DNA from: a virus | Taxonomy: Duplodnaviria; Heunggongvirae; Uroviricota; Caudoviricetes | Virus record (IMG/VR): IMGVR_UViG_2609459847_000005 | Direction: 5' to 3' (one strand) | Length of the DNA: 26,651 bases | Shown here: positions 1-26,651 of the stretch, piece after piece | Layout of the letters: every line of letters starts with the position of its first letter | How positions within the stretch are numbered: the first letter of the stretch is position 1 | The notes under the pieces: model-generated | Database searches by the model: none | The model's input: only the letters and a program-made list of their open reading frames with translations | What the model was told of the DNA's origin: nothing | Translations under genes and position numbers: made by a program

Positions 1-1073
1 CGTTTTGCCGCTTCTCCCAAACCAAGGTATGCGAGAAGACCAGCGACATCCTTTCCACTCAAATTAGTCAGCGTATTGTCCAGCGGTTGTTTACCTGCCA
101 GCGCATTAAGCATTGTCGTGGCAAAGTTCGGATCATTCCCCAACGCCGACGCCAGTTCGTTCAGTGTATCCAGTGCCGCAGGTGCAGAACCCACCATTGC
201 TGCAATCGCCGATTTCACAAAAGCCGTGGTGGCAATCTGTGTATTGTTGACCGACTGTGCAGCAGTGGGGGCTGTTGGCGTTCCGGTGAGTGCCGGACTC
301 GACAACGGCGCTTTCAGTGCCAGCGCATTGTTAATGGTGGTACTGAAATTCGGATCATTGTTAATGGCTGCGGCTATTTCTTTCAGCGTGTCCAGCGTGG
401 CTGGCGCACCATTAATAAGAGCCGTCAGTGCCGCCTGAACAAACGCGGTGGTCGCAACCTGCGTGGTGTTATTCCCTGCCGCTGGAGTTGGCGCTTTTGG
501 TGTCCCGGTAAACGTCGGACTTTCTTTGGGTGCATACTGTGAATGCGGGTCCGGTGCGGCAAGATGTTTTGCCATCTGATCATCCACGTACACCTTCAGC
601 TCCAGTACCTTGTCATCCACATACTTGCGGGTTGCCAGCACTACGGCAGGGTCGATTTTCAGGGTGATATTGTCCGTGCTGCTGGTAATCAGCACCATGC
701 GCACGGTCTGGGTACGCCCGCTGCCTTCAGCCAGTTGCGGCTTATAGCTTTCCGGGCAGTTGCCCACGGCAATCAATGCCCCGGACTCATCAAACAGGCC
801 CACTTCACGTATCCACCAACCGCCCTCGTTTTCAGGGATCACCTGTTCAGCAATAATCTGGCTGCTGTTCTGCGGGTCGATATAGAGCATATTCAGCGCA
901 GCCCGGCGTTTCTCATTTACCAATGCCGTCTGCTTGGCGTCCGGCGTTGGCAATGTTCCGCCGCCATCGCCCACCGCCATATGGGTAATTTTTAGCGGCA
1001 CACCGAGCGCGGCGGCGCTGGCAAGTTTCGCCGCGCCAATATCCGTCAGCAGGGTATAAAATTTTGTGCTCAT
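1..1073 (-). CDS. H: Tail fiber protein (P2 gpH-like), 5' portion; gene runs off the window start
   Basis: Minus-strand ATG at 1073 overlaps the stop of I (ATGA). Translation begins MSTKFYTLLTDIGAAKLASAAALG..., resembling the P2 H N-terminus (MSTKF...). No minus-strand stop-bounded ORF is listed in 1..1070, consistent with a long ORF leaving the window. Contains internal imperfect repeats. Confidence 0.8.
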   Translation of the reverse strand, partial: MSTKFYTLLTDIGAAKLASAAALGVPLKITHMAVGDGGGTLPTPDAKQTALVNEKRRAALNMLYIDPQNSSQIIAEQVIPENEGGWWIREVGLFDESGALIAVGNCPESYKPQLAEGSGRTQTVRMVLITSSTDNITLKIDPAVVLATRKYVDDKVLELKVYVDDQMAKHLAAPDPHSQYAPKESPTFTGTPKAPTPAAGNNTTQVATTAFVQAALTALINGAPATLDTLKEIAAAINNDPNFSTTINNALALKAPLSSPALTGTPTAPTAAQSVNNTQIATTAFVKSAIAAMVGSAPAALDTLNELASALGNDPNFATTMLNALAGKQPLDNTLTNLSGKDVAGLLAYLGLGEAAK

Positions 1074-1675
1074 GGATTCACTCTCATTGTGTCAATAACA
1101 TGGACCGCCCCGCCTTCATGCGCGGTGCCGCCGGAAATAATTGTTTCGTTGATATACGGATAGATCGTGATTTCTTCGCCAAGATAGCTGGCGGCCCCCA
1201 CCCAATGCGGACCGCTGGTCTGCAGATTGATGGACATGCCGATCATGTGACGGCTACATGGTTTGGCATCGCTTATCAGCCGCTCAAGTTCCAGATAGGT
1301 ATCTTCAGTGATGCCCTGGTCCTGCACGCCGATATCCAGGCGAAACGTGCCCGGTGTTTCTCCGGTCTGCCACCACTCAATAATGCGGATCAGGAAGCCG
1401 AACGGTTCCACCACCCGCCGCACGGCACTGGTAGTTCCTTTATGCTGATGAATATAAAAAGCATCCTTCACTACCTGGCGTTTGACGCTTTCTGTCCAGC
1501 CCTCGTCCCAGCGATCCACAGAGAACGCCCAGGCGAGATAAGGCAGGAAGCTGACCGGACAGGTAGCCGGATTCCACAAGTCACGCAGCGGCACCTGCAG
1601 ATCAGAAATCCCGCTACAGGTTTGCGCCAGTCGGCGCTCCAGTGAAGTTGAACCCGGTGGCAGCAGACTATTCAT
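1070..1675 (-). CDS. I: Baseplate assembly protein (P2 gpI-like)
   Basis: 201-aa ORF, MNSLLPPGSTSLERRLAQT...VPLRDLWNPATCP, recalled similarity to P2 I; position between J and H; ATG at 1673-1675. Confidence 0.85.
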   Translation of the reverse strand: MNSLLPPGSTSLERRLAQTCSGISDLQVPLRDLWNPATCPVSFLPYLAWAFSVDRWDEGWTESVKRQVVKDAFYIHQHKGTTSAVRRVVEPFGFLIRIIEWWQTGETPGTFRLDIGVQDQGITEDTYLELERLISDAKPCSRHMIGMSINLQTSGPHWVGAASYLGEEITIYPYINETIISGGTAHEGGAVHVIDTMRVNP

Positions 1676-2576
1676 CCGTTCCTCCGTTGGTTACGCTCCA
1701 CTGCGTACATGATGCCGCCTGTGTTTTGTTCAGGACCACATCCGCCAGCGGAGAAGCCAGTTCCACACGTTGAACACCCTCAACATGCAGAGCAGCAAAG
1801 ATGGCGCTACGGCGAATATCCCGACCAAGCCTCGTCTGGCTGGCAATGTACTTCTGCAGACTGGCTTTTGCCGCTGCCATTACCGGCTCTGCTTCCGGTC
1901 CCGGATAGAGAAAAATGGTGGCTTCCACGCGATACGGGATGATTTCTGCGCTGCGAACCGTAAGACGGTCAGCCACCGGGCGGACGTTCTCACTGTTCAG
2001 AGCTTTTTCCACCACGTCCAGCAGGTCTTTTTCTGCAGTTCCATCGCCTTCGCGGCTAAGGACAGTCAGCACCACCTCTGCAGGTGCCGGGCTGGTTGCA
2101 CTGGCATCCGCCACCCGACCGTCGGCGCTTCGGGCATGAAATTCATAAGCTGCAGTTGGCCCCGCAACTGAAAGCCCTTCAAAGGCTGCAGGCACACGCA
2201 GGCGTAACGCTTCATCGCTTTCCATCACAGCTGCAACGGGCGGCACAGCGTCATTATCAGCAGGCGTCACCGTCAGGCGTTTCACGTTGTAGTTGGCGGC
2301 GAGCTGGTCCAGATCGCCCCCTATGGCATAAGCCACCATCACCGCCTGCGCGGCTTCGTTAATGCGCTGGCGCAGAAGCAACTCACGGTAAGCATTCTCC
2401 TGCAACAATTTGGTGACGGGTTCAGATTCCAGTTCCAGCGTGCGGATCACTGCTTCCTGCTCATCTTTCGGATGAAGCGCCACAAATTCTGCCTTGCGTT
2501 CGGCAAGCAGCGTCTCAAAGTCCGGCACATCCACAATCTGCGGCGCAGGCAACTGCGAAAGGTCAATCACTGCCAT
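1668..2576 (-). CDS. J: Baseplate assembly protein (P2 gpJ-like)
   Basis: ORF 1668..2615; start moved to internal ATG (MAVIDLSQLPAPQIVDVPDFETLLAERKAEF...), about 302 aa, matching P2 J length and gene order W-J-I-H. Confidence 0.85.
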   Translation of the reverse strand: MAVIDLSQLPAPQIVDVPDFETLLAERKAEFVALHPKDEQEAVIRTLELESEPVTKLLQENAYRELLLRQRINEAAQAVMVAYAIGGDLDQLAANYNVKRLTVTPADNDAVPPVAAVMESDEALRLRVPAAFEGLSVAGPTAAYEFHARSADGRVADASATSPAPAEVVLTVLSREGDGTAEKDLLDVVEKALNSENVRPVADRLTVRSAEIIPYRVEATIFLYPGPEAEPVMAAAKASLQKYIASQTRLGRDIRRSAIFAALHVEGVQRVELASPLADVVLNKTQAASCTQWSVTNGGTDE

Positions 2577-2922
2577 TCTCTGCTCCTGTTGATACGGAAA
2601 GGGAAACAGGCACACCGTTATTACGCCGCCCGGTCAGCTCCACCACCATTGAACCGTCAAAATTGCTGTTAATGGTGATGGAATCCAGCGTCAGCCGTGG
2701 CTCCCAGCGACTCAGCGCCACATACACTGCCGACATGACCTGCAGGCGTAATGCCGGATTTTGTGGCTGGTCTATCAGTGCCGACAGCAGGGAACCATAT
2801 TCCCGACGGGCAATGCGGCTACCCTGCGGCGTCAGCAAAATGTCCCGCACCGACTGGCGCAGATGATCAATATCAGTAATGGCTTTACCGCTGGTATTGT
2901 TCATCCCGCTATAAAGCGTCAT
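2563..2922 (-). CDS. W: Baseplate protein (P2 gpW-like, gp25/lysozyme-like fold family)
   Basis: 119-aa ORF with ATG at 2920-2922; position between V and J; size matches P2 W (about 115 aa). Confidence 0.85.
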   Translation of the reverse strand: MTLYSGMNNTSGKAITDIDHLRQSVRDILLTPQGSRIARREYGSLLSALIDQPQNPALRLQVMSAVYVALSRWEPRLTLDSITINSNFDGSMVVELTGRRNNGVPVSLSVSTGAENGSD

Positions 2923-3497
2923 ACCGGGCCTCCGGTTGTGTCGCCGCCTTTCAGGACGTCAGTATGCTGATGCGCATCAACCACGATCCCGTTAGAACTC
3001 ATCGCTCCGCCGCCCTGGGTAACGCCACCATTGATCACCACTTCGCTGTTAATGCGCGTGCGGTCAGCCTCCAGTACAAACTCACTGGTTTTCATGGTGA
3101 TGTTGTCAGCGGCCTCAATGACCATTGATTTGATGCCCCTGACATACCAGCGCCCGGTAGTGGGTTCGTATTCAAACCAGCCGCCGTCAGGATGTTCTGT
3201 CACGCAGGCGTCTGCCGACGTCGACGGTGGTGCGAACTGATTCGAATAGACAGCGGGCAGCGCAAAGGCAGTTTCCAGATTGCCGCCCAGACTCAGCAGC
3301 ACCACCTGCTCACCTTCCGATGGTCGCCACCATGTGCGGGCATTCCCGGCACGCAGCGTCAGCCAGCTGATCCAGTTGGTTTCAAGCTCGCCCGTTTTCA
3401 CCCGGCAAAGCCAGTTTTCCCGGTCCACTTCGGTGACTACACCAGTGCGGATCAGGTTGGTGATAAGGCGCATGATTTCGGTTAGTTGTGCGTTCAT
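2919..3497 (-). CDS. V: Baseplate spike/assembly protein (P2 gpV-like)
   Basis: ORF 2919..3605; start moved to internal ATG at 3497 (MNAQLTEIMRLITNLIRTGVVTEVD...), which aligns with the recalled P2 V N-terminus (...IRTGII...). The upstream 36 codons of the track ORF overlap the oppositely oriented cargo gene and are treated as spurious. Confidence 0.85.
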   Translation of the reverse strand: MNAQLTEIMRLITNLIRTGVVTEVDRENWLCRVKTGELETNWISWLTLRAGNARTWWRPSEGEQVVLLSLGGNLETAFALPAVYSNQFAPPSTSADACVTEHPDGGWFEYEPTTGRWYVRGIKSMVIEAADNITMKTSEFVLEADRTRINSEVVINGGVTQGGGAMSSNGIVVDAHQHTDVLKGGDTTGGPV

Positions 3498-3543
3498 AGG
3501 GTTAGGTTGCACGGACCTTGAATCTATGGCATCAATACGTCCT

Positions 3544-3561
3544 TGTGTGGTAAATGACACA
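3544..3561. promoter_or_regulatory. TGT-N12-ACA dyad, candidate Ogr/B-type late-activator site (P_V position)
   Basis: Sequence TGTgtggtaaatgacACA at 3544..3561 matches the P2/186 late-promoter activator dyad and lies between S and V. Spacing to the V ATG is shorter than expected and the motif is short, so this is weak. Confidence 0.3.
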
Positions 3562-3592
3562 AATACAATTCCAATCAAAGAAAGGTAAAAGA

Positions 3593-4123
3593 ATGAGCCA
3601 TCCAATTGATTATTACGCTATAGAAGAACACGCAAGAATAATTGAGCAATTATGCTGTTCATCTGAATTTTATTTACAGCGTATATATTCCACACAGAAA
3701 GTATATGATGGTTCTATAGTAACTGAATTTGAAATGGAGGAGTTATCGTACAACGGATGGTTGGAATATACCATTAGCAACAATCTTATTAGCCTTTGTA
3801 CAAAACTACGAATTCTCCAAGACACTAGTGAACATGAGTGGAACCCAGATTACTCACCTGAGAAAGAAGCATTTGAAGAACATGAAAATATACTTTTTGT
3901 TATAGATGGTCATGTTAAAGATTCTATACGCGAATGCTGCAATAAAATTATTCACGCATTAAGTTTTGAGTTAACAAAAAAGACCGGCAAAAATGGAATA
4001 AAATATTGGGACGGTTCTATTATTGCTTCTGGGGTTCAAAACAAAAAAAACTGGAAAATTAAAATAGACCTTTTCCCTTTTTGCCAAAGCATAAAAAGTT
4101 ATTTAAGTTTATTAAGAGCGTAA
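3593..4123 (+). CDS. Hypothetical protein (176 aa), AT-rich cargo gene between S and V
   Basis: ORF 3554..4123 (189 aa); preferred start is ATG 3593 preceded by aaaGGtaaaag. It is on the opposite strand to the flanking late genes, strongly AT-rich against a GC-rich backbone, and fills the S-V gap exactly (V start 3497, S stop 4129). No recognisable domain. Confidence 0.65.
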   Translation: MSHPIDYYAIEEHARIIEQLCCSSEFYLQRIYSTQKVYDGSIVTEFEMEELSYNGWLEYTISNNLISLCTKLRILQDTSEHEWNPDYSPEKEAFEEHENILFVIDGHVKDSIRECCNKIIHALSFELTKKTGKNGIKYWDGSIIASGVQNKKNWKIKIDLFPFCQSIKSYLSLLRA

Positions 4124-4128
4124 ACATT

Positions 4129-4581
4129 CTAATTTTTCATCAATAAATACTTTAAAAGTAAATCTCTTACTTCATTTTCAGTATGTTCATTTAAACCCAG
4201 CAATTTTCGGGATGGATACTTAATGACTCCCCCCTTTGGACTGACGCGATCGCGCAGACCGTAGTGATGAACACGGGCAATACGCTGTACCTTACCTTCA
4301 AACTGTACGCTGGCAGAATCCGCGCTGGCGGCAGTTCTCAGGTATTTTGTGGTGCGCAGCTTTGCAAACATCTGACGTTTGATGCGCCCCTTCTTGCTGC
4401 GTGCTGTTACCCTGCGCGGCTCATAACTGCTGCCATCTGGATTGCGCTGCATCCTGATATTCTGCTGCTGTGTCCGGCGCAGTTCCTGCGCCAGCTGGCG
4501 CATCATTCGGCTTCTTGCGGCTGGTTCCAGATTCGCCAGCAAAGCACTCAGCCAGTCGTCCACCTTCTGCAGTTCAGCCAC
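4129..4581 (-). CDS. S: Tail completion / virion morphogenesis protein (P2 gpS-like)
   Basis: 150-aa ORF, same length as P2 S; GTG start at 4581 overlapping the R stop (translational coupling); gene order R-S. Confidence 0.8.
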   Translation of the reverse strand: MAELQKVDDWLSALLANLEPAARSRMMRQLAQELRRTQQQNIRMQRNPDGSSYEPRRVTARSKKGRIKRQMFAKLRTTKYLRTAASADSASVQFEGKVQRIARVHHYGLRDRVSPKGGVIKYPSRKLLGLNEHTENEVRDLLLKYLLMKN

Positions 4582-5005
4582 GTTTCACCGTCCACATTTC
4601 TTCAGGTTCATCGGGTTCCGCTACTGCTTCAACGCTCGACACACTTCCGTCAGTGCTGACCAGCACACGTTCCGTCAGTTGCAGGTTGAGGCTGATATCA
4701 CAGACATCGTTGCGCAGAATATCCACCTCAAAGGTGAATAACTTTTCCCGTAACGCCGGATTATTGATGGCATCGGGCTGGTTATCACGCAGCCACAGCA
4801 AAACCGGGGCCATCAGCAGATTCTGGTCGCCGCTGAAATCCTCAATCACCACGTTGAGGGTATAACGGTACTCCCATGACATGGAGCTGGCCCCCGTGGC
4901 AACCAGCGAACCGTTATCCACAAACAGATGCAGCTTATCCGGGTTATTGCGGACATAAGGCACTGCTTTATTGAGGGCGTGGCGCAGGGATTGTGGTTTG
5001 TTCAC
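4574..5005 (-). CDS. R: Tail completion protein (P2 gpR-like)
   Basis: ORF 4574..5026 begins with TTG; the in-frame GTG at 5005 is preceded by AGGAG and gives MNKPQSLRHAL..., close to the recalled P2 R N-terminus (MLKPDSLRRAL). Confidence 0.8.
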   Translation of the reverse strand: MNKPQSLRHALNKAVPYVRNNPDKLHLFVDNGSLVATGASSMSWEYRYTLNVVIEDFSGDQNLLMAPVLLWLRDNQPDAINNPALREKLFTFEVDILRNDVCDISLNLQLTERVLVSTDGSVSSVEAVAEPDEPEEMWTVKRG

Positions 5006-5258
5006 TGTTTCGCTCCTGACACGCAATAATCATGTCCACTTTGTCTGCACAGACCGCCCAGGCGGCCTCCGTTTCATCCAGCAATGCGTTCAGATCACCG
5101 TTAGTGCGCGGCGCTGCCTGCTCCAGCCGACACGGCGTCACTCGCGGACAACCACTGACGGTAAGCTGCACCTCCGGTGAGTGCCGGACGTTCCCGCAGC
5201 CGGATAATGTCAGCAGGCAAAGGAGTATCAGCCCAGCGGCGTAAATCCTCGTTCTCAC
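4968..5258 (-). CDS. lysC: Outer-membrane spanin lipoprotein (LysC/Rz1-like), overlapping lysB and R
   Basis: 96-aa ORF, N-terminus MRTRIYAAGLILLCLLTLSGC has a signal peptide and lipobox (LSGC); out-of-frame overlap with lysB as in P2; GTG start with GAGGAA upstream. Confidence 0.7.
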   Translation of the reverse strand: MRTRIYAAGLILLCLLTLSGCGNVRHSPEVQLTVSGCPRVTPCRLEQAAPRTNGDLNALLDETEAAWAVCADKVDMIIACQERNSEQTTIPAPRPQ

Positions 5259-5529
5259 GTTTCAGTTCCTCGATCCGGTGTTGTCGTTGTCTCAGCAGCG
5301 CGCTGGTCTGTTCTGCTTCGGCATAGAGCCGCGCCTGCTCCCGGTTATTGGTTTCAGCCAGAATGGACAGACTGATCAGCTGGCTATTTTTCTTCGTCAG
5401 TTCGTGCGCTTTACTTTTCAGCGCCGCGCGCTGCGTTTCGATGGTGTGGCTGGCGCTGTTAAGCCGCCACGACTGCCAGCCCAGCGCAACGAGTGCCAGC
5501 GCCGCCACTACCGCCAGCGCACGCGTCAT
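5101..5529 (-). CDS. lysB: Inner-membrane spanin (LysB/Rz-like)
   Basis: 142-aa ORF with N-terminal TM segment (ALAVVAALALVALGW) then charged coiled-coil-like region; ATG overlaps the endolysin stop (ATGA); size matches P2 LysB. Confidence 0.8.
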   Translation of the reverse strand: MTRALAVVAALALVALGWQSWRLNSASHTIETQRAALKSKAHELTKKNSQLISLSILAETNNREQARLYAEAEQTSALLRQRQHRIEELKRENEDLRRWADTPLPADIIRLRERPALTGGAAYRQWLSASDAVSAGAGSAAH

Positions 5530-6041
5530 AATCCAGCTCCTTTAAGGCACCAGGCCATCTCCCGCGCACGGCGGTTATCCAGCCCCTGATTAAACACACC
5601 TTTCACATAAACCCAGCGCGGCAACTGTCGGCACGCTTCTGCCCAGCGCCGCTGATTGAGCAATTTCACCAGCGTAGAACTGCAGGCATTGCCCGTTCCC
5701 ACGTTGAAGGCAAACGACACCGTAGCGTCATATACCTTCTGCGGCGGCTGTTGCTTCACACACCTTTCCAGCGCCCGCTCCACACGCAGCACGTTGGAAA
5801 TAAGCCCTTCTGCTGCCTGTCGTTCCGTGATTGTTTTGCCGGGAATGACGCCCGACGTATTTCCAATGCCGTCGGTCCAGACACCCGCGCTGCACTGATA
5901 CGGCTGCAGACGACAACCTTCGTAATCGGCAATCAGTTTCAGCCCCTCCACGGAGGTGTGAAGCTGCTGAAACCCCGGCAGCGTGGCAGCAATAGCCAGC
6001 ACGGCCCCGACAAGGCAGCGTTTAACGATTGATGGATTCAT
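5526..6041 (-). CDS. K: Endolysin (phage lysozyme, P2 gpK-like) with hydrophobic N-terminal segment
   Basis: 171-aa ORF following the holin; position and size match P2 K; N-terminus MNPSIVKRCLVGAVLAIAATLPG is signal-anchor-like. Confidence 0.8.
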   Translation of the reverse strand: MNPSIVKRCLVGAVLAIAATLPGFQQLHTSVEGLKLIADYEGCRLQPYQCSAGVWTDGIGNTSGVIPGKTITERQAAEGLISNVLRVERALERCVKQQPPQKVYDATVSFAFNVGTGNACSSTLVKLLNQRRWAEACRQLPRWVYVKGVFNQGLDNRRAREMAWCLKGAGL

Positions 6042-6237
6042 AGTCCTCCCGCGAAATCTGCCCGTCGCGCAGAAGCTGGTAGGCTTTGTGTTTGTAGTAC
6101 CAGTTGATAGCCAGCATCAGCACACCAATCATCAGGCCGCCCAGCGTTGAGGCATCCTTGATGGACAAATCGCCCAGCCAGGCCAGCACGACGGCGATGC
6201 AATACGTGATAAAGGCGCTGATTCGCTCAAGCGTCAT
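6022..6237 (-). CDS. Holin (small, two predicted TM helices)
   Basis: 71-aa ORF with two hydrophobic stretches (ISAFITYCIAVVLAWL; LGGLMIGVLMLAINWYY) and a charged C-terminus; lies between X and the endolysin. Confidence 0.75.
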   Translation of the reverse strand: MTLERISAFITYCIAVVLAWLGDLSIKDASTLGGLMIGVLMLAINWYYKHKAYQLLRDGQISREDYESINR

Positions 6238-6240
6238 AAT

Positions 6241-6444
6241 TCAGTCCCATAGCTGGACGGTCTGCACGGTGGTGGTTGTCGGAATGTCCGGCAGCTCCAC
6301 CTGCAGCCCGTGAGGTAAAAAGGGGCCGTATTCGGCAAGCCCCGGATTTGCCTTCAGTACCTGCTCCGTGACACCCTGCGTGCGCCCGTAATGACGCCAG
6401 CAAAGTGCGTCCACCGTGTCATACTGATGCGCACGCACTTTCAT
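6241..6444 (-). CDS. X: Tail protein X (P2 gpX-like, LysM-like)
   Basis: 67-aa ORF, same length as P2 X; ATG overlaps the L stop. Confidence 0.8.
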   Translation of the reverse strand: MKVRAHQYDTVDALCWRHYGRTQGVTEQVLKANPGLAEYGPFLPHGLQVELPDIPTTTTVQTVQLWD

Positions 6445-6908
6445 CAGATAAGCTCCACTGTGCAGTGCGGCGCATCCTGCACCCGGCTGATGGCCCAGCG
6501 GGCGTCACGCCATAAATCACCGCTTGCTTCCGCCAGTTCCTCGCCTCGCTTCGCACCGGATGCCGTGGCGTCATAGTCCTGGTAACGTTCGTTGAGCATG
6601 GCGCGTGCCCAGCAGTAAACCGCGTTGAAATAGTGCTGAATGCGCTCGCTTTTGCCGTCCAGTTGTTCCGCCGGGACTTCTGCCAGCGAGGCATACCCCA
6701 GCATCTGCTGGCGTCTGCGAAACTCATACAGCTCTGCGTTGACCTCCGAAATTGCCGACAGCGCAACCTGCTTTAAACGCGGCTGCGTCACCGTGCCGTC
6801 AGTGCGCATGACACTGCGAAACTCCGACAGGTCCACATCAGGCCAGAACGGCGTATTTCTGATGATTTCCGCCTGTTCCGGTGCCTGTTCTGGCGCAACA
6901 AACTTCAT
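6444..6908 (-). CDS. L: Head completion/stabilisation protein (P2 gpL-like)
   Basis: ORF 6444..6971; start moved to internal ATG 6908 (MKFVAPEQ...) preceded by AGGAGA, about 154 aa; order M-L-X. Confidence 0.8.
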   Translation of the reverse strand: MKFVAPEQAPEQAEIIRNTPFWPDVDLSEFRSVMRTDGTVTQPRLKQVALSAISEVNAELYEFRRRQQMLGYASLAEVPAEQLDGKSERIQHYFNAVYCWARAMLNERYQDYDATASGAKRGEELAEASGDLWRDARWAISRVQDAPHCTVELI

Positions 6909-7003
6909 GCTGCTTTCTCCTGAAATAAAGGGCGGTGGACGGGGTTTTGATGTGGCAGTGCCTTTCGCCACCCCGTGCCGCCCGTGCGCGGGGGCACGTT
7001 CTG

Positions 7004-7654
7004 TCAGCGGCTGTCATTGCGCAGTCTGCGCTCCAGCTGCTGTTTGTCTTTTTTCACGCCACAGCGGGGATCGAGCTGTAACGCATGGTTGAGATGATTA
7101 AGGGCGGAAGCCGGATTACTTTCACTCAGGACAGCGCCAATCGCTTTATGCAGACGCGCCCGTGACTGGTCCGGCATATCCAGACCGTCTGTCAGCTCCA
7201 GCGTCTGCAGCAGCAGATCGACATCAAAGCCGGTAGTGGCAAGCATTGCGCTCTGCGCTGCGTCTGCCATTTCCTCTGCCAGCACGGTCTGCACGTTGCG
7301 GTTACCCAGCGGCATCACCCAGCCATGACGCAGGGCATGACGCCCGATCTCCAGCGCTCCGACATAATCTCCGGCATCAATGCGCCACAGCATCACGTAC
7401 ATCAGCACGTCATCCTGTTGAGCGCCTCCGGCAGCCAGGACACCCTCCGCCCAGGCGGCGTATTTCGGCAGCAGCTCCACCTTGATTTCCGCTTTTTTGA
7501 CCGTGGACTGAACGCCCTTGAGACGGCGGCGGTCTTCTGCCAGTTGCAGCAGCATCAGGTCATAGCCCGACGCGTGGCGAACGCTGCCGCCCTCGCGGGC
7601 GGCCTGTTCAGCCTGAACGCGCAGGCGATGCTGCCGTGCGGGACTCAGGCTCAT
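7004..7654 (-). CDS. M: Terminase small (endonuclease) subunit (P2 gpM-like)
   Basis: 216-aa ORF directly downstream of N; ATG at 7652-7654; P2 gene order O-N-M-L. Confidence 0.8.
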   Translation of the reverse strand: MSLSPARQHRLRVQAEQAAREGGSVRHASGYDLMLLQLAEDRRRLKGVQSTVKKAEIKVELLPKYAAWAEGVLAAGGAQQDDVLMYVMLWRIDAGDYVGALEIGRHALRHGWVMPLGNRNVQTVLAEEMADAAQSAMLATTGFDVDLLLQTLELTDGLDMPDQSRARLHKAIGAVLSESNPASALNHLNHALQLDPRCGVKKDKQQLERRLRNDSR

Positions 7655-7657
7655 GGT

Positions 7658-8716
7658 TTACGCTCCGGTTTCTGCTGCGGCGGCGCTGAAGTCGCCAATC
7701 TGGATGTTTTCCACCAGTGCGGCGCAGCGGTAGTCCTCAACCACATAGGCTTCGTTAACGGATTCAAAATTTTCAATCCGGTCACGTTTCGGGTTGTCGA
7801 TAACCGAACGGCGGCGGGTGTCTTCCTGCCAGTAAATGGACAGGTTATCCAGACGGGTGATCAGCAGCGCATTCGGCGGGAAGAACGGCGCACGCACGGC
7901 CTGCAGGCCACCCATGCGTTTCTGACTGATGATCATATCGGCAGCCAGTTTTTCACTGTTTTCCTGCTCTTTGTTGACCAGCGGGAAATACTTGTCAGAC
8001 AGCAGCTCACGACCGCAAATCACCACCAGATCGTCATCGTCCTGGTAGACCACGTCGATAAGCTCATTGACCGCATCCATCACCACGGCGTCCAGGTTGG
8101 CATATTCGCCACCTTTCCCGACTTTCACCGCACCCGGTGTGGTTTCACCGCCCGTGGTGGTGCTGCCCATGACGTGATCCGGTGCATCCTCACGGATTTT
8201 CTGCAGCCAGCCTTTGTTCACATCCTGCAGCAGCGGGTTTTCGCTACGGTTGGAGGTTTTCGCACGCTTCACGCCGTTAAAGCCGATCATGATGCGGTCC
8301 AGTGCCTGGCGTTTCACGATGGCGTCACGGATACGCACCTGGAAATCCTGAAACTTCGCCCACAGGTCCAGCTTCGCGTAGGTCAGCACCGTGTCAAAGT
8401 TGGTCTGTTCGCATTTGTATTCCACATCGATCATCAGCGTCGGATCGACAGGTTCACGCTCTTTCGCGGTGGTGTCAGTGGTTCCGGCAATGGTGCTGCC
8501 AACACCCAATCCAAGCAGCTGACCGGACTGCTCAGTCACTGGCGTGACGTTAATCAGCGTCAGGAAAGCGGCGGACTGCTGGATCTGGTCTTCCAGCGTC
8601 TGCTGCACAGACGGCTCTACGGTGAACTTGCTGGACAGTTCCTCAACTGCCACACCGTTCAGACGCGCCAGTTGCTGCAGGTAAGCGTTAAAAGCAAAAC
8701 GGGTATTCTTCTTCAT
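7658..8716 (-). CDS. N: Major capsid protein (P2 gpN-like)
   Basis: 352-aa ORF (P2 N about 357 aa); GGAG Shine-Dalgarno before ATG 8716; follows scaffold gene O. Confidence 0.9.
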   Translation of the reverse strand: MKKNTRFAFNAYLQQLARLNGVAVEELSSKFTVEPSVQQTLEDQIQQSAAFLTLINVTPVTEQSGQLLGLGVGSTIAGTTDTTAKEREPVDPTLMIDVEYKCEQTNFDTVLTYAKLDLWAKFQDFQVRIRDAIVKRQALDRIMIGFNGVKRAKTSNRSENPLLQDVNKGWLQKIREDAPDHVMGSTTTGGETTPGAVKVGKGGEYANLDAVVMDAVNELIDVVYQDDDDLVVICGRELLSDKYFPLVNKEQENSEKLAADMIISQKRMGGLQAVRAPFFPPNALLITRLDNLSIYWQEDTRRRSVIDNPKRDRIENFESVNEAYVVEDYRCAALVENIQIGDFSAAAAETGA

Positions 8717-8732
8717 TGGGTTTTATGCTCCA

Positions 8733-9566
8733 TCAGCAATTGGTCAGAGTGTCAGCGGGGGCGTTGCCGCCTGTTGCACGCTGGCGGTAGTCCTGGCGGC
8801 TGTCTTCATGACTCAGCTTATCCACCAGTTCGTTAAAGGCGGTTTGCTGCTCCTGCAGAGCAGTCTCCAGCTCAGACAGGCGTTCTTCCTGCTCAGACAG
8901 GGATTTTTCGGTGCGCGTGCTCAGGTTCTGCTGCTCAGTGGCGACCAGTTCCACGGCCTTATGCACATCAGAGAACCGGACGTCATCGGACTGCTCTTTT
9001 TTGGTAAACAGCGCCGTGACGCGGGCAAACAGGGACGGCTTGTCCTCCTGGATTTCTTCCAGTTCGATCACCGTTTCCTCTGCAGCGGTAAAAAGATTGG
9101 CAGGATTCTGCTTGCGGTTTGCCAGCGGGTTATGGGCTGCACTGGCGCTGAATGTCAGCATTTCCGTACCCAGACTGGCGGGATCATCAGTGGCAGCCAG
9201 GCCGACCAGGTAGGCTTTGCCCGTATCAGCAAACTTCGGGCTGACTTCCATAGAGGTGAATAATTTCTGGCCTTTTTTCACCAGTTCCACCAGGGACTCC
9301 GTTGGCTCAACGTCGGCATACAGTGCCATCTTGCCTGCCAGCGGACCTTCCGCGATTTCTTCAGCAAACAGCGCCGTCACCTTGCCGTAGCGGTTAAACG
9401 TGCTGTCCGGCAGATAAGACTTAATGTGCTCAAGGTTAATCAGCGCGGTATACACCGCCGGGTTGTAGCTGGCTGCCATCTGTTCCAGCCATTCACGCTG
9501 GATTTCGCGTCCGTCGGTAGTGGCACCTTCCACCCCGATGCGAAAACGCTTTGCTTTCACTGTCAT
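8733..9566 (-). CDS. O: Capsid scaffolding protein (P2 gpO-like)
   Basis: 277-aa ORF (P2 O 284 aa), divergent from P; acidic coiled-coil-rich C-terminal half typical of scaffolds. Confidence 0.85.
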   Translation of the reverse strand: MTVKAKRFRIGVEGATTDGREIQREWLEQMAASYNPAVYTALINLEHIKSYLPDSTFNRYGKVTALFAEEIAEGPLAGKMALYADVEPTESLVELVKKGQKLFTSMEVSPKFADTGKAYLVGLAATDDPASLGTEMLTFSASAAHNPLANRKQNPANLFTAAEETVIELEEIQEDKPSLFARVTALFTKKEQSDDVRFSDVHKAVELVATEQQNLSTRTEKSLSEQEERLSELETALQEQQTAFNELVDKLSHEDSRQDYRQRATGGNAPADTLTNC

Positions 9567-9644
9567 GAGCCGTGCTCCGTTAGAAAAAACTTACTGGAGC
9601 CTTATGGTTGCGGTGATGGGGGCAGTGAAACAATGCGCGGTATT

Positions 9645-9662
9645 TGTACCGACAACCACACA
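9645..9662. promoter_or_regulatory. TGT-N12-ACA dyad in the O/P divergent late-promoter region
   Basis: TGTaccgacaaccacACA at 9645..9662, about 85 bp upstream of the O start, spacing compatible with an Ogr/B-type activator site for P_O. Confidence 0.4.
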
Positions 9663-9708
9663 AACCGCAGGCGGGGAAAGCCTTCATTCAAGGCTGTAGG
9701 TTTGTGCC

Positions 9709-11475
9709 ATGAACACCACACTGACACCCGCAGATCTCGATCCCCGTCGGCAGGCCATGCTGCTGTACTTTCAGGGATACCGCGTAGCCCGCATTGCTGA
9801 AATGCTGGGCGAGAAAGTTGCAACCGTTCACAGCTGGAAAAAACGCGACAAGTGGGGTGACTATGGGCCGCTGGATCAGATGCAGCTCACCACCGCCGCC
9901 CGCTACTGCCAGCTCATTATGAAGGAGCACAAAGAAGGGAAAGATTTCAAAGAAATTGACCTGCTGGCGCGCCAGTCGGAGCGCCACGCGCGGATCGGCA
10001 AGTTTAACAATGGCGGCAACGAAGCCGACTTAAACCCTAACGTCGCCAACCGCAACAAAGGGCCGCGCCGTCAGCCGGAAAAGAATGTTTTCACCGATGA
10101 ACAGATTGAGAAGCTGGAAGAAATCTTCCATTCCTCCATGTTCAACTACCAGCGCCACTGGTGGGAAGCCGGAAAAACCAATCGCATCCGCAACCTGCTG
10201 AAGTCTCGCCAGATCGGCGCGACCTTTTACTTTGCCCGTGAAGCCCTGATTGACGCCCTGCTGACCGGACGTAACCAGATTTTCCTTTCCGCCAGTAAGG
10301 CACAGGCCCACGTCTTTAAGCAGTACATCATCGACTTCGCCAAAGAAGTGGATGTGGAACTGAAAGGCGATCCGATGGTGCTTCCTAACGGGGCCACGCT
10401 TTACTTCCTCGGCACCAATGCCCGCACGGCCCAGAGTTACCACGGCAACCTGTATCTGGATGAATATTTCTGGATACCGAAATTCCAGGAGCTGCGCAAA
10501 GTGGCTTCCGGTATGGCTATTCACAAAAAATGGCGACAAACCTATTTTTCCACGCCATCCAGCCTGACACACAGTGCTTATCCGTTCTGGTCCGGTGCGC
10601 TGTTCAACCGAGGGCGCAACAAAGCCGATAAGGTGGACATCGACCTGTCCCACAGCAATCTGGCCCCCGGCCTGCTGTGCGCAGACGGGCAGTACCGCCA
10701 GATAGTCACCGTGGAAGATGCGGTGCGCGGCGGCTGTAACCTGTTCGACCTTGACCAGTTGCGCATGGAGTACAGCCCGGACGAATACCAGAACCTGCTG
10801 ATGTGCGAGTTCGTGGACGATCTCGCGTCCGTGTTCCCGCTCAGCGAGCTGCAGGCGTGCATGGTGGACAGTTGGGAAGTCTGGACCGACTTTCATGCAC
10901 TGGCCCTGCGCCCGTTTGGCTGGCGCGAAGTGTGGATCGGATATGACCCGGCGAAAGGTACGCAGAACGGCGACAGCGCCGGATGCGTGGTGGTGGCGCC
11001 GCCAGCCGTGCCGGGCGGTAAGTTCCGCATTCTTGAGCGTCACCAGTGGCGCGGAATGGACTTCCGCGCCCAGGCTGACGCCATCAAAAAACTGACCGAA
11101 CAGTACAACGTGACCTATATCGGTATCGACTCAACCGGCGTTGGTCACGGGGTTTACGAGAACGTGAAAGCGTTTTTTCCTGCCGTCCGGGAGTTTGTCT
11201 ACAACCCCAACGTTAAAAACGCCCTGGTACTCAAGGCCTACGACATTATCAGCCACCGCCGTCTGGAGTTTGACGCCGGACACACCGACATAGCGCAGTC
11301 CTTTATGGCAATCCGTCGCGCCACCACCGCCAGTGGCAACCGCCCGACCTATGAAGCCAGCCGCAGCGAAGAAGCCAGCCACGCCGATCTGGCCTGGGCA
11401 ACGATGCACGCACTGTTTAACGAACCGCTGCAGGGCGAATCCGCCAATACCAGCAATATTGTGGAGATTTTTTGA
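9709..11475 (+). CDS. P: Terminase large (ATPase) subunit (P2 gpP-like)
   Basis: 588-aa ORF (P2 P 590 aa); divergent from O; stop overlaps the Q start. Confidence 0.9.
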   Translation: MNTTLTPADLDPRRQAMLLYFQGYRVARIAEMLGEKVATVHSWKKRDKWGDYGPLDQMQLTTAARYCQLIMKEHKEGKDFKEIDLLARQSERHARIGKFNNGGNEADLNPNVANRNKGPRRQPEKNVFTDEQIEKLEEIFHSSMFNYQRHWWEAGKTNRIRNLLKSRQIGATFYFAREALIDALLTGRNQIFLSASKAQAHVFKQYIIDFAKEVDVELKGDPMVLPNGATLYFLGTNARTAQSYHGNLYLDEYFWIPKFQELRKVASGMAIHKKWRQTYFSTPSSLTHSAYPFWSGALFNRGRNKADKVDIDLSHSNLAPGLLCADGQYRQIVTVEDAVRGGCNLFDLDQLRMEYSPDEYQNLLMCEFVDDLASVFPLSELQACMVDSWEVWTDFHALALRPFGWREVWIGYDPAKGTQNGDSAGCVVVAPPAVPGGKFRILERHQWRGMDFRAQADAIKKLTEQYNVTYIGIDSTGVGHGVYENVKAFFPAVREFVYNPNVKNALVLKAYDIISHRRLEFDAGHTDIAQSFMAIRRATTASGNRPTYEASRSEEASHADLAWATMHALFNEPLQGESANTSNIVEIF

Positions 11476-12509
11476 TGGGAAAGAGTAAGAAGAACCGCGC
11501 TGCGGCGACGAAACAGATCCAGCTTAAAAGTCAAACTACAGCCGAAGCATTCAGCTTCGGCGATCCCGTTCCTGTTCTGGACCGCCGAGAACTGCTGGAT
11601 TATGTGGAATGCGTACAGATGGACCGCTGGTATGAGCCGCCCGTCAGCTTTGACGGACTGGCGCGCACCTTCCGCGCTGCCGTGCATCATAGTTCCCCGA
11701 TTGCAGTAAAGTGCAACATTCTGACCAGCACCTACATCCCTCACCCGCTGCTCAGCCAGCAGGCTTTTTCGCGTTTTGTGCAGGACTATCTGGTTTTTGG
11801 TAACGCCTACCTGGAGAAACGCACGAACCGCTTCGGTGAAGTTATCGCCCTTGAGCCTGCACTGGCAAAATACACCCGACGCGGGTTAGACCTGGATACC
11901 TACTGGTTTGTGCAATACGGTATGACAACCCAGCCGTATCAGTTCACGAAAGGCAGCATTTTTCATCTGATGGAACCGGATATTAATCAGGAGATCTACG
12001 GCCTGCCCGGTTATCTTTCTGCCATTCCGTCAGCCCTGCTCAACGAGTCCGCCACGCTGTTCCGTCGCAAGTATTACATTAACGGCAGTCATGCGGGCTT
12101 TATCATGTACATGACCGATGCCGCGCAAAACCAGGAGGATGTGAACAACCTCCGCAATGCGATGAAAAGCGCCAAAGGTCCAGGCAACTTCCGCAACCTG
12201 TTTATGTACTCGCCTAACGGCAAAAAAGACGGGCTTCAGATCATCCCATTGTCAGAAGTCGCGGCGAAGGATGAGTTTTTGAATATCAAAAATGTCAGCC
12301 GCGACGACATGATGGCTGCGCACCGCGTGCCGCCGCAAATGATGGGGATTATGCCTAATAATGTTGGAGGGTTTGGGGATGTGGAGAAGGCTAGTCGCGT
12401 ATTTGTACGTAATGAATTAACGCCCTTGCAAAAAAGGCTACAAGAGCTGAACGACTGGCTGGGCGAAGAAGTGATTAAATTTACGCCCTATATTCTTTCA
12501 GAAGAATAA
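11475..12509 (+). CDS. Q: Portal protein (P2 gpQ-like)
   Basis: ORF 11472..12509; first track codon is TTG, second is ATG at 11475, overlapping the P stop (TGATG); 344 aa, matching P2 Q. Confidence 0.9.
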   Translation: MGKSKKNRAAATKQIQLKSQTTAEAFSFGDPVPVLDRRELLDYVECVQMDRWYEPPVSFDGLARTFRAAVHHSSPIAVKCNILTSTYIPHPLLSQQAFSRFVQDYLVFGNAYLEKRTNRFGEVIALEPALAKYTRRGLDLDTYWFVQYGMTTQPYQFTKGSIFHLMEPDINQEIYGLPGYLSAIPSALLNESATLFRRKYYINGSHAGFIMYMTDAAQNQEDVNNLRNAMKSAKGPGNFRNLFMYSPNGKKDGLQIIPLSEVAAKDEFLNIKNVSRDDMMAAHRVPPQMMGIMPNNVGGFGDVEKASRVFVRNELTPLQKRLQELNDWLGEEVIKFTPYILSEE

Positions 12510-12517
12510 TTCCGAAC

Positions 12518-13216
12518 TTATTTGTTTCTTCTTTGTTCACGCCTTGTCTTGGCTTCGATAAGGCGTTGAGGTTCAGTGTAAAGCCGTTCTAAAAAAAGAT
12601 AGGTAAAATCTTCAAGATCCTCAGCAGCAGCTTTATCCAAAATACCTTCATGCGCTCCATCATTTCCGTCATCTTTAACGCATTCAGCTAGTTCCCTTAA
12701 AGCTTCAGGCAGTAGATGATTATCAAATAACCACTCCATTCTTAACCCTAGGCTTCTCCTTATTTTTTGCGCAGGCCCTTGCTCCCCATCAGGAAGAAGT
12801 CCTTTTGTGGCATAATCAAGGCAAAGCCTAAACATGGTTGCTGCTGCATTATAACAACCTATAGCCAAACATTTCGCCCCTTCCTCATATGCACTATTGA
12901 TATGCTCAGGTAAGAACTCTGGTGGCTCCTCTACTGCTAAGTCTGCCGGTGATATAGGCCTAACAACCTCTGCAACTTCCTTTAAGCCGAATATTCCACT
13001 TTCCCAATTATAGCCATCTAAAGTTTTATTTTTCGTTAAAGGTCTGCAAAGAAACATTGTCGTTTTATGACACTCTCGGCAAACACAATAGACCTCGTAC
13101 TCGTATGTTTTACCCCCGCCCAATGCATTGTAAACCCTAGTGCAATTCAGCCCATTAACATCAAACGCTATTTTTTGTGATCCACATCGTGGACAGTCAT
13201 CCACTAACATAACCAT
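12518..13216 (-). CDS. Hypothetical protein (232 aa): N-terminal zinc ribbon plus C-terminal alpha-helical domain (HEPN/DUF4145-like?)
   Basis: Strong GGGAGGAG Shine-Dalgarno before ATG 13216. N-terminus has CPRCGS...C..CVCRECH (Cys4-type ribbon); C-terminal region has GNDGAH (an NxxxH motif) in a predicted helical domain. AT-rich; sits between the Q 3' end and the putative cos site. Confidence 0.75.
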   Translation of the reverse strand: MVMLVDDCPRCGSQKIAFDVNGLNCTRVYNALGGGKTYEYEVYCVCRECHKTTMFLCRPLTKNKTLDGYNWESGIFGLKEVAEVVRPISPADLAVEEPPEFLPEHINSAYEEGAKCLAIGCYNAAATMFRLCLDYATKGLLPDGEQGPAQKIRRSLGLRMEWLFDNHLLPEALRELAECVKDDGNDGAHEGILDKAAAEDLEDFTYLFLERLYTEPQRLIEAKTRREQRRNK

Positions 13217-13317
13217 GTCAATTACTCCTCCCTATGAAAAAAATGAGTTGAAAAATTGAATATTCACGACTTAAAAAGCTAGCCTATTTAACACCATAAT
13301 TTCATTAATTCAACCAT

Positions 13318-13345
13318 GAGCGCGCGCTCGTATCCCCGCCACGCC
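13318..13345. other. Candidate cos site with adjacent 12-bp perfect palindrome
   Basis: Reverse complement of 13327..13345 is GGCGTGGCGGGGATACGAG; the first 13 nt match the 186-type cohesive end as I recall it (GGCGTGGCGGGGAAAGCAT). Palindrome GAGCGCGCGCTC at 13318..13329. Location between Q and the old/tin-equivalent region fits P2-family genome organisation. Confidence 0.5.
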
Positions 13346-13390
13346 TGCCCGCTTTATGTAGTGGTTTTCATGCGCCTGCATGACATAAGC

Positions 13391-13414
13391 AAAAGCCCGC
13401 CATTCCTAGCGGGC
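13391..13414 (-). terminator. Rho-independent terminator candidate for the minus-strand cargo operon
   Basis: Minus strand reads GCCCGC-taggaatg-GCGGGC followed by TTTT; about 90 nt downstream of the 203-aa gene stop. Confidence 0.55.
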
Positions 13415-13505
13415 CTCAGCTAAAACGATCCTCAAACGATCATGCGGATTCATGCGGCATAGACATGCACAATCGCCAAAGCGGGCATCGAGACTTTTTG
13501 GAAAA

Positions 13506-14117
13506 CTACGTAACCACAGTTAATGTGTGCATCCTGTCTCGAATTGCATCACACGTCTCATCAAAAAGCTTGGTGATGGTTGTACGGTTCAACTCTGCCT
13601 CTTTCCAATAATTTTGCCAGTCAAATTCTGGATCGCCATGCTGAAACGATATTGACTCTGAAAGGCATTCCTTCCGGAAACGGTCCAAGATTATATAAAC
13701 CTCTGGTGAGATGAACGGTTTGTTAGACTCAACACTTGTAACAAAAGTATTAAATGCATCGAAAAAAACTTTCAACCTTCTAAATTTTCTCTCTTCAAAT
13801 GGTTCGTTGGGGTCAAAATGATCCAGCGCAGGCCTCAGCTTAAGCACGCTTTCTCTGGTTTCAAACATCGAATTCCAAATGAGACTATATGCTGATAACT
13901 CCTTATCAAAATACGCTTTCGTTACATAAACAGAATTGTCTAACTTAGCCTTTATTCTTTCATTAGTTGCACTCAGTTGTGATTGAAATTCAGCAATATC
14001 TTTGTTTAGCCGCGACTTATATCTTTCTAAATAAACTTTCCCGATCCAAACAAATATGCCAGATGCAACAAAAGACACCCCACCCAACGAAGCCAGAATT
14101 TTAAAGACTAAATCCAT
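13506..14117 (-). CDS. Hypothetical membrane-anchored protein (203 aa)
   Basis: ATG 14117 preceded by AGGTGGGGG; N-terminal TM helix (ILASLGGVSFVASGIFVWIGKVY) followed by a charged, helix-rich soluble domain; AT-rich; no recognisable domain. Confidence 0.75.
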   Translation of the reverse strand: MDLVFKILASLGGVSFVASGIFVWIGKVYLERYKSRLNKDIAEFQSQLSATNERIKAKLDNSVYVTKAYFDKELSAYSLIWNSMFETRESVLKLRPALDHFDPNEPFEERKFRRLKVFFDAFNTFVTSVESNKPFISPEVYIILDRFRKECLSESISFQHGDPEFDWQNYWKEAELNRTTITKLFDETCDAIRDRMHTLTVVT

Positions 14118-14165
14118 TGCGCCCCCACCTGCAAAAATAGTATTCCATTATAAGCTAATACATTT

Positions 14166-14426
14166 TTAATCAAACAGGGAATAATTCGCGTCAACCTCAT
14201 CACTTCTCTGCTCTACCCTGGTGACTTCCATCAAAAACTCCAGGCCGTCATATAGCGAAACGGGGAATTCCAGCTCAAGCCAGAAGCAGTCTTCATAGGT
14301 GCGGCCCAACCAAAAACCTCCGCCACACTCCTTTGGGCGTTGAAAGAAGACCCAGCCGCCAGGGGTAAACCGTTCCAGCACCTGGCCCCGATAAATAATC
14401 TGGTGATTACTGTCTTTTTTACCCAT
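14166..14426 (-). CDS. Hypothetical small protein (86 aa)
   Basis: ORF 14166..14477 starts at TTG; internal ATG at 14426 (MGKKDSNHQIIYRGQ...) preferred. Lies between the DinI-like gene and the TM protein gene. Coding status moderately supported. Confidence 0.5.
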   Translation of the reverse strand: MGKKDSNHQIIYRGQVLERFTPGGWVFFQRPKECGGGFWLGRTYEDCFWLELEFPVSLYDGLEFLMEVTRVEQRSDEVDANYSLFD

Positions 14427-14499
14427 GGCTAACGCCTCGCTACTCTCGTTGTTCAACCTTGCTGACGTCAGAATCAAGTTCTTACATCAGGAACGTTCC

Positions 14500-14733
14500 T
14501 TAGTGCAGCCAGCTGTCGTCTTCCCAAACCTGCTGCATAATTTCCATCACCCGCTTTTTGTCTTCATCAAGCTTTAAGCCACTCAGCTCAACGCCGTTTG
14601 CCGACCCTTTACGGATGCGGATAGCTGTCTTGGGATAGATGGGTTGCAGGTTGCGGTAAAGCTCGGACTCCAGAGCGTCCAGGGTAGACTGGCTAATCTT
14701 CTGCTCTTTATCGATCATTATTTCAATGCGCAT
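14500..14733 (-). CDS. DinI-family protein (Tum-like antirepressor C-terminal module)
   Basis: Start moved to internal ATG 14733 with GAGGTG Shine-Dalgarno; MRIEIMIDKEQKISQSTLDALESELYRNLQPIYPKTAIRIRKGSANGVELSGLKLDEDKKRVMEIMQQVWEDDSW resembles E. coli DinI (MRIEVTIAK...ETWESADDWF). It is downstream of LexA boxes, as for the 186 tum gene. Confidence 0.8.
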   Translation of the reverse strand: MRIEIMIDKEQKISQSTLDALESELYRNLQPIYPKTAIRIRKGSANGVELSGLKLDEDKKRVMEIMQQVWEDDSWLH

Positions 14734-14743
14734 AAAAGTCACC

Positions 14744-14932
14744 TCAGCTGATGACATCCATTGAGCGGTTGTATTCGTGGGTTCTGATTTTTGCCATGAG
14801 TTCATCTGTCAGTTCAGAAACCCACTGCAGGGCCAGCCCCTTCTCTTCATCACTACACTCACTAGCCGCTACAAGCTTAAGAAAAAAATCAATGCGCTGG
14901 AGCTTCAAAGACTCCAAAAAATAGTCCTGCAT
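14744..14932 (-). CDS. Small protein (62 aa) upstream of the DinI-like gene; possible N-terminal part of a split tum-like module
   Basis: ATG 14932 with AGGAGGAA Shine-Dalgarno; first gene downstream of the LexA-box promoter; 11-nt gap to the DinI-like gene. Confidence 0.65.
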   Translation of the reverse strand: MQDYFLESLKLQRIDFFLKLVAASECSDEEKGLALQWVSELTDELMAKIRTHEYNRSMDVIS

Positions 14933-14959
14933 CTTTCCTCCTATGACACCAAAGCAACA

Positions 14960-14990
14960 CTGTATACATAACCACTGTTTATATTTACAG
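14960..14990 (-). promoter_or_regulatory. LexA operators (SOS boxes) overlapping the promoter of the tum-like operon
   Basis: CTGTTTATATTTACAG at 14975..14990 is a perfect CTGT-N8-ACAG box; the adjacent CTGTATACATAACCAC (14960..14975) is a weaker second box; both are just upstream of the 62-aa gene start. Confidence 0.75.
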
Positions 14991-15084
14991 TATATAATAA
15001 TCTTACTGATGTAAAACGTTTTTTTACGCTCATCAGCCTGATATGCCTGGTATTATTAAGAGCACGAATTGTTAACCTGCGTAA

Positions 15085-17499
15085 TTAATACAGGTTCCGC
15101 CATTTATCATCCTCCTGCAGACGCTGGTTCCGATAGAAGATACGCAGGCCTGCTCCTGACGGAATACTGCCGCCGCGAAGGAGTAAATCGACCTCTTTCT
15201 CGCTGCCATCAAATCCTCTGGACTTCAGTTCATAGACGAGCTGCTGTCGCTGATGATCTGTAATTCGCTGTTTGTAGTCTTTACGCCGTTTCGGTTTAAC
15301 CAGGCGTAACCTTGCTGCCAGTTCCCGGCGCTCTTTTTTGCTCATACTGTGCAGGTAATCGTGCAATTCCTTGTCATCCATGCGGGTGATTTCCGTTCTG
15401 GTATCCCCATCAGCTGATTTGTCTTTCCCTTGTTGGTTCAAATTTTCAGCAAGGGGACAGTTATTGCCACGAGTCCAAGGGGCGCAAGCGCCCTGGTCGG
15501 CTGCCGCCTCCTGAACGTCAACGGCTTTACGAACCATTTTCCACTTCACTGCATGAGTGCAGATCTTGCCCTCTGCAATGGGTGACCAGATGCCATAAAT
15601 ACGAATGCCGTGATCGCCATAGGCGGTCGGCTCTTCGTTGATTTCATAAGCGGTTCTGATGAGGTGATATTTACGGGGAACCAGTACGCCGCCCTGCTTC
15701 ATGATGTAGGTGGCAAAACAACCAGCATCAGCAGCAGCCAGAATGGCATCAAGACGCGGGTTATCCAGTACCGGCGCACCTACTTTTTTGTCACCCTGTT
15801 GCCTTGCCGCCTGACCAGCCAGCAAGCGAAGTTCACGGTAAGCCTGACGCCCCGGAATACCAAAGAAGCGGAATTGCTGAACACGATGCAGAGACGCCCA
15901 GGCATTCACGTATTCAGCGTTATCACGCAGAGATTTACCCGTTTCCTTGCTGATCTCGCCAGCCAGACCACGACCGTCAATGTTCTTACTGATATATTTC
16001 GCGATGTAGCTTGTCGGCGTTCCTTTGCGCGGGTTAATCAACTCAGACTTAAAGCGCGGCCCAGTGTTATTGCCCAGCTCCTCGCGGTCTTCACGGGTGG
16101 CAAACTTACGCAGTAATGCAGTGATGGCACGGCGGTCTTTTTTGCGCATGAAACACAACAGGTGCCAGTGAACGGGGCCGTCATGATGCGGCTCAGCCCC
16201 CCGCACGCCATACCAGCGCAACCCGGCTTTGTGCATCGCCTTACGAAATGCAGCAAACATGCCGACCAGATAATCGCTGCTTTGTCTTACCGTCGCGTTT
16301 GTCCAGGTCGGGTTTGGTCTGCCGTTATTTAGCGTGGAATGGAAACGCGACGGACAGGTGATAGTGTAGAAAACGGCGCAGTCACCGCGCATTTCCGCGA
16401 TAAGCTCCAGACCTTTAACACAGGCCATCATCTCATTGCGGCGATGCGCAGGGTTGCTGCTGCTGGCGTTTACCACATCCTCCATGTCCAGCGTGTCGCC
16501 GTCTTCGTTCACCAGTTCATGAGAACGGAAAAACTCCAGCGACTTACGGCGCTGCTCACGTTTATGCATCACGGCTTCATAGCTGACATAAGGAGATGCT
16601 TTTTTGCTGACCAGGCAAACAGCGCGCAACTGCTCTTCCCGCCATTCGCAACGCATCTTCCATAATTTCCGATACCACCAGTCGCCGCACAACATACGCG
16701 CCAGCGAACCCGGAATGAGTTCATAGGGCACGGGTTTACGGCGGTTTCTTTTCCGACGGAGTTGCTCAAACGCAGGTGGGATGACATCCAGACGCAGGGT
16801 TTCCGCCGCCACCTTTTCCCATGTCTTGCGGATTTCTTCTGGCTTAACGTCATCGGTGGCATACAAATCGCCACAAGCTGCATCAAGGCACATGCTCATA
16901 TGCGCAGCTACCAGGGTGGACAGGCGTTTCACATGATCCTGACTCATTTCAGGCAGGATCAGCAGGCCGTCCAGCCCTTCATGGCTTGCCATAAAGCGAA
17001 AAGAAGTGGATAGCTGACTCTCGCGTACATGCTCCAGTCGTTCCAGACATGGCTTAATCGTCTCACGCAAATAGCGGGAATAAGCCTTTGGCCTGCCCAG
17101 GCTGCTGAAGTATTCAATACGTTGCATCAGCGGCTTGCTGATATGGGAAGGCTGGGCGTTGACGTCCGCCAGAATGACCATATCCGGATTAAAACGCTGC
17201 TGCTCATGCGCCAGCTTTGCCCGGCTAATGAGCTTATCCTGCTCCATTTCGCGCTGGACAGGATCACGGGATTCATTAAAGAAATAACGCTCCCAGACCT
17301 GATCACTCAGTGCCTCGCGGCGCAGTTGTTCCTGCTCGTTATCGGCAGCGTACAGAGTGATCAGGTTTGAAAGCGCAGAAACCGGCGCAACTTCTGCCGG
17401 GTCCAGATAAGGGTTAATAGCCTTTTTCGGGCTGTCCCATGAGAATGCTGCGGCGGCCTCGTTAAAGCCGCTGCAGTTGTTCATATCAGCATGGCTCAT
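15085..17499 (-). CDS. A: Replication initiation endonuclease (P2 gpA-like rolling-circle Rep)
   Basis: 804-aa ORF; HUH-type motif (PVHWHLLCF) and tyrosine-containing [12 protein letters not shown]; ATG overlaps the dam stop; P2 A is about 761 aa. Confidence 0.9.
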
Positions 17500-18353
17500 G
17501 CACGCACTCCGTACACGGCAGAACTATCCACGCCACGCGAAGGATCAAATCCCACCCAGCAGCGCGCCCCAGAAACAGCGATGATTTCTGTTGCAGATTT
17601 ACTCTCACCAGCTGCTACGCCGATGCTGCGTTTTGCCTTGATGTAGTGGTGAGTAAAATTGCGATACAGCGAACGGATCAGGGATGTGTCACTGTTAGAA
17701 ACAATGACCGGATGTCCTTCTGATGACCGATGTTCAAGAACGGATGCCAGGTGATACTGGTCATCTTCAGTGAAGCCGTCAGTGTGATAACCGGAAAACG
17801 TGCCGTCATACGGCGGATCGCAATACACCACATCCCCCGCCTTCAACATCGCCAGCGTTTCATCAAAGCTGGCGCAGATAAACGTTGCCCGCTGGGCTTT
17901 CTCTGCAAATGCGCGAATTTCTTTTTCAGGGAAATACGGATTTTTATAATTACCGTAGGGAATGTTGAAATACCCGCTCTTGTTATAGCGACATAACCCA
18001 CGGTAACCATGACGATTGAGATACAGAAAATATACCGCTTTCATGAAATCAGTAATTTCAGTGGAGTAATTAAACTCCTGCCTTATGTTGTAATAAGCCA
18101 CCTCCCTGTTTGCTTCCTCAAATAAAGCTCTGGCACGAGATATAAATGCCTCACAATCAGCAGCAACCTTTTTATAGAGGTTGATTAAATCAGGATTAAT
18201 ATCCGCAACAAGATAGCTGGGGTAATCCGTCTCCATCATCACAGCACAGGAACCCGCGAAAGGTTCAACCAGTCGCGGGCCAGCAGGAAGGTGTTTTTTC
18301 AGTTCGGACATAATGGCGGTTTTATTTCCCGCCCATTTCAGGATGGTGCTCAT
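17496..18353 (-). CDS. dam: DNA adenine methyltransferase (Dam-like, N6-MTase)
   Basis: Start moved to internal ATG 18353 ([38 protein letters not shown]...), resembling the E. coli Dam N-terminus (...FLKWAGGK...VEPFVGAGSV); DPPY catalytic motif present ([10 protein letters not shown]). Confidence 0.85.
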
Positions 18354-18577
18354 ACAGCACCTCCGTTGTAATGTTTGCCTTTCAGCTCTGCAATTTCCTG
18401 GCAGGTAATGCAAAGCTGCACACCCGGAATGGCACGGCGGCGTGCTGGCGGAATTGGCGCTTCACACTCAATGCAAAGCACGCGAGACACGCCCGGTGTT
18501 TTGGCACGGGCAGCACGGATATGGCGCTGGCGTTCTTCTTCAACGCGCTGCTGTACGAGATCCATTGCATCAGCCAT
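18350..18577 (-). CDS. TraR/DksA-family C4 zinc-finger protein
   Basis: 75-aa ORF with CIECEAPIP...CITCQ (CxxC-N17-CxxC); AGGAGA Shine-Dalgarno; common in P2/186 early operons. Confidence 0.75.
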   Translation of the reverse strand: MADAMDLVQQRVEEERQRHIRAARAKTPGVSRVLCIECEAPIPPARRRAIPGVQLCITCQEIAELKGKHYNGGAV

Positions 18578-18810
18578 TAGTGGATCTCCTGCGCTTCGTT
18601 CTGGATTGCTTCAGCAGTCACACGCAGCAGTTCTGCCGCTTCCACGTGGTTTAGCTGACGGGATGAGATATGACACGCCAGGCTATCAAGGCGAGCGGCC
18701 ATTGCTTCAGCCCTTGCCCGGCGTTCTTCCAGACGAGCCTCTGTCAGTAAAATATTAAGCCCTGCATCATCCGGTCCGGTTTTAGTCGTGAGGATTTCAA
18801 TATTACGCAT
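18577..18810 (-). CDS. Hypothetical early-operon protein (77 aa)
   Basis: ORF 18577..18816; ATG at 18810 preceded by GGAGA; position within the early (replication) operon. Confidence 0.55.
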   Translation of the reverse strand: MRNIEILTTKTGPDDAGLNILLTEARLEERRARAEAMAARLDSLACHISSRQLNHVEAAELLRVTAEAIQNEAQEIH

Positions 18811-18877
18811 AATCAATTCTCCTGAATTTAGATAAAGGGATGCTCGGCGGGTTTACGCCATTAATTTCATTAGTTGG

Positions 18878-19219
18878 TTAATTCGGCATGGTTAGCCGTC
18901 TGGGAAATAAGCTCACCACTGCACGAAAATGATTCATTGCTTTAATCAACTCCCGCTTTTCGTCAGTGGTCAGCTCATTGATGCTGATGCTATGACGTTC
19001 AGCCGGAATTTTTGCCATAAAGAATATGGCTGCCAGTGCTCGTTTATTTTGTTCGTTATTGATATCCCGTGGATCACGCATATCTTTAATAAACCGCTCA
19101 AGCTCTGACTCAATATTCAGGCCAAAAACTTTCGCCCTTAATTCCGCTATGTGATTAAGTCCATTCAGGCGTTCACCGGGGCTTAATGGAACAGTCGCCG
19201 CAGCGCCTTCAATAGCCAT
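18878..19219 (-). CDS. Hypothetical early-operon protein (113 aa)
   Basis: ATG 19219 with GGGGGAA Shine-Dalgarno; same strand and operon as cII/A. Confidence 0.6.
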   Translation of the reverse strand: MAIEGAAATVPLSPGERLNGLNHIAELRAKVFGLNIESELERFIKDMRDPRDINNEQNKRALAAIFFMAKIPAERHSISINELTTDEKRELIKAMNHFRAVVSLFPRRLTMPN

Positions 19220-19383
19220 TTGTTCCCCCGTTTTTTCGTAGATAGTTCTGCCAGCAATTCATCTTGTGAACGGCACGGATGCCAGCGTTTACCATCCTCA
19301 CCCATGATCCAGCCGTGACCGTAGTGCATTGCCGGACTTTGTTTTACCAGCAGCGATGCAAATGATGGTTCTTTCGTCAGCAT
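19183..19383 (-). CDS. Hypothetical small early protein (66 aa)
   Basis: ORF 19183..19413 begins with GTG; internal ATG 19383 preceded by GAGGTG; immediately downstream of cII (position of 186 fil). Confidence 0.5.
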   Translation of the reverse strand: MLTKEPSFASLLVKQSPAMHYGHGWIMGEDGKRWHPCRSQDELLAELSTKKRGNKWLLKALRRLFH

Positions 19384-19390
19384 AAGCACC

Positions 19391-19900
19391 TCACAGCAAA
19401 CCGAATGAAGCACCGAGACCGGTTACAGTATCAACTGCACTTGCCATCGCAGGATTAACCTGTAAACGGGCCTGCAATGAAACAGCAGCTAACGCCATCA
19501 GTCGTGTAACAGAGTTAATGCTGCTGATAGCATCACGACGACCTGCACTGGTTTTTACATCGCCAGATACCGCACCTGCAGCAACACGCCCGATCTCTGC
19601 GGTTGCACTCATGACGTAATGTGGCAGTTTCTCTTTTGCCACCTCATTAATCGGTACACATGGCAGGCAGTGAATCTGTGCCAGAAAACCGTCTACCAGC
19701 GTTGAATCTTCCGTCAGATCGGTAAGTAGCCAGATATCTGGCGCATTGAGCTGATGCGGTTGATCTGGGTTGAGTTTGTTTCGCAGAGTCTGGACATTCA
19801 TTCCTGAACGTTCTGCCAGCTTCGCCATATTGTGACGAAGTGCAAAAGCTCTACAGGCTTCATCAAAATGCGGGTGTTTGGAAATCTTATAATCAAACAT
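19391..19900 (-). CDS. cII: CII-like transcriptional activator (186 CII family)
   Basis: 169-aa ORF, identical in length to 186 CII; second gene of the lytic operon after the apl-like gene; HTH-like N-terminal region (MAKLAERSGMNVQTLRNKL). Confidence 0.75.
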   Translation of the reverse strand: MFDYKISKHPHFDEACRAFALRHNMAKLAERSGMNVQTLRNKLNPDQPHQLNAPDIWLLTDLTEDSTLVDGFLAQIHCLPCVPINEVAKEKLPHYVMSATAEIGRVAAGAVSGDVKTSAGRRDAISSINSVTRLMALAAVSLQARLQVNPAMASAVDTVTGLGASFGLL

Positions 19901-19932
19901 GCTACCCCCTTAGAAAGTTCTCATAATTGAAC

Positions 19933-20175
19933 TTACTTACCAACAATGACGCGGAAGTTGGAATGACCGAGGGATTCACGGACCTGATCGGTTTTGTACA
20001 TTAAATAACGCAGGCTTACGCGGCCTTTGTTTTTTTCTTTCTTGACCATGTATTTAGCAAGCTGACCATGATGAATTTTTTGATACACAGAGCCGCGGGA
20101 GATACCTTCCCATTCCGCGAACTCTGCAGGCGTAGCCATCTCTTTTGGTACACGAATTGAAATATCAGTGCTCAT
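19933..20175 (-). CDS. apl: Apl/Cox-like excisionase-regulator (small HTH protein)
   Basis: 80-aa ORF, first gene of the lytic operon, divergent from cI; GGGAGA Shine-Dalgarno; HTH-like segment EFAEWEGISRGSVYQKIHHGQL. Confidence 0.7.
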   Translation of the reverse strand: MSTDISIRVPKEMATPAEFAEWEGISRGSVYQKIHHGQLAKYMVKKEKNKGRVSLRYLMYKTDQVRESLGHSNFRVIVGK

Positions 20176-20294
20176 AGTGCAGTATCTCCCGATTAAGGTT
20201 TGGTTTACGTCGTTTTATCTCGTTTTACTTGATTCAATATTTGATACATCGAGATACTACGATCCAATATTTGATACGTCAACAGGATTAAAAA
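20176..20294. promoter_or_regulatory. Lysis-lysogeny switch region (pR/pL and operators) between the apl-like gene and cI
   Basis: Direct repeats CAATATTTGATAC at 20235..20247 and 20265..20277 (30-bp phasing), and CGTTTTA at 20211..20217 and 20221..20227; divergent genes on either side. Confidence 0.55.
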
Positions 20295-20927
20295 ATGATA
20301 CAGGTAAAGGTTGGAGAGAATACAGGGGGAAGAGAGGCTATCCATAGACTAATGGCAGCCTATGATTTCAAGTCCAGACAGCAACTTTGCGATCACTTAG
20401 GCGCATCAAAAAGCACCATGGCAAACAGATACTTAAGAGATAGTTTTCCTGCAGAGTGGGTGATTCAGTGCGCCTTGGAAACAGGAGTTTCTTTACTGTG
20501 GCTAACCACCGGACAGGGGGAGCCAGGTCCAAACATTGAACCTAAAAAAAATATCAATTCCGTGAACTCCAGCAAGGTTGTACCTCTTTCTGAACTAGTA
20601 TCTCCTGAAATTGACAAGGCGACTCTCAACGGTGGTTTATTGGTCGATGCTGGAAAAGCAATCATTGATAGCAGCATACTCCCCTCAGACTCAAGCAACC
20701 TACTGCTGGTGACTACTTCTGGTGATTCTTATTTAATAGATCGCAACCAAACACCACCAGTAAATGGTATGTGGTTAGTCGATATTGACGGGATAAAAAG
20801 CATTGTTAAATTGACTCGACTTCCGGGAAACAAATTAGTAGTGCATCAGGATGATTCATCGTTTGAGTGTGGCCTAGATGACATTGAGGTAGTAGGCCGC
20901 GCACTGAAAATCATTAAGAGCCTTTGA
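20295..20927 (+). CDS. cI: CI-like immunity repressor (186 CI family)
   Basis: 210-aa ORF; N-terminal HTH region (ANRYLRDSFPAEWVIQCALETGVSLLWLTTGQG) resembles the 186 CI N-terminal domain as recalled; AGGA Shine-Dalgarno; directly precedes int. Confidence 0.8.
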   Translation: MIQVKVGENTGGREAIHRLMAAYDFKSRQQLCDHLGASKSTMANRYLRDSFPAEWVIQCALETGVSLLWLTTGQGEPGPNIEPKKNINSVNSSKVVPLSELVSPEIDKATLNGGLLVDAGKAIIDSSILPSDSSNLLLVTTSGDSYLIDRNQTPPVNGMWLVDIDGIKSIVKLTRLPGNKLVVHQDDSSFECGLDDIEVVGRALKIIKSL

Positions 20928-20928
20928 T

Positions 20929-21945
20929 ATGACCATCAGAAAACAGCCGAACGGAAAATGGTTGTGTGAGTGCTATCCCAATGGACGCAATGGTAAGCGC
21001 GTGCGTAAGCAATTTGCTACGAAAGGCGAAGCCATTGCTTTTGAAAGCTTCACAATGGAAGAAGTGAATAAAAAACCGTGGTTGGGTGAAAAGGATGATC
21101 GGCGACGCCTATCAGAATTAATTGAGCTTTGGTATTCCCTGTATGGTCAGACACTCGCAGACCCCAAGCGCCTCATGGCGAAACTTAGAATTATCTGTAA
21201 TGGTCTAGGCGACCCCATCGCCTCAGAACTGACAGCCGGTGACTTTACGAAATACCGCGAAGCACGGTTAAAAGGTGACGTTCGTAACGAAGACGGCACA
21301 CTAATGTCGCCAGTAAAACCACGCACGGTGAATCTTGAGCAACGTAACCTATCATCGGTTTTCGGCACATTGAAAAAACTAGGCCACTGGTCAGCACCAA
21401 ATCCTCTCGCCGGGCTGCCAACATTTAAAATCGCTGAGGGGGAACTGGCGTTCCTGACCTCGGAAGAAATTAAACGTCTGCTAGATGCCTGCGCTGATTC
21501 TCAAAACCCCAGTCTGCTTTTGATTGCAAAAATATGCCTGGCCACCGGCGCACGCTGGAGTGAAGCTGAAAACCTGCAGGGCCATCAGTTATCTAAATAC
21601 CGCATCACTTATACCAAGACGAAGGGTAAGAAAAACCGCACCGTGCCGATATCTCAAGATCTGTATGACGAACTCCCCAAGAACAGAGGGAAGCTATTCA
21701 CCCCGTGCAGAAAAGCCTTTGAACGAGCAGTAAAGCGAGCTGGCATCGAGCTGCCAGAGGGCCAATGCACTCACGTGCTACGTCATACATTCGCCAGCCA
21801 TTTTATGATGAATGGCGGAAACATACTGGTGCTGCGCGATATTCTGGGCCATGCCGATATAAAAATGACGATGATTTACGCCCACTTTTCGCCCGATCAC
21901 CTTGAAGATGCGGTAACTAAAAACCCTTTATGCAACTTAAGATAG
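20929..21945 (+). CDS. int: Tyrosine integrase (P2/186 Int family)
   Basis: 338-aa ORF; C-terminal catalytic region with R...HVLRHTFASHFMMNGG...LGHADIKMTMIYAH (RHR-Y tyrosine-recombinase signature); immediately follows cI. Confidence 0.9.
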   Translation: MTIRKQPNGKWLCECYPNGRNGKRVRKQFATKGEAIAFESFTMEEVNKKPWLGEKDDRRRLSELIELWYSLYGQTLADPKRLMAKLRIICNGLGDPIASELTAGDFTKYREARLKGDVRNEDGTLMSPVKPRTVNLEQRNLSSVFGTLKKLGHWSAPNPLAGLPTFKIAEGELAFLTSEEIKRLLDACADSQNPSLLLIAKICLATGARWSEAENLQGHQLSKYRITYTKTKGKKNRTVPISQDLYDELPKNRGKLFTPCRKAFERAVKRAGIELPEGQCTHVLRHTFASHFMMNGGNILVLRDILGHADIKMTMIYAHFSPDHLEDAVTKNPLCNLR

Positions 21946-22260
21946 AGTAACTTATGAAAACAAACTCAAACTATTTACAAATATAATATTCAGCAGGTTA
22001 TCCATTCTCATTTAACTCTTCAGACTGAGTTTAGGTTTTATTTATAGAATAAGATAATTTTTACATCACAAAAAAACCTATAAGCCCTCATCTTTGTTGT
22101 ATAAAAACATCAAAGATGCCACATTCAAAAATAGTAGAAAAGCATAGCATTGCAACATTAAAAAGAAACCAATAAAAAACAGTCATTAGAAAATGAAAAA
22201 AACAAAAACATTTTTTATCGAAGCTTCAGTCTGACTACTAGTTTGACTCTGCAATTAACT

Positions 22261-22294
22261 TTCAAGATGATCAATATTTATTGATCATCTTGAA
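22261..22294. repeat. 34-bp near-perfect inverted repeat with two GATC sites
   Basis: TTCAAGATGATCAATA-tt-TATTGATCATCTTGAA; lies about 30 nt beyond the 3' end of the deaminase gene in the AT-rich spacer between int and the deaminase. Confidence 0.6.
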
Positions 22295-22325
22295 GCTTAC
22301 CTCAGGAAGGATGAGTATAATATTT

Positions 22326-24059
22326 CTACTCAAGGAGATATTCTAACTCATCTTTTATCGGGATAATTTGCTCATAAAGTCGGTGATATGACTTCCCAAT
22401 TGCGCCTCTAAATTGTATTAACTTTGGTGGCTTACTACCTATATTAATAATATGGTCTTGAGCTATACCTGGGTAGGGATCAATAAATACAATTTCAGAT
22501 ATACCTAACTGATAAGCTTTTTTCGCACACAACTCACAGGGACTGGCAGTTGTATACAACTTCCCCCCCAGAACGCCAATACCACCATATTTTGCAAGTT
22601 GTAAAAATGCGTTTTCCTCAGCATGTAATGCACGTGTATGAACTTGATTACCTTTTTTCTCTTTATCAAGATCATTATGTATATCTTTAAAACAATAAGA
22701 TAAGTTCCTGCCTCTATAAATATCACCAGTTTTATCTATCGCCCTAAAATTTAAGAGTTTCTCATTAGCTTTAATTCTGAAAGAACTATTATTTCTCTCA
22801 TAATGACTGTACGTTTTTTCATCAAAATCGTTCATTAGGCCATCTAGAGATCTCATAGAGCAAGGAATCTGACCGTTGGCAACATCATTCCAACCAACTG
22901 ATTTTATTGAATTATCACCATCAGTTACTACAGCTCCCACCTGTCTAGATATACAGCCAGAGTTTAATTTTACCGTATACGCAACTTGCATAACCCTTTC
23001 CATTGCAGTAGGTGTTATCAGACCAGGATGCTTCATCAGTGCGATGTACCACGCTAATTGTGCTTTTAAAATATTGTCATTATCAAATTCATTTTTTGGG
23101 TTAAAAATGTGTATATCTGATAGTTCAATACATTTAGTTACATTTGGATTGGTGAGATGTTTGTAAGAGTTATCACCTTTACCTGACTCTACAGAATCTA
23201 TTTCCTCTATCTGCTTTTCTGAAAACTTATGTAGTTTCCGCAAATAGTTTGTTCGATGTTCATCTGGGGCATTTATTGACATTAAATGAAATGCAGAATA
23301 TCTATCCTTAAAAAATTTTGCCTCATATGGATTTCTAATAGCATCTATGACAATTAATGCGTTATCTCTTTTGCTTTTTCTTATTAATTTAATAACCCTA
23401 TTAATAGTTTCCGGCAAATGAAAAACAGATTTAGGCATAAACTCTTTATCTTCAAAATCGACTTCAATACGCCCACGACGTCTAATTGACTTACCTGCTA
23501 ACTGATAGGCTGAAACATATAAATTTGAGTTTATCTCATTTAGTTCAGCTTTGAATTCTTTAGTAAATTTTCTAACTAACTTCAAAATTGATATAAATTT
23601 ATTAATCGTTTTTTCATCAAACTTCAATTCACTATTATGATCAAGCAAATTCTCAATTACATTTTTAAATCTTGTCAAAATGAGATTATCTGAGAATACA
23701 CCAAAAGTTAATACAATATCTAAATGCTCTTTACTGATAAATTTATTAGATGATAGAATGAATTCAGAAGCTTCCTCAACTGTTAACATCAGAAGATACG
23801 CTGAGATTAGGTCACTCACCTTAATTGAGTAAAAATTTTCCCAGTGATTTTCTGCGAATTTTTTAACTATATTATAACGATGGACATCCAATCCCTTGTA
23901 AAACCCCTGTAATTTACTTACATCAGGGAAGACTGTTTTTTCGTTTTCAAGAATATTAGCTGTTGTTGTGCAACCAGAACCAGTTCGACCTGTCAAACCG
24001 ACTAAAATAAACTGCCCATTTTCAAGGAAAAGCTCACTAACGAATTTTTTTTCTTTCAT
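22326..24059 (-). CDS. P-loop NTPase / dCMP-dCTP deaminase fusion (AvcD/DCD-like nucleotide-depletion defence protein)
   Basis: 577 aa from ATG 24059 (track ORF starts at GTG 24062). N-terminal P-loop region with non-canonical Walker A (GLTGRTGSGCTT, no Lys) and Walker-B-like LIVID. C-terminal cytidine/dCMP deaminase signatures (RQVGAVV...GWN; HAEENA; PCELC zinc-binding motifs). Strongly AT-rich relative to the phage backbone. Confidence 0.8.
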   Translation of the reverse strand: MKEKKFVSELFLENGQFILVGLTGRTGSGCTTTANILENEKTVFPDVSKLQGFYKGLDVHRYNIVKKFAENHWENFYSIKVSDLISAYLLMLTVEEASEFILSSNKFISKEHLDIVLTFGVFSDNLILTRFKNVIENLLDHNSELKFDEKTINKFISILKLVRKFTKEFKAELNEINSNLYVSAYQLAGKSIRRRGRIEVDFEDKEFMPKSVFHLPETINRVIKLIRKSKRDNALIVIDAIRNPYEAKFFKDRYSAFHLMSINAPDEHRTNYLRKLHKFSEKQIEEIDSVESGKGDNSYKHLTNPNVTKCIELSDIHIFNPKNEFDNDNILKAQLAWYIALMKHPGLITPTAMERVMQVAYTVKLNSGCISRQVGAVVTDGDNSIKSVGWNDVANGQIPCSMRSLDGLMNDFDEKTYSHYERNNSSFRIKANEKLLNFRAIDKTGDIYRGRNLSYCFKDIHNDLDKEKKGNQVHTRALHAEENAFLQLAKYGGIGVLGGKLYTTASPCELCAKKAYQLGISEIVFIDPYPGIAQDHIINIGSKPPKLIQFRGAIGKSYHRLYEQIIPIKDELEYLLE

Positions 24060-24254
24060 CACGTCCCACTTATGAATGCAAGAACAATTAGCATATTAAT
24101 TATAATTTATTAACTAATTTTATTCTAGATGCTTGATGTAATGGCGGCACTTTGGCGGCAGAGCATTAAAAACGCGTAAGACGAGCAAATACAAAATAAC
24201 ACTAACACATTGTTTTCAAACATAATCTACTGTTTTTACTATAATAAAAATGGT

Positions 24255-24299
24255 ATGTAGGAATTTCGGACGCGGGTTCAACTCCCGCCAGCTCCACCA
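24255..24299 (+). other. ssrA: 3'-terminal fragment of tmRNA gene ssrA (attachment-site core copy)
   Basis: ATGTAGGAATTTCGGACGCGGGTTCAACTCCCGCCAGCTCCACCA matches the 3' acceptor/T-arm end of E. coli ssrA as recalled; upstream sequence is AT-rich and not ssrA-like, so only the core is present. Confidence 0.7.
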
Positions 24300-24334
24300 A
24301 TTTTTGATATATTGAAGTTCAGTGAAGTCTATCA

Positions 24335-24367
24335 AGCCCGCATGGAACCAGCCTTGCGGGCTTTTTT
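24335..24367 (+). terminator. Rho-independent terminator downstream of the ssrA 3' fragment
   Basis: AGCCCGCA-tggaaccagcct-TGCGGGCT followed by TTTTTT. Confidence 0.6.
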
Positions 24368-24465
24368 ACGTCTATAGTAGTCTACCGAGAATTGCTAGAA
24401 TCTACTCGTTATGGCACCCTTTTTGGGACCCAACACAAAGGGTCCAAAACATGAGGGTCCCAAAC

Positions 24466-25695
24466 ATGGCAAAAATCGCTAAGAAGCTCACTGACACTGA
24501 AATCAAAAGCACCAAACCTGCCGAGAAAGAGGTTAACCTTTTTGACGGCGATGGTTTGCTCCTGCGAATCGCCCCCTTAGCGAAGGGAGGAAAGAAAAAT
24601 TGGTATTTCAGATATGCAGTGCCTGTGACCAAAAAGCGAACTAAGGTGAGCTTAGGAACCTATCCTCACCTTACACTTGCGAAGGCACGAGCTTTACGTG
24701 ATGAGTACTTGTCGTTGCTTGCAAATGGTATAGACCCACAAGTTCATAACACCCACAAAGCCAATGCCCTTAAGGATGCAACGGAACATACATTTCAAGC
24801 AGTAGCCAAGAAGTGGCTTGATGAGAAAGTCAAAACGTCAGGCATCTCCCAGGATCATGCTAACGACATCTGGCGAAGCCTAGAGAGAAATATCTTTCCA
24901 ACGTTGGGTGATACCCCCATTAAGGAGATTCGCCCTAAAATGCTTAAACAGCATTTAGACCCCATAGAAAAACGAGGTGTCCTTGAAACACTTCGCCGCG
25001 TCATATCCCGCCTGAATGAAATTTTCCGCTATGCAGCAACAGAAGAACTCATAGAATTCAATCCGGCTGACAACCTGGGGCAACGGTTCAGCAAGCCAAA
25101 AAAACAGAATATGCCAGCATTACCCCCTTCCGAACTCCCCCGCTTCCTGGTTGCTCTAAACAATGCTTCTATCCGTTTAGAAACAAGGCTACTGATTGAG
25201 TGGCAACTTCTCACATGGGTTCGCCCTGGTGAAGCTGTTCGCACAAGATGGTCAGATATTGATATAGAAACCAGCATGTGGAACATCCCGGCGGAGTTTA
25301 TGAAAATGAAGAAGCCTCACAAAGTTCCACTGAGCAAAGAATCTTTGCGAGTCTTGGATTCAATGAAAGCCATCAGCGGGCATAGAGAGTGGGTTTTTCC
25401 CAGTATCAAAGCTCCACTCAATCACATGCATGAACAAACAGCTAATGCGGCTATAATCCGTATGGGCTTCGGAGGTGAGCTTGTAGCTCATGGTATGCGA
25501 TCAATCGCTAGAACGGCGGCTGAGGAGTGTGGCAAGTTTAGAACTGATGTCTTAGAAGCCGCCCTTGCCCACTCGAAAAAAGATGAAATAATTGCAGCCT
25601 ACAATCGTGCAGAGTATCTCACAGAACGTGTGGTTCTCATGCAATGGTGGAGTGACTATGTTTCGTCTCAAAAATACAAAGTTATTGCCGCATAA
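24466..25695 (+). CDS. intA: Tyrosine integrase, CP4-57 IntA / P4-family (ssrA-targeting type)
   Basis: ORF 24322..25695; start moved to internal ATG 24466 (MAKIAKKLTDTEIKSTKPAEKEVNLFDGDGLLLRI...) because the upstream part spans the terminator hairpin; N-terminal pattern typical of P4-family integrases (DUF4102-like); adjacency to the ssrA 3' end as in CP4-57. Confidence 0.8.
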   Translation: MAKIAKKLTDTEIKSTKPAEKEVNLFDGDGLLLRIAPLAKGGKKNWYFRYAVPVTKKRTKVSLGTYPHLTLAKARALRDEYLSLLANGIDPQVHNTHKANALKDATEHTFQAVAKKWLDEKVKTSGISQDHANDIWRSLERNIFPTLGDTPIKEIRPKMLKQHLDPIEKRGVLETLRRVISRLNEIFRYAATEELIEFNPADNLGQRFSKPKKQNMPALPPSELPRFLVALNNASIRLETRLLIEWQLLTWVRPGEAVRTRWSDIDIETSMWNIPAEFMKMKKPHKVPLSKESLRVLDSMKAISGHREWVFPSIKAPLNHMHEQTANAAIIRMGFGGELVAHGMRSIARTAAEECGKFRTDVLEAALAHSKKDEIIAAYNRAEYLTERVVLMQWWSDYVSSQKYKVIAA

Positions 25696-25977
25696 CTCTT
25701 CCATGATGGGTTAACTATCTTGATTTATTTGAAGAATTAATGATCACACCATTAACCTATGTGGACTAAGCATAGCCATTTACAAATGGGTACCTTGAGG
25801 CCACATAACGAAAGCTGTCGGTCATATCAGCTAAATAATTCACATCTCTTCTCGATTATCATACACCTCGAAGAACTACCAAATTCGCTCTAATCAATGA
25901 TAAAACAGTTGAATTCGGTTAAAATTTGATCAATTTTATCCTCTACATTGTATTGAATCATCCATGAGGTTTTGTGC

Positions 25978-26069
25978 ATGGCTAGCGGAAATGAAAAAAA
26001 TCATAGAGTTAGGGTCGCACAGTACTTGAGGATGTCTACCGACCATCAGCAATATTCTTTACATAATCA
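25978..26069 (+). pseudogene. 5' fragment of a serine-recombinase-like gene, interrupted by IS1
   Basis: ATG 25978 encodes MASGNEKNHRVRVAQYLRMSTDHQQYSLHNQ, containing the Y-x-R-x-S-T-x-x-Q catalytic-serine motif; the reading frame runs directly into the IS1 terminal inverted repeat at 26070. Confidence 0.4.
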
Positions 26070-26651
26070 GGTAATGACTCCAACTTATTGATAGTGTTTT
26101 ATGTTCAGATAATGCCCGATGACTTTGTCATGCAGCTCCACCGATTTTGAGAACGACAGCGACTTCCGTCCCAGCCGTGCCAGGTGCTGCCTCAGATTCA
26201 GGTTATGCCGCTCAATTCGCTGAGTGTAACGCTTGCTGATTACGTGCAGCTTTCCCTTCAGGCGGGATTCATACAGCGGCCAGCCATCCGTCATCCATAT
26301 CACCACGTCAAAGGGTGACAGCAGGCTCATAAGACGCCCCAGCGTCGCCATAGTGCGTTCACCGAATACGTGCGCAACAACCGTCTTCCGGAGCCTGTCA
26401 TACGCGTAAAACAGCCAGCGCTGGCGCGATTTAGCCCCGACGTATCCCCACTGTTCGTCCATTTCCGCGCAGACGATGACGTCACTGCCCGGCTGTATGC
26501 GCGAGGTTACCGACTGCGGCCTGAGTTTTTTAAATGGCGGAAAATCGTGTTGAGGCCAACGCCCATAATGCGGGCGGTTGCCCGGCATCCAACGCCATTC
26601 ATGGCCATATCAATGATTTTCTGGTGCGTACCGGGTTGAGAAGCGGTGTAA
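26070..26651 (-). mobile_element. IS1 insertion sequence (partial; continues beyond window end)
   Basis: Sequence from 26070 (GGTAATGACTCCAACTTATTGATAGTGTTTTATGTTCAGATAATGCCCGATGAC...) matches the IS1 right inverted repeat and body as recalled; contains insB. Confidence 0.9.
26085..26588 (-). CDS. insB: IS1 transposase InsB (C-terminal part of InsAB')
   Basis: 167-aa [53 protein letters not shown]... recognised as IS1 InsB. Confidence 0.9.

What the first reader, a model, noticed from the sequence alone, without database searches (positions are those of the whole stretch)
3554..4123. Orphan AT-rich gene inserted between tail-completion gene S and baseplate gene V, antisense to late transcription
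The late tail operon is otherwise compact with overlapping start/stop codons, but a 176-189-aa ORF of visibly different base composition sits on the opposite strand in the S-V gap, 5 nt from the S stop. P2 carries an unrelated nonessential ORF (orf30) at this same junction, so this looks like a moron insertion site that may be a further cargo hotspot. The protein has no recognisable domain. It is cysteine-containing and charged, with a lysine-rich C-terminus.
Basis: partly seen in the sequence, partly recalled or inferred. Interest (0 to 1): 0.65.

Follow-up and report, generated by a model that had tools for sequence, protein, structure and literature searches.

The report
Prophage cargo gene, likely anti-phage defence
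A small foreign gene sits between two tail-gene operons of a P2-like E. coli prophage, and it belongs to a rare, unannotated family that also travels as single-gene integron cassettes and inside AbiE abortive-infection operons, so it is most likely a stand-alone anti-phage protein rather than part of the virus particle.

Summary
A conserved ORF at 3593-4123 (+), 176 aa and 32% GC, lies between S and V of a Cartapus-like P2 prophage. It is antisense to the late genes and ends 5 nt from the S stop. It is a real gene: dN/dS is 0.09, and published LF82 RNA-seq shows it transcribed in the lysogen while its neighbours are silent.

The closest relatives have only a 68-nt S-V gap. The gene arrived in a module of about 725 bp that also replaced the last ~33 codons of S and the pV promoter. 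Other E. coli prophages hold TIR, FRG (PDC-S15), PDC-S59, DUF6216 or other genes in this slot, and P2 holds orf30. The literature already lists it as a variable locus.

The family has no Pfam, NCBIfam or PADLOC match. About a sixth to a quarter of genomic copies are single-gene integron cassettes. In five alphaproteobacterial loci it is the third gene of an AbiEi-AbiEii operon. A confident AlphaFold model has no close structural match. It resembles HEPN toxins weakly, including the integron-cassette HEPN 3JRT. Its invariant motif is R-E-x-C-N-K-I-I-H.

Best reading: a stand-alone HEPN-like defence effector. Function is not proven.

The parts
3593..4123 (+). Cargo gene: 176 aa plus stop, soluble, 20.6 kDa, pI 5.4. 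Identical to Cartapus gp14 / LF82_787 / WP_000019234.
   Evidence: Start fixed by the conserved MSHPI N-terminus. dN/dS 0.094. AF2 pLDDT 95.2.
3554..3592 (+). In-frame upstream extension that gives the 189-aa reading. Probably not translated.
   Evidence: No homologue has it. It overlaps the pV activator site and the candidate promoter.
3581..3585 (+). Ribosome-binding site AAAGG, 7 nt before ATG 3593.
   Evidence: Read directly from the sequence.
3543..3569 (+). Candidate sigma-70 promoter of the cargo gene: TTGTGT, 15 nt, TACAAT. Inferred only.
   Evidence: Read from the sequence. The consensus scan requires a 16-18 nt spacer and did not report it. It is not clearly conserved in L006 or L008.
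3544..3561 (.). TGT-N12-ACA dyad, the Ogr/Delta-type late activator site of the V-operon promoter, 47-64 nt upstream of the V start.
   Evidence: the dyad is conserved at this position in relatives, L006 and L008. Position as in P2. Two further matches fall in the O-P promoter gap.
2919..3497 (-). Baseplate spike gene V, first gene of the V late operon.
   Evidence: PF04717 and the Apex motif. Annotation.
4129..4581 (-). Tail-completion gene S, last gene of the preceding late operon.
   Evidence: PF05069, E 4e-42. Annotation.
4129..4235 (-). AT-rich (GC 0.27) replacement of the last ~33 codons of S, imported together with the cargo gene and still S-like in protein sequence.
   Evidence: The same feature is present in the Salmonella (L008) and Enterobacter (L006) carriers.
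3510..4235 (.). The whole imported module of about 725 bp: pV promoter variant, cargo gene and S 3' end. It replaces about 170 bp of the relatives.
   Evidence: Breakpoints from alignments to phages 500465-1 and KP12. GC profile.

Best explanation
The gene is horizontally acquired prophage cargo, not a virion part. It sits in the gap between two late operons, so it does not interrupt phage genes. It is transcribed on its own in the lysogen.

Its product is a soluble protein of about 20 kDa that works without a partner gene. I infer that it is a stand-alone anti-phage effector of the abortive-infection or superinfection-exclusion type with a HEPN-like fold. In this reading a helical bundle presents an invariant polar cluster: R73 and D77 at the end of helix 2, and R113-E114-N117-K118-H121 on a short helix. 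That cluster would form a metal-independent ribonuclease-type site, probably across a dimer, and would damage RNA when a competing phage infects.

Shown here:
- The gene is foreign and under purifying selection.
- It is transcribed independently of the late operons.
- The slot is a variable cargo site.
- The family moves as single-gene integron cassettes and also sits in AbiE operons.

Inferred, not shown:
- The defence role.
- The HEPN relationship.
- RNase chemistry.
- Silencing during the prophage's own lytic cycle. This could occur through convergent late transcription, since no terminator follows S, or through Ogr binding over the candidate promoter.
For: Foreign origin:
- GC 0.32 against 0.57 in the flanks.
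- Close relatives lack the gene.
- Recombination breakpoints lie at about 3510 and about 4235.

Selection and spread:
- dN/dS 0.094.
- 93 representative homologues and 108 species genomes.
- In most genomic loci the gene has lower GC than the surrounding DNA, for example 0.39 against 0.60.

Expression, from PMC9928086 Table S1 as log2(5+fpkm):
- 5.1-6.0 in DMEM and 4.4-5.3 in macrophages.
- 2.3-4.3 for the neighbouring genes S and V.

The slot carries defence-type genes elsewhere: TIR, FRG (PDC-S15, E 8.5e-32) and PDC-S59 (E 1.7e-197).

The protein acts alone. It is a single-gene cassette between attC-like repeats in Vibrio and Aliivibrio arrays. Of 77 loci, 13 have at least 2 extra copies of the flanking repeat and 22 have at least 1, against 0 of 77 for a gene-internal control.

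Association with conflict systems:
- It is the third gene of AbiEi-AbiEii(NTase)-X operons in five alphaproteobacterial loci. X identities are 57-70% and AbiEii 63-76%, except for one near-identical pair (L065/L067, 94% and 96%).
- One homologue lies next to Abi_2.
- The most frequent neighbour families are AbiE, HEPN_Toprim_N, phage integrase and Mrr_cat.

Fold:
- AF2 pLDDT 95.2.
- 3jrt is the 'integron cassette HEPN' prototype (PMC3710099).
- Its conserved K63/E66 at the end of helix 2 plus H109 (PMC3548836) parallel R73/D77 plus H121 here.

Integron cassettes are a proven source of small anti-phage genes, including a HEPN-only one (bioRxiv 10.1101/2024.07.02.601686).
Against: - No protection, toxicity or RNase data exist for any member of the family.
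- None of the 69 members matches a HEPN Pfam model or a PADLOC defence model convincingly. A family profile finds no PDB sequence.
- Foldseek finds nothing in PDB or BFVD.
- The motif spacing is R-x7-H, outside the defining Rx4-6H.
- The motif helix is short and is followed by a beta-meander.
- The protein is acidic.
- Expression in stationary LB is near background. The authors of the LF82 study did not call the gene a moron.
- Many genomic copies sit between housekeeping genes with no defence neighbours.
Confidence: 0.5

Rival explanations
1. It is a selfish toxin or stress-dormancy module with no antiviral role. A HEPN-like RNase would slow growth under stress or stabilise the element that carries it, as proposed for HEPN integron cassettes.
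For: Anantharaman et al. proposed exactly this for the integron HEPN family. The family occurs in AbiE toxin-antitoxin operons. Expression depends on growth condition.
Against: There is no antitoxin partner in the window or within single-gene cassettes. An unguarded toxin would be hard to keep. The S-V slot elsewhere carries defence-type genes.
Confidence: 0.15
2. It is a counter-defence protein that helps the phage, or its lysogen's other elements, overcome host immunity.
For: It is small, acidic (pI 5.4), phage-borne and fast-moving. The family lies next to defence genes in some genomes.
Against: It is antisense to the late operons and transcribed in the lysogen rather than with lytic genes. 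Most copies are chromosomal or integron-borne. It forms a co-directional operon with AbiE rather than opposing it. A survey of P2-like phages found anti-defence genes to be rare.
Confidence: 0.1
3. It is a host-fitness or virulence moron, useful to the bacterium in the gut or in macrophages and unrelated to phages.
For: Transcript levels are higher in DMEM and in macrophages than in stationary LB in the adherent-invasive strain LF82.
Against: The same family occurs in marine Vibrionaceae, cyanobacteria, Chloroflexia and soil bacteria. It has no signal peptide or membrane segment. The rise may reflect growth phase only.
Confidence: 0.1
4. It is a non-functional ORF or an unrecognised structural or assembly gene of the phage.
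For: It lies among tail genes. It was annotated only as hypothetical.
Against: Strong purifying selection. Absent from close relatives that share 94-96% identical flanking S and V DNA. Homologues occur outside phages.
Confidence: 0.03

Closest known systems
Integron-cassette HEPN family (Vpc_cass2, PDB 3JRT) and minimal HEPN toxins of HEPN-MNT pairs (HepT: PDB 5YEP, 7AE2)
   Different: No detectable sequence or profile similarity. The Arg-His spacing is x7, not x4-6. A three- to four-stranded beta-meander follows the motif where 3JRT has helical extensions. No RNase activity has been shown.
P2 orf30 and the other cargo of the S-V variable locus of P2-like phages
   Same: Same slot between the end of the O..S operon and the pV promoter. 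Usually on the opposite strand, AT-rich, nonessential, and absent from close relatives.
   Different: Unrelated protein. P2 has a terminator after S, while none is seen here. Here the import also replaced the S C-terminus.
Single-gene abortive-infection proteins with HEPN domains (AbiD/AbiF = Abi_2, AbiJ, AbiU2, AbiV) and the V. cholerae cassette system Esos
   Same: One protein is expected to sense and act. These genes are carried on prophages, integrons and defence islands. One homologue lies beside an Abi_2 gene.
   Different: No HMM match to any of them. I could not obtain the Esos sequence, so identity with it is untested.
AbiE (AbiEi antitoxin and AbiEii nucleotidyltransferase toxin) systems
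   Same: Five alphaproteobacterial members are the third, tightly abutting or overlapping gene of AbiEi-AbiEii operons.
   Different: The window has no AbiEi or AbiEii. Classical AbiE is a two-gene system.

Membership tests
HEPN superfamily (Anantharaman et al. 2013; Pfam clan KNTase_C/HEPN) | Core up-and-down four-helix bundle with an insert between helices 2 and 3. | tested here: inconclusive
HEPN superfamily (Anantharaman et al. 2013; Pfam clan KNTase_C/HEPN) | Rx4-6H motif at the end of helix 3. | tested here: not met
   The invariant motif is R113-E-x-C-N117-K118-I-I-H121, that is R-x7-H. The N-x3-H part matches the RNxxxH spacing, and the His lies at the helix end.
HEPN superfamily (Anantharaman et al. 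2013; Pfam clan KNTase_C/HEPN) | Conserved acidic or polar residue in helix 2 near the active site. | tested here: met
   D77 is D or E in 67 of 69 sequences and R73 is invariant. Both lie at the C-terminal end of helix 45-78. Their closeness to H121 in three dimensions could not be checked.
HEPN superfamily (Anantharaman et al. 2013; Pfam clan KNTase_C/HEPN) | Sequence or profile match to a described HEPN family. | tested here: not met
   No HEPN Pfam family is matched by any of the 69 members at E<=1. No PDB sequence hit at E<=10.
HEPN superfamily (Anantharaman et al. 2013; Pfam clan KNTase_C/HEPN) | Metal-independent RNase activity. | not testable with these tools
   Needs a purified protein or cell-based RNA cleavage assay.
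Cargo (moron) of the P2-like S-V / orf30 variable locus | Lies between S and V, is absent from close relatives, has atypical composition, and is transcribed independently of the late operons. | tested here: met
Integron gene cassette | A single ORF bounded by attC sites within a cassette array. | tested here: not met
   The window copy has no attC-like site or flanking repeat. Homologues do have them: L015 and L084 by direct inspection. Of 77 loci, 13 have at least 2 and 22 have at least 1 extra copy of the flanking repeat.
Catalogued anti-phage defence systems (PADLOC-DB v2) | HMM match to a known or candidate defence protein. | tested here: not met
   No hit for the window protein at E<=10. 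Only scattered single weak hits among the 69 members.
Catalogued anti-phage defence systems (PADLOC-DB v2) | Measured protection against phage infection. | not testable with these tools
   No experiment on this family was found.
Two-gene toxin-antitoxin module | An adjacent co-transcribed partner gene. | tested here: not met
   There is no second ORF in the 631-nt S-V gap. Cassettes hold this ORF alone.

The most novel reading that the evidence does not exclude
This is a previously undescribed family of minimal (~180 aa) stand-alone immune effectors with a HEPN-derived fold, in which the catalytic arginine has moved one helical turn (R-x7-H) and a beta-meander has been added. The family shuttles between integron cassette arrays, a three-gene form of AbiE and the S-V slot of P2-like phages. 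Its link to AbiEii would imply that AbiE nucleotidyltransferases can control a HEPN-like partner, as MNT controls HepT.
Probability: 0.3. Interest if true: 0.6.

Novelty: new member of a known kind. Interest (0 to 1): 0.45.

Why it matters
If the protein protects against phages, it would be one of the smallest self-contained defence proteins, and it would come from a family absent from current defence catalogues. It would also show that the S-V (orf30) slot of P2-like prophages deserves the systematic screening already given to the old/tin and Z/fun slots. About half of the sampled E. coli prophages of this type carry some gene there.

The family's presence in integron cassettes, in AbiE operons and in a prophage slot shows one gene moving between three kinds of mobile 'gene bank'. 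The gene is also present in the Crohn's-associated strain LF82, where its transcript level rises in cell-culture medium and in macrophages.

Tried and rejected
- Pfam, NCBIfam and PADLOC on the protein and on 69 homologues gave nothing useful.
- PHROGs gave only a self-family of unknown function.
- A family profile against PDB sequences found nothing.
- Foldseek against PDB and BFVD found nothing, and the AFDB library was unavailable.
- The promoter and terminator scan found no terminator and no plus-strand promoter.
- Rfam gave only a chance-level match.
- A search for attC sites, target duplications or flanking repeats around the window gene found none. My relaxed attC detector was too noisy to use, scoring 18% of shuffled sequences.
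- I looked for a low-GC donor P2-like phage in IMG/VR. L117 turned out to be a degraded remnant in a GC-rich background, not a donor.
- I tested whether the two ORFs upstream of the homologue in L119 are AbiE-like. They are not.
- I tried to link the family to the published HEPN-only cassette system Esos. Its sequence is not in the held text or supplement.
- Full-text searches for the protein accession and for the motif peptide found nothing.
- I ran no further search on a HEPN profile-profile test, because a negative result would not have been informative.

Full report
**What is in the window**

Positions 2900-4600 are 100% identical to Escherichia phage Cartapus, a P2-like prophage of E. coli LF82 in the Peduoviridae. 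Positions 1-20188 are 99.1% identical to the LF82 prophage. Beyond that, the immunity and integrase region and the flank differ, so the source is a Cartapus-like prophage in another strain.

The late genes run on the minus strand. S (tail completion, PF05069) is at 4129-4581 and V (baseplate spike, PF04717) is at 2919-3497. Between them, on the plus strand, is the reported ORF.

The first ATG is at 3554 and gives 189 aa. Every close homologue, and nearly all of the 69 aligned relatives, start MSHPI... The real start is therefore ATG 3593 (176 aa), preceded by AAAGG at 3581-3585. GenBank annotates it the same way.

The ORF ends at 4123, 5 nt from the S stop codon.

**It is a real, selected and expressed gene**

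- Against the Salmonella copy (74% amino-acid identity), dN/dS is 0.094 with dS 1.6.
- An exhaustive search of 1.84 billion representatives finds 93 relatives at E<=1e-3. Most of them are stand-alone proteins of about 175-210 aa.
- In the published LF82 transcriptomes (PMC9928086, Table S1) the gene is LF82_787/CARTA_14.
- Its log2(5+fpkm) values are 3.5/2.7 in stationary LB, 5.1-6.0 in DMEM and 4.4-5.3 in macrophages. The neighbouring genes S and V stay between 2.3 and 4.3.
- It is therefore transcribed on its own in the lysogen at a modest, condition-dependent level. It fell below that paper's five-fold cut-off, which was applied to stationary LB only.

**How it got there**

Close relatives whose flanking S and V DNA is 94-96% identical (E. 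coli phage 500465-1, Klebsiella KP12 and many others) have only 68 nt between S and V. Alignment places the left breakpoint at about 3510, just upstream of the V start. The right breakpoint is at about 4230-4240, inside S.

The last ~33 codons of S are therefore also foreign (GC 0.27). They still encode an S-like C-terminus. The Salmonella and Enterobacter P2-like prophages that carry 74% and 60% identical copies of the gene show the same AT-rich S tail.

Inside the imported segment, a TGT-N12-ACA dyad at 3544-3561 lies 47-64 nt upstream of V, the same position as the annotated activator site of P2's V promoter. Relatives have a dyad at the same place. Two of the other four matches in the window fall in the O-P promoter gap.

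The unit that moves is thus [S 3' end + cargo gene + pV promoter]. It is exchanged by homologous recombination between P2-like phages. I infer that it was assembled in a lower-GC P2-like phage, but I did not find that donor. There is no attC site, target duplication or flanking repeat.

**The slot is a known variable locus**

In P2 the S-V gap is the boundary between two late operons. It holds a terminator after S, then nonessential orf30 on the opposite strand, then the activator site and V. Orf30 is unrelated to this protein.

Of 1,047 E. coli records matching these S/V flanks, 22 carry this gene. In an evenly spaced sample of 60 records:

- About 30 slots are empty.
- 16 hold other inserts of at least ten different sizes.
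- About 10 more have larger or more divergent content.

The five I opened encode:

- a TIR-domain protein;
- an FRG-domain protein, matching PADLOC candidate PDC-S15 (E 8.5e-32);
- a 429-aa protein matching PDC-S59 (E 1.7e-197);
- a DUF6216 protein, in BL21;
- a 386-aa hypothetical protein.

Four of these five lie on the strand opposite to S and V.

Earlier literature lists the orf30 locus, with the TO and Z regions, as a place where P2-like phages carry horizontally acquired genes (PMC3091744). Recent defence-hotspot papers concentrate on gpA-gpQ and Z/fun and mention the tail-gene sites only in passing.

**The protein family**

No member matches Pfam, NCBIfam or PADLOC convincingly. All source names read 'hypothetical protein'. 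The family is rare: 140 clusters at 90% identity among 5.8 billion.

It is widely scattered. It occurs in Vibrio, Aliivibrio, Photobacterium and Pseudoalteromonas (the closest non-enterobacterial copies, 38-46% identity). It also occurs in Xanthomonadales, cyanobacteria, Chloroflexia, Bacteroidota, alpha- and beta-proteobacteria, and one Methanosarcinales bin. In most loci the gene has lower GC than the surrounding DNA, which marks it as mobile cargo in most places where it occurs.

Three contexts stand out.

1. Integron cassettes.
   - In Vibrio sinaloensis and Aliivibrio the gene is one cassette in an array of attC-like repeats of about 125 nt (TAACAAA...GGCGTTA). There are 12 and 8 copies, spaced 480-1100 bp, and the gene is the only ORF between two repeats.
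   - Across 77 loci, the 160 nt flanking the gene recur at least twice more on the same strand in 13 loci, and at least once in 22. A gene-internal control recurs in 0.
   - Strict attC-like hairpins adjoin the gene in 10 loci, against 1 of 231 shuffles.
   - The protein therefore works without a partner.
2. AbiE operons.
   - In five alphaproteobacterial loci it is the third gene of an operon with AbiEi (DUF6088) and AbiEii (nucleotidyltransferase), directly abutting or overlapping the upstream ORF.
   - The partners have co-diverged. X is 57-70% identical and AbiEii 63-76%, except for one near-identical pair (L065/L067, 94% and 96%).
3. Other neighbours.
   - One homologue lies next to an Abi_2 gene.
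   - Among the two nearest genes on each side in 50 non-array loci, the most recurrent families are AbiEii, AbiEi, HEPN_Toprim_N, phage integrase and Mrr_cat. The remainder are singletons, many of them housekeeping genes.

In IMG/VR, 17 of 18 close relatives are flanked by S and V. A beta-proteobacterial P2-like contig has a distant copy next to gpD/gpU instead.

**Structure and likely chemistry**

With the 69-sequence alignment, AlphaFold2 gives pLDDT 95.2 and pTM 0.89. The elements are helices 7-34 and 45-78, an insert at 79-111, a short helix at 112-120, a beta-meander at 124-159 and a helix at 160-175.

Invariant residues are R73, R113, N117, K118, H121 and W154. Nearly invariant residues are E114, W139, G141 and G147, and position 77 is D or E in 97% of sequences.

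3JRT is the prototype of the 'integron cassette HEPN' family of Anantharaman et al. (PMC3710099). Its describers noted conserved K63/E66 at the C-terminal end of helix 2, grouped with H109 across the dimer (PMC3548836). R73/D77 and H121 here have almost the same spacing.

The topology fits the HEPN description:

- helix 1;
- helix 2 with a conserved acidic residue;
- an insert;
- helix 3 ending in the motif His;
- an insertion after the motif, as in Csx1;
- helix 4.

Placement downstream of a nucleotidyltransferase mirrors MNT-HEPN pairs.

The defining Rx4-6H spacing is not met, because the motif is R-x7-H. N117-x3-H121 does match the N and H of RNxxxH, with the Arg one turn upstream. No profile-level similarity was found. 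I therefore say that it works like a HEPN protein with moderate confidence, and I do not file it as a member.

**Mechanism, with its status**

Shown here:

- The gene is foreign cargo in an inter-operon slot.
- It is under purifying selection.
- It is transcribed in the lysogen.
- It is autonomous as a single gene.
- It is associated with abortive-infection genes and integrons.

Inferred:

- It defends the lysogen against other phages.
- It acts through a HEPN-like RNase site.
- Its promoter is TTGTGT-15 nt-TACAAT at 3543-3569, overlapping the Ogr site.
- During the prophage's own late phase, convergent transcription from S, which has no terminator, or Ogr binding shuts it off.

Integron cassettes are an experimentally validated source of small defence genes. 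In V. cholerae, 16 cassettes tested positive, including a HEPN-only protein.

The rivals are a dormancy or addiction toxin, a counter-defence protein, a host-fitness factor, and a non-functional or structural gene. They are weighed in the dedicated fields.

**Verdict**

This is a genuine moron in a known variable locus. It encodes an unannotated, mobile, probably HEPN-like stand-alone protein that is a good candidate for a new small defence gene. It is worth a phage-challenge experiment. It is expected rather than surprising in kind.

Noticed in passing
window 12518-13216 (-) and 13506-14117 (-): The classic gpQ-adjacent (old/tin) hotspot holds a DUF4145 (HEPN-family) protein with a weak PD-T7-4 match (E 1.2e-6) and a 203-aa hypothetical protein. 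In LF82 these are LF82_788 and LF82_789. Their transcripts rise to log2 values of about 9.5-10.5 in macrophages.
   Followed up: partly
window 22326-24062 (-) and 24322-25695 (+): Just beyond the prophage integrase lie a dCTP-deaminase-type defence gene (PADLOC dCTPase, E 1.3e-145) and a second, P4-type integrase. A separate defence island therefore abuts the prophage.
   Followed up: partly
window 20189-21945: The window stops matching LF82 Cartapus at 20188. The CI-like gene has no match and the integrase is only 85% identical. This prophage is a mosaic with a different immunity and integration module.
   Followed up: partly
window 9645-9662 and 9703-9720: Two TGT-N12-ACA dyads lie in the O-P intergenic gap, where P2 has its divergent late promoters.
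   Followed up: no
L046, L047, L065, L067, L071 (about 6150-8400 in each): A conserved three-gene operon, AbiEi(DUF6088)-AbiEii-family member, occurs in Rhodobacterales and related alphaproteobacteria. This may be a three-component form of AbiE.
   Followed up: partly
L009 2056-3692; also L010, L011: A 159-aa, apparently truncated homologue lies divergent from an Abi_2 (AbiD/F-like) gene and a DUF6338 gene on metagenomic contigs.
   Followed up: no
L096-L100 (E. coli S-V slots): Other cargo in the same slot: a TIR protein (same strand as S and V), FRG/PDC-S15, PDC-S59, DUF6216 in BL21 (overlapping the S 3' end by 59 nt) and a 386-aa hypothetical protein.
   Followed up: partly
L119 3001-3546: A beta-proteobacterial P2-like viral contig carries a 29% identical homologue next to gpD/gpU, not in the S-V slot. 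Two upstream same-strand ORFs have no recognisable relatives.
   Followed up: partly
L117 2577-6132: A degraded P2-like remnant holds a 61% identical copy beside a truncated V, followed by a CI-like gene and a 504-aa AT-rich ORF of unknown function.
   Followed up: no
L006 763-1380 (+): The Enterobacter P2-like prophage that carries a copy in the S-V slot also has a 205-aa gene with no domain in the Z/fun slot, between the tail-fibre assembly and sheath genes.
   Followed up: no

Follow-up and report, generated by a model that had tools for sequence, protein, structure and literature searches.

A zinc-ribbon and HEPN cargo gene beside cos in a P2-like prophage of Escherichia coli LF82 as a probable RAZR-like abortive-infection effector

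The cargo gene (moron) that lies beside cos in a P2-like prophage of E. coli LF82 probably encodes a single-protein abortive-infection effector of the RAZR type, housed in the A-cos-Q hotspot of the P2 family. Its product joins an N-terminal Cys4 zinc ribbon to a C-terminal DUF4145/HEPN domain, and profile comparisons indicate that it is a remote homologue of RAZR with the same architecture, standing outside the RAZR family proper. That it might also share the ring-templated activation of RAZR is an argument by analogy, which we put forward with less confidence than the reading as an effector.

The window, i.e. the whole stretch of DNA that was analysed (26,651 nucleotides), is the P2-like prophage of LF82, which has been deposited as phage Cartapus. 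The gene product is WP_000245245.1 (CARTA_1, LF82_788) and is 100% identical in phage Cartapus and in E. coli LF82. Its current annotation reads only "DUF4145 domain-containing protein" or "DNA binding protein". The locus is composed as follows.

11472..12509, plus strand: portal gene Q, converging on the cargo gene
12518..13216, minus strand: cargo CDS, an open reading frame with an ATG start for a 232-aa zinc-ribbon and DUF4145/HEPN protein
13225..13232, minus strand: Shine-Dalgarno sequence GGGAGGAG, evident from the letters themselves, 8 nt upstream of the ATG
13286..13313, minus strand: tentative sigma-70-like promoter TTGAAT-N16-TTAAAT, 8/12 matches, picked by eye and below the scan threshold
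13319..13377 (approximate), no strand: putative cos, mapped onto the window from the Cartapus annotation
13388..13421, minus strand: terminator-like hairpin (dG -22.9 kcal/mol, z -3.4) and U-run, with UUUUGCUU after the hairpin

The Cartapus record begins at about window position 13377, and its first 59 nt are annotated as a putative cos that is homologous to P2 cos. We therefore place cos at about 13319-13377, roughly 100 nt upstream of the cargo gene; read from its left end, the linear genome would thus start with the cargo gene, in the interval between cos and Q. P2 itself has the terminator tQ alone between cosL and Q and carries no gene there, as the first-pass annotation of this DNA had also said; the open reading frame, its Shine-Dalgarno sequence, its position and its motifs were likewise all found as that annotation had described them. 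The old and tin genes of P2 are on the A side of cos, whereas the LF82 cargo gene is on the Q side. The stop codons of Q (12509) and of the cargo gene (12518) face each other across an 8-nt gap, and a terminator scan detected no plus-strand terminator between the two genes. A search against Rfam gave no match within 12000-15300.

The composition of the gene sets it apart from its neighbours. It has a GC content of 41.8% (GC3 31.8%), as compared to 57.0% for the terminase gene P, 51.3% for Q (GC3 61%) and 53.3% for gpA. The description of the gene as strongly AT-rich thus holds against the phage backbone (41.8% versus 51-57%), but it is too strong for the window as a whole, since 16% of all 699-nt windows across it are equally or more AT-rich. 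For the cargo gene, a promoter scan returned nothing of consensus type, and visual inspection of the stretch that separates the gene from cos yields just the weak 8/12 element listed above. The hairpin at 13388-13421 is, judged from its sequence, a terminator that would end the transcript of the upstream orf203 before cos and so insulate the cargo gene. As for orf203 itself, this 203-aa neighbour was considered as a partner gene and rejected, because it is also present beside other cargo.

Published RNA-seq data show that the gene is expressed in the lysogen. In the supplementary table of Misson et al. 2023, LF82_788 has log2 expression values of 4.7 in LB, 7.1-7.6 in DMEM and 9.2-9.6 inside macrophages, while the adjacent genes for portal, terminase and gpA (Q, P, A) remain at 2.3-3.0 throughout. 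Because the cargo gene is at 4.7-9.6 when the late genes are silent, it must be transcribed autonomously in the lysogen. The same data raise the question whether the gene has anything to do with defence. Its transcript is some 30-fold more abundant in macrophages than in LB, with neighbouring hotspot genes rising too, and this would also suit a moron that serves the bacterium under stress or in intracellular life, be it as a stress-induced RNase, as an RNA-binding regulator or as an altered HEPN protein that only binds. We consider such a role decidedly unlikely, for reasons that are given below together with the catalytic residues and the distribution of the family.

The protein divides into two domains and a connecting segment.

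13043..13216, minus strand: zinc-ribbon, sensor-like domain, aa 1-58, predicted Zn ligands C8, C11, C46 and C49
12926..13042, minus strand: linker, aa 59-97, including an insertion of about 27 residues relative to RAZR (MAFFT map to RAZR-Ec)
12572..12925, minus strand: DUF4145/HEPN-fold domain, aa 98-215
12650..12676, minus strand: putative active-site motif K181-D-D-G-N185-D-G-A-H189, in which the invariant K181, N185 and H189 align with R146/N150/H154 of RAZR

Three motifs stand out in the sequence, CPRCGS at aa 8-13, CVCRECH at aa 44-50 and GNDGAH at aa 184-189. The Pfam model DUF4145 matches aa 114-203 with 30.3 bits, above its gathering threshold of 23.1, and phrog_1305 matches over the full length of the protein (E 9.5e-53); NCBIfam gave no match for the cargo protein. 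In an alignment of 83 homologues, the residues C8, C11, C46, C49, R130, R159, K181, N185, H189 and R211 are invariant, while C44 and C25 vary. An AlphaFold2 model built with the 83-sequence alignment is confident (pLDDT 86.5, versus 39.5 for the single-sequence model). It has beta strands at residues 3-6, 16-30, 36-46 and 52-59 in the zinc-ribbon domain, and in it the C-terminal domain takes a HEPN fold. With a DUF4145 match above threshold, the modelled HEPN fold and four invariant cysteines, the earlier proposal of a Cys4 zinc ribbon joined to a HEPN/DUF4145 domain is borne out. The sole low-confidence stretch of the model, residues 184-190, covers the active-site loop, whose sequence KDDGNDGAHEG is unusually acidic.

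The two ends of the protein evolve at different rates. Mean pairwise identity among the 83 sequences is 49% in the zinc ribbon, 28% in the linker, which is the most variable segment, and 70% in the HEPN domain, and one allele has 64% identity in the zinc ribbon and 54% in the linker versus 93% in the HEPN domain. Against this variable background, D92, P98, P99 and P103 are conserved and correspond to the linker of RAZR.

The closest characterized relative of the cargo protein is PD-T7-4, which was discovered in E. coli UMB1727 by Vassallo et al. 2022 and renamed RAZR, for ring-activated zinc-finger RNase, by Zhang et al. (Nature 2026, PMC13017515), who also determined its structures (PDB 9Y9C/9Y6U). 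According to that study, RAZR has a mass of about 25 kDa, with a Cys4 zinc ribbon at the N-terminus and a DUF4145/HEPN domain at the C-terminus; it rests in inactive linear oligomers and, upon infection, assembles into a 24-mer around rings of phage proteins of about 170 Å, which are either those of an Erf-like recombinase or the portals of T7, T3 and SECphi18. Once activated, it cleaves single-stranded RNA non-specifically, and the infection is aborted (PMC13017515). So far, RAZR is known from the E. coli protein and from a homologue in Klebsiella variicola that is 78% identical to it.

The connection of the cargo protein to RAZR is remote. In PADLOC, PD-T7-4 is its sole match, and a weak one (26.1 bits, E 1.2e-6, 127 of 211 model positions), while two true members of the family from Streptococcus prophages, Javan263 and Javan231, reach 236 and 239 bits on the same model. 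Searching the cargo sequence alone against PDB sequences returned nothing relevant, and a profile of its own clade found no PDB chain at E<=10. The link was reached only by way of the bona fide PD-T7-4 members from Streptococcus prophages: a family profile built from the relatives of Javan263 and Javan231 recovers the RAZR-Ec chain of PDB 9y9c at 260 bits, with R146 and H154 lying within DICRIVGNQAVHPGE as published. BLASTP aligns the cargo protein with Javan263 over 216 collinear residues (21% identity, E 3e-9), and hhalign of the cargo clade against the RAZR family profile gives a probability of 97.7% (E 1.5e-12, 152 columns). Directly compared, the cargo protein and RAZR are 20% identical over 182 aligned positions. 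Structure searches with the predicted model were less informative: Foldseek against the PDB gave no significant match, the solved RAZR structure 9y9c was returned by neither of two fold searches, and a search of BFVD returned only a homologue of the size of the Virgibacillus protein.

What the two proteins share is the plan of a single polypeptide of about 25 kDa with an N-terminal Cys4 zinc ribbon, a conserved Pro-rich linker and a C-terminal DUF4145/HEPN domain. The four zinc ligands of RAZR, C16, C19, C49 and C52, correspond to C8, C11, C46 and C49 of the cargo protein, and N150 and the second arginine, R105, correspond to N185 and R130. The catalytic histidine is retained as well, the invariant H189 being aligned with H154. 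In both cases, the sensor domain evolves faster than the effector domain, and mobile elements or prophages are the carriers. The differences are equally clear. The active-site motif is KDDGNDGAHEG in the cargo protein as opposed to R(I/V)VGNxAVHPG in RAZR, the cargo clade carries about 27 additional residues after the zinc ribbon and about nine within the HEPN domain, the residues with which RAZR contacts its triggers are not conserved, and the cargo gene occupies the Q-cos slot of a P2-like prophage, whereas the RAZR gene overlaps an integrase. Since the cargo protein scores 26 bits where true members score 236-260, has a lysine in place of R146 and a linker that is about 27 residues longer, we do not regard it as a member of the RAZR family. 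The first-pass annotation had stated that the protein could not be assigned to a named defence family. This is correct insofar as it stands outside the family proper, but a named relative, RAZR/PD-T7-4, does exist, and homology to it can be demonstrated.

The exchange at the catalytic arginine deserves particular attention. In RAZR, R146 and H154 are essential, and an R146A mutation abolishes defence (PMC13017515). The corresponding K181 of the cargo protein is a lysine in 83 of 83 aligned homologues and a glutamine in one further homologue, P0064. An arginine is kept at this position in the other zinc-ribbon-DUF4145 clades that were sampled, namely those from Burkholderia, Stx phages, Gordonia and Virgibacillus as well as the RAZR family. 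In terms of the HEPN motif, the cargo protein thus has K-x7-H and RAZR R-x7-H, the canonical form being Rx4-6H, which about 80% of DUF4145 members retain (Anantharaman 2013). The loss of the arginine from the canonical motif, the acidic loop and the fact that activity is absent from many HEPN families (Anantharaman 2013) are what a non-defence moron with an altered, perhaps merely binding HEPN domain could account for. Against this stands the invariance of K181, N185 and H189, which argues for retained chemistry, and we continue to read the domain as a latent RNase that would act in defence. The lysine, together with the acidic and poorly modelled loop, the divergent sensor and the release of virions by LF82 (see below), belongs to the main uncertainties of the RAZR-like reading.

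Zinc ribbons are often nucleic-acid binders, and the zinc ribbon of the cargo protein had originally been taken for a nucleic-acid-recognition module. By analogy with RAZR this is probably wrong, and a protein sensor is more likely than a nucleic-acid reader. The zinc-finger domain of RAZR sets the specificity of the system and binds rings of phage protein rather than nucleic acid (PMC13017515). It is conceivable, nevertheless, that the cargo protein is the same kind of anti-phage HEPN nuclease, but that its enlarged zinc-ribbon part senses a cue other than a ring, such as nucleic acid, a phage protein in monomeric form or a perturbation of the host, in which case the sensing logic would differ and the mechanism of RAZR would not transfer. 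We regard this as a secondary and less likely possibility. Besides the cysteine ligands, the zinc-ribbon domain has just one of the five trigger-contact residues in common with RAZR, and it is followed by the 27-residue insertion; the hhalign alignment covers residue 36 onward only; and PHROGs labels the family "DNA binding protein", though no experimental basis for this label was found and nothing in our analysis supports it. The pairwise alignments with RAZR-family proteins, on the other hand, start at the first CxxC and stay collinear across the linker until the HEPN domain ends. Furthermore, the helix with D179/D180/R184 that mediates the dimer-dimer contacts of RAZR (PMC13017515) aligns with E210/R211/E215 of the cargo protein, which are invariant in the family and show a charge-swapped yet comparable pattern. 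This may hint at a RAZR-like assembly.

In favor of different sensing one can also cite DS-38 (HEP2, WP_001313577, 366 aa, encoded by a 1,101-nt gene), a defence protein of E. coli with zinc finger and HEPN domain that was validated in the DefensePredictor study (Science 2026) and of which, according to its authors, the HEPN domain alone aligns with PD-T7-4. DS-38 resembles the cargo protein in combining the two domains in one E. coli protein, but an identity of the two was rejected on the grounds of its length of 366 aa and its different accession. WP_000245245 was not found in the available part of the DefensePredictor supplements. Other HEPN RNases of abortive infection and toxin systems, i.e. 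AbiV, the HEPN domain of AbiA, LsoA/RnlA, the HEPN-MNT toxins and Csm6, are more distant in their organization, since none of them is fused to a zinc ribbon, and their control lies with antitoxins or cyclic nucleotides, not with a sensor in the same polypeptide.

The genomic context lends further weight to a role in defence. A survey of 5,426 complete E. coli genomes finds the gene in 46, always at the Q-cos slot, while homologous flanks are found in 1,278 genomes. Sister prophages with identical flanks carry other cargo in this slot, namely an AIPR protein, the reverse transcriptase and effector of retron St85, or an unrelated 416-aa protein, and in other P2-like prophages the slot is held by diverged alleles of the gene (78% and 69% amino-acid identity). 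The suggestion that this is a variable accessory locus, for which a comparison with related prophages had been proposed, is thereby confirmed. The gpA-cos-gpQ locus of the P2 family is a known defence hotspot (Rousset et al. 2022, PMC9122126; hotspot #1 of Vassallo et al. 2022, PMC9519451), whose cargo includes old and tin of P2, retrons, AIPR, DUF4238, DprA-PRTase and others (PMC9122126; PMC9519451). The cargo gene of LF82 lies between gpA and gpQ beside cos, in a slot of variable occupancy, and is expressed independently of the lytic genes, and it has in common with the cargo of this hotspot the locus, the low GC content, the variable occupancy and the expression from the prophage; it differs in being on the Q side of cos, while old and tin are on the A side. 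Thus, the gene had rightly been suspected to sit in a cos-proximal hotspot, though the hotspot is not a new one. In the part of Table S5A of Rousset et al. that was available, WP_000245245 is listed at least 17 times as "DUF4145" (PMC9122126), and the protein is not among the systems that were cloned and validated in Rousset 2022 (PMC9122126) or Vassallo 2022 (PMC9519451).

The position immediately beside cos and the portal gene could also suggest a role in the phage life cycle, with the protein acting as a cos-binding or packaging accessory factor or as a partner of the portal, and it fits with this that a homologue in Gordonia phage Meyran is likewise gene 1, with the terminase genes and the end of the genome next to it. 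Such a role is highly improbable, however, because the gene is absent from P2 and from more than 95% of the P2-like prophages with the same flanks, unrelated defence genes substitute for it at the slot, and the lysogen expresses it at a time when the late genes are silent. The presence of known defences at the same slot in sister prophages also speaks against a moron without a defence function.

The family as a whole is much larger than its representation in P2-like prophages. A single-sequence search found homologues in 603 clusters at 90% identity, and a search with the family profile 2,258 (counted at E<=0.001). Full-length identities of 44-52% are found in alpha-, beta-, gamma- and delta-proteobacteria, Verrucomicrobia, Planctomycetes, Nitrospirae, Omnitrophota and others. 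Of 80 loci that were taken from different species, seven are in P2-like prophages, always with the gene directly beside the portal gene, and the remaining 73 are elsewhere, such that a P2-specific gene was rejected and a function tied to the cos-portal position becomes still harder to maintain. The 80 loci contain no conserved partner gene: no neighbour family occurs in more than seven of them, the immediate neighbours belong to 161 Pfam families that are each present in at most two, and a conserved operon partner was accordingly rejected. This agrees with the initial view of a stand-alone gene. The neighbours include integrases, methylases, Mrr, TIR and other HEPN proteins as well as transposases. 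This company counts against a non-defence moron, and because the clade, at 44-52% identity, extends across free-living Proteobacteria, Planctomycetes, Verrucomicrobia, Nitrospirae and Omnitrophota, a role confined to a host niche is unlikely.

Taken with the behaviour of RAZR, the RAZR-like reading leads to the following picture. The N-terminal Cys4 zinc-ribbon domain would be the infection sensor and the C-terminal DUF4145/HEPN domain a latent RNase. In the lysogen, the protein would be inactive, probably in the form of dimers or linear oligomers as described for RAZR. Upon infection, the fast-evolving zinc-ribbon and linker part may bind a multimeric protein of the invading phage, which would bring the HEPN domains into an active geometry, and the active enzyme would then cut single-stranded RNA, stop translation and thereby abort the infection.

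If the cargo protein were indeed an effector of the portal-sensing type, its location beside the portal gene of its own prophage begs the question how a temperate phage avoids triggering its own cargo. All five prophages of LF82 are released as virions, and one of them, which is P22-like, reaches about one virion per cell. The rings of the LF82 prophages are evidently poor triggers of the cargo protein, because all five still yield virions. A further clue may lie in the arrangement of the genes. Late transcription of P and Q should run antisense through the cargo gene, because the two units converge and no terminator intervenes (P2 ends this operon at tQ), and it could silence the effector while the phage assembles its own portal, thus acting as a self-immunity switch.

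This idea can be combined with the peculiarities of the active site. The clade with the GNDGAH motif might, judged from its sequences, have a catalytic centre that is built on lysine and lies in an acidic loop, along with an enlarged sensor, and it might respond to other phage assemblies or differ in chemistry or substrate. Both together, i.e. a functionally distinct sister clade of RAZR whose LF82 representative is silenced by antisense late transcription, make up a joint reading that we consider unlikely. Independently of this, the existence of another clade of the same build, of great size and wide taxonomic range, in which a lysine replaces the essential arginine, offers a test of how general ring-templated activation of HEPN domains is and which residues it needs. 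Finally, since the match to the PD-T7-4 model of PADLOC is as weak as 26 bits, surveys of defence genes in P2-like prophages may count too few genes of this kind.

The following stretch holds the gene for the 232-aa zinc-ribbon-DUF4145 protein (LF82_788) and its neighbours:

12510-15084, the whole hotspot block, five genes (LF82_788, LF82_789, LF82_790, DinI and LF82_791)

According to the published RNA-seq table, the transcript levels of all five genes are higher inside macrophages than in LB, the difference being about 4-7 log2 units (16- to 100-fold), and Q, P and gpA, which flank the block, stay at background level in the same comparison. The control of the cargo block is thus separate from the lytic programme. 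Two perfect CTGT-N8-ACAG palindromes, the first of them LexA-box-like, lie in the window:

14975-14990, CTGTTTATATTTACAG, just upstream (on the minus strand) of a 62-aa ORF and the DinI gene
22941-22956, CTGTCTAGATATACAG, a second CTGT-N8-ACAG palindrome, within a long minus-strand ORF past the prophage's integrase end

The first fits the strong macrophage increase of the LF82_791 and DinI transcripts in the published table. The second probably is a chance occurrence, since a scan for CTGT-N8-ACAG returned 12 matches at no more than one mismatch, where about 9 are expected.

Within the block, the cargo gene has the following neighbour:

13506-14117, minus strand, LF82_789, encoding a 203-aa protein

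LF82_789 is a recognised moron of Cartapus, with a level 7-fold above background, and its protein is found in sister prophages regardless of which cargo they carry on the Q side. It matches phrog_26391 (E 6e-144), no Pfam family scored above threshold, and the sequence displays a hydrophobic N-terminus as well as a coiled-coil-like region. In some RefSeq genomes it is labelled "valyl-tRNA synthetase", which apparently traces to a sub-threshold match to the C-terminal arm of Val-tRNA synthetase.

Two features concern the cargo gene itself:

12498-12530, convergent ends of Q and the cargo gene, 8 nt apart
12650-12667, GNDGAH, residues 184-189 of the protein, the motif that is best conserved across the family

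The cargo of sister prophages is likewise convergent with Q. Whereas in P2 the Q gene is followed by the terminator tQ, there is none between Q and the cargo gene here, and late P-Q transcripts would run antisense through the latter. GNDGAH is the sole stretch with a pLDDT below 50 in an otherwise confident predicted model, and this loop may be ordered solely within an oligomer.

Related genes are found in other genomic surroundings:

L004 94-783, remote zinc-ribbon-DUF4145 homologue of Gordonia phage Meyran, gene 1, adjoining the genome end and the terminase genes
L087 2183-3115, remote zinc-ribbon-DUF4145 homologue of Virgibacillus phage Mimir87, a 310-aa version inserted amid tail genes
L091 2772-4627, bona fide RAZR-family gene of Vibrio parahaemolyticus (P0219, 208 aa), divergent, adjoining a phage-type integrase

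The location of the P0219 gene matches the remark that PD-T7-4 homologues often lie at integrase genes (Vassallo et al. 2022, PMC9519451). The RAZR family is represented here by a gene at an integrase, whereas the clade of the Cartapus protein occupies the Q-cos slot. In Meyran and Mimir87, the zinc-ribbon-DUF4145 homologues take up moron positions other than this slot.

Follow-up and report, generated by a model that had tools for sequence, protein, structure and literature searches.

A probable P2-family cos site forming a conserved island between two variable cargo loci of an Escherichia coli prophage

The DNA analysed here, a window of 26,651 nucleotides from the IMG/VR virus record IMGVR_UViG_2609459847_000005, was recognised by Pfam identification of its genes as a P2-family prophage in E. 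coli. The gpM-like small terminase subunit is encoded on the minus strand at 7004-7654 (Phage_term_smal, E = 4.9e-40; 49% identical to P2 gpM), as are the gpN capsid (7658-8716) and gpO scaffold (8733-9566) proteins. The plus strand codes for a gpP-like large terminase subunit at 9709-11475 (Terminase_5, Terminase_6N and Terminase_6C; 64% identical to P2 gpP) and for a gpQ-like portal at 11472-12509 (Phage_portal). Further on, Pfam placed minus-strand genes for DinI (14500-14805), the gpA replication protein (15085-17499) and a Dam methylase (17496-18413), and plus-strand genes for a CI repressor (20295-20927) and an integrase (20929-21945). The P2-type gpM, gpP, gpQ, gpO, gpN and gpA genes are all intact. 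The segment of main interest, 13320-13374, lies between Q on the plus strand and DinI and gpA on the minus strand. This is the gene order of P2 and 186, and it agrees with the initial annotation, which had expected a cos site between Q and the right-end accessory region.

Genes of the cargo type adjoin this segment on both sides. Towards Q, the minus strand encodes a 232-aa DUF4145 protein (12518..13216, by Pfam) with a weak PADLOC match to PD-T7-4 (E = 1.2e-6). Its match to phrog_1305 ('DNA binding protein') is strong, and, judged from its sequence, it may be the product of an anti-phage gene. Q (ending at 12509) and the DUF4145 gene (ending at 12518) are convergent and 8 bp apart, a gap that leaves no room for a separate terminator like P2 tQ. 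On the replication-gene side, the minus strand carries cargo ORFs of 203 aa (13506..14117; phrog_26391) and 103 aa (14166-14477; phrog_2100), both of phrogs of unknown function and neither with a match in Pfam or PADLOC. The segment 11000-17000 of the window was compared by BLAST with 120 loci from the IMG/VR scan described below, and 110 of these showed any similarity. Among the 110 relatives, Q is shared by up to 82 loci, the cos island by up to about 71 and the DinI/gpA region by about 30, while the stretch with the DUF4145 gene (12510-13318) is shared by at most one locus and that of the 203-aa ORF (13500-14150) by none. Similarity thus drops to almost nothing on either side of 13319-13470, and cos stands as a conserved island between two variable loci. 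That cos is bordered by cargo loci, as the initial annotation had proposed, is therefore borne out. The separation of two cargo loci by cos is established and already published for P2-like phages: a variable gpA-gpQ hotspot adjoining cos has been reported in PMC9122126 (Rousset et al. 2022) and PMC13586616, and PMC5694545 credits Dodd and Egan 1996 and Nakayama 1999 with the site between cosL and Q.

Cargo also occurs at the far side of the prophage. A 578-aa anti-phage dCTP deaminase is encoded at 22326-24062 on the minus strand, in the space from the integrase to about 24300, where the prophage probably ends (PADLOC 'dCTPase', E = 1.3e-145; Pfam dCMP_cyt_deam_1; RefSeq homologues named 'anti-phage dCTP deaminase'). 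The region from integrase to att has been described as a minor hotspot (PMC13586616), and the related phage Cartapus, considered below, has a RES-domain gene at this position instead. Just outside the prophage end lie a second tyrosine integrase (24322-25695, plus strand; Arm-DNA-bind_3, Phage_int_M and Phage_integrase) and, after it, an IS1 transposase (26085-26588, minus strand). Together they suggest another integrative element, inserted in tandem at the same attachment site.

The initial annotation had identified a putative cos by a 13-mer, GGCGTGGCGGGGA, on the minus strand at 13345-13333, as a match to the start of the cohesive ends of 186 and P2. This is its sole exact copy in the window, and the match is borne out: the 186 record (U32222) begins GGCGTGGCGGGGAAAGCAT, identical to the 13-mer at 13 of 13 positions, and the P2 record (AF063097) begins GGCGAGGCGGGGAAAGCAC, identical at 12 of 13. 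Extended to the register of the annotated 19-nt ends of these phages (P2 cosL 1-19; 186 cos 1-19), the sequence becomes GGCGTGGCGGGGATACGAG, minus strand, 13327..13345, which is the predicted 5' cohesive end. The 19-mer occurs once in the window, and none of 100 shuffled sequences contained a match with three or fewer mismatches. It is identical to the 186 end at 15 of 19 positions and to that of P2 at 14 of 19, with divergence from both at positions +13 to +19. The homology reaches well past the 13-mer on the replication-gene side. With slashes at the limits of the cohesive end, the minus strand of the window from 13480 to 13300 reads ...TTGTGCATGTCTATGCCGCATGAATCCGCATGATCGTTTGAGGATCGTTTTAGCTGAGGCCCGCTAGGAATGGCGGGCTTTTGCTTATGTCATGCAGGCGCATGAAAACCACTACATAAAGCGGGCA / GGCGTGGCGGGGATACGAG / CGCGCGCTCATGG..., and the junctions obtained by joining the right and left ends of the phage records read ...GTGCATTAAAACCGCCCCGTGAAGCGGGCG / GGCGAGGCGGGGAAAGCAC / TGCGCGC for P2, ...CTGCATTAAAACCGACCCATAAAGTGGGCA / GGCGTGGCGGGGAAAGCAT / TGCGCGC for 186 and ...CTGCATTAAAACCGCCCCGCAAAGCGGGCG / GGCGAGGCGGGGAAAGCAC / CGCGCGC for the satellite P4 (X51522). 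The window aligns with all three junctions without gaps. By this register, the predicted minus-strand nick separates 13346 from 13345, and the predicted plus-strand nick 13326 from 13327.

The surroundings of these two bonds resemble each other. The half-site GCGGGCA (13346..13352, minus strand) borders the predicted minus-strand nick on its 5' side, as its mirror GCGCGCG (13320-13326, plus strand) borders that of the plus strand; GCG[G/C]GC followed by a purine is found 5' of each nick also in P2, 186, P4 and the family consensus. The two nick sites would accordingly form a two-fold symmetric pair, the second member of which coincides with the perfect 12-bp palindrome GAGCGCGCGCTC at 13318-13329. 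The palindrome had been reported in the initial annotation as an element lying next to the putative cos. It is indeed perfect and at that position, but it overlaps the cohesive end instead of merely adjoining it: its 12 bp comprise the final three bases of the cohesive end, then the conserved CGCGCGC and two bases without conservation, and the predicted plus-strand nick falls within it. What is conserved is its centre, GCGCGC, which mirrors the GCGGGC beside the other nick, whereas the outer TC, needed for the full 12-bp symmetry, differs from one relative to another. The palindrome is thus better regarded as a part of the nicking site than as a separate flanking element. Neither is it statistically unusual, an idea that was considered and discarded: palindromes of 12 bp number ten in the window, where Markov simulations give 7.4 +/- 2.8, so that the count is at chance level, and the outer bases of this one are unconserved.

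The same sequence is present in public records. Cartapus (OV696611.1 / NC_070909.1), prophage 4 of E. coli LF82, has a record that begins at the base equivalent to 13377 of the window, and its positions 1-59 (window 13377-13319) are annotated as "putative cos site, homologous to the cos of P2 phage". The window is matched without a single difference by record positions 1-178 (window 13377-13200) and 33266-33368 (window 13480-13378), an identity that supports the reading as cos and at the same time deprives it of novelty. The Cartapus annotation gives no cut positions. The window comes from another strain and is not LF82 Cartapus itself, an assignment rejected on account of differences beyond the cos region: the structural-gene side is 99.98% identical, but the gpA side only 97.4%; the immunity region (20189-20928) finds no match, the integrase is 85% identical and the cargo beside it is another. 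The drop in identity, when 13378-21945 is compared, starts at the Cartapus record start, 32 bp from the predicted nick, and fits recombination at or near cos. Over 12400-14300 the window matches the LF82 chromosome, and several further E. coli genomes, with 100% identity; its whole right part was matched by none of the complete E. coli genomes in the collection, of which NCTC9038 came closest. Strain LF82 releases encapsidated Cartapus genomes at about 3e5 per mL, the ends of which were left unmapped in that work (PMC9928086), and because the sequence differs beyond the cos region the induction of LF82 can be transferred only partly to the prophage of the window.

Two further phages share the predicted end. 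In Salmonella phage SEN8 (Felsduovirus), which has been propagated as virions (PMC5427200), the putative cos at 1-19 is the identical 19-mer and the record ends at the base homologous to 13346; like that of Cartapus, this annotation is 'putative' and homology-based. The plaque-forming Yersinia phage vB_YpM_MLG42 (Elveevirus), also propagated as virions (host in the record, Y. pestis EV76-CN), has the same cohesive end within an island 96% identical to that of the window. Besides the 19-mer, both have in common with the window the GCGCGC, the distal boxes, the GATC pair and the terminator hairpin described below; they differ in having TGCAT at -29, where the window has CGCAT, and in their flanking cargo, MLG42 having none between DinI and cos. 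A literature search found no mapped virion ends for any phage with this exact 19-mer.

For P2-family phages, published work describes 19-nt 5' ends and a "55-bp core" that packaging requires (PMC3931495, PMC5694545, PMC9594776). P2 and P4 share a block of identity that runs from TGCAT to GCGCGC and measures exactly 55 bp, and the limits of the core were set here from this block, the published size being that of the block and taken from these secondary sources. In the window the core spans 13320..13374 on the minus strand, -29 to +26 relative to the minus-strand nick. The alignment with P2 and 186 by which the initial annotation was to be judged is gapless, with identities over the core of 41/55 to P2 and 43/55 to 186, and 42/55 to P4. 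Conservation was also studied on a wider set. An IMG/VR scan with GCGGGCNGGCGNGGCGGGG yielded 120 loci, from which 119 unique 250-bp regions were analysed, the window included. Outside the positions fixed by the search (-7 to +12 in this pattern; -36 to -18 in a second one), and with the reservation that the loci are mutually related and not phylogenetically independent, conservation among the 119 sites extends from about -126 to +26, with an abrupt end on either side. [T/C]GCGCGC at +20 to +26 is nearly invariant, and from +27 onward the sequence is unconserved. BLAST matches in the phage collection have the same limits, 13319/13320 to about 13470.

The conserved stretch beyond the core contains a set of short boxes. 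The most conserved part outside the search-fixed positions is ATGCAGGCGCATGAAAAC (13364..13381, minus strand), which includes a [T/C]GCAT box starting at -29 (13374) and an inverted ATGCA from -36. Three distal [T/C]GCAT boxes on the same strand (13442..13469) start at -124 (13469), -111 (13456) and -101 (13446). All four positions are shared with 186 and P4; in P2 the boxes are at -123, -111, -101 and -29. Among the 119 loci a box is present at -124 in 80, at -111 in 94, at -101 in 99 and at -29 in 115, for a background of 0.003 per position, and 85 loci possess all four. The P4 boxes are of the TGCAT form. P4 is reported to have no other homology with P2 (PMC9594776), and the sharing of the boxes therefore points to a role in packaging through the common terminase. 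The distal boxes are candidate binding sites for the small terminase subunit gpM, a proposal made by analogy and consistent with the better transduction of cosmids with longer cos flanks (PMC9594776). Between the boxes and the hairpin, two GATCGTTT repeats (13423..13441, minus strand) lie 11 bp apart with one GATC (Dam) site each, at -96 and -85; of 51 TACGAG-type sites, 43 have a GATC at -96 and 42 have one at -85. It may be noted beside these two Dam sites that a Dam methylase gene (17496-18413, minus strand) belongs to the phage itself.

The comparison with the classical phages can be summarised as follows. With P2 and 186 the window shares 19-nt 5' ends in register, the 55-bp core, the GCGCGC after the end, the four boxes and the location of cos between the portal gene and the right-end accessory region. 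It differs from them at four to five of the 19 overhang bases and in the DUF4145 gene, both of them having no gene between cos and the portal gene. P2 is without the terminator hairpin, and 186 has an annotated terminator, t95b, upstream of the boxes. With P4 the window shares the core and the four boxes at identical positions, and P4 also has an anti-phage hotspot adjoining cos (PMC9122126); P4 lacks terminase and capsid genes, whereas the window holds a complete P2-type phage.

The remaining feature of the island is a minus-strand hairpin at 13391..13414, in which a GC-rich stem of 8 bp carries the loop GGAA and is followed by TTTT (stem 13414-13407/13402-13395; T-run 13394-13391). The RNA folds with -24.5 kcal/mol (z = -4.0), a value attained by none of 200 shuffled sequences, and the minus-strand ORFs at 13506-14117, 14166-14477, 14500-14805 and 15085-17499 all point at it. 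A stable GC-rich hairpin with a U-run, downstream of co-directional genes, has the makings of an intrinsic terminator. A simple terminator scan of the window did not call the hairpin at 13414-13391, probably because extension of the stem uses up the T-run; since the minimum-energy fold pairs the U-run with upstream bases, arms and TTTT were counted directly in the relatives. In the two largest groups of TACGAG type, 83% and 67% of the sites have TTTT after the stem, as against 0% among P2-type sites, and the arm at -60 averages 7.3 bp in the largest TACGAG group, against 3.7 bp in P2-type sites, where shuffled sequences give 3.9 bp. Counts of hairpin pairs over all classes are muddied by class differences and possible indels, and no covariation is drawn from them. 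Just after cos lies a promoter-like sequence, TTGAAT-17-TAAATA (13313-13285, minus strand); the scan, which requires a T at position 6 of the -10 element, did not call it, and no promoter is claimed here.

The best reading of the hairpin, from its sequence and distribution, would be that of a lineage-specific intrinsic terminator (Fels-2/Elveevirus-type) lodged within the cos island. The terminator of the initial annotation is in this sense real, on the minus strand at 13414-13391, though not as a general component of cos; a universal role was rejected, as the hairpin is absent from P2-type sites. It could be thought, instead, that the hairpin serves the packaging signal above all, as a structural element or by binding protein. 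Its position within the conserved island is fixed, its CCAG/CTGG bases are conserved in sequence, and of 67 loci whose inverted repeat has arms of 5 bp or more, 52 have it centred at -60. Moreover, 186 (CGCCAG-AG-CTGGCG) and P4 (CGCGCC-ATTCCC-GGCGCG) each carry an inverted repeat there that lacks a T-run, which makes a secondary structural role of the hairpin possible. As its main function, however, this is unlikely: the P2-type sites have no inverted repeat above background at that position, the stem is followed by TTTT in most members of the two largest TACGAG-type groups, every upstream gene is transcribed toward the hairpin, and the published 55-bp core leaves it out.

Other explanations concern the site as a whole or its parts, and must be weighed against a cos of ordinary function. 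The window deviates from most of its relatives at -29, where its proximal box is CGCAT (C at 13374) and 115 of the 119 in the first sample have TGCAT. If this T-to-C change were disabling, the locus could be a non-functional cos homologue, a relic in a defective prophage; the very low virion yields of Cartapus, together with the failure to find an indicator host for it or to see myovirus particles (PMC9928086), would agree with it. Nevertheless, the C variant was present in 64 usable IMG/VR loci with 54 distinct flanks on the Q side and 39 on the other, which means that it has persisted through much turnover of cargo and is hardly a private disabling mutation, an option that was rejected on these counts. 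The boxes at -111 and -101 commonly read CGCAT as well, the genes for terminase, portal and capsid are intact, and encapsidated Cartapus DNA was detected above background (PMC9928086). The C at -29 is the mark of an established minority sub-lineage and not a lesion, and a relic is highly improbable. It is likewise very improbable that the palindrome is an independent element, whether as the operator of the neighbouring cargo gene, as a site of recombination from which the hotspot arises, or as a target for restriction. Its location, exactly where conservation gives way to variable cargo, would suit such a role, but only GCGCGC and the preceding cohesive-end bases are conserved in it, palindromes of this length occur in the window at chance frequency, and P2, 186 and P4 have the GCGCGC with no 12-bp palindrome around it. 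Finally, the site might be a cos whose nicked bonds are not those of P2 and 186, giving an overhang of another length or a shifted position. The divergence of +13 to +19 from both phages could hint at this; set against it are the spacing of the GCGGGC-purine and GCGCGC-purine half-sites, the same as in P2, 186 and P4, and a terminase homologous to that of P2 in both subunits, so that different bonds are scarcely credible.

We therefore regard the locus as the cos site of a P2-family prophage, Cartapus/Elveevirus-like and close to Fels-2, in an E. coli chromosome, with a probability of about 0.9. The locus combines what distinguishes a cos of this family (Peduoviridae), namely the 19-nt end, the 55-bp core, the location and the cognate terminase and portal. 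The putative cos of the initial annotation thus gains support from its homology to the P2, 186 and P4 ends and from the identical annotated sequence of Cartapus, and is an ordinary P2-family cos, publicly annotated before and not new. Its operation can be envisaged in the following manner. Once the prophage excises and replicates, its own terminase, consisting of the gpM-like and gpP-like subunits, would recognise the cos region and introduce the two nicks 19 bp apart, at 13346/13345 on the minus strand and 13326/13327 on the plus strand, each after a GCG[G/C]GC-purine half-site, the 'GC-rich palindrome' being the half-site of the second nick. Recognition would probably also involve the phased [T/C]GCAT boxes at -29, -101, -111 and -124, all of them on the replication-gene side. 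The DNA would then be packaged through the gpQ portal, and virion DNA would carry 5' overhangs of the 19-mer and its complement. The hairpin would stop early and cargo transcription on the minus strand before it reaches the nick site.

This arrangement recalls the cos of lambda, where cosN has staggered nicks with partial two-fold symmetry and the R-sites of cosB form a one-sided array of short repeats. The likeness is a functional analogy only, in the staggered symmetric nicks and in one-sided repeats that possibly bind the small terminase subunit; the ends of lambda are 12 nt long, and neither its sequences nor its small subunit is related to those of the P2 family. On these grounds we propose, with somewhat less than even confidence, that the working packaging signal of P2-family phages and P4 is a module of about 150 bp with four phased boxes that bind gpM, cosB-like, and two symmetric half-sites. 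The literature search for cosB-type elements in P2-like phages returned nothing relevant, and the architecture of four boxes with symmetric half-sites was not found in it, although older primary work, such as Ziermann and Calendar 1990, may already describe it. The phased distal boxes shared with P4 and the symmetry of the nick sites may be mildly new points, or may be known already.

The prediction of cos at base level would give the virion genome ends of this prophage lineage, with the DUF4145 and 203-aa ORF loci directly abutting the two genome ends, and such an arrangement at genome ends has already been proposed as a driver of cargo exchange in P2-like phages and P4 satellites. The 152-bp island at 13319-13470 offers a handy annotation anchor for delimiting these cargo hotspots. 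Moreover, the presence of the boxes at the same positions in P2, 186, P4 and most of about 120 relatives suggests a packaging signal longer than the textbook 55 bp, which, if true, would bear on the design of P2/P4 cosmids and transducing particles.

Follow-up and report, generated by a model that had tools for sequence, protein, structure and literature searches.

A stand-alone moron beside cos of the LF82 prophage Cartapus encodes a predicted membrane-anchored helical protein, a candidate for anti-phage function

What do the accessory genes that lie between gpA and cos do for a P2/186-like prophage, and do they act as a unit or singly? The question is raised by a window of 26,651 nucleotides, the whole stretch of DNA analyzed here, which corresponds at 100% identity to phage Cartapus, a P2/186-like prophage of Escherichia coli LF82. 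In the initial annotation of this window, two adjacent genes between the SOS-controlled tum/dinI region and cos were read as a membrane-anchored protein of 203 residues with a small partner of 86 residues, closed off by a terminator, perhaps co-transcribed from the SOS promoter, and placed in the equivalent of the old/tin hotspot of P2. We find that the 203-aa gene stands alone, and we propose with due reserve what its product may do.

Genes and signals around cos

The features on which the argument turns are listed below.

12518–13216, minus strand: gene LF82_788 for a 232-aa DUF4145 protein (PF13643), between cos and the portal gene
13327–13345, minus strand: cos cohesive-end 19-mer GGCGTGGCGGGGATACGAG, by comparison with 186 cos
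13388–13421, minus strand: intrinsic terminator, hairpin plus T-run (−22.9 kcal/mol, z −3.68)
13506–14117, minus strand: ORF of the 203-aa gene (LF82_789 / CARTA_47 / WP_000366628), the actual cargo gene
14147–14173, minus strand: putative promoter of the 203-aa gene, read from the sequence
14166–14426, minus strand: 86-aa gene (LF82_790 / WP_000516592, phrog_2100), third gene of the SOS operon
14500–14733, minus strand: DinI-family gene (77 aa, PF06183), second gene of the SOS operon
14744–14932, minus strand: 62-aa gene (phrog_698), first gene of the SOS operon, tum-like by position only
14975–14990, no strand assigned: LexA box CTGTTTATATTTACAG, a perfect CTGT-N8-ACAG palindrome

The 203-aa and 86-aa ORFs are real genes: both are annotated in RefSeq and GenBank with limits identical to those found here, transcripts of both are present in published LF82 RNA-seq (PMC9928086 S1 Table), both proteins have many homologues, and purifying selection acts on the 203-aa gene (dN/dS 0.12–0.14 at dS 0.72–0.83). 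With an upstream TTG start at 14477 the 86-aa ORF becomes 103 aa. Sequence reading had likewise placed the LexA box, DinI gene, terminator hairpin and cos correctly. The position of the LexA box is that of the LexA site in promoter p95 of phage 186, and the DinI neighbor matches PF06183 at 86.1 bits (cut-off 24.2, E 2e-24) and shares 43% identity with the C-terminal half of 186 Tum; the 62-aa ORF itself was rejected as a Tum homologue, there being no BLASTP alignment with 186 Tum. An Rfam scan of the whole window returned no RNA family. The exact arrangement WP_001154434, DinI, WP_000516592, WP_000366628 and DUF4145 appears among the P2 hotspot loci of Table S5A in Rousset et al. 2022 (PMC9122126). 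That locus list and the LF82 transcriptome table are the only literature mentions of the locus or its genes that we found, an accession search of paper full texts having returned nothing, and neither the 203-aa nor the DUF4145 accession occurs in the DefensePredictor supplements searched.

Comparison with relatives separates the conserved signals from the cargo. The Cartapus cohesive end GGCGTGGCGGGGATACGAG was set against that of 186, GGCGTGGCGGGGAAAGCAT (positions 1–19 of the 186 record), and the 186 right end can be aligned exactly as far as 13346, while homology with Enterobacter prophages stops about 10 nt past cos. Phage 500465-1 and Klebsiella phage ST11-OXA245phi3.1 keep the terminator hairpin, and neither has the 203-aa gene. 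A hairpin does lie downstream of the two genes, as had been noted, but it does not close a two-gene unit: relatives without both genes have it too, and it is conserved cos-proximal backbone and no part of a cassette.

The slot on the gpA side of this backbone, occupied by the 203-aa gene in Cartapus, is empty in phage 500465-1 and holds a lipoprotein or a multi-TM protein in Klebsiella relatives. In the slot between cos and the portal gene, relatives carry AIPR, retron-type RT, OLD-like, AAA_21+RloB or TIR genes, and Cartapus carries the DUF4145 gene, a third accessory gene that had not been counted in the proposed unit. Its product matches PF13643 at 30.3 bits (cut-off 23.1) and the PADLOC model PD-T7-4 at E 1.2e-6 with partial model coverage only. 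The DUF4145 gene sits in a variable cos-to-portal defense slot and is a neighbor of the 203-aa gene, outside any unit with it; portal-side cargo is exchanged while the 203-aa gene on the gpA side is retained. The description as an old/tin-equivalent hotspot is thus borne out in part. The 203-aa gene does lie in the same accessory region as P2 old/tin, the gpA-to-gpQ interval listed in Table S5A, but the rapidly exchanged cargo of old/tin type is here found across cos, on the portal side.

The 86-aa gene and expression of the 203-aa gene

The 86-aa and 203-aa genes share an orientation, are separated by a gap of 48 nt, and were already adjacent in the ancestor of the E. coli and Enterobacter lineages. 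Against a partnership, the 86-aa gene has decayed in at least two separate events where the 203-aa gene stays intact and under purifying selection: a nonsense codon interrupts the former at position 15 in E. coli CUVET24-CCU22 and SBF45, and in five Enterobacter-type prophages its start codon is lost and a frameshift and an in-frame stop are present. Each family also occurs alone: Klebsiella, P22-like and SSU5-like phages have 86-aa homologues but no 203-aa gene, and no member of the 86-aa family accompanies the 203-aa family in any distant context examined. Composition likewise sets the genes 11 points of GC apart, at 38.6% for the 203-aa gene and 49.8% for the 86-aa gene, the latter equal to the window mean of 49.6%, so that the phrase "two AT-rich genes" is right for the former and wrong for the latter. 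The 86-aa product is a small soluble alpha/beta protein; the name DUF2829/Tad2 anti-Thoeris, which one source gives to its homologue P0074, was rejected, neither a match to Pfam DUF2829 nor a fold like that of Tad2 being present. The 86-aa gene is accessory, SOS-induced and dispensable, stands apart from the 203-aa gene and is no partner of it, and the first part of the earlier reading, a membrane protein with a small partner, falls.

The second part, co-transcription from the SOS promoter, is contradicted by the published LF82 RNA-seq. In LB, B1, B6, macrophages at 1 h and macrophages at 6 h, log2(fpkm+5) is about 5.5, 7.2, 8.6, 9.0 and 10.5 for the 203-aa gene and about 3.2, 3.4, 2.7, 5.0 and 7.6 for the 86-aa gene (PMC9928086), the 203-aa transcript being the more abundant in every condition, by 5-fold to more than 50-fold. 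The transcript of LF82_789 is 7 times the prophage background and at least 5 times that of its upstream gene (PMC9928086 Table 1, S1 Table); the gene is active in the uninduced lysogen, where gpA does not rise above background, and is classed by the authors as one of two Cartapus morons (PMC9928086). With expression this far above that of the 86-aa gene, the 203-aa gene must have a promoter of its own; some SOS read-through into it is possible, but cannot account for its transcript level. A putative promoter overlaps the 86-aa stop codon and consists of a perfect −10 element, TATAAT at 14147–14152, and a poor −35-like element, TTGATT at 14168–14173, across a suboptimal spacer of 15 nt. This block is kept in both E. 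coli and Enterobacter prophages (alignment columns 470–510). Since a consensus promoter scan limited to 16–18 nt spacers did not report the pair, the exact hexamers are those that we infer.

The same data set shows the tum-like 62-aa gene, DinI and the 86-aa gene rising together in macrophages, the 62-aa gene to about 64-fold above its level in LB. Expression of the 203-aa gene goes up about 30-fold, a rise that is also compatible with a role in host adaptation, and the DUF4145 gene shows the same rise. Low GC and patchy presence among close relatives are moron features, and both are seen for the 203-aa gene, which is a stand-alone moron, a roughly 690-bp AT-rich single-gene insertion between the SOS operon and the terminator–cos backbone.

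Architecture and spread of the 203-aa protein

The single N-terminal TM helix and helical domain claimed for the 203-aa protein are confirmed by hydropathy and by structure prediction. One TM segment lies at residues about 7–25 (Kyte–Doolittle 2.02), and the AF2 model (pLDDT 82.6) is all-helical, with helices at 2–92, 107–131, 138–160 and 167–202. A single N-terminal TM segment recurs in 85 of 89 family members, only one of which has a second hydrophobic 19-mer. The 15 residues that follow the TM segment contain on average 3.2 lysines and arginines, against 0.5 before it, and the number is higher after than before in 84 of the 89, from which, by the positive-inside rule alone, an N-out/C-in topology is predicted. 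Sequence and model together thus predict a cytoplasmic four-helix bundle held at the inner membrane by a glycine-containing N-terminal helix, with some 6 residues outside. The bundle carries the invariant residues of the family, E73, P134 and R195, and the nearly invariant R95, P96, E154 and R193.

As first noted, the protein resembles neither Old nor any recognized family. Searches of the 203-aa and 86-aa proteins against Pfam, PADLOC, PHROGs and NCBIfam gave nothing beyond unnamed PHROGs, member-by-member scans (89 and 34 family members) gave no consistent family assignment, and sequence profile searches of the PDB with both families gave no match. In PADLOC-DB 2.0 the 203-aa protein of the window has 0 matches and its 89 family members scattered weak ones only (E 1e-4 or worse). 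Three candidate identities were examined and dropped. Neither the 203-aa nor the 86-aa protein is an OLD-family nuclease like P2 Old: there is no ABC-type ATPase/TOPRIM and no Pfam or PADLOC match, and the 203-aa protein is all-helical with a TM anchor. Nor is the latter a 4HB_MCP sensor, having no Pfam 4HB_MCP match and nothing after the bundle; in chemoreceptors and histidine kinases with four-helix-bundle sensors (4k0d, 2d4u, 3i9w) the bundle lies in the periplasm between two TM helices and leads on to signaling modules, whereas the 203-aa protein stops at the end of its bundle, contains a single TM helix and is predicted to face the cytoplasm (84 of 89 members). Membership of the Orf97 family of phage 186 was likewise rejected (hhalign of the family profile against Orf97, probability 0.4%, E 0.16). 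The initial annotation had asked after such an orf97-type homology and after conservation of the gene in all relatives; the one was not detected, and almost all related Peduoviridae lack the 203-aa gene. Csx28, the membrane pore accessory of type VI-B CRISPR (PDB 8gi1), came up at rank 40 among generic helical bundles with 11% identity, and acts as an oligomeric pore that depends on its partner nuclease Cas13b, whereas no cas13b or other conserved partner lies near 203-aa family genes.

Rare among close relatives, the gene belongs to a large family. Cartapus is its only carrier among 50,697 phage records and it is found in 41 of 5,426 complete E. coli genomes, while the family comprises at least 918 representative clusters at 50% identity and spans Proteobacteria to Firmicutes and Verrucomicrobiota, with members in marine, soil and Gram-positive elements as well. 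It travels as a single cargo gene of prophages, satellites and defense-type islands. Members lie directly after int/AlpA in satellite-like elements, next to the cI region of Pseudomonas phage Riah, in an element with an integrase and a Prim-Pol, beside SLATT_5, DUF4411+Peptidase_M78, Abi_alpha, T5orf172 and PD-Lambda-1 (E 5e-95), and beside candidate PDC-S47 and PDC-S57 genes. No neighbor family recurs among the 38 neighbors at 10 loci, which were looked up singly and without a matched control.

Proposed function and alternatives

An anti-phage function of the 203-aa protein is likely. The joint reading that we tentatively put first, though at somewhat less than even odds, is that of an autonomous single-gene moron whose inner-membrane-anchored product protects the lysogen against other phages, preferably as a sensor-effector. 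On this view the bundle would pick up a phage cue on the cytoplasmic side of the membrane, whereupon the protein would assemble via its TM helices and disturb the membrane, with an outcome of the abortive-infection type. A non-lethal block early in infection is nearly as likely as this sensor-effector mechanism. Both the positional analogy with 186 Orf97 and the mobile-element and defense contexts of the family are among the support for an anti-phage reading. Extended to the family as a whole, the proposal becomes bolder and is possible but doubtful: membrane-tethered immunity by a single gene, in which the bundle would sense infection and the glycine-containing helix make the membrane lesion, a partner-free analogue of Csx28 carried as cargo by prophages, satellites and defense islands.

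Superinfection exclusion without killing, in which a constitutive inner-membrane 203-aa protein would block genome entry or a very early step as is reported for 186 Orf97, is the strongest alternative, unlikely as we judge it on balance. HK97 gp15, P22 SieA, lactococcal Sie2009 and T4 Imm are superinfection-exclusion membrane proteins, and such proteins are encoded in prophages by small single genes in moron positions and expressed in the lysogen. The 203-aa protein shares their prophage origin, their (predicted) membrane anchoring and their lysogen expression, its homologues occur in temperate elements close to the immunity or integrase end, and its slot-mates in relatives are all envelope proteins. 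Among these, 186 Orf97 (NP_052294), encoded last in the p95 SOS operon, takes the same slot, from the LexA-controlled tum/DinI genes to the terminator–cos backbone, and the 186 record notes that its "expression from plasmid blocks 186 infection". The likeness, an N-terminal membrane anchor and the status of non-essential accessory cargo, is one of position and architecture only: besides the missing homology, Orf97 has two N-terminal hydrophobic segments and a C-terminal region that is not a helical bundle, and transcription from the SOS promoter gets to orf97 by reading through terminator t95a, whereas the 203-aa gene is expressed on its own. No homology to annotated PHROG or PADLOC models was detected that would tie the 203-aa protein to the known exclusion proteins, and it differs from them in the predicted cytoplasmic location of almost all its bulk and in the breadth of its family; with some 6 residues outside, it is unlikely to touch the tail tip of an incoming phage in the periplasm. 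A broad phyletic span, a conserved core and presence in defense islands are atypical of narrow, fast-evolving entry blockers, and the 203-aa family spans distant phyla, conserves its cytoplasmic core and also occurs in chromosomal defense-type islands.

Lysogenic conversion, an action on host physiology such as envelope or stress adaptation of LF82 in macrophages, appears improbable. The gene is an autonomous moron, its transcript climbs from 5.5 in LB to 10.5 at 6 h in macrophages, and a few family members show weak similarity to membrane-tethered helical proteins (LapA_dom or apolipoprotein-like repeats). But the DUF4145 neighbor rises alike, so that induction may be something that such AT-rich inserts have in common; the family is also carried by marine, soil and Gram-positive elements without any link to host-cell invasion, and its contexts are mostly mobile-element and defense genes. 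Still less probable is a part in the phage life cycle, be it lysis timing or membrane tethering of packaging or replication near cos. The gene adjoins cos, its product is a predicted membrane protein and its transcript goes up when the SOS operon fires, yet almost all related Peduoviridae manage without it, phage 500465-1 has the slot empty, it is on in the uninduced lysogen while gpA is silent to background, and its family also lives in non-phage islands. That the 86-aa and 203-aa genes form a toxin/antitoxin or sensor/effector pair under the LexA-controlled promoter can practically be dismissed, the joint rise of both transcripts in SOS-inducing macrophages and their ancestral adjacency being outweighed by the independent losses, separate occurrence, unequal transcripts and unequal GC set out above.

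The two-component look of the locus rested on the idea of a small partner under SOS control, which does not hold. The accessory map of P2/186 phages is sharpened in its place: two cargo slots flank cos, the gpA-side slot repeatedly holding envelope proteins (186 Orf97, the Cartapus 203-aa protein, a Klebsiella phage lipoprotein and a multi-TM protein) and the portal-side slot fast-swapping classical defense systems. For LF82 biology, the 203-aa gene is a named prophage gene, already known to be expressed, strongly up in macrophages and directly testable. Should its product exclude or abort phages, a widespread one-gene membrane system, invisible to current detection by PADLOC models and Pfam, would be added to the defense catalogue, and the 203-aa protein would be the first with expression data in a large family that no defense catalogue lists.

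Gene map and the cos-proximal backbone

The window matches Escherichia phage Cartapus (NC_070909; Peduoviridae, Elveevirus) at 100% identity. Cartapus is the P2/186-like prophage of adherent-invasive E. coli LF82, and its region from gpA to the portal gene is laid out as follows.

Features from gpA to the portal gene (window coordinates, strand)
15085-17499, -: gpA
14975-14990: LexA box, perfect CTGT-N8-ACAG palindrome
14744-14932, -: 62-aa ORF
14500-14733, -: DinI, PF06183 match, E 2e-24
14166-14426, -: 86-aa ORF, RefSeq annotation identical
13506-14117, -: 203-aa ORF, RefSeq annotation identical
13388-13421, -: terminator hairpin, -22.9 kcal/mol, z -3.7
13327-13345, -: cos, 19-mer GGCGTGGCGGGGATACGAG
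12518-13216, -: DUF4145 gene, 232 aa
11472-12509, +: portal gene Q

As observation, the initial annotation is largely correct, with both ORFs, the LexA box, the DinI-like gene, the hairpin and cos all found where it had them; its interpretation, of a two-gene, AT-rich, SOS-driven unit with its own terminator, is only partly so. Judged by sequence comparison, the placement of cos is secure: the first 13 bases of the 19-mer are those of 186 cos, and the 186 right end can be aligned to the window up to and including the base that precedes it. AT-richness holds for the 203-aa gene (GC 38.6%, GC3 38.7%) and not for the 86-aa gene, which at 49.8% GC equals the window average. The hairpin is no part of a cassette, lying in a backbone of ~130 bp (~13473 to cos) common to E. 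coli phage 500465-1 and Klebsiella phage ST11-OXA245phi3.1, from both of which the two genes are absent; in 70 further complete E. coli genomes this stretch is all that matches.

Two further observations concern the surroundings. A second perfect CTGT-N8-ACAG LexA-type palindrome, CTGTCTAGATATACAG, lies at 22941-22956 (+) within a 578-aa ORF (22326-24062), which is probably host flanking DNA since it stands beyond the prophage integrase gene. In E. coli O157-type strain 2015C-3121 and other STEC, a decayed remnant (L002 5921-6810; ~91% identity, multiple frameshifts) comprises the 203-aa gene and the cos-proximal backbone, together with the final codons of the 86-aa gene, set in a degraded island with IS elements and an integrase fragment.

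Independence and transcription of the 203-aa gene

Four agreeing lines show that the 203-aa gene is independent of the 86-aa gene and that the two do not form a unit. Firstly, five Enterobacter-type prophage loci (L003-L007) keep an intact 203-aa orthologue (83% identity), on which purifying selection acts (dN/dS 0.12-0.14 at dS 0.72-0.83), while the 86-aa sequence upstream has lost its start codon and carries a frameshift and an in-frame stop; DinI is deleted there. Secondly, E. coli CUVET24-CCU22 and SBF45 have a nonsense codon at position 15 of the 86-aa gene beside an intact 203-aa gene. Thirdly, the 86-aa family (phrog_2100) is found without the 203-aa gene: P22-like Salmonella phages carry it in their ea region, SSU5-like phage-plasmids have it too, and in Klebsiella phage ST13-OXA48phi12.1 it follows DinI. 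Lastly, no recurring neighbour family was found near distant members of the 203-aa family.

Nor do published data support transcription of the two genes from a shared SOS promoter. In their re-analysis of LF82 RNA-seq, Misson et al. 2023 (PMC9928086) report LF82_789, by its coordinates (2759532-2760143) the 203-aa gene, as one of two Cartapus morons, expressed 7-fold above prophage background.

Approximate log2(fpkm+5) in LB / B1 / B6 / macrophages 1 h / macrophages 6 h (S1 Table, PMC9928086)
62-aa gene: 4.3 / 5.5 / 4.4 / 9.9 / 10.9
DinI: 3.0 / 4.4 / 3.7 / 7.9 / 9.2
86-aa gene: 3.2 / 3.4 / 2.7 / 5.0 / 7.6
203-aa gene: 5.5 / 7.2 / 8.6 / 9.0 / 10.5
DUF4145 gene: 4.7 / 7.1 / 7.6 / 9.2 / 9.6
gpA: about 2.6 throughout

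From these values the 62-aa gene, DinI and the 86-aa gene behave as one operon. In culture it is silent; in macrophages, an environment that the authors call genotoxic and SOS-inducing (PMC9928086), it is strongly induced, and its level falls from gene to gene. The 203-aa transcript is always higher than that of the gene upstream, which calls for a separate promoter. The putative candidate is a perfect TATAAT (14147-14152), paired with a weak -35, within a stretch that is conserved in both E. coli and Enterobacter.

Both AT-rich cargo genes flanking cos (12518-13216 and 13506-14117) rise jointly from LB through cell-culture conditions to macrophages (~30-fold), and neither gpA nor the late genes are switched on. 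One may speculate that H-NS-type silencing and its relief lie behind this.

Cargo slots on either side of cos

Phage 186 shares the layout of the window: A, p95 with its LexA site, tum, t95a (a partial terminator), orf97, t95b and cos. Its Tum is a single 146-aa protein with a DinI-like C-terminal half, whereas the window has a 62-aa ORF, without detectable similarity to the N-terminal part of Tum, and a separate DinI gene. Hydrophobic segments are present at the N terminus of 186 Orf97, and the note in its record reads 'expression from plasmid blocks 186 infection'; the 203-aa family was considered as its homologue and rejected, there being no homology. In Klebsiella relatives the occupant of the interval from DinI/tum to cos is either a lipoprotein of 225 aa (lipobox LTGC) or a multi-TM protein of 280 aa, and in phage 500465-1 the interval is empty (unrelated occupants in Klebsiella phages and 186: L024 2644-3486, L026 2701-3378, L027 2605-3336). 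With Orf97, the lipoprotein and the multi-TM protein as occupants, this slot is a repeated carrier of envelope proteins, one with a reported exclusion phenotype, and it may therefore be a second cargo slot, dedicated to such proteins, adjoining the known defence hotspot.

In close relatives the 203-aa gene stays on the gpA side of cos and the portal-side slot varies, holding AIPR, RT + STM3845, OLD-like ATPase, AAA_21+RloB or ASCH-type genes; retron-type RT and TIR cargo are also seen in this slot among close relatives. In the window the portal-side slot, between cos and the portal gene, holds the DUF4145 gene, whose product has an N-terminal Cys-rich, zinc-ribbon-like segment. It matches PADLOC model PD-T7-4 weakly (E 1.2e-6), is expressed 3.7-fold over background in the lysogen and reaches log2 9.6 in macrophages; among the genes of the Cartapus prophage it is the likeliest candidate for classical defence.

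The 203-aa family and its possible role

An exhaustive profile search with a limit of E<=1e-3 returned 918 representative clusters; the hits listed are mostly ~200 aa long and aligned nearly end to end. Across an alignment of 89 members, E73, P134 and R195 never vary, and F70, W81, L94, R95, P96, F135, E154, I192 and R193 hardly vary. Members have no consistent Pfam family match and no convincing PADLOC model match, and the family profile has no match among PDB sequences. The label 'valyl-tRNA synthetase' in some RefSeq E. coli genomes (e.g. L031 1627-2238) is an artefact, the coiled-coil match to Val_tRNA-synt_C being sub-threshold (16.7 bits against a cut-off of 25.9). A single N-terminal hydrophobic segment is found in 85 of the 89 members and a second in only one; Lys+Arg average 3.2 in the 15 residues after the segment against 0.5 ahead of it, and are higher after it in 84/89. 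By the positive-inside rule the predicted topology is N-out/C-in, a membrane-anchored cytoplasmic bundle with ~6 residues outside.

Distant members directly follow AlpA, or the integrase of a satellite-like element that also encodes a D5 primase and a capsid protein. Others belong to the cargo of an element with an integrase and Prim-Pol, adjoin the cI region in Pseudomonas phage Riah, stand between terminase genes in Clostridium phage Maintenon or are carried by one Lactiplantibacillus plasmid; elsewhere the neighbours are SLATT_5, DUF4411 with a Peptidase_M78 protein, Abi_alpha and T5orf172/MUG113. PADLOC, run on 38 neighbours from ten loci, returned PD-Lambda-1 (E 5e-95), RT-associated SLATT, RmrA-like and capP-like proteins and candidate systems PDC-S47 and PDC-S57; in this small uncontrolled sample the neighbourhood is defence-island-like. 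On three independent metagenomic contigs (L015-L017) the gene after one member, P0087, is the same unannotated gene of 171 aa, a pairing seen at no other locus; the longest contig has a SLATT_5 gene upstream and an IS200-type transposase gene downstream.

The 203-aa gene is a single-gene, self-expressed, selectively maintained insertion; its family is large and uncharacterised and consists of cargo genes of mobile elements, and we infer that its product acts against phages. We prefer a membrane-tethered sensor-effector of the abortive-infection type over a classical entry blocker, because the bulk of the protein is predicted to face the cytoplasm, conservation of this cytoplasmic core extends across phyla and members occur in chromosomal defence-type islands. 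Non-lethal exclusion of phages would, by analogy with Orf97, be nearly as likely. A role in host adaptation is possible given the macrophage rise of the 203-aa transcript, but the neighbouring DUF4145 gene rises in parallel, which suggests a common trait of these two AT-rich inserts and not a specific function. The locus was already catalogued, and its expression has been published (PMC9928086); what is new is to have recognised a large family of unannotated single-TM proteins for which an anti-phage role is plausible.

Follow-up and report, generated by a model that had tools for sequence, protein, structure and literature searches.

In prophage Cartapus, the module in the interval from replication gene A to cos is a real, conserved, and ordinary instance of the two-gene form, tumA-tumB, of the 186 "tum" SOS operon, an arrangement that has already been described. 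A two-gene SOS operon of this kind, belonging to a P2-like prophage of the 186 type, is probably the best explanation for the sequence and for the published transcription data considered below. Two minor points are new: the operator is a double LexA site of the colicin type, and the CI proteins that accompany a single type of TumA fall into at least 17 immunity types. The window (the whole 26,651-nucleotide stretch of DNA that was analyzed) represents the Cartapus prophage of Escherichia coli LF82, and the region matches both phage Cartapus and LF82 at 100% identity.

Cartapus is a Fels-2-like, 186-type relative of P2. Its CI is of the 186 type, with PF07022 and PF16452 and without an S24 peptidase (autocleavage) domain. 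Members of the CII and Fil families and Apl are also present, giving Cartapus the same type of switch as 186, composed of CI, Apl, CII, and Fil. The tum module is on the minus strand at positions 14500 to 14990, as in the preliminary description, with gene A (Pfam PF05840) upstream and cos at 13319-13377. It thus occupies the location of a 186-type tum, the gene A-cos interval of a phage whose 186-type CI lacks the autocleavage domain. Of complete E. coli genomes, 21% carry the tumA-tumB module. The preliminary description had recognized a tum-like module consisting of a 62-aa open reading frame (ORF) and, 11 nt downstream, a DinI-family ORF, and this account was borne out: the tumA stop codon TGA is followed by a 10-nt gap, and the tumB ATG begins at the 11th base after the stop, in a different frame. 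The two genes are as follows.

14744..14932, minus strand: tumA (ORF62; Cartapus gp44, LF82_791), 62 aa, a separately encoded homologue of the antirepressor (N-terminal) half of 186 Tum.
14500..14733, minus strand: tumB (Cartapus gp45, LF82_406), 77 aa, a DinI-family protein.

TumA appears, at the profile level, to be homologous to 186 Tum in the N-terminal half, which lies outside the DinI-like part. Profile methods were needed because pairwise BLASTP gave no alignment of ORF62 with either 186 Tum or PsP3 TumA. ORF62 matched phrog_698 at 3.6e-38, and the N-terminal 70 aa of 186 Tum matched the same family at 5.9e-6; phrog_8554 and phrog_1993 were likewise matched by both proteins. Comparison of ORF62 with the N-terminal part of 186 Tum by hhalign gave a collinear alignment (columns 3-48 versus 3-49) with a probability of 84.9% and an E value of 6.4e-6, and a tblastn search with 186 Tum aligned collinearly over tumA plus tumB of MLG42. 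Searches of Pfam, NCBIfam, PADLOC, and PDB sequences returned no match to ORF62. The protein is acidic, and AlphaFold2 predicted a two-helix hairpin (pLDDT, 89). A Shine-Dalgarno sequence, AGGAGG, precedes tumA at 14937-14942. The "hypothetical protein" that sits beside a "DinI family protein" in about one-fifth of complete E. coli genomes is a TumA-type antirepressor homologue; this type is without a Pfam or NCBIfam model, and our finding mainly corrects annotation.

TumB is readily classified. It matches Pfam PF06183 (DinI) with 86.1 bits against a cutoff of 24.2 (2e-24) and gives an end-to-end alignment with E. coli DinI (PDB 1GHH/7YWA; E value, 2e-9; residues 1-75 versus 1-77), and the C-terminal acidic helix of DinI, ending in VWEDDSW, is conserved. 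It is 43% identical to residues 71-145 of 186 Tum. Its score against the model for chromosomal E. coli DinI (NCBIfam NF007893) was 53.7 bits, below the cutoff of 111; TumB is a phage paralogue and not the host DinI. Membership in the DinI family suggests that TumB may bind RecA filaments and modulate their coprotease activity. The tumB Shine-Dalgarno sequence, GAGGTG (14740-14745), overlaps the tumA stop codon.

Upstream of tumA, the preliminary description had noted a perfect LexA box and a weaker adjacent one over the promoter. Both are present, with 16-nt cores at 14975-14990 and 14960-14975, within the following elements.

15010..15015, minus strand: putative -35 hexamer TTTACA of the tum promoter (equivalent of 186 p95), assigned by position and conservation.
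14987..14992, minus strand: putative -10 hexamer TACTGT, 17 nt after the -35 hexamer and forming the left arm of LexA box 1.
14973..14992, minus strand: LexA box 1, 20-mer TACTGTAAATATAAACAGTG, with a perfect CTGT-N8-ACAG core and 3 mismatches to the 20-nt consensus.
14958..14977, minus strand: LexA box 2, 20-mer CAGTGGTTATGTATACAGTG, whose left arm (GTGG) is weak, with 6 mismatches to the consensus.

The core of box 1, CTGTTTATATTTACAG, is one of only two CTGT-N8-ACAG matches in the window, where 0.37 was expected; the other, at 22941-22956, falls within an unrelated gene beyond the prophage and is taken to be a chance occurrence. The weaker core of box 2, GTGGTTATGTATACAG, has one base in common with that of box 1, and the two together form a tandem operator in which two SOS boxes overlap by one base pair and the second has a degenerate left arm. 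This composite, CTGT-N8-ACAGTGG-N8-ACAG, occurs once in the window against an expectation of 0.00 (100 shuffles). Of 80 related IMG/VR loci, 71 have it at the corresponding position, as do Fels-2 and MLG42. Across 56 distinct upstream sequences the operator is kept while the flanks diverge, TTTAC is invariant, and the spacing between the -35 and -10 hexamers is fixed; the TACTGT is also retained in relatives. A promoter with TTTACA, 17 nt, and TACTGT is proposed by its likeness to the annotated p95 of 186, in which the -10 hexamer is likewise TACTGT and constitutes the first 6 nt of the LexA site. Thus, at the sequence level, a LexA site lies over the predicted promoter, as for 186 tum. A consensus promoter scanner called no promoter at the tum operator, because TACTGT fits TATAAT at only three of six positions. 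A MAFFT DNA alignment with 186 had set the LexA box of that phage against box 2; we rejected this pairing after reading the annotated p95 hexamers, since box 1 is the positional equivalent when distance is measured from the promoter.

The double box is of a kind known from colicin genes. ColE1-type operators likewise consist of two LexA 16-mers overlapping by one base, CTGT-N8-(A/C)CAGTGG-N8-ACAG, and on a ColRNAI plasmid the same tandem design occurs 43 nt upstream of a gene for a colicin-like bacteriocin, with about 39 nt nearly identical to the tum operator. The colicin operators drive a bacteriocin, whereas the Cartapus operator drives a prophage antirepressor operon. Colicin double operators bind two LexA dimers and are very tightly repressed (Kamensek 2010). 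By analogy, the tum operator may bind two dimers cooperatively, with tight repression and delayed induction as the expected outcome. The low basal tumA signal described below is compatible with tight repression. Single LexA boxes are found in 186 and PsP3, and the question arises whether the double operator sets a higher SOS threshold.

Downstream of tumB are two cargo genes and the probable end of the operon.

14166..14426, minus strand: ORF86 (gp46, LF82_790), first cargo gene, function unknown, matching phrog_2100.
13506..14117, minus strand: ORF203 (gp47, LF82_789), cargo gene encoding a membrane and coiled-coil protein, with its own expression in the lysogen.
13387..13420, minus strand: intrinsic-terminator-like hairpin (GCCCGC, loop, GCGGGC, then TTTTGCTT) directly before cos.

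ORF86 had no match in Pfam, NCBIfam, or PADLOC, and phrog_2100 is itself a family of unknown function. ORF203 has been classed as a moron (Misson 2023). No terminator was found between tumB and ORF86 that would be a counterpart of t95a of 186. The strong terminator after ORF203 is in a place equivalent to that of t95b of 186, and this hairpin is likely the end of the operon.

Expression of the module was assessed in published RNA sequencing (RNA-seq) data for LF82 (Misson 2023, S1 and S4 Tables), given in log2 units with a floor of 2.32. The level of tumA RNA was 4.1 to 4.7 after 6 h in DMEM, 9.8 to 10.0 at 1 h in macrophages, and 10.9 to 11.0 at 6 h. In macrophages tumB mRNA rose from 3.7 to 9.2, and ORF86 RNA rose from 2.7 to 7.6 and only where tumAB rose (Misson 2023). 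The three genes were up approximately 30- to 90-fold (tumA approximately 90-fold) in a polar gradient, while gene A directly upstream was at background, 2.4 to 2.9 (Misson 2023). The preliminary description had suggested that the transcript might continue into the cargo genes and place them under SOS control. Read-through is supported at least as far as ORF86, which is co-induced; ORF203 has expression of its own, reaching 8.6 in DMEM, where tumA was at 4.4, and 10.5 in macrophages, and both ORF203 and the DUF4145 gene were also up in DMEM without tumA induction (Misson 2023). The host genes umuD, sulA, and dinI rose in the same macrophage samples as tumAB (Misson 2023), and the tumA profile follows that of umuD. 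This correlation with SOS genes supports SOS-like induction, in line with the control suggested in the preliminary description, and the evidence that it provides for LexA control is correlative.

Induction of the phage itself gave a different picture. In macrophages the apl-like gene, cII, and gene A were at or near background although tumA mRNA was as abundant as that of host dinI (Misson 2023). In published LF82 data Cartapus virion DNA was not raised with ciprofloxacin (3.3e5 versus 2.1e5 genomes/mL), and the authors scored Cartapus "SOS induced: -". Lysis driven by the co-resident prophage Gally at 50 to 80 min confounds induction assays in LF82. Such early lysis, combined with a stoichiometric action of Tum, could be the cause of the absent rise. 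Antirepressor activity of Cartapus TumA is suggested by homology, and lytic derepression was not seen in the published LF82 data. Why Cartapus stays uninduced despite strong tumA transcription is a question raised by these data. The locus has relevance to the quinolone and macrophage responses of P2-like prophages in pathogens (such as adherent-invasive E. coli LF82, Salmonella, and Klebsiella).

Taking together the observed gene order, homologies, conservation, operator sequence, and stress-linked co-induction, we infer the following course of events. In the uninduced cell, two LexA dimers would occupy the tandem colicin-type operator, covering the -10 hexamer and the transcription start. Upon DNA damage, LexA cleavage would allow transcription of the tum operon. 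Translation of tumB may be coupled to that of tumA through the Shine-Dalgarno sequence lying over the tumA stop codon, and the transcript would run at falling abundance into ORF86 and probably on to the terminator after ORF203. TumA, by homology, would bind and sequester the noncleavable 186-type CI, so that the early lytic promoter would be derepressed, and TumB, also by homology, would modulate RecA filaments. CI binding, blocking of operator binding by CI, and prophage induction are known for 186 Tum, and antirepressor activity has been reported for PsP3 TumA (Lemire 2011).

Another explanation for the two ORFs could be that they are debris of a single tum gene recently broken by a frameshift or stop, with one or both halves nonfunctional. 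The DinI ORF is indeed out of frame with ORF62, its frame is open upstream to 14805, and 186 has both parts in one protein, a single 146-aa ORF for which Cartapus has no equal. However, both genes were intact (62-aa and 77-aa ORFs with spacers of 8 to 12 nt) in all 83 related loci, where tumB stands in each of the three possible frames relative to tumA (58, 19, and 6 loci), and both cistrons are under strong purifying selection (dN/dS of 0.041 for tumA and 0.029 for tumB). Each has a separate Shine-Dalgarno sequence. No fused TumA-DinI protein with the Cartapus type of TumA was present among 482 clusters at 90% identity or 86 representatives at 50% identity, all of which were short and without a C-terminal DinI extension, and in ESSI-2 and ENT90 a LexA box and a tumA-like gene stand without a DinI gene. 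The fused gene of 186 is the minority form and contains an internal Shine-Dalgarno sequence and GTG start exactly at the start of tumB, which points to fusion in the 186 lineage and not to fission in Cartapus. The comparison with 186 tum proposed in the preliminary description thus revealed two ORFs homologous to the halves of Tum, intact, conserved, and free of any lesion; the broken-gene reading is hardly credible and has been effectively refuted by the intact, selected ORFs. It is also very unlikely that the macrophage response is due to a regulator other than LexA, responding to oxidative, nitrosative, or acid stress, and that the LexA-like boxes are incidental. Many regulons are altered in the macrophage environment, tum of the P2-like prophage BTP5 reportedly peaks under nitric oxide shock, and the rise of ORF203 and the DUF4145 gene in DMEM was independent of tumA. 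Nitric oxide and peroxide are, however, themselves SOS inducers. The tandem operator persists amid diverging flanks, overlaps the -10 hexamer exactly as in the experimentally defined p95, and differs little in sequence from colicin operators, to which two LexA dimers are known to bind. Expression follows umuD, which is among the most tightly LexA-repressed genes.

The data on phage induction bear on a further alternative, in which the operon is SOS induced but has wholly or largely lost the ability to induce the prophage that carries it, serving instead mainly as a stress accessory operon (DinI-RecA plus cargo) or as a source of a trans-acting, broad-spectrum antirepressor for other 186-like prophages. 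The approximately 90-fold rise of tumA mRNA, with the apl-like gene, cII, and gene A still repressed, and the absence of a rise in virion DNA would fit such an operon. BTP5 behaves alike: tum is its top transcript, and no phage is produced even with mitomycin C. In addition, Fels-2/Elveevirus-type prophages carry a nearly invariant TumA allele behind the double LexA operator, and the CI immunity types combined with it number at least 17: TumA of one type (84 to 100% identical) was found with CI proteins in at least 17 clusters, with <80% identity between clusters, and one such CI is 60% identical to that of 186. Across 69 loci and 17 CI clusters there was no covariation, and the idea of an immunity-specific TumA that covaries with CI was rejected. 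On the other side, tumA is under strong purifying selection, and the LexA box and tumA are always linked to phages with a 186-type CI, for which a function in induction is the simplest explanation. The PsP3 tumA record reads "similar to 5' end 186 tum; UV induction of prophage," Fels-2, with its 98% identical TumA, is under antirepressor regulation according to literature cited by Lemire (2011), and the LF82 assays are confounded by Gally. We consider an operon of this kind unlikely and favor an SOS operon that would induce its own prophage. As a speculative extension to which we assign a somewhat low probability, TumA could be a generalist "master-key" antirepressor that recognizes a feature conserved in all 186-type CI proteins and cross-induces co-resident prophages, or the operon could be uncoupled from induction in some hosts and act as an SOS accessory (DinI plus cargo) that helps the lysogen in genotoxic niches.

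Comparison with known systems shows how far the two-cistron arrangement extends. The preliminary description had presented the module as tum divided into two cistrons; separate ORFs in different frames are indeed present, but the division is neither new nor a disruption; PsP3 and Fels-2 are known to have tumA and tumB arranged in this way. In both of these phages tum is split in two, with antirepressor activity in the upstream gene of PsP3 (Lemire 2011). PsP3 (Eganvirus) resembles Cartapus in having a two-cistron SOS operon after gene A and a TumB that is 92% identical, annotated as "similar to dinI and 3' end of 186 tum." It differs in its TumA, which is only ∼22% identical, and in its split, which consists of an in-frame TAG followed by 3 nt, compared to a frame change in Cartapus. 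In 186, the LexA-repressed p95 operon (tum, t95a, orf97, and t95b) also follows gene A, and tum also combines an antirepressor N-terminal part with a DinI-like part and has a cargo gene on the same transcript. The differences are that 186 Tum is one fused protein with nested internal starts whereas Cartapus has two proteins, that the N-terminal domain is only ∼22% identical to Cartapus TumA, and that t95a, a partial terminator, follows tum. More distantly, the LexA-controlled dinI-gfoA/gftA operons of Gifsy phages also pair a DinI homologue with a small antirepressor directed against a noncleavable repressor, and these antirepressors are able to act in trans on other prophages (Lemire 2011). 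Their order is reversed, with dinI first, Gifsy phages are lambdoid, and we take their antirepressors and repressors to belong to families different from those of Cartapus.

The closest counterpart is Fels-2 of Salmonella LT2 (Felsduovirus), in which STM2728 and STM2726.1 occupy the same place after gene A as Cartapus tumAB. The Fels-2 tandem LexA operator is the same, with box 1 identical, STM2728 is 98.4% identical to ORF62, and the DinI gene begins 10 nt further on in the same shifted frame. Fels-2 CI, in contrast, is only 57.6% identical to Cartapus CI, and Fels-2 has a 243-aa cargo gene where Cartapus has ORF86 and ORF203. The tumB genes of the two phages have a dS of ∼1.0 at synonymous sites, indicating that the region is mosaic.

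Between 14400 and 15100 the window matches Escherichia phage Cartapus (NC_070909; Peduoviridae, Elveevirus) at 100% identity, and the part tested against the chromosome of E. coli LF82, 14480-15030, is also 100% identical (LF82 coordinate = window coordinate + 2,746,026). Phage sense is the minus strand of the window, on which the order runs from the immunity region through Dam and gene A to the tumA-tumB region and cos.

Layout of the prophage

20295-20927, plus strand: CI, in the immunity region
minus strand: apl/cox-like gene, CII, and Fil, in the immunity region after CI
15085-17499: replication gene A, after Dam and upstream of tumA in phage sense
13319-13377: cos, after the tumA-tumB region in phage sense

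CI contains both 186-type CI domains (PF07022 and PF16452) and no autocleavage domain, and CII and Fil are members of 186 families; the lysis-lysogeny switch is therefore 186-type rather than P2-type. A switch of this kind requires an antirepressor if SOS is to induce it.

The preliminary description placed a perfect LexA box and a weaker neighbor upstream of a 62-amino-acid open reading frame (ORF), and both are present. Box 1, CTGT-N8-ACAG, lies at 14975-14990; box 2, GTGGTTATGTATACAG at 14960-14975, has a degenerate left arm and shares one base with box 1. The CTGT-N8-ACAG pattern occurs twice in the window versus 0.37 expected, and the composite double-box pattern occurs once versus 0.00 expected. 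The other single match (22941-22956) sits within a deaminase gene outside the prophage and, given 0.37 expected per window, is probably due to chance. A consensus promoter scan of the region upstream of tumA found no promoter. In the annotated p95, the LexA-repressed SOS promoter of 186, the −10 element TACTGT is the first six bases of the LexA site, and elements of the same geometry can be predicted in the window.

15010-15015, minus strand: predicted −35, TTTACA
14987-14992, minus strand: predicted −10, TACTGT, after a 17-nt spacer

With p95-like geometry, box 1 would cover the −10 element and box 2 the start region. Across 56 distinct upstream sequences of relatives the surrounding DNA diverges, but the two boxes persist, as do TTTAC and the spacing. 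Of 80 related IMG/VR loci, 71 carry the exact composite operator, as a single copy in the corresponding position, and so do Fels-2 and MLG42. In contrast to these two boxes, 186, PsP3, 613R3, ESSI-2, and ENT90 each have a single LexA box. By sequence, the tandem operator (14958-14992) is of the colicin type, nearly matching the double SOS box that precedes colicin-like bacteriocin genes on ColE1-type plasmids: a 44-nt operator query matched 1206 plasmid records, and on a ColRNAI plasmid (L086 1500-1538) a colicin-like bacteriocin gene has the near-identical TATACTGTATATAAAACCAGTGGTTATATGTACAGTATT 43 nt upstream of it. In colicins, where Kamensek 2010 describes it, such a double operator holds two LexA dimers and represses very tightly.

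Both genes behind this operator had been described as tum-like, a claim borne out by alignment for tumB and by profiles for tumA. The 62-amino-acid ORF, tumA, is present at 14744-14932 on the minus strand, with AGGAGG upstream. BLASTP found no match between its product and either 186 Tum or PsP3 TumA, and searches of Pfam, NCBIfam, and PDB returned no relative. The product is, however, a member of phrog_698 (3.6e-38), a family likewise matched by residues 1-70 of 186 Tum (5.9e-6), and phrog_8554 and phrog_1993 are matched by both proteins. Profile-profile comparison of its family with the 186, ENT90, and PsP3 N-terminal sequences gave a probability of 84.9% (E 6.4e-6; collinear residues 3-48), and in MLG42, where TumA shares 84% identity with that of the window, tblastn aligned 186 Tum across both genes. 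Despite the negative BLASTP, these profile relationships show TumA to be a homolog, at profile level, of the N-terminal part of 186 Tum. Fels-2 STM2728 is 98.4% identical to it, and AlphaFold2 predicts a two-helix hairpin (pLDDT 89).

The DinI-family ORF reported close behind it, tumB, occupies 14500-14733 on the minus strand; it starts 10 nt past the tumA stop codon in a different frame, and its Shine-Dalgarno sequence, GAGGTG, overlaps that stop codon. Its product scores 86 bits against Pfam DinI (cut-off 24), gives a full-length alignment with E. coli DinI (PDB 1GHH/7YWA), is 92% identical to PsP3 TumB, and shares 43% identity with residues 71-145 of 186 Tum (E 2e-25). Against the NCBIfam equivalog model of host DinI it scores below the cut-off and is therefore a phage paralog.

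Two adjacent genes where 186 has one could reflect a lesion that split a single tum gene. This explanation is ruled out by the intact ORFs, variable frames, and strong purifying selection: both ORFs are intact in 83/83 loci, their spacing is 8 to 12 nt with all three relative frames represented (58, 19, and 6 loci), and the median dN/dS is 0.041 for tumA and 0.029 for tumB. Window-type TumA is always short, with a C-terminal DinI extension in none of 482 clusters at 90% identity or 86 representatives at 50% identity, and in a phage collection fused tum is restricted to close relatives of 186, about 28 of them. ESSI-2 and ENT90 differ in having a LexA box and a tumA-like gene without a DinI gene. 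The simplest reading would be that the LexA box and tumA form the core of the module, that tumB is a frequent companion, and that 186 tum is a fusion. Within 186 tum (L002 4270-4295), an AAGGAGG Shine-Dalgarno sequence and GTG start fall exactly on the site homologous to the start codon of tumB, and the annotation gives the product from this GTG as a truncated Tum that is made separately; the retained internal start is consistent with fusion of tumA and tumB. The tumA-like gene of ESSI-2 (L087, about 560-800) lacks annotation, and that of ENT90 (L089 559-798) is annotated with a start upstream of the LexA box, so that the box falls within the called ORF. The true starts in both likely follow the GGGAGG Shine-Dalgarno sequence directly past the LexA box.

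Expression was taken from LF82 RNA-seq (GSE154648) as reanalyzed by Misson et al. 2023 (PMC9928086); we read the table legend as identifying the B1/B6 samples as DMEM cultures.

Expression in LF82, log2(fpkm+5), floor 2.32 (PMC9928086)

tumA: DMEM 6 h, 4.1-4.7; macrophage 1 h, 9.8-10.0; macrophage 6 h, 10.9-11.0
tumB: DMEM 6 h, 3.7; macrophage 1 h, 7.9; macrophage 6 h, 9.2
ORF86 (14166-14426, minus strand): DMEM 6 h, 2.7; macrophage 1 h, 5.0; macrophage 6 h, 7.6
gene A (immediately upstream): DMEM 6 h, 2.8; macrophage 1 h, 2.5; macrophage 6 h, 2.8-2.9
host umuD: DMEM 6 h, 4.8; macrophage 1 h, 8.2; macrophage 6 h, 8.9

In macrophages tumA and tumB (14500-14932) rose about 45- to 90-fold, host sulA and dinI were up in the same samples as umuD, and gene A stayed at 2.4-2.9 under every condition (PMC9928086). 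These data support a stress-induced promoter that lies between gene A and tumA and acts independently, with an attenuated transcript that reaches ORF86. Read-through into ORF86 agrees with the terminator search, which found none 3' of tumB. ORF203 (13506-14117, minus strand) and the DUF4145 gene beyond cos already stood at 8.6 and 7.6 in DMEM without tumA induction and rose only about 4-fold further (PMC9928086); they therefore have their own promoters. The proposal that the cargo genes are under SOS control is thus supported for ORF86, which rises with tumB with no terminator between them, and only in part for ORF203, which is expressed on its own. Phage 186 offers a precedent for cargo on an SOS operon, since orf97 is carried on the p95 transcript. 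A strong hairpin, absent from the output of the terminator scanner, separates ORF203 from cos.

13387-13420, minus strand: strong terminator-like hairpin

The stretch from tumB to the portal gene (12518-14426), with cos inside it, is a variable cargo hotspot, with at least 15 gene families directly after tumB among 62 of the related loci. In the window it holds ORF86, ORF203 (an expressed moron, membrane and coiled-coil), and a protein that combines a zinc ribbon with DUF4145 and that PADLOC matches weakly to PD-T7-4 (1.2e-6).

In the RNA-seq in which tumA rose, the lytic operon of Cartapus (15085-20175; together with tumA and tumB, LF82 2760526-2766201) showed no derepression in macrophages: the apl-like gene went from 4.4-5.1 at 1 h down to 3.1-3.3 at 6 h, cII was at most 3.9, and gene A was at background (PMC9928086). 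Virion DNA of Cartapus was no higher with ciprofloxacin than without antibiotic (means of 2.1e5 versus 3.3e5 genomes/mL), and Misson et al. scored the phage "SOS induced: -" (PMC9928086). This lack of induction could be explained by the co-resident prophage Gally, which lyses the cells 50 to 80 min after ciprofloxacin, or by stoichiometry, as 186 Tum sequesters CI stoichiometrically and must outpace CI synthesis; a similar picture, with tum highly transcribed and no phage, has been reported for prophage BTP5. For Cartapus the antirepressor step is therefore inferred from homology, by which TumA would be the putative antirepressor.

Across 80 related loci, window-type TumA is 84 to 100% identical, and the CI proteins paired with it share 35 to 100% identity overall and as little as 25% in the C-terminal domain, the N-terminal domain being better conserved. 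The paired CI proteins form 17 clusters less than 80% identical to each other, and 186 CI is 60% identical to one of them. A near-invariant TumA with diverse CI means that the two do not covary. Either all 186-type CI proteins share a feature that TumA recognizes, or some TumA-CI pairs are mismatched.

What the window carries is the tumA-tumB SOS operon already known from Fels-2/PsP3-type phages; its prophage had been sequenced before, in a strain that is well studied. According to Lemire et al. 2011, tum is divided in two in Fels-2 and PsP3, and in PsP3 the antirepressor activity belongs to the upstream gene. The PsP3 GenBank record describes tumA as "similar to 5' end 186 tum; UV induction of prophage" and tumB as "similar to dinI and 3' end of 186 tum," and the whole module occurs in 1126 of 5426 complete E. 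coli genomes, annotated "hypothetical protein" and "DinI family protein." The observation in the preliminary description is confirmed and its interpretation supported; the remaining points of interest are the tandem LexA operator, a TumA that appears to be a generalist, and, in LF82, the mismatch between transcription of tumA and induction of the prophage. Beyond the integrase, just outside the prophage, lies a 578-amino-acid dCTP-deaminase-type antiphage defense gene (22326-24062, minus strand; PADLOC dCTPase, 1.3e-145), near a second P4-type integrase (24322-25695, plus strand) and an IS1-like transposase (26085-26588, minus strand), which together suggest an adjacent defense island.

Follow-up and report, generated by a model that had tools for sequence, protein, structure and literature searches.

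The closest described relatives of the gene analysed here are dCTP deaminases (DCD) of Escherichia coli that protect cells from phages (Tal et al. 2021/2022). The gene of E. coli U09 (IMG gene 2677870675, 'validated experimentally') also encodes 577 amino acids, and with its native upstream region, whole leader included, it defended E. coli MG1655 against several phages. For the enzyme of E. coli AW1.7, the substitutions G29A and C30A abolished defence and dCTP depletion, and C370A and C401A abolished defence. A construct of AW1.7 with only 83 nt of upstream DNA still defended. Upon T7 infection, dCTP, dCDP and dCMP were depleted and dUMP went up within 5 min, and T7 escape mutants mapped to the RNAP modifiers gp5.7 and gp0.7 (Tal et al.). 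The same two-domain architecture is found in AvcD of the AvcD-AvcI (DcdV-DifV) systems of Vibrio cholerae VSP-1 and of plasmid p58 of E. coli ETEC H10407. AvcD turns dC into dU nucleotides and is activated by loss of host transcription, a chemistry and an activation that DCD matches; AvcD homologues need an AvcI RNA of about 150-300 nt that is made from the DNA immediately upstream (Hsueh et al., bioRxiv).

Here we describe a gene whose product is very probably a functional anti-phage dCTP deaminase, belonging to the 577-aa subtype within the DCD/AvcD family. The gene travels as accessory cargo of a 186/Fels-2-like (Peduoviridae) prophage that is integrated at ssrA, in the slot between int and attP. 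Within the window, by which we mean the whole 26,651-nt stretch of DNA that was analysed, its coding sequence occupies 22326..24059 on the minus strand, with a TAG stop codon at 22326-22328. The open-reading-frame listing begins at a GTG (22326..24062, minus strand, 578 aa); an ATG lies one codon inside and yields 577 aa, which is both the size claimed in a preliminary description of this DNA and the length of RefSeq entry WP_032248869.1, whose product name is 'anti-phage dCTP deaminase'. That description had placed the protein in the AvcD/DCD family and proposed an HMM comparison as a check, and the comparison bears it out. NCBIfam NF041025, the 'anti-phage dCTP deaminase' equivalog, aligned over its entire length (model positions 1-437 of 437) with 425.5 bits (E 2.3e-127), above its curated trusted cutoff of 400 bits, and the PADLOC dCTPase model PDLC02373 gave 484 bits (E 1.9e-145). 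Pfam dCMP_cyt_deam_1 (PF00383) matched with an E value of 1.6e-14, and phrog_8118 matched over the full length. The protein also falls under the inclusion rule of Tal et al. (more than 350 aa, both domains in one chain), having two domains in a single chain of 577 aa.

Comparison with the two tested E. coli genes supports the same family assignment. The U09 gene sits at the same genomic junction as the present one, and the 239 bp upstream of it in the native-promoter construct, ssrA core included, are identical to window positions 24301-24063 at 235 of 239 sites (98%). Past the att core the U09 DNA differs from the window because its neighbouring element is a different one. This likeness rests on locus, length and leader, from which the identity of the two proteins may be presumed; E. 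coli alleles of the present deaminase differ by at most 2.5%. From the orthology of the locus to U09 we infer that the present allele would likewise deplete dCTP in response to infection and protect its host from phages. The AW1.7 enzyme aligns with the present protein over the full length at 72% identity and 85% similarity with a one-residue indel, scores 449.2 bits on the same equivalog NF041025, and shares with it the GLTGRTGSGCTTTANILE P-loop, the HAE and PCELC motifs and both cysteines mutated by Tal et al. The AW1.7 gene itself resides in a tRNA-Phe island beside another integrase, not in a P2-like prophage, and its upstream DNA is unrelated.

The C-terminal zinc-dependent dCMP/cytidine deaminase domain spans about aa 341-577 (22329..23039, minus strand) and carries an insertion of about 70 aa relative to the dCMP deaminase of phage T4 (T4 Cd, 1vq2). 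The zinc deaminase core that the preliminary description had recognized in HAE and PCELC does fall on the catalytic positions of T4 Cd when the translation is aligned with that enzyme. The HAE motif (aa 479-481; 22617..22625, minus strand), with His479 as zinc ligand and Glu481 as proton shuttle, aligns with His104-Ala-Glu106 and is invariant in all 79 homologous loci. The cysteines of the zinc-binding PCELC motif (aa 507-511; 22527..22541, minus strand), Cys508 and Cys511, align with Cys132 and Cys135 of T4 Cd, and PCxxC occurs in every aligned homologue. Two further cysteines, Cys369 (codon 22953-22955) and Cys400 (codon 22860-22862), which delimit the span 22860..22955 on the minus strand and equal C370 and C401 of AW1.7, are invariant among homologues, and in the alignment with T4 Cd their counterparts are Cys19 and Cys49.

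The N-terminal part, about aa 1-340 (23040..24059, minus strand), is a P-loop domain resembling nucleotide kinases. Its P-loop motif translates as GLTGRTGSGCTT (aa 21-32; 23964..23999, minus strand) with Cys30 in the place of the canonical Walker A lysine, so that the lysine-less Walker A of the preliminary description was read correctly: instead of the canonical GxxxxGK[ST], the deaminase has GRTGSGCTT, in which Cys replaces Lys. The P-loop is invariant in an alignment of 34 homologues, and 78 of 79 homologous loci, down to 41% identity, have Cys at the Lys position. Because these loci keep the cysteine and the AW1.7 C30A protein loses its activity, we count the P-loop Cys as functional. The Cys-for-Lys P-loop is thus a family signature, conserved and functionally required, and no peculiarity of the present protein. 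Both the kinase-like and the deaminase folds were confirmed in the protein; the N-terminal fold is kinase-like, but a phosphotransfer activity is doubtful. No solved full-length AvcD or DCD structure was found by sequence or fold search.

The gene lies next to the prophage tyrosine integrase, a 338-aa protein of the P2/186/Fels-2 type (20929..21945, plus strand; Pfam Int_N and Phage_integrase), whose gene is about 84-85% identical in nucleotide sequence to int of Fels-2, SEN8 and Cartapus. As the preliminary description had it, the deaminase is encoded on the strand opposite to int, in an AT-rich insert of 2.3 kb between int and an att core derived from ssrA. Homology breaks and base composition define this cargo cassette (21946..24133), which fills the space from the int stop codon to the attP arm, a length of 2.19 kb, or 2.31 kb if counted to the att core; its GC content is 0.316, versus 0.518 in the rest of the prophage. 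Homology to int of Cartapus ends at 21940 and to int of Fels-2, SEN8 and MLG42 at 21926, and it resumes at 24134-24141. There the phage attP arm begins (24134..24254), 82-88% identical to that of deaminase-free Fels-2-like phages and making up most of the region upstream of the deaminase. The arm is followed by the 47-bp att core (24255..24301, plus strand), mapped by the Fels-2 attP annotation, identical to the 3' end of ssrA (tmRNA) and constituting attR of the prophage. The core is present in a single copy in the window and is matched in all E. coli genomes; Rfam marks a tmRNA 3' fragment at 24230-24299, and ARAGORN found no intact tmRNA in the window.

Related phages reveal the cassette to be a moron at the int-att junction, as had been suggested, since they have the slot empty or filled with different cargo. 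It is empty in Fels-2, SEN8 and MLG42, where the attP arm begins 3 nt past the int stop codon, and also in P2, where about 79 nt separate the int stop codon from the attP core and the P' arm reaches into the end of int; P2 indeed has no gene at this place. In Escherichia phage Cartapus, the same slot, which directly follows the stop codon of an int gene for 338 aa and precedes the attP arm, holds a gene for a RES-domain protein of 401 aa that is encoded on the strand of int, whereas here it holds the deaminase on the opposite strand and a pseudogene remnant. For P2-like prophages, the int-att region has been published as a minor defence hotspot (PMC13586616), and the present cassette belongs there by its position between the int stop codon and an attP arm homologous to those of Fels-2, SEN8 and Cartapus. 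The junction is occupied in 20 of 20 E. coli carriers and also in Citrobacter and Siccibacter prophages. The remnant (21953..22164, plus strand) comes from a gene for a 208-aa predicted membrane protein (phrog_21256, unknown function); it has lost its start codon and acquired in-frame stops, and tblastn aligns it with aa 3-61 at 44% identity (E 7e-7). In the Citrobacter and Siccibacter cassettes, an unbroken copy of the 208-aa gene stands between int and the deaminase gene.

The allele is present in 20 of 5,426 complete E. coli genomes, with paralogues in about 18 more; in E. coli the deaminase is rare. Among 50,697 records of deposited phage genomes there was no close homologue (best 27% identity), though a full-length PHROG exists. 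The preliminary description, in calling the family already described, had put the matter too weakly: the allele type itself has been tested and named by RefSeq, and its hotspot has been published. The deaminase is an intact copy of a known, experimentally tested type of anti-phage enzyme, with nothing new to it.

To the features of the locus itself (the family, the catalytic and P-loop residues, both folds, the orthology to U09 and the status as cargo), the literature on AW1.7, U09 and AvcD adds that dCTP is depleted, that the enzymes defend against phages, that both domains are needed and that there is a link to the shut-off of transcription. Taken together they suggest the following course of events. 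The lysogen would express the deaminase from the cassette's own promoter, putatively the TATAAT at 24104-24099, and the enzyme would presumably stay latent until a superinfecting lytic phage shuts down host transcription. The zinc deaminase (His479, Glu481, Cys508, Cys511) would then turn dCTP, dCDP and dCMP into deoxyuridine nucleotides, and dCTP would be gone in minutes, stalling the DNA replication of the invading phage. The N-terminal kinase-fold domain with its Cys P-loop would be required, most likely as a nucleotide-binding or regulatory module rather than as a true kinase. As to what keeps the enzyme off, our best guess would be a short-lived inhibitor.

One candidate for such an inhibitor is an RNA. 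The gene might code for the toxin of a complete type III toxin-antitoxin pair of the AvcID type, in which an AvcI-like RNA, transcribed from the leader of about 240 nt (24063-24300, minus strand) through the attP arm and core, holds the deaminase off until phage-induced transcription shut-off lets the labile RNA decay and frees the enzyme. This would refine the defence reading and not replace it, and we regard it as possible though somewhat unlikely. The protein belongs to the same NCBIfam equivalog as the AvcD toxin of ETEC, albeit to a different deep subtype. AvcI/DifV is encoded directly 5' of avcD on the same strand, is transcribed together with it and has a minimal length of 152-174 nt (Hsueh et al.); at the ETEC avcD gene, the upstream element measures 186 nt and lies 12 nt from the start codon. 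Room for such an RNA exists here, with about 240 nt between the ATG and the end of the att core, and the U09 construct that worked contained this whole leader. In 69 homologous loci the median upstream gap is 256 nt, a figure that derives from mechanical ORFs and shows only that upstream space is common. A Yersinia locus has about 215 nt upstream in common with AW1.7 and nothing downstream, suggestive of a mobile upstream segment; three of the AW1.7-type loci share the whole island and are hence uninformative on upstream homology.

The leader itself speaks somewhat against an RNA antitoxin. About 165 nt of it (24134-24301) are attP arm and core, common to deaminase-free Fels-2-type phages, and only about 75 nt are specific to the cassette. 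It folds no better than shuffled sequences (z +0.20), a small-ORF listing gave no support for an AvcI-like RNA, and an Rfam search (E<=1) matched nothing in it except, at the att core, fragments of tmRNA and IsrM. With blastn-short we found no similarity to the upstream regions of AW1.7 or ETEC, although AvcI is not sequence-conserved between homologues and lack of similarity therefore does not exclude an AvcI-like RNA. A strict promoter/terminator scan called no promoter in the leader at standard stringency. The candidate -10 hexamer TATAAT (24099..24104, minus strand), predicted by a lenient scan, is the best in the leader, but its distance from the ATG is only about 40 nt, and an AT-rich palindrome of 34 bp (24086-24119) encloses it; the predicted -35 is weak (TAGAAT, 17-nt spacer), and the predicted 5'UTR is about 30 nt long. 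Also counting against the RNA are the defence by AW1.7 with its 83 nt and the mere 26% identity to ETEC AvcD. Downstream of the deaminase, about 27 nt 3' of its stop codon, an inverted repeat (22256..22299) with 21-bp arms that are 90% complementary may form a 3' hairpin or terminator; it has no T-run, and the terminator scan did not call it. Two weak Rfam matches were rejected, mir-81 at 22242-22312, which is merely this 3' hairpin, and IsrM at 24290-24367, in the ssrA terminator region.

The opposite view, that the 577-aa DCD subtype including the present copy works without an AvcI-type RNA antitoxin and is silenced and triggered by another route, we consider a speculative proposal and a rather unlikely one. 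One such route might be that the Cys P-loop domain senses the nucleotide or redox state; another might be that a repressor binds the 34-bp palindrome over the -10 hexamer and ties expression to the lysogenic state. If the subtype did dispense with an RNA antitoxin, the AvcD/DCD family would split into two mechanistically distinct regulatory classes.

Returning to the reading of the gene as a defence deaminase, we find very little to recommend the idea that it is instead a phage nucleotide-metabolism enzyme that supplies dUMP for dTTP synthesis during lytic growth of the prophage. The C-terminal domain is closest to phage and cellular dCMP deaminases, and the PHROG dCMP-deaminase families do match the protein, if weakly. 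Yet the score on the ComEB/dCMP-deaminase equivalog TIGR02571 is 36.4 bits against a cutoff of 219.45, and the kinase-like N-terminal domain together with the family HMM groups the protein with defence enzymes. T4 Cd and the enzymes of cyanophage S-TIM5 and of PBCV-1 (bi-DCD), which do serve nucleotide supply, are single-domain proteins of 130-190 aa that have neither the kinase-like domain nor the insertion of about 70 aa. The gene moreover is read against the direction of int, the AT-rich accessory slot that houses it stands empty in close relatives, the window holds no other nucleotide-metabolism genes of a P2-like phage, and close relatives of the protein have been shown to deplete dCTP and block phages. 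We have therefore rejected this reading. Nor is the protein at all likely to be an inactive relic, as a Walker A motif degenerate for want of its lysine, the adjacent pseudogene remnant and the loss of tail genes from the same prophage in strain NCTC9038 might suggest, for its ORF is unbroken and matches AW1.7 from one end to the other, its catalytic residues are all present, the family conserves the Cys P-loop as its functional form and the allele is 97.5-100% conserved in 20 genomes; this reading, too, we have rejected.

In conclusion, this locus adds one known nucleotide-depletion defence to the repertoire of the lysogen, and little is gained beyond a correct annotation. It is also an example of how defence cargo is swapped in the int-attP slot of Fels-2/186-like prophages, which holds the deaminase here and a RES-domain gene in Cartapus and is empty in Fels-2. 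With AvcD the present protein has the curated family in common (470.3 bits for ETEC AvcD on NF041025), and the V. cholerae and ETEC proteins both appear in the family table of Tal et al. Judged from the sequences, however, it represents a 577-aa DCD subtype deeply distinct from the AvcD subtype of about 530 aa. The identity to ETEC AvcD is confined to aa 228-572, and the P-loop, with Cys in the present protein, reads GFAGCGMKT in ETEC AvcD and has Ser in V. cholerae AvcD (mutated as S52K). AvcD has a defined upstream sRNA antitoxin, whereas none is recognisable at the present locus. Of wider interest is only the regulation: upstream DNA as short as that of the AW1.7 construct is enough for the 577-aa subtype to defend, and the AvcD subtype needs its RNA antitoxin of 150-300 nt. 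How the DCD subtype stays off could conveniently be settled with compact prophage-borne copies such as the present one.

The deaminase gene occupies 22326..24062 on the minus strand, where the ORF listing gives 578 aa from a GTG; an ATG one codon downstream yields the 577 aa annotated in RefSeq. Translation of the exact coordinates bore out the 577-aa protein of the preliminary description, with its lysine-less P-loop (GLTGRTGSGCTT, aa 21-32, Cys30 at the Walker A Lys position), an HAE motif at aa 479-481 and a PCELC motif at aa 507-511. In a PDB sequence search, His104/Glu106 and Cys132/Cys135 of T4 dCMP deaminase aligned with the HAE and PCxxC residues, placing the motifs at catalytic positions. 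The protein matched the NCBIfam equivalog model NF041025, "anti-phage dCTP deaminase", from end to end with 425.5 bits (cutoff 400), and the PADLOC dCTPase model with 484 bits. These HMM comparisons support the original assignment to the AvcD/DCD family. Pfam dCMP_cyt_deam_1 (54 bits) and, over the full length, phrog_8118 were also matched. For E. coli NCTC9038 and E47, whose copies are 100% identical, RefSeq likewise lists the gene as "anti-phage dCTP deaminase".

The deaminase is encoded on the strand opposite to int (20929..21945, plus strand), between int and the ssrA-derived att core. This 47-bp core (24255-24301) was located by mapping the annotated Fels-2 attP onto the window; the 3' end alone of tmRNA is present (24230-24299, Rfam), and ARAGORN found no intact tmRNA gene in the window. 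From the int stop to the attP arm (21946-24133) the GC content is 31.6%, compared with 51.8% in the rest of the prophage, in keeping with the AT-rich insert first described. In P2 only ~79 nt separate the att core from the int stop, and P2 indeed has no gene there. Homology through int ends at 21926 for Fels-2, SEN8 and MLG42 and at 21940 for Escherichia phage Cartapus; homology to related phages picks up again at 24134-24141 and runs on to the att core. The attP arm begins 3 nt past the int stop in Fels-2, SEN8 and MLG42, and in Cartapus the slot holds a 401-aa RES-domain (NAD+-binding) gene on the int strand (L004 2798-4003), a candidate for different defence or toxin cargo. Because homology is broken between int and the attP arm, and the slot is empty or otherwise filled in relatives, we conclude that the deaminase belongs to a cargo cassette of 2.19 kb lying within the mobilised phage genome. 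The prophage genes form a 186/Fels-2-like Peduoviridae set (CI, Apl/Rha, CII, Fil, gpA, portal, terminase, capsid, lysis and tail). All factual statements previously made about the deaminase locus thus held.

The int-deaminase-att arrangement was the same in all 20 E. coli genomes carrying the window allele, which is rare (20 of 5,426 complete genomes), and in prophages of Citrobacter and Siccibacter with deaminases 89% identical to that of the window. About 18 further E. coli genomes carry 67-74% paralogues, and the AW1.7 copy is located in a tRNA-Phe island. The 577-aa subtype was seen solely in prophages, in islands and on plasmids (Pantoea, 71%). A search of 50,697 deposited phage genomes gave no close homologue; distant relatives (25-27% identity) occurred in only four records, two of Burkholderia phage phiE094 (MW072790.1 / NC_055911.1, 32378-33223) and two phage contigs from human faeces.

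Between int and the deaminase lies the decayed remnant of a gene for a 208-aa predicted membrane protein (21953-22164, plus strand), which has lost its start codon and acquired three in-frame stops. Both the Citrobacter and the Siccibacter cassette have this gene in intact form (L009 2108-2734 and L011 6874-7500); its product belongs to phrog_21256 and has no Pfam match. It may be a second cargo, or a deaminase partner that is dispensable in the window. Window 22165-22325 has no counterpart in these loci. It includes an inverted repeat (22256-22299; 21-nt arms, 90% complementary) ~27 nt beyond the deaminase stop, lacking a T-run, which explains a spurious Rfam mir-81 match.

The AvcD branch of the family is a type III toxin-antitoxin system in which AvcI, an RNA of ~150-300 nt whose gene lies directly upstream of avcD with the same orientation, keeps the enzyme inhibited and decays once phage infection halts host transcription (Hsueh et al.). 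It is doubtful, though conceivable, that an AvcI-like RNA from the leader likewise keeps the window deaminase off. AvcI RNAs have no sequence conservation, upstream gaps of 200-500 nt are frequent in the family, and a Yersinia pekkanenii locus has ~215 nt upstream, but nothing downstream, in common with AW1.7. However, cassette-specific upstream DNA amounts to only ~75 nt (24063-24133), the rest being attP arm and core that also occur in deaminase-free phages; the 241-nt leader shows no folding advantage over shuffled sequences (z +0.20), and a standard promoter scan of it found no promoter. In the AW1.7 construct, which defends, just 83 nt precede the ATG (Tal et al. Table S5), whereas the AvcD proteins of Hsueh et al. 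need an upstream-made RNA of at least 152 nt. No similarity of the leader to the AW1.7 or ETEC leaders was found; in ETEC p58 the AvcI element stops 12 nt ahead of avcD, and ETEC AvcD shares 26% identity with the window deaminase, confined to aa 228-572. The best promoter element in the leader is a perfect TATAAT (24104-24099) with a poor -35, predicting a 5'UTR of ~30 nt. A 34-bp AT-rich imperfect palindrome, AATTAGCATATTAATTATAATTTATTAACTAATT (24086-24119), overlaps this only good -10 upstream of the deaminase, and could be an operator or mere low-complexity AT-rich DNA.

Other accessory regions were observed in the prophage. The P2 gpA-gpQ defence hotspot beside the portal gene holds three ORFs (12518-14477, minus strand): a DUF4145 protein (12518-13216; phrog_1305; weak PADLOC PD-T7-4 match, E 1.2e-6) and two unknown ORFs of 203 and 103 aa (phrog_26391, phrog_2100), followed by a DinI-like gene (14500-14805). 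These are possibly a second defence cargo of the same prophage. A 189-aa ORF of unknown function (3554-4123, plus strand; phrog_18838; no Pfam or PADLOC match) lies on the opposite strand amid baseplate/tail-morphogenesis genes, a position consistent with the tail-region accessory hotspot described for P2-like phages. The att core is followed directly by a P4-type integrase (24322-25695, plus strand; Arm-DNA-bind_3, Phage_int_M, Phage_integrase) and an IS1 transposase (26085-26588, minus strand), indicating that ssrA holds a tandem array of elements. At that place E47 carries a complete P4-like satellite (L003 22159-31905) with a SIR2-family gene in the satellite's own hotspot; in NCTC9038 the P4-type integrase is broken by ISEc52. 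The window's left part agrees with E47, not NCTC9038, whose prophage copy, as annotated, is defective (L001 2286-3172, 5224-5756): it lacks most of the tail genes lying between baseplate J and gpU, and several head genes are pseudogenes. Its deaminase is nevertheless 100% identical, so that the defence gene survives the decay of the phage.

The AW1.7 enzyme is 72% identical and 85% similar to the window deaminase over the whole length, with an identical P-loop. Within 5 min after T7 infection it removes dCTP, dCDP and dCMP and raises dUMP, and both defence and depletion are abolished by "kinase"-motif mutations G29A and C30A and by deaminase-domain mutations C370A and C401A (Tal et al.). All four residues are kept in the window protein (G29, C30, C369, C400). 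A dCMP deaminase serving the phage's own nucleotide supply is contradicted by the ComEB model (36 bits, cutoff 219) and by the published phenotype, as well as by the additional N-domain and the location in an accessory slot. An inactive relic is likewise contradicted, the ORF being intact and conserved and the Cys P-loop the functional state.

The sequence GLTGRTGSGC does not vary among 34 homologues with identities down to 58%, and across species down to 41% identity the Lys position is Cys in 78 of 79 loci and Ser in one. V. cholerae AvcD also lacks the Walker A Lys; its mutant is S52K. The Cys P-loop is therefore a family signature needed for function, and no peculiarity of the window protein. 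Because the motif does not satisfy the canonical Walker A definition, kinase activity appears doubtful, and we treat the N-domain as a nucleotide-binding or regulatory module.

The E. coli U09 gene, synthesised with its native promoter, encodes a 577-aa protein marked "Validated experimentally" (Tal et al.). The construct carries the ssrA 3' end in reverse complement and is identical to window 24301-24063 at 235 of 239 positions, up to the start codon, which identifies the window locus as the one cloned and shown to defend; identity of the coding regions we infer from locus, protein length and leader. The int-att region of P2-like prophages is a minor defence hotspot, with 3% of P2 systems (2026 survey, PMC13586616). 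As the preliminary description stated of the family, the deaminase is already known, and in every respect, from family and tested ortholog to database name and hotspot.

What the first reader, a model, noticed from the sequence alone, without database searches (positions are those of the whole stretch)
24255..25695. Tandem integrative elements at ssrA: prophage right end abuts an ssrA 3' core copy followed by an IntA-type integrase island
Only the last 45 nt of tmRNA are present, preceded by AT-rich non-ssrA DNA and followed by a terminator and an IntA-like integrase. That is what an attR/attL junction looks like when two elements have integrated one after the other at the ssrA 3' end: the P2/186-like prophage on the left and a CP4-57-like island on the right. 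Such tandem arrays are hotspots for accessory gene turnover.
Basis: partly seen in the sequence, partly recalled or inferred. Interest (0 to 1): 0.5.

Follow-up and report, generated by a model that had tools for sequence, protein, structure and literature searches.

The report
Prophage and island stacked at ssrA
This is the junction where a Fels-2-like P2-family prophage sits next to an older, decayed integrase island, both inserted into the 3' end of the E. coli tmRNA gene; the arrangement is real, but it is a well-documented kind and seen in other finished genomes.

Summary
Window 24255-24299 is an exact copy of the last 45 nt of E. coli ssrA and nothing more of the gene. The DNA to its left is phage, and the DNA to its right is an island arm with a terminator and a P4/IntA-family integrase.

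The 45-mer is the attR core of a Fels-2/SopEPhi-type prophage of the P2 family with a 186-type switch. Its integrase is 93% identical to Fels-2 Int. A free phage, Cartapus, carries the same P arm, 45-nt core and P' arm as attP.

In NCTC9038 and Z226-5 the intact ssrA lies at the other end of the prophage. In AH21 the right-hand DNA follows an intact ssrA directly, at 100% identity and with no prophage.

Three corrections:
- The island resembles CP4-57 only in its integrase family (49% identity to IntA) and its site. Its cargo is different.
- In the window the island is a stump of about 1.8 kb, consisting of int plus a 31-codon serine-recombinase fragment cut by IS1.
- The two elements use nested cores, 45 nt for the phage and about 15 nt for P4-type integrases.

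Tandem arrays at the tmRNA gene have been described since 2003. Novelty: already known. Interest: low.

The parts
1..24062 (.). Right-hand ~24 kb of a Fels-2-like (Peduoviridae, P2-family with a 186-type switch) prophage: tail/baseplate, lysis, head, terminase and portal genes, an accessory hotspot, replication endonuclease, dam, fil, cII, apl-like gene, cI (20295-20927 +), int (20929-21945 +), and the cargo gene for an anti-phage dCTP deaminase (22326-24062 -).
   Evidence: 99.9% identity to the E47 prophage and 100% to the NCTC9038 prophage, with their annotations. Pfam: CI repressor; Int_N + Phage_integrase. Int is 93% identical to Fels-2 and Cartapus Int. dCTP deaminase: NF041025 at 425.5 bits against a cutoff of 400, and PADLOC dCTPase at E = 1e-145.
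24063..24254 (+). Phage P arm of attR. It is AT-rich (30% GC) and holds two direct TGGCGGCA repeats 11 bp apart (24142-24149 and 24153-24160), which are candidate arm-type binding sites for the phage Int.
   Evidence: It aligns with the P arm of free phage Cartapus and with the NCTC9038 and E47 attR, but not with ssrA. The repeat pair is also present in the Cartapus and Fels-2 P arms, with a second pair in the P' arm. The binding function is inferred.
24255..24299 (+). Displaced 3' fragment of ssrA (the last 45 nt, ending CCA). This is the core of the prophage attR. Its last ~15 nt (24285-24299) are also the attL core used by P4/IntA-type integrases.
   Evidence: 45/45 identical to ssrA nt 319-363. 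Identical to the attP core of Cartapus and to attL and attR of NCTC9038 and Z226-5. The 15-nt core comes from the third ssrA-end copy in E47 and from K-12 psaA.
24300..24465 (+). Island attL arm. It carries the island-borne terminator that serves ssrA when no prophage is present (hairpin 24335-24363, T-run to 24369) and GGG(A/T)CC(C)AA repeats at 24423-24463 that run into the int start codon.
   Evidence: 100% identical to the DNA directly downstream of intact ssrA in AH21. Terminator. The same arm lies ~25 nt after intact tmRNA genes in 9 of the 12 loci found by an exact 29-nt pattern taken from this arm's allele in other genomes; one of those nine genes is cut by a contig end. Repeats.
24466..25695 (+). 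Intact P4/IntA-family tyrosine integrase of the island (409 aa).
   Evidence: Pfam Arm-DNA-bind_3, Phage_int_M and Phage_integrase. NF007246 at 445 bits against 434. 49% identical to K-12 IntA and 50% to the P4-like satellite Int at ssrA in E47. No detectable similarity to the prophage Int.
25978..26070 (+). First 31 codons of a large serine recombinase gene, cut off by IS1.
   Evidence: Annotated as a partial 'recombinase family protein' in AH21. The full 518-aa gene (Resolvase + Recombinase domains) is present in 01G17CRGN001.
26071..26651 (-). IS1 (partial; it runs off the end of the window), inserted into the recombinase gene.
   Evidence: The IS1 end starts at 26071. Annotated as an IS1B-family transposase in AH21, with 100% identity to the window's end.

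Best explanation
Window 24255-24299 is the attR core of a Fels-2-like temperate phage that integrated by tyrosine-recombinase site-specific recombination into the 3' end of ssrA. At that time the locus already carried an IntA-type island directly downstream of ssrA (inferred). The phage attP contains a copy of the last 45 nt of ssrA. Recombination between attP and ssrA rebuilds a complete ssrA at attL, which now ends in phage DNA that supplies a new terminator. That attL lies outside the window, an estimated 9-11 kb to the left. The original 45-nt 3' end is pushed about 35 kb downstream, where it remains joined to what used to follow ssrA: the island's arm with its terminator, then the island integrase. 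The island uses a shorter core of about 15 nt nested inside the 45-mer, so its attL survives intact inside the displaced fragment. The island itself is a relic. Only int and 31 codons of a serine recombinase remain before an IS1. In the 100%-identical AH21 context the IS1 is followed by a deletion that removed the rest of the island and its distal att. Shown: the identities, the junction structure, and the independent existence of each element. Inferred: the order of arrival, the position of attL in this genome, and whether the prophage can still excise.
For: Only the 45-nt 3' end of ssrA is present. The four-way junction logic holds. Window and NCTC9038 attR = P arm + core + island arm. AH21 = ssrA + core + island arm. 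NCTC9038 attL = ssrA + core + P' arm. Free phage Cartapus = P arm + core + P' arm. Z226-5 has the full array smpB-ssrA-ogr...int-dCTP deaminase-45 nt-island int-recombinase'::IS1, with exact cores 35,432 bp apart. The phage Int is 93% identical to Fels-2 Int, and the literature places Fels-2 and SopEPhi in ssrA (PMC3448106). The same prophage (99.9%) abuts a different right-hand neighbour in E47, a P4-like satellite followed by a 15-nt ssrA-end copy and a CP4-57-type int. The island arm plus int occurs in 1184 of 5426 complete E. coli genomes, whereas the phage-arm/core/island-arm junction occurs in only 60. That difference fits a resident island and a sporadic phage. The two integrases are unrelated at BLASTP level.
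Against: attL, and therefore the intact ssrA of this very genome, is not in the window. No finished genome in the collection matches the whole window at 100%, so the full array is inferred from relatives (NCTC9038, E47, AH21, Z226-5). The order of arrival is not proven, because precise excision of the prophage from a window-type strain would also produce an AH21-type locus. No distal att copy for the island was found in any relative, so the island cannot be delimited as a complete element.
Confidence: 0.93

Rival explanations
1. Reverse order of arrival. The phage integrated first, and the IntA-type island then integrated into the 15-nt core retained in the phage's attR fragment rather than into the intact ssrA.
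For: The displaced 45-mer still holds the whole T-arm and the 15-nt P4-type core, so it is a plausible secondary attB. The literature notes that a second element can enter either regenerated core (PMC7192596). AH21-type loci could be cured derivatives.
Against: The island arm is about 20 times more frequent than the tandem junction (1184 against 60 genomes). The island is decayed by IS1 and a deletion, whereas the prophage looks recent: it is 99.9-100% identical in strains that have different right-hand neighbours. The identical IS1 junction occurs in prophage-free strains.
Confidence: 0.1
2. A single composite mobile element. The IntA-type integrase belongs to the prophage, and the 45-mer is an internal sequence rather than a junction.
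For: The two are adjacent in 60 genomes.
Against: Each occurs without the other. The free phages Cartapus and Fels-2 end at the core with a P' arm and carry no IntA-type int. AH21 has the island and no phage. E47 has the phage with a different neighbour.
Confidence: 0.01
3. Misreading. An intact ssrA lies immediately upstream and the 45-mer is simply its end.
For: None.
Against: The upstream DNA does not align with ssrA. ARAGORN and Rfam find no tmRNA. The upstream gene is a phage-borne dCTP deaminase.
Confidence: 0.005

Closest known systems
Tandem arrays of integrative elements at the tmRNA gene (Williams 2003, J Bacteriol 185:1059, as cited in PMC7192596 and PMC4383910; Islander/TIGER)
   Same: An intact target gene, then element 1, then a displaced 3' fragment, then element 2 with its own integrase. 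Fragment and gene have the same orientation. The element-borne sequence restores the gene and supplies its terminator.
   Different: Nothing in kind. Here the second element has lost its distal fragment, so Islander's strict rule (each member has its own fragment and integrase) would not call it.
Fels-2 / SopEPhi / Cartapus (Peduoviridae) ssrA-integrating phages
   Same: Int is 93% identical. The 45-nt core and both arms match. The order cI-int-(cargo)-attP-orf-ogr is the same.
   Different: The cargo between int and att is a dCTP deaminase here, a RES-domain protein in Cartapus, and a 343-aa hypothetical protein in Z1323PEC0012.
CP4-57 cryptic prophage of E. coli K-12 (intA at ssrA)
   Same: The same insertion point, a homologous terminator arm, and a P4-family integrase with the same domain architecture.
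   Different: Only 49% integrase identity. There is no alpA, yfjI or rnlAB-type cargo. Intact relatives carry a serine recombinase, two ParB-like genes and a type I R-M system. The repeat motifs upstream of int differ.
P2 helper / P4 satellite pairs at one locus (E47)
   Same: A P2-family prophage next to an element with a P4-family integrase at the same att gene.
   Different: The window's island has none of psu, delta, sid or alpha, so it is not a P4-like satellite.

Membership tests
Tandem integrative-element array at a tDNA/tmRNA gene | A displaced fragment identical to the 3' end of the target gene, with foreign DNA on its 5' side | tested here: met
   45/45 nt identical to the ssrA 3' end, with a phage P arm upstream.
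Tandem integrative-element array at a tDNA/tmRNA gene | An intact target gene in the same orientation at the far end of the first element, in this genome | not testable with these tools
   attL lies outside the window. The feature is met in close relatives: NCTC9038 (100% identical attR) and Z226-5.
Tandem integrative-element array at a tDNA/tmRNA gene | Each element has its own integrase gene | tested here: met
   Phage Int at 20929-21945 and island Int at 24466-25695. Both are full length and mutually unrelated.
Tandem integrative-element array at a tDNA/tmRNA gene | Each element has its own target-gene fragment (the second element's distal att) | tested here: not met
   No further exact copy of the core's last 14 nt exists in the window or downstream in AH21, NCTC9038 or 01G17CRGN001. 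NCTC9038 keeps only a degenerate psaA-like 14-mer upstream of ypjA. In AH21 the IS1 is followed by a deletion into ypjA.
Tandem integrative-element array at a tDNA/tmRNA gene | The elements occur independently of each other | tested here: met
   Island without phage in AH21. Phage without island in Cartapus and Fels-2. Phage with another neighbour in E47.
Fels-2-like ssrA-integrating P2-family phage | An integrase of the Fels-2 specificity group and an attP core equal to the ssrA 3' end | tested here: met
   93% identity to Fels-2 and Cartapus Int. The Cartapus attP core is identical over 45 nt with matching arms.
Fels-2-like ssrA-integrating P2-family phage | P2-family structural module and a 186-type CI/Apl/CII switch | tested here: met
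   Annotations of 99.9-100% identical DNA, and Pfam Phage_CI_repr + Phage_CI_C.
CP4-57 (K-12) | An orthologous IntA | tested here: not met
   49% identity over 401 aa. It belongs to the same NCBIfam integrase family NF007246 but is a distinct lineage.
CP4-57 (K-12) | CP4-57 gene content (alpA, yfjI, rnlAB and others) | tested here: not met
   The next gene is a serine recombinase. Intact relatives carry two ParB-like genes and a type I R-M system.
P4-like satellite | psu, delta, sid and alpha core genes | tested here: not met
   None is present between int and IS1. Compare the true P4-like element in E47.

The most novel reading that the evidence does not exclude
The junction may be expressed. 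A transcript could start in the phage P arm, where a perfect TATAAT lies at 24240-24245 just before the core, run through the displaced 45-nt tmRNA end, and stop at the island-borne terminator. That would give a chimeric small RNA of about 115 nt. A precedent may exist: the last ~78 positions of the Rfam model for IsrM, a Salmonella virulence sRNA, align to window 24285-24367. This suggests that IsrM ends in a degenerate ssrA-end fragment plus this same island terminator, meaning it would have arisen at such a tandem junction.
Probability: 0.05. Interest if true: 0.5.

Novelty: already known. Interest (0 to 1): 0.12.

Why it matters
The finding matters mainly for annotation. It marks the exact right boundary of a probably inducible, defence-carrying prophage and the left boundary of a relic island. 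It also explains why a tmRNA 'gene' may be mis-called here: PGAP annotates a 177-nt ssrA at the equivalent attR in one genome. Finally, it illustrates nested att cores (45 nt and 15 nt) that let two integrase families share one gene without destroying each other's site. None of this changes what is understood about integration at ssrA.

Tried and rejected
- ARAGORN and Rfam at gathering thresholds were run to test for an overlooked intact tmRNA. None was found.
- Exact and fuzzy searches for further core copies, meaning the island's distal att, were run in the window and in AH21, NCTC9038, 01G17CRGN001 and K-12. They returned only degenerate 14-mers (psaA and a second psaA-like site). Similar two-edit hits occur by chance in the window, so I did not rely on them.
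- The sigma-70 promoter scan of 23900-24600 found nothing, so I claim no expression of the fragment.
- PADLOC on the island's recombinase and ParB genes gave no defence assignment beyond a weak methyltransferase hit.
- Williams 2003 (PMC142792) and Pelludat 2003 (PMC181011) are not held in the library. I cite them only through papers that reference them.
- I looked for a finished genome identical to the whole window and found none. The best matches are mosaics: NCTC9038 and E47 for the prophage, AH21 for the island plus IS1.
- The composite-element and misread-ssrA explanations are rejected, as set out under the rival explanations.

Full report
**Observation**

A BLASTN of the complete 363-nt E. 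coli ssrA (taken from AH21) against the window aligns only ssrA nt 319-363. That stretch matches window 24255-24299 at 45/45 identical. About 4e-23 exact hits of that length are expected by chance.

ARAGORN finds no tRNA or tmRNA in the window. Rfam at gathering thresholds finds nothing. With permissive thresholds the tmRNA model gives a 5'-truncated match of 43.7 bits, below the 47-bit gathering score, and it is confident only over roughly the last 45 positions.

The 192 nt on the left (24063-24254) are 30% GC and do not align with ssrA. On the right there is a hairpin GCCCGCA-N12-TGCGGGC followed by TTTTTT at 24335-24369. A 409-aa integrase follows at 24466-25695, with Arm-DNA-bind_3, Phage_int_M and Phage_integrase domains.

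**The left element**

DNA 99.9-100% identical to window 283-24374 and 1899-25000 occurs in E. coli E47 and NCTC9038 respectively. There it is annotated as a P2-family prophage with:
- tail, baseplate and lysis genes;
- P2-family capsid, GPO scaffold, terminase and portal;
- replication endonuclease, Dam, Fil, CII and an Apl-like Rha-family regulator;
- CI and integrase.

The window's CI and Int have the expected Pfam domains. The Int is 93% identical to Fels-2 Int and to Int of the free phage Cartapus. Fels-2 and SopEPhi are reported to integrate into ssrA (PMC3448106).

Between int and the ssrA fragment lies a 578-aa ORF (577 aa as annotated) of 33% GC. It is an anti-phage dCTP deaminase, scoring 425.5 bits on NF041025 against a cutoff of 400, and E = 1e-145 on PADLOC dCTPase.

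**The junction logic**

An alignment of six junctions and a direct comparison of flanks give the classic four-way pattern:

| Locus | Left of core | Core | Right of core |
|---|---|---|---|
| Window, NCTC9038 attR | phage P arm | 45 nt | island arm |
| AH21 | ssrA body | 45 nt | island arm |
| NCTC9038 attL | ssrA body | 45 nt | phage P' arm, with its own hairpin AAGGGG...CCCCTTTTT |
| Free phage Cartapus | P arm | 45 nt | P' arm |

The 45-mer is therefore the core of this phage's att site, and the window holds attR.

In NCTC9038 the two exact cores are 22,613 bp apart, because that prophage carries deletions. In Z226-5 they are 35,432 bp apart and enclose a full-length prophage between smpB-ssrA and the island integrase. 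By analogy, the attL and intact ssrA of the window's own genome should lie roughly 9-11 kb left of position 1. This is an inference.

**The right element**

Window 24255-26651 is 100% identical to AH21 and Z142-1, where it begins inside an intact ssrA with no prophage. The integrase passes NCBIfam NF007246 (445 bits against 434). It is 49% identical to K-12 IntA and 50% identical to the integrase of a P4-like satellite at ssrA in E47. It shows no BLASTP similarity to the phage Int.

The next gene, at 25978-26070, is the first 31 codons of a large serine recombinase. An IS1 that starts at 26071 cuts it off. In 01G17CRGN001 the same island continues with the full 518-aa recombinase, two ParB-like genes and a type I R-M system.

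In AH21 the IS1 is followed by a truncated ypjA, so the rest of the island and its distal end are gone. No distal att copy could be found in any relative.

The island is therefore 'IntA-type' by integrase family and site, but it is not CP4-57. In the window it is a stump of about 1.8 kb.

**Nested cores**

In E47 the same prophage is followed by the 45-mer and then a P4-like satellite (int, SIR2, psu, delta, sid, alpha). Next comes a third ssrA-end copy that is identical over exactly 15 nt, and then a CP4-57-type arm and integrase. The K-12 CP4-57 attR (psaA) is a degenerate 14-mer of the same end.

P4-family integrases therefore use about 15 nt at the 3' end, and the Fels-2-type Int uses 45 nt. 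These two sizes correspond to the T-stem and anticodon-equivalent sub-sites tabulated by Islander (PMC4383910). The displaced 45-mer thus still contains the island's attL core.

A scan of one genome per species with an exact 29-nt pattern from this arm's allele in other genomes returned 12 loci. In 9 of them the arm lies about 25 nt after an intact tmRNA gene, one of which is cut by a contig end. In the other three it follows displaced fragments: 30 nt in Photorhabdus and about 13 nt, degenerate, in Salmonella diarizonae and Dryocola.

**Frequency and order of arrival**

- The island arm plus int is present in 1184 of 5426 complete E. coli genomes.
- The phage-arm/core/island-arm junction is present in 60.
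- The P arm that carries the dCTP deaminase is present in 20.

The island is decayed, whereas the prophage is nearly identical in strains with different right-hand neighbours. The most economical history is a resident island with later phage integration into ssrA upstream of it. This is an inference, since precise prophage excision would regenerate an AH21-type locus.

**Comparison with what is known**

Tandem arrays arise because integration regenerates the core at both ends of an element. They have been described specifically for the tmRNA gene (Williams 2003, cited in PMC7192596 and PMC4383910). Islander reports 125 arrays of two or more elements and notes that the tmRNA gene is the most enriched target.

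A minor defence hotspot between int and att in P2-like phages has also been reported (PMC13586616). The finding is a correct reading of an ordinary, already known arrangement.

**Rival explanations**

- A composite single element is excluded, because each element occurs independently.
- A misread intact ssrA is excluded.
- The reverse order of arrival remains possible but is less parsimonious.

**Side observation**

The last ~78 positions of the Rfam IsrM model (a Salmonella island-encoded sRNA; PMC3384567) align to 24285-24367. That stretch covers the end of the ssrA fragment plus the island terminator. A Salmonella diarizonae locus has the matching degenerate fragment in front of the same arm.

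Only this 3' module is shared, and the score (about 42 bits) is far below the family's gathering score of 376, so there is no IsrM gene here. The match does suggest that such junctions can become sRNA genes.

Noticed in passing
window 22326-24062 (-): An anti-phage dCTP deaminase (NF041025 equivalog; PADLOC dCTPase; 33% GC) is carried as phage cargo between int and attR. Related phages hold different genes in the same slot: a RES-domain protein in Cartapus and a 343-aa hypothetical protein in Z1323PEC0012. This matches the minor 'int-att' defence hotspot of P2-like phages reported in PMC13586616.
   Followed up: partly
window 12518-14477 (-): A low-GC (41-43%) accessory block sits between portal gene Q and the replication region. 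It holds a DUF4145 protein with a weak PD-T7-4 hit (E = 1e-6) and two hypothetical proteins without family hits. This is the classical P2 Q-A defence hotspot. Z226-5 carries partly different genes there (it keeps a DUF4145 protein).
   Followed up: partly
window 3554-4123 (+): A 189-aa ORF with 39% GC and no Pfam-independent family hit (PADLOC and NCBIfam both negative) is inserted between baseplate gene V and tail-completion gene S. It is probably another cargo slot.
   Followed up: no
window 24142-24160; L006 4739-4757 and 4945-4992; L002 11342-11389; L007 2703-2721: Pairs of direct TGGCGGCA repeats 11 bp apart occur on both the P and P' arms of the Fels-2-type attP, with an extra inverted copy in P'. 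They are conserved in Cartapus, Fels-2, NCTC9038 and the window, and are candidate Int arm-type sites.
   Followed up: partly
window 24423-24463: Three GGG(A/T)CC(C)AA repeats, with an inverted overlap, lie immediately upstream of and into the island int start codon. Each IntA-type island compared (K-12 CP4-57, the E47 P4-like satellite, the third E47 island) has a different 8-9-mer repeat set at the same position. This suggests integrase-specific arm or operator sites.
   Followed up: partly
window 24285-24367: The 3' ~78 positions of the Rfam IsrM model (a Salmonella virulence sRNA) align here, at about 42 bits against a gathering score of 376. The aligned stretch is a degenerate ssrA-end fragment plus the island-borne terminator. 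It suggests that IsrM originates at a tandem junction of ssrA islands in Salmonella.
   Followed up: partly
L008 3989-4165 (Z1323PEC0012): PGAP annotates a 177-nt 'ssrA tmRNA' at the prophage attR. It overlaps the end of a phage cargo gene and is an annotation artefact caused by the displaced fragment.
   Followed up: no
L004 (E47) 12000-48091: This is a triple array. A P2-family prophage, whose left end and attL are lost to IS26, is followed by the 45-nt core, a P4-like satellite carrying a SIR2 gene, a 15-nt core, and a CP4-57-type integrase cut by IS1. The potential helper phage and satellite are direct neighbours.
   Followed up: partly
L003 (K-12) 28969-28982; L001 10566-10579; L002 41897-41910: A second psaA-like degenerate ssrA-end motif (CTGCCAGCCCACCA) lies beyond ypjA/pinH. 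It shares the same missing T as psaA and could be a fossil of an older array member. Comparable two-edit hits occur by chance in the window, so its significance is unproven.
   Followed up: no
L019 (Photorhabdus heterorhabditis), ~30 nt upstream of the arm match: A 30-nt displaced ssrA fragment that starts at the T-arm is preceded by AT-rich foreign DNA and followed by the same island arm. This is a third core size at the same gene.
   Followed up: no

Follow-up and report, generated by a model that had tools for sequence, protein, structure and literature searches.

Where an insertion sequence cuts into a gene at the edge of a genomic island, it may mark a simple interruption, with the rest of the gene and island continuing on its other side, or the scar of a larger loss. 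This question is raised by positions 25,978 to 26,651 of a 26,651-nucleotide stretch of DNA (hereafter the window, meaning the whole stretch) from the IMG/VR virus record IMGVR_UViG_2609459847_000005 (Caudoviricetes), in which the opening codons of a recombinase gene run directly into an IS1 element that continues past the window's end.

Identity of the truncated gene

An ATG at position 25978 on the plus strand opens a frame that, read from the window sequence, translates as MASGNEKNHRVRVAQYLRMSTDHQQYSLHNQ. Positions 25978-26069 match, without a mismatch, the first 92 nt of a 1557-bp gene annotated as encoding a 'recombinase family protein' in E. coli strain 300709 (WP_000146253.1). The breakpoint is ambiguous by one base, since the G at 26070 can be read either as part of codon 31 (CAG) or as the start of the IS1 repeat, and the 5' stub of the gene (25978..26070, plus strand) is 92-93 nt long and comprises codons 1-31, including an RMSTDHQ motif with the putative catalytic Ser20. 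Beyond codon 31 the frame enters the IS1 repeat, which supplies VMTPTY and a stop codon (26089-26091), giving a 37-aa fusion ORF (25978..26091, plus strand) or, in the TTG-started version of the ORF list, one of 39 aa (25972-26091).

The gene that the stub once opened is common in E. coli. The 370 bp formed by the upstream region and the stub were found in 660 of 5426 complete E. coli genomes, where they open the 1557-bp gene; the full gene (at least 80% coverage) is present in 631 of the 5426 (e.g. REL606, strain C and 042), and in about 24 complete genomes it is truncated. The 518-aa product of the full-length homologue carries a Pfam Resolvase domain (PF00239, residues 14-152, E 7.6e-22) and a Recombinase domain (PF07508, residues 210-312, E 5.3e-22), the second of which is missing from the window through truncation. 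In the catalytic domain, S20 of RMSTDHQ lines up with the stretch RVSTxxQ that holds the catalytic serine in TP901-1 integrase and in PDB entry 3guv, and in the alignment of the 518-aa homologue the stub motif RVAQYLRMSTDHQ pairs with KVAIYTRVSTTNQ of TP901-1 integrase. The homologue also has significant matches to the solved catalytic domains of TP901-1 (3bvp), TnpX (2mhc) and 3guv, and matches YokA (9dxh) via its recombinase domain.

These matches place the protein among the large serine recombinases, such as TP901-1 integrase, CcrB/CcrC, TnpX and YokA of SPbeta, with which the intact homologue shares an N-terminal Resolvase catalytic domain followed by a Recombinase domain. It differs from them in its neighbours, a tyrosine integrase on one side and two ParB/RepB-like genes on the other, and all but 31 of its residues are lost in the window. 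For the zinc-ribbon/coiled-coil C-terminal domain of the class, the 518-aa homologue gave no Pfam zinc-ribbon match at E <= 0.01. Since it combines both domains and the catalytic-domain matches with scores far under every NCBIfam equivalog cut-off (64.5 bits for CcrB, against a threshold of 900), the protein is a large serine recombinase outside any named subfamily.

The stub keeps the catalytic-serine motif but has lost the larger part of the catalytic domain and everything downstream of it, the recombinase domain and C-terminal part of the protein included; no activity can therefore remain, and with 31 of 518 residues left the gene is certainly dead in the window. Pseudogene is the right label for it, as in AH21 and Z142-1, two E. 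coli strains whose RefSeq annotation already lists these 93 nt as a pseudogene, an incomplete 'recombinase family protein' gene beside an IS1B transposase. The IS1-truncated stub is thus already known, both in kind and in its exact instance, and is a case of ordinary IS-mediated gene decay. The preliminary description of this region had recognised the frame at 25978 as the N-terminus of a serine recombinase by its catalytic-serine motif, and this reading is borne out by the domains of the homologue and the alignment of RMSTDHQ; the position that it gave for the cut, at the IS1 terminal repeat starting at 26070, was exact, and the comparison with uninterrupted homologues that it proposed identified the stub as the beginning of the intact gene.

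The IS1 element

IS1 occupies positions 26070..26651, with its transposase genes on the minus strand. These are the first 582 bp of a 768-bp element whose rest lies past the window's end, and they are 100% identical to the complete 768-bp IS1 of AH21, the far end of which reads TTGGCAGCATCACC; the window stops 186 bp earlier. The right terminal inverted repeat, read from the sequence at 26070..26092, is GGTAATGACTCCAACTTATTGAT (beginning GGTAATGACTCC), and the left repeat of the AH21 copy, GGTGATGCTGCCAACTTACTGAT, matches it at 18 of 23 positions. Within the element, the insB frame (26085..26588, minus strand) is a 167-aa ORF recognised by the NCBIfam model transpos_IS1 (143.8 bits, above the cut-off of 100; E 6.4e-42). 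Of insA, which starts beyond the window, a 3' portion is present (26507..26651, minus strand; ORF at 26507-26608); it contains the A6C motif of the -1 frameshift at 26525-26534, which reads TTTAAAAAAC on the minus and GTTTTTTAAA on the plus strand. RefSeq describes the identical AH21 copy as 'IS1-like element IS1B family transposase' with 'programmed frameshift'.

Two hallmarks of the IS1 family are accordingly found here: imperfect terminal repeats of about 23 bp (GGTRATG...CCAACTTAYTGAT), the left one seen in the identical AH21 copy, and InsA and InsB frames linked by a -1 frameshift at an A6C motif. Members of the family are also about 768 bp long, as is the AH21 copy, and duplicate 8-9 bp of their target when they insert. 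The visible part, with its right repeat, insB, the 3' end of insA and the motif, corresponds to an IS1B-type element, from which it shows no difference over the visible 582 bp. IS1 transposed into codon 31 of the recombinase gene; its right inverted repeat faces the stub, and its transposase is encoded on the strand opposite to the recombinase. Of 5426 complete E. coli genomes, 4972 contain sequence matching IS1, at a median of 11 places per genome.

The island at ssrA

The recombinase belongs to an island whose left border lies within the window. A 45-nt copy of the 3' end of the tmRNA gene ssrA (24255..24299, plus strand), identical to the last 45 nt of ssrA in 300709 and AH21, forms an att repeat that divides a P2-like prophage on its left from the island on its right; ARAGORN finds no complete tmRNA gene in the window. 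The first island gene (24466..25695, plus strand) encodes a P4-type tyrosine integrase of 409 aa with the Pfam domains Arm-DNA-bind_3, Phage_int_M and Phage_integrase, and has the exact sequence of WP_001384082.1. It is followed by the intergenic region upstream of the recombinase gene (25696..25977, plus strand), which is conserved in the 660 complete E. coli genomes and which, together with the stub (25696-26069), has a GC content of 36%.

In all 10 contexts examined the gene order is the same, with the integrase followed by the serine recombinase and two ParB genes, and the recombinase therefore comes second in an island whose beginning, marked by the ssrA copy and the P4-type integrase, lies upstream; it does not belong to the separate downstream island that had first been proposed. 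To the right of the two ParB-like genes the cargo varies (RelA/SpoT-NACHT, type I restriction-modification and others) and is followed by a relaxase, ypjA, ypjC, ileY, ygaQ and glaH. In strain 300709 the layout is as follows: ssrA, a P2-like prophage, a dCTP deaminase, the integrase, the serine recombinase, two ParB genes, RelA/SpoT plus NACHT, the relaxase, ypjA, ileY and glaH. In the same strain (positions 9279-12614 of locus L001), the integrase, the large serine recombinase and the two overlapping ParB/RepB-like genes form a conserved set.

CP4-57 of E. coli K-12 is an example of an ssrA-integrated island or prophage with a P4-type integrase. The present island shares with such elements the site at the 3' end of ssrA, a P4-type integrase as first gene, and ypjA, ileY, ygaQ and glaH on the far side; it differs in its cargo, here the serine recombinase, two ParB genes, RelA/SpoT-NACHT and the relaxase, and in that no right-hand repeat of the ssrA end was recovered in 300709. 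From this architecture, integration and excision at ssrA would be expected to rely on the adjacent tyrosine integrase and not on the serine recombinase. Between the integrase and glaH of strain 300709 (loci L006/L007) there is no direct repeat of the ssrA 3' end of at least 11 nt; even the intact island may have no recognisable attR, and its mobility is for this reason in doubt.

Our search of the literature on the island and on its recombinase-ParB module returned nothing specific, including no experimental recombination data. PADLOC gave no match for the recombinase or for the first ParB-like protein, and for the second only a weak one (E 3.8e-06) to a Type II methyltransferase model, over the ParB-like N-terminus; the idea that the recombinase and ParB genes are a known defence system was rejected on these grounds.

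Genomes sharing the junction

The same left junction is found in only two complete E. coli genomes, AH21 and Z142-1, which come from Canada and China, were sequenced independently and both bear deletions. Over 24255-26651, junction included, the window is identical to AH21 at 2397 of 2397 positions (100%) and to Z142-1 at 2396 of 2397 (99.96%). Against a divergence of 1.3-4.4% for the other alleles of the region, the simplest view is that the junction is identical by descent in all three.

What lies beyond IS1 differs between the two strains. The far end of the element is fused to DNA inside ypjA in AH21 (flank CGGCTCCCGGAGGAT) and to ypjC in Z142-1 (flank CAGCTTCCTTACAAA). In the 300709 layout these points lie 23,537 bp and 26,930 bp farther along, corresponding to an island loss of about 23.5 kb and 26.9 kb, respectively. 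No remainder of the recombinase follows IS1 in either genome, and neither has a 9-bp duplication around the element, the left flank being ACATAATCA and the right flank CGGCTCCCG or CAGCTTCCT. Both joints thus show what is expected of an adjacent deletion, namely one flank unchanged, the other joined to distant DNA, and no duplication; the far IS1 flank of the window itself lies outside it.

Unlike AH21 and Z142-1, the window has a P2-like prophage between ssrA and the integrase and therefore represents a third lineage. Positions 21000-26651 occur at full identity in no complete E. coli genome, and neither the GTDB representative genomes nor the JGI metagenome contigs contain the 41-mer that spans the junction. 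Exact-protein look-ups with the integrase and the dCTP deaminase returned 20 contexts, none with the window's junction.

Insertion and a probable later deletion

We consider it probable that, in the window's genome, IS1 first inserted and most of the island was then lost in a deletion associated with it. The history began with the insertion into codon 31 of the serine recombinase gene. Later, this IS1 copy probably deleted the DNA to the right of its left end, through either abortive (or intramolecular) transposition or recombination between it and another IS1. Past the window, the neighbour of IS1 would then most likely be ypjA or ypjC near ileY instead of the remaining recombinase sequence, and the island would have lost its ParB genes, defence cargo and relaxase.

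Both routes have precedents. Adjacent deletion by IS1 in E. coli has been described under an abortive transposition model (PMC10569738), and deletions by recombination between two IS1 copies are likewise documented in E. coli (PMC4173774) and would leave the same scar. In common with such deletions, AH21 and Z142-1 have a single IS1 at a novel joint, no duplication, and a shared left junction with nested right junctions, a combination that is the pattern to be expected of deletions from a resident IS1. For the window itself the deletion is deduced from these two strains, and the sequence fits either mechanism equally well. In the lineage of the window, the island would be a decayed remnant.

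The main alternative is a simple IS1 insertion, in which the remainder of the recombinase would resume past IS1 after a 9-bp duplication of ACATAATCA and the rest of the island would be intact apart from the recombinase; the predicted flank beyond IS1 is ACATAATCAGTCTGAATATATC, that is, the ACATAATCA duplication followed by GTCTGAATATATCAAAG... (recombinase from nt 93). The ancestor of the AH21/Z142-1 junction must have been in this state, and the window's genome, as a third lineage with its P2-like prophage, could have kept it. Simple insertions with 9-bp duplications do exist elsewhere in the gene, in GENOMIC22-004 at nt 443 (CAGGAATCT) and in AR_0128 at nt 176 (CGGAGTCAG), but 12 of the 14 mapped strains with IS1 in the recombinase gene have deletions. 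Moreover, the predicted right junction (IS1 left repeat, ACATAATCA, recombinase from nt 93 on) is absent from 185,579 species-representative (GTDB) genomes. Because the only two complete E. coli genomes that share the left junction are both deletion-bearing, lacking the recombinase remainder as well as the 9-bp duplication, we regard a simple insertion as unlikely in the window's genome. The continuation of the gene and the target-site duplication that the preliminary description had proposed to look for at the far IS1 end are thus found neither at ypjA in AH21 nor at ypjC in Z142-1, and these joints favour insertion followed by IS1-associated deletion over an insertion that left the island in place and only immobilised it.

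Two further explanations would dispose of the junction as a biological event in a recombinase gene, and each has a negligible probability. The short ORF might be a chance frame, or belong to something other than a recombinase, with IS1 lying in intergenic DNA: the 37-aa fusion ORF alone has no match in a Pfam search, and an exact-protein look-up finds no called gene with this product on record. Its recombinase portion is nonetheless nucleotide-identical to the start of the 518-aa gene that is intact in 631 genomes and encodes both domains, and the pairing with TP901-1 integrase extends to the stub's own motif, observations that together refute this reading; chance is also excluded because the 370 bp of upstream region and stub recur in 660 complete E. 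coli genomes and IS1 matches in 4972 of 5426. The junction might instead have arisen in assembly through a chimeric join at one of several IS1 copies, since the element is multi-copy in these genomes and repeats are a classic source of misjoins, but the identical junction is present in two independently sequenced complete genomes from different countries.

Recurrent IS1 events in the recombinase gene

Complete E. coli genomes contain at least 13 distinct IS1 junctions in this gene, in both orientations. We mapped them in 14 strains on the 300709 layout, giving each position as the nucleotide of the gene after which IS1 starts. In the window's orientation, IS1 starts after nt 92 (AH21 and Z142-1), 167 (Z226-5), 169 (EC21Z-063), 280 (ATCC 8739), 443 (GENOMIC22-004), 507 (3PT) and 666 (E3); in the opposite orientation it starts after nt 70 (TUM9803), 113 (B771), 140 (PSJ-12), 156 (Ec-RL2-1X), 176 (AR_0128) and 1029 (PSJ-23). 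GENOMIC22-004 and AR_0128 are the only simple insertions with 9-bp duplications, and the other 12 strains have deletions of 1.8-31 kb, which in 10 strains besides AH21 and Z142-1 start elsewhere in the gene than the window's junction. Since the IS1 copies at the mapped junctions differ by up to 6%, the events are independent.

The joints are unevenly distributed at both ends. Nine of the 13 left junctions fall within nt 70-280 (if junctions were spread uniformly over about 1 kb, binomial p would be ~0.003), a concentration that is suggestive in strength because the selection of strains required the 5' end of the recombinase gene to be present. On the right, ypjA and a stretch 160-250 bp upstream of glaH together account for most of the endpoints of the deletions. 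A span of 92 bp upstream of glaH/csiD contains five right junctions (loci L004, L018, L032, L033 and L036), and B771 and EC21Z-063 have the identical right-junction nucleotide with IS1 in opposite orientations. It is conceivable, and we put this forward tentatively, that the first ~280 nt of the recombinase gene and a stretch of ~100 bp located 160-250 bp upstream of glaH/csiD act as paired IS1 hot spots, and that the ~31-kb island has been removed repeatedly and independently, with IS1 and not the island's own recombinases as the agent, and with the integrase and a recombinase stub remaining each time.

Two ideas about this pattern were discarded. An apparent bias in the orientation of IS1 within the gene proved to be an artefact of the first query: it vanished when a synthetic query carrying IS1 in reverse brought up another six strains. 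AT-richness does not account for the clustering in the first 280 nt either: in a gene with 32.5% GC overall, no part contains less AT than the first 200 nt (39-40% GC).

The wider junction pattern fits well-established, textbook behaviour of IS1, and the importance of the locus beyond annotation is small. With many independent IS1 events starting from the same two regions, it offers a tidy natural example of the IS-driven erosion of a genomic (defence) island.

Neighbouring prophage and related loci

The P2-like prophage to the left of the ssrA copy has a gpA replication protein, CI and an integrase. Between this integrase and the att copy, a cargo position of the prophage, lies a gene on the minus strand (22326-24059) for a 577-aa anti-phage dCTP deaminase (PADLOC dCTPase, E 1.9e-145). 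The 45-nt ssrA copy that separates the prophage from the island integrase indicates that elements sit in tandem at the ssrA attachment site, and in other strains the same slot holds P4-like satellites or lambdoid prophages.

Two further genes on the minus strand, at 12518-13216 and 13506-14117, encode a DUF4145 protein (232 aa) and an unannotated protein of 203 aa. They are flanked by the P2-like portal gene and by the DinI/gpA region, a spot where the genes of other P2-like prophages differ (GAPS4-type PDDEXK, TIR and PIN_12 are examples) and which may be a variable slot for cargo or defence genes.

The island has also been lost by a route that does not involve IS1. In E. coli NCTC9038 (LR134082.1; positions 7704-9594 of locus L024), a truncated copy of the island's tyrosine integrase is linked directly to ypjA by an IS3-family element, an IS-linked loss of the same island that is independent of IS1.
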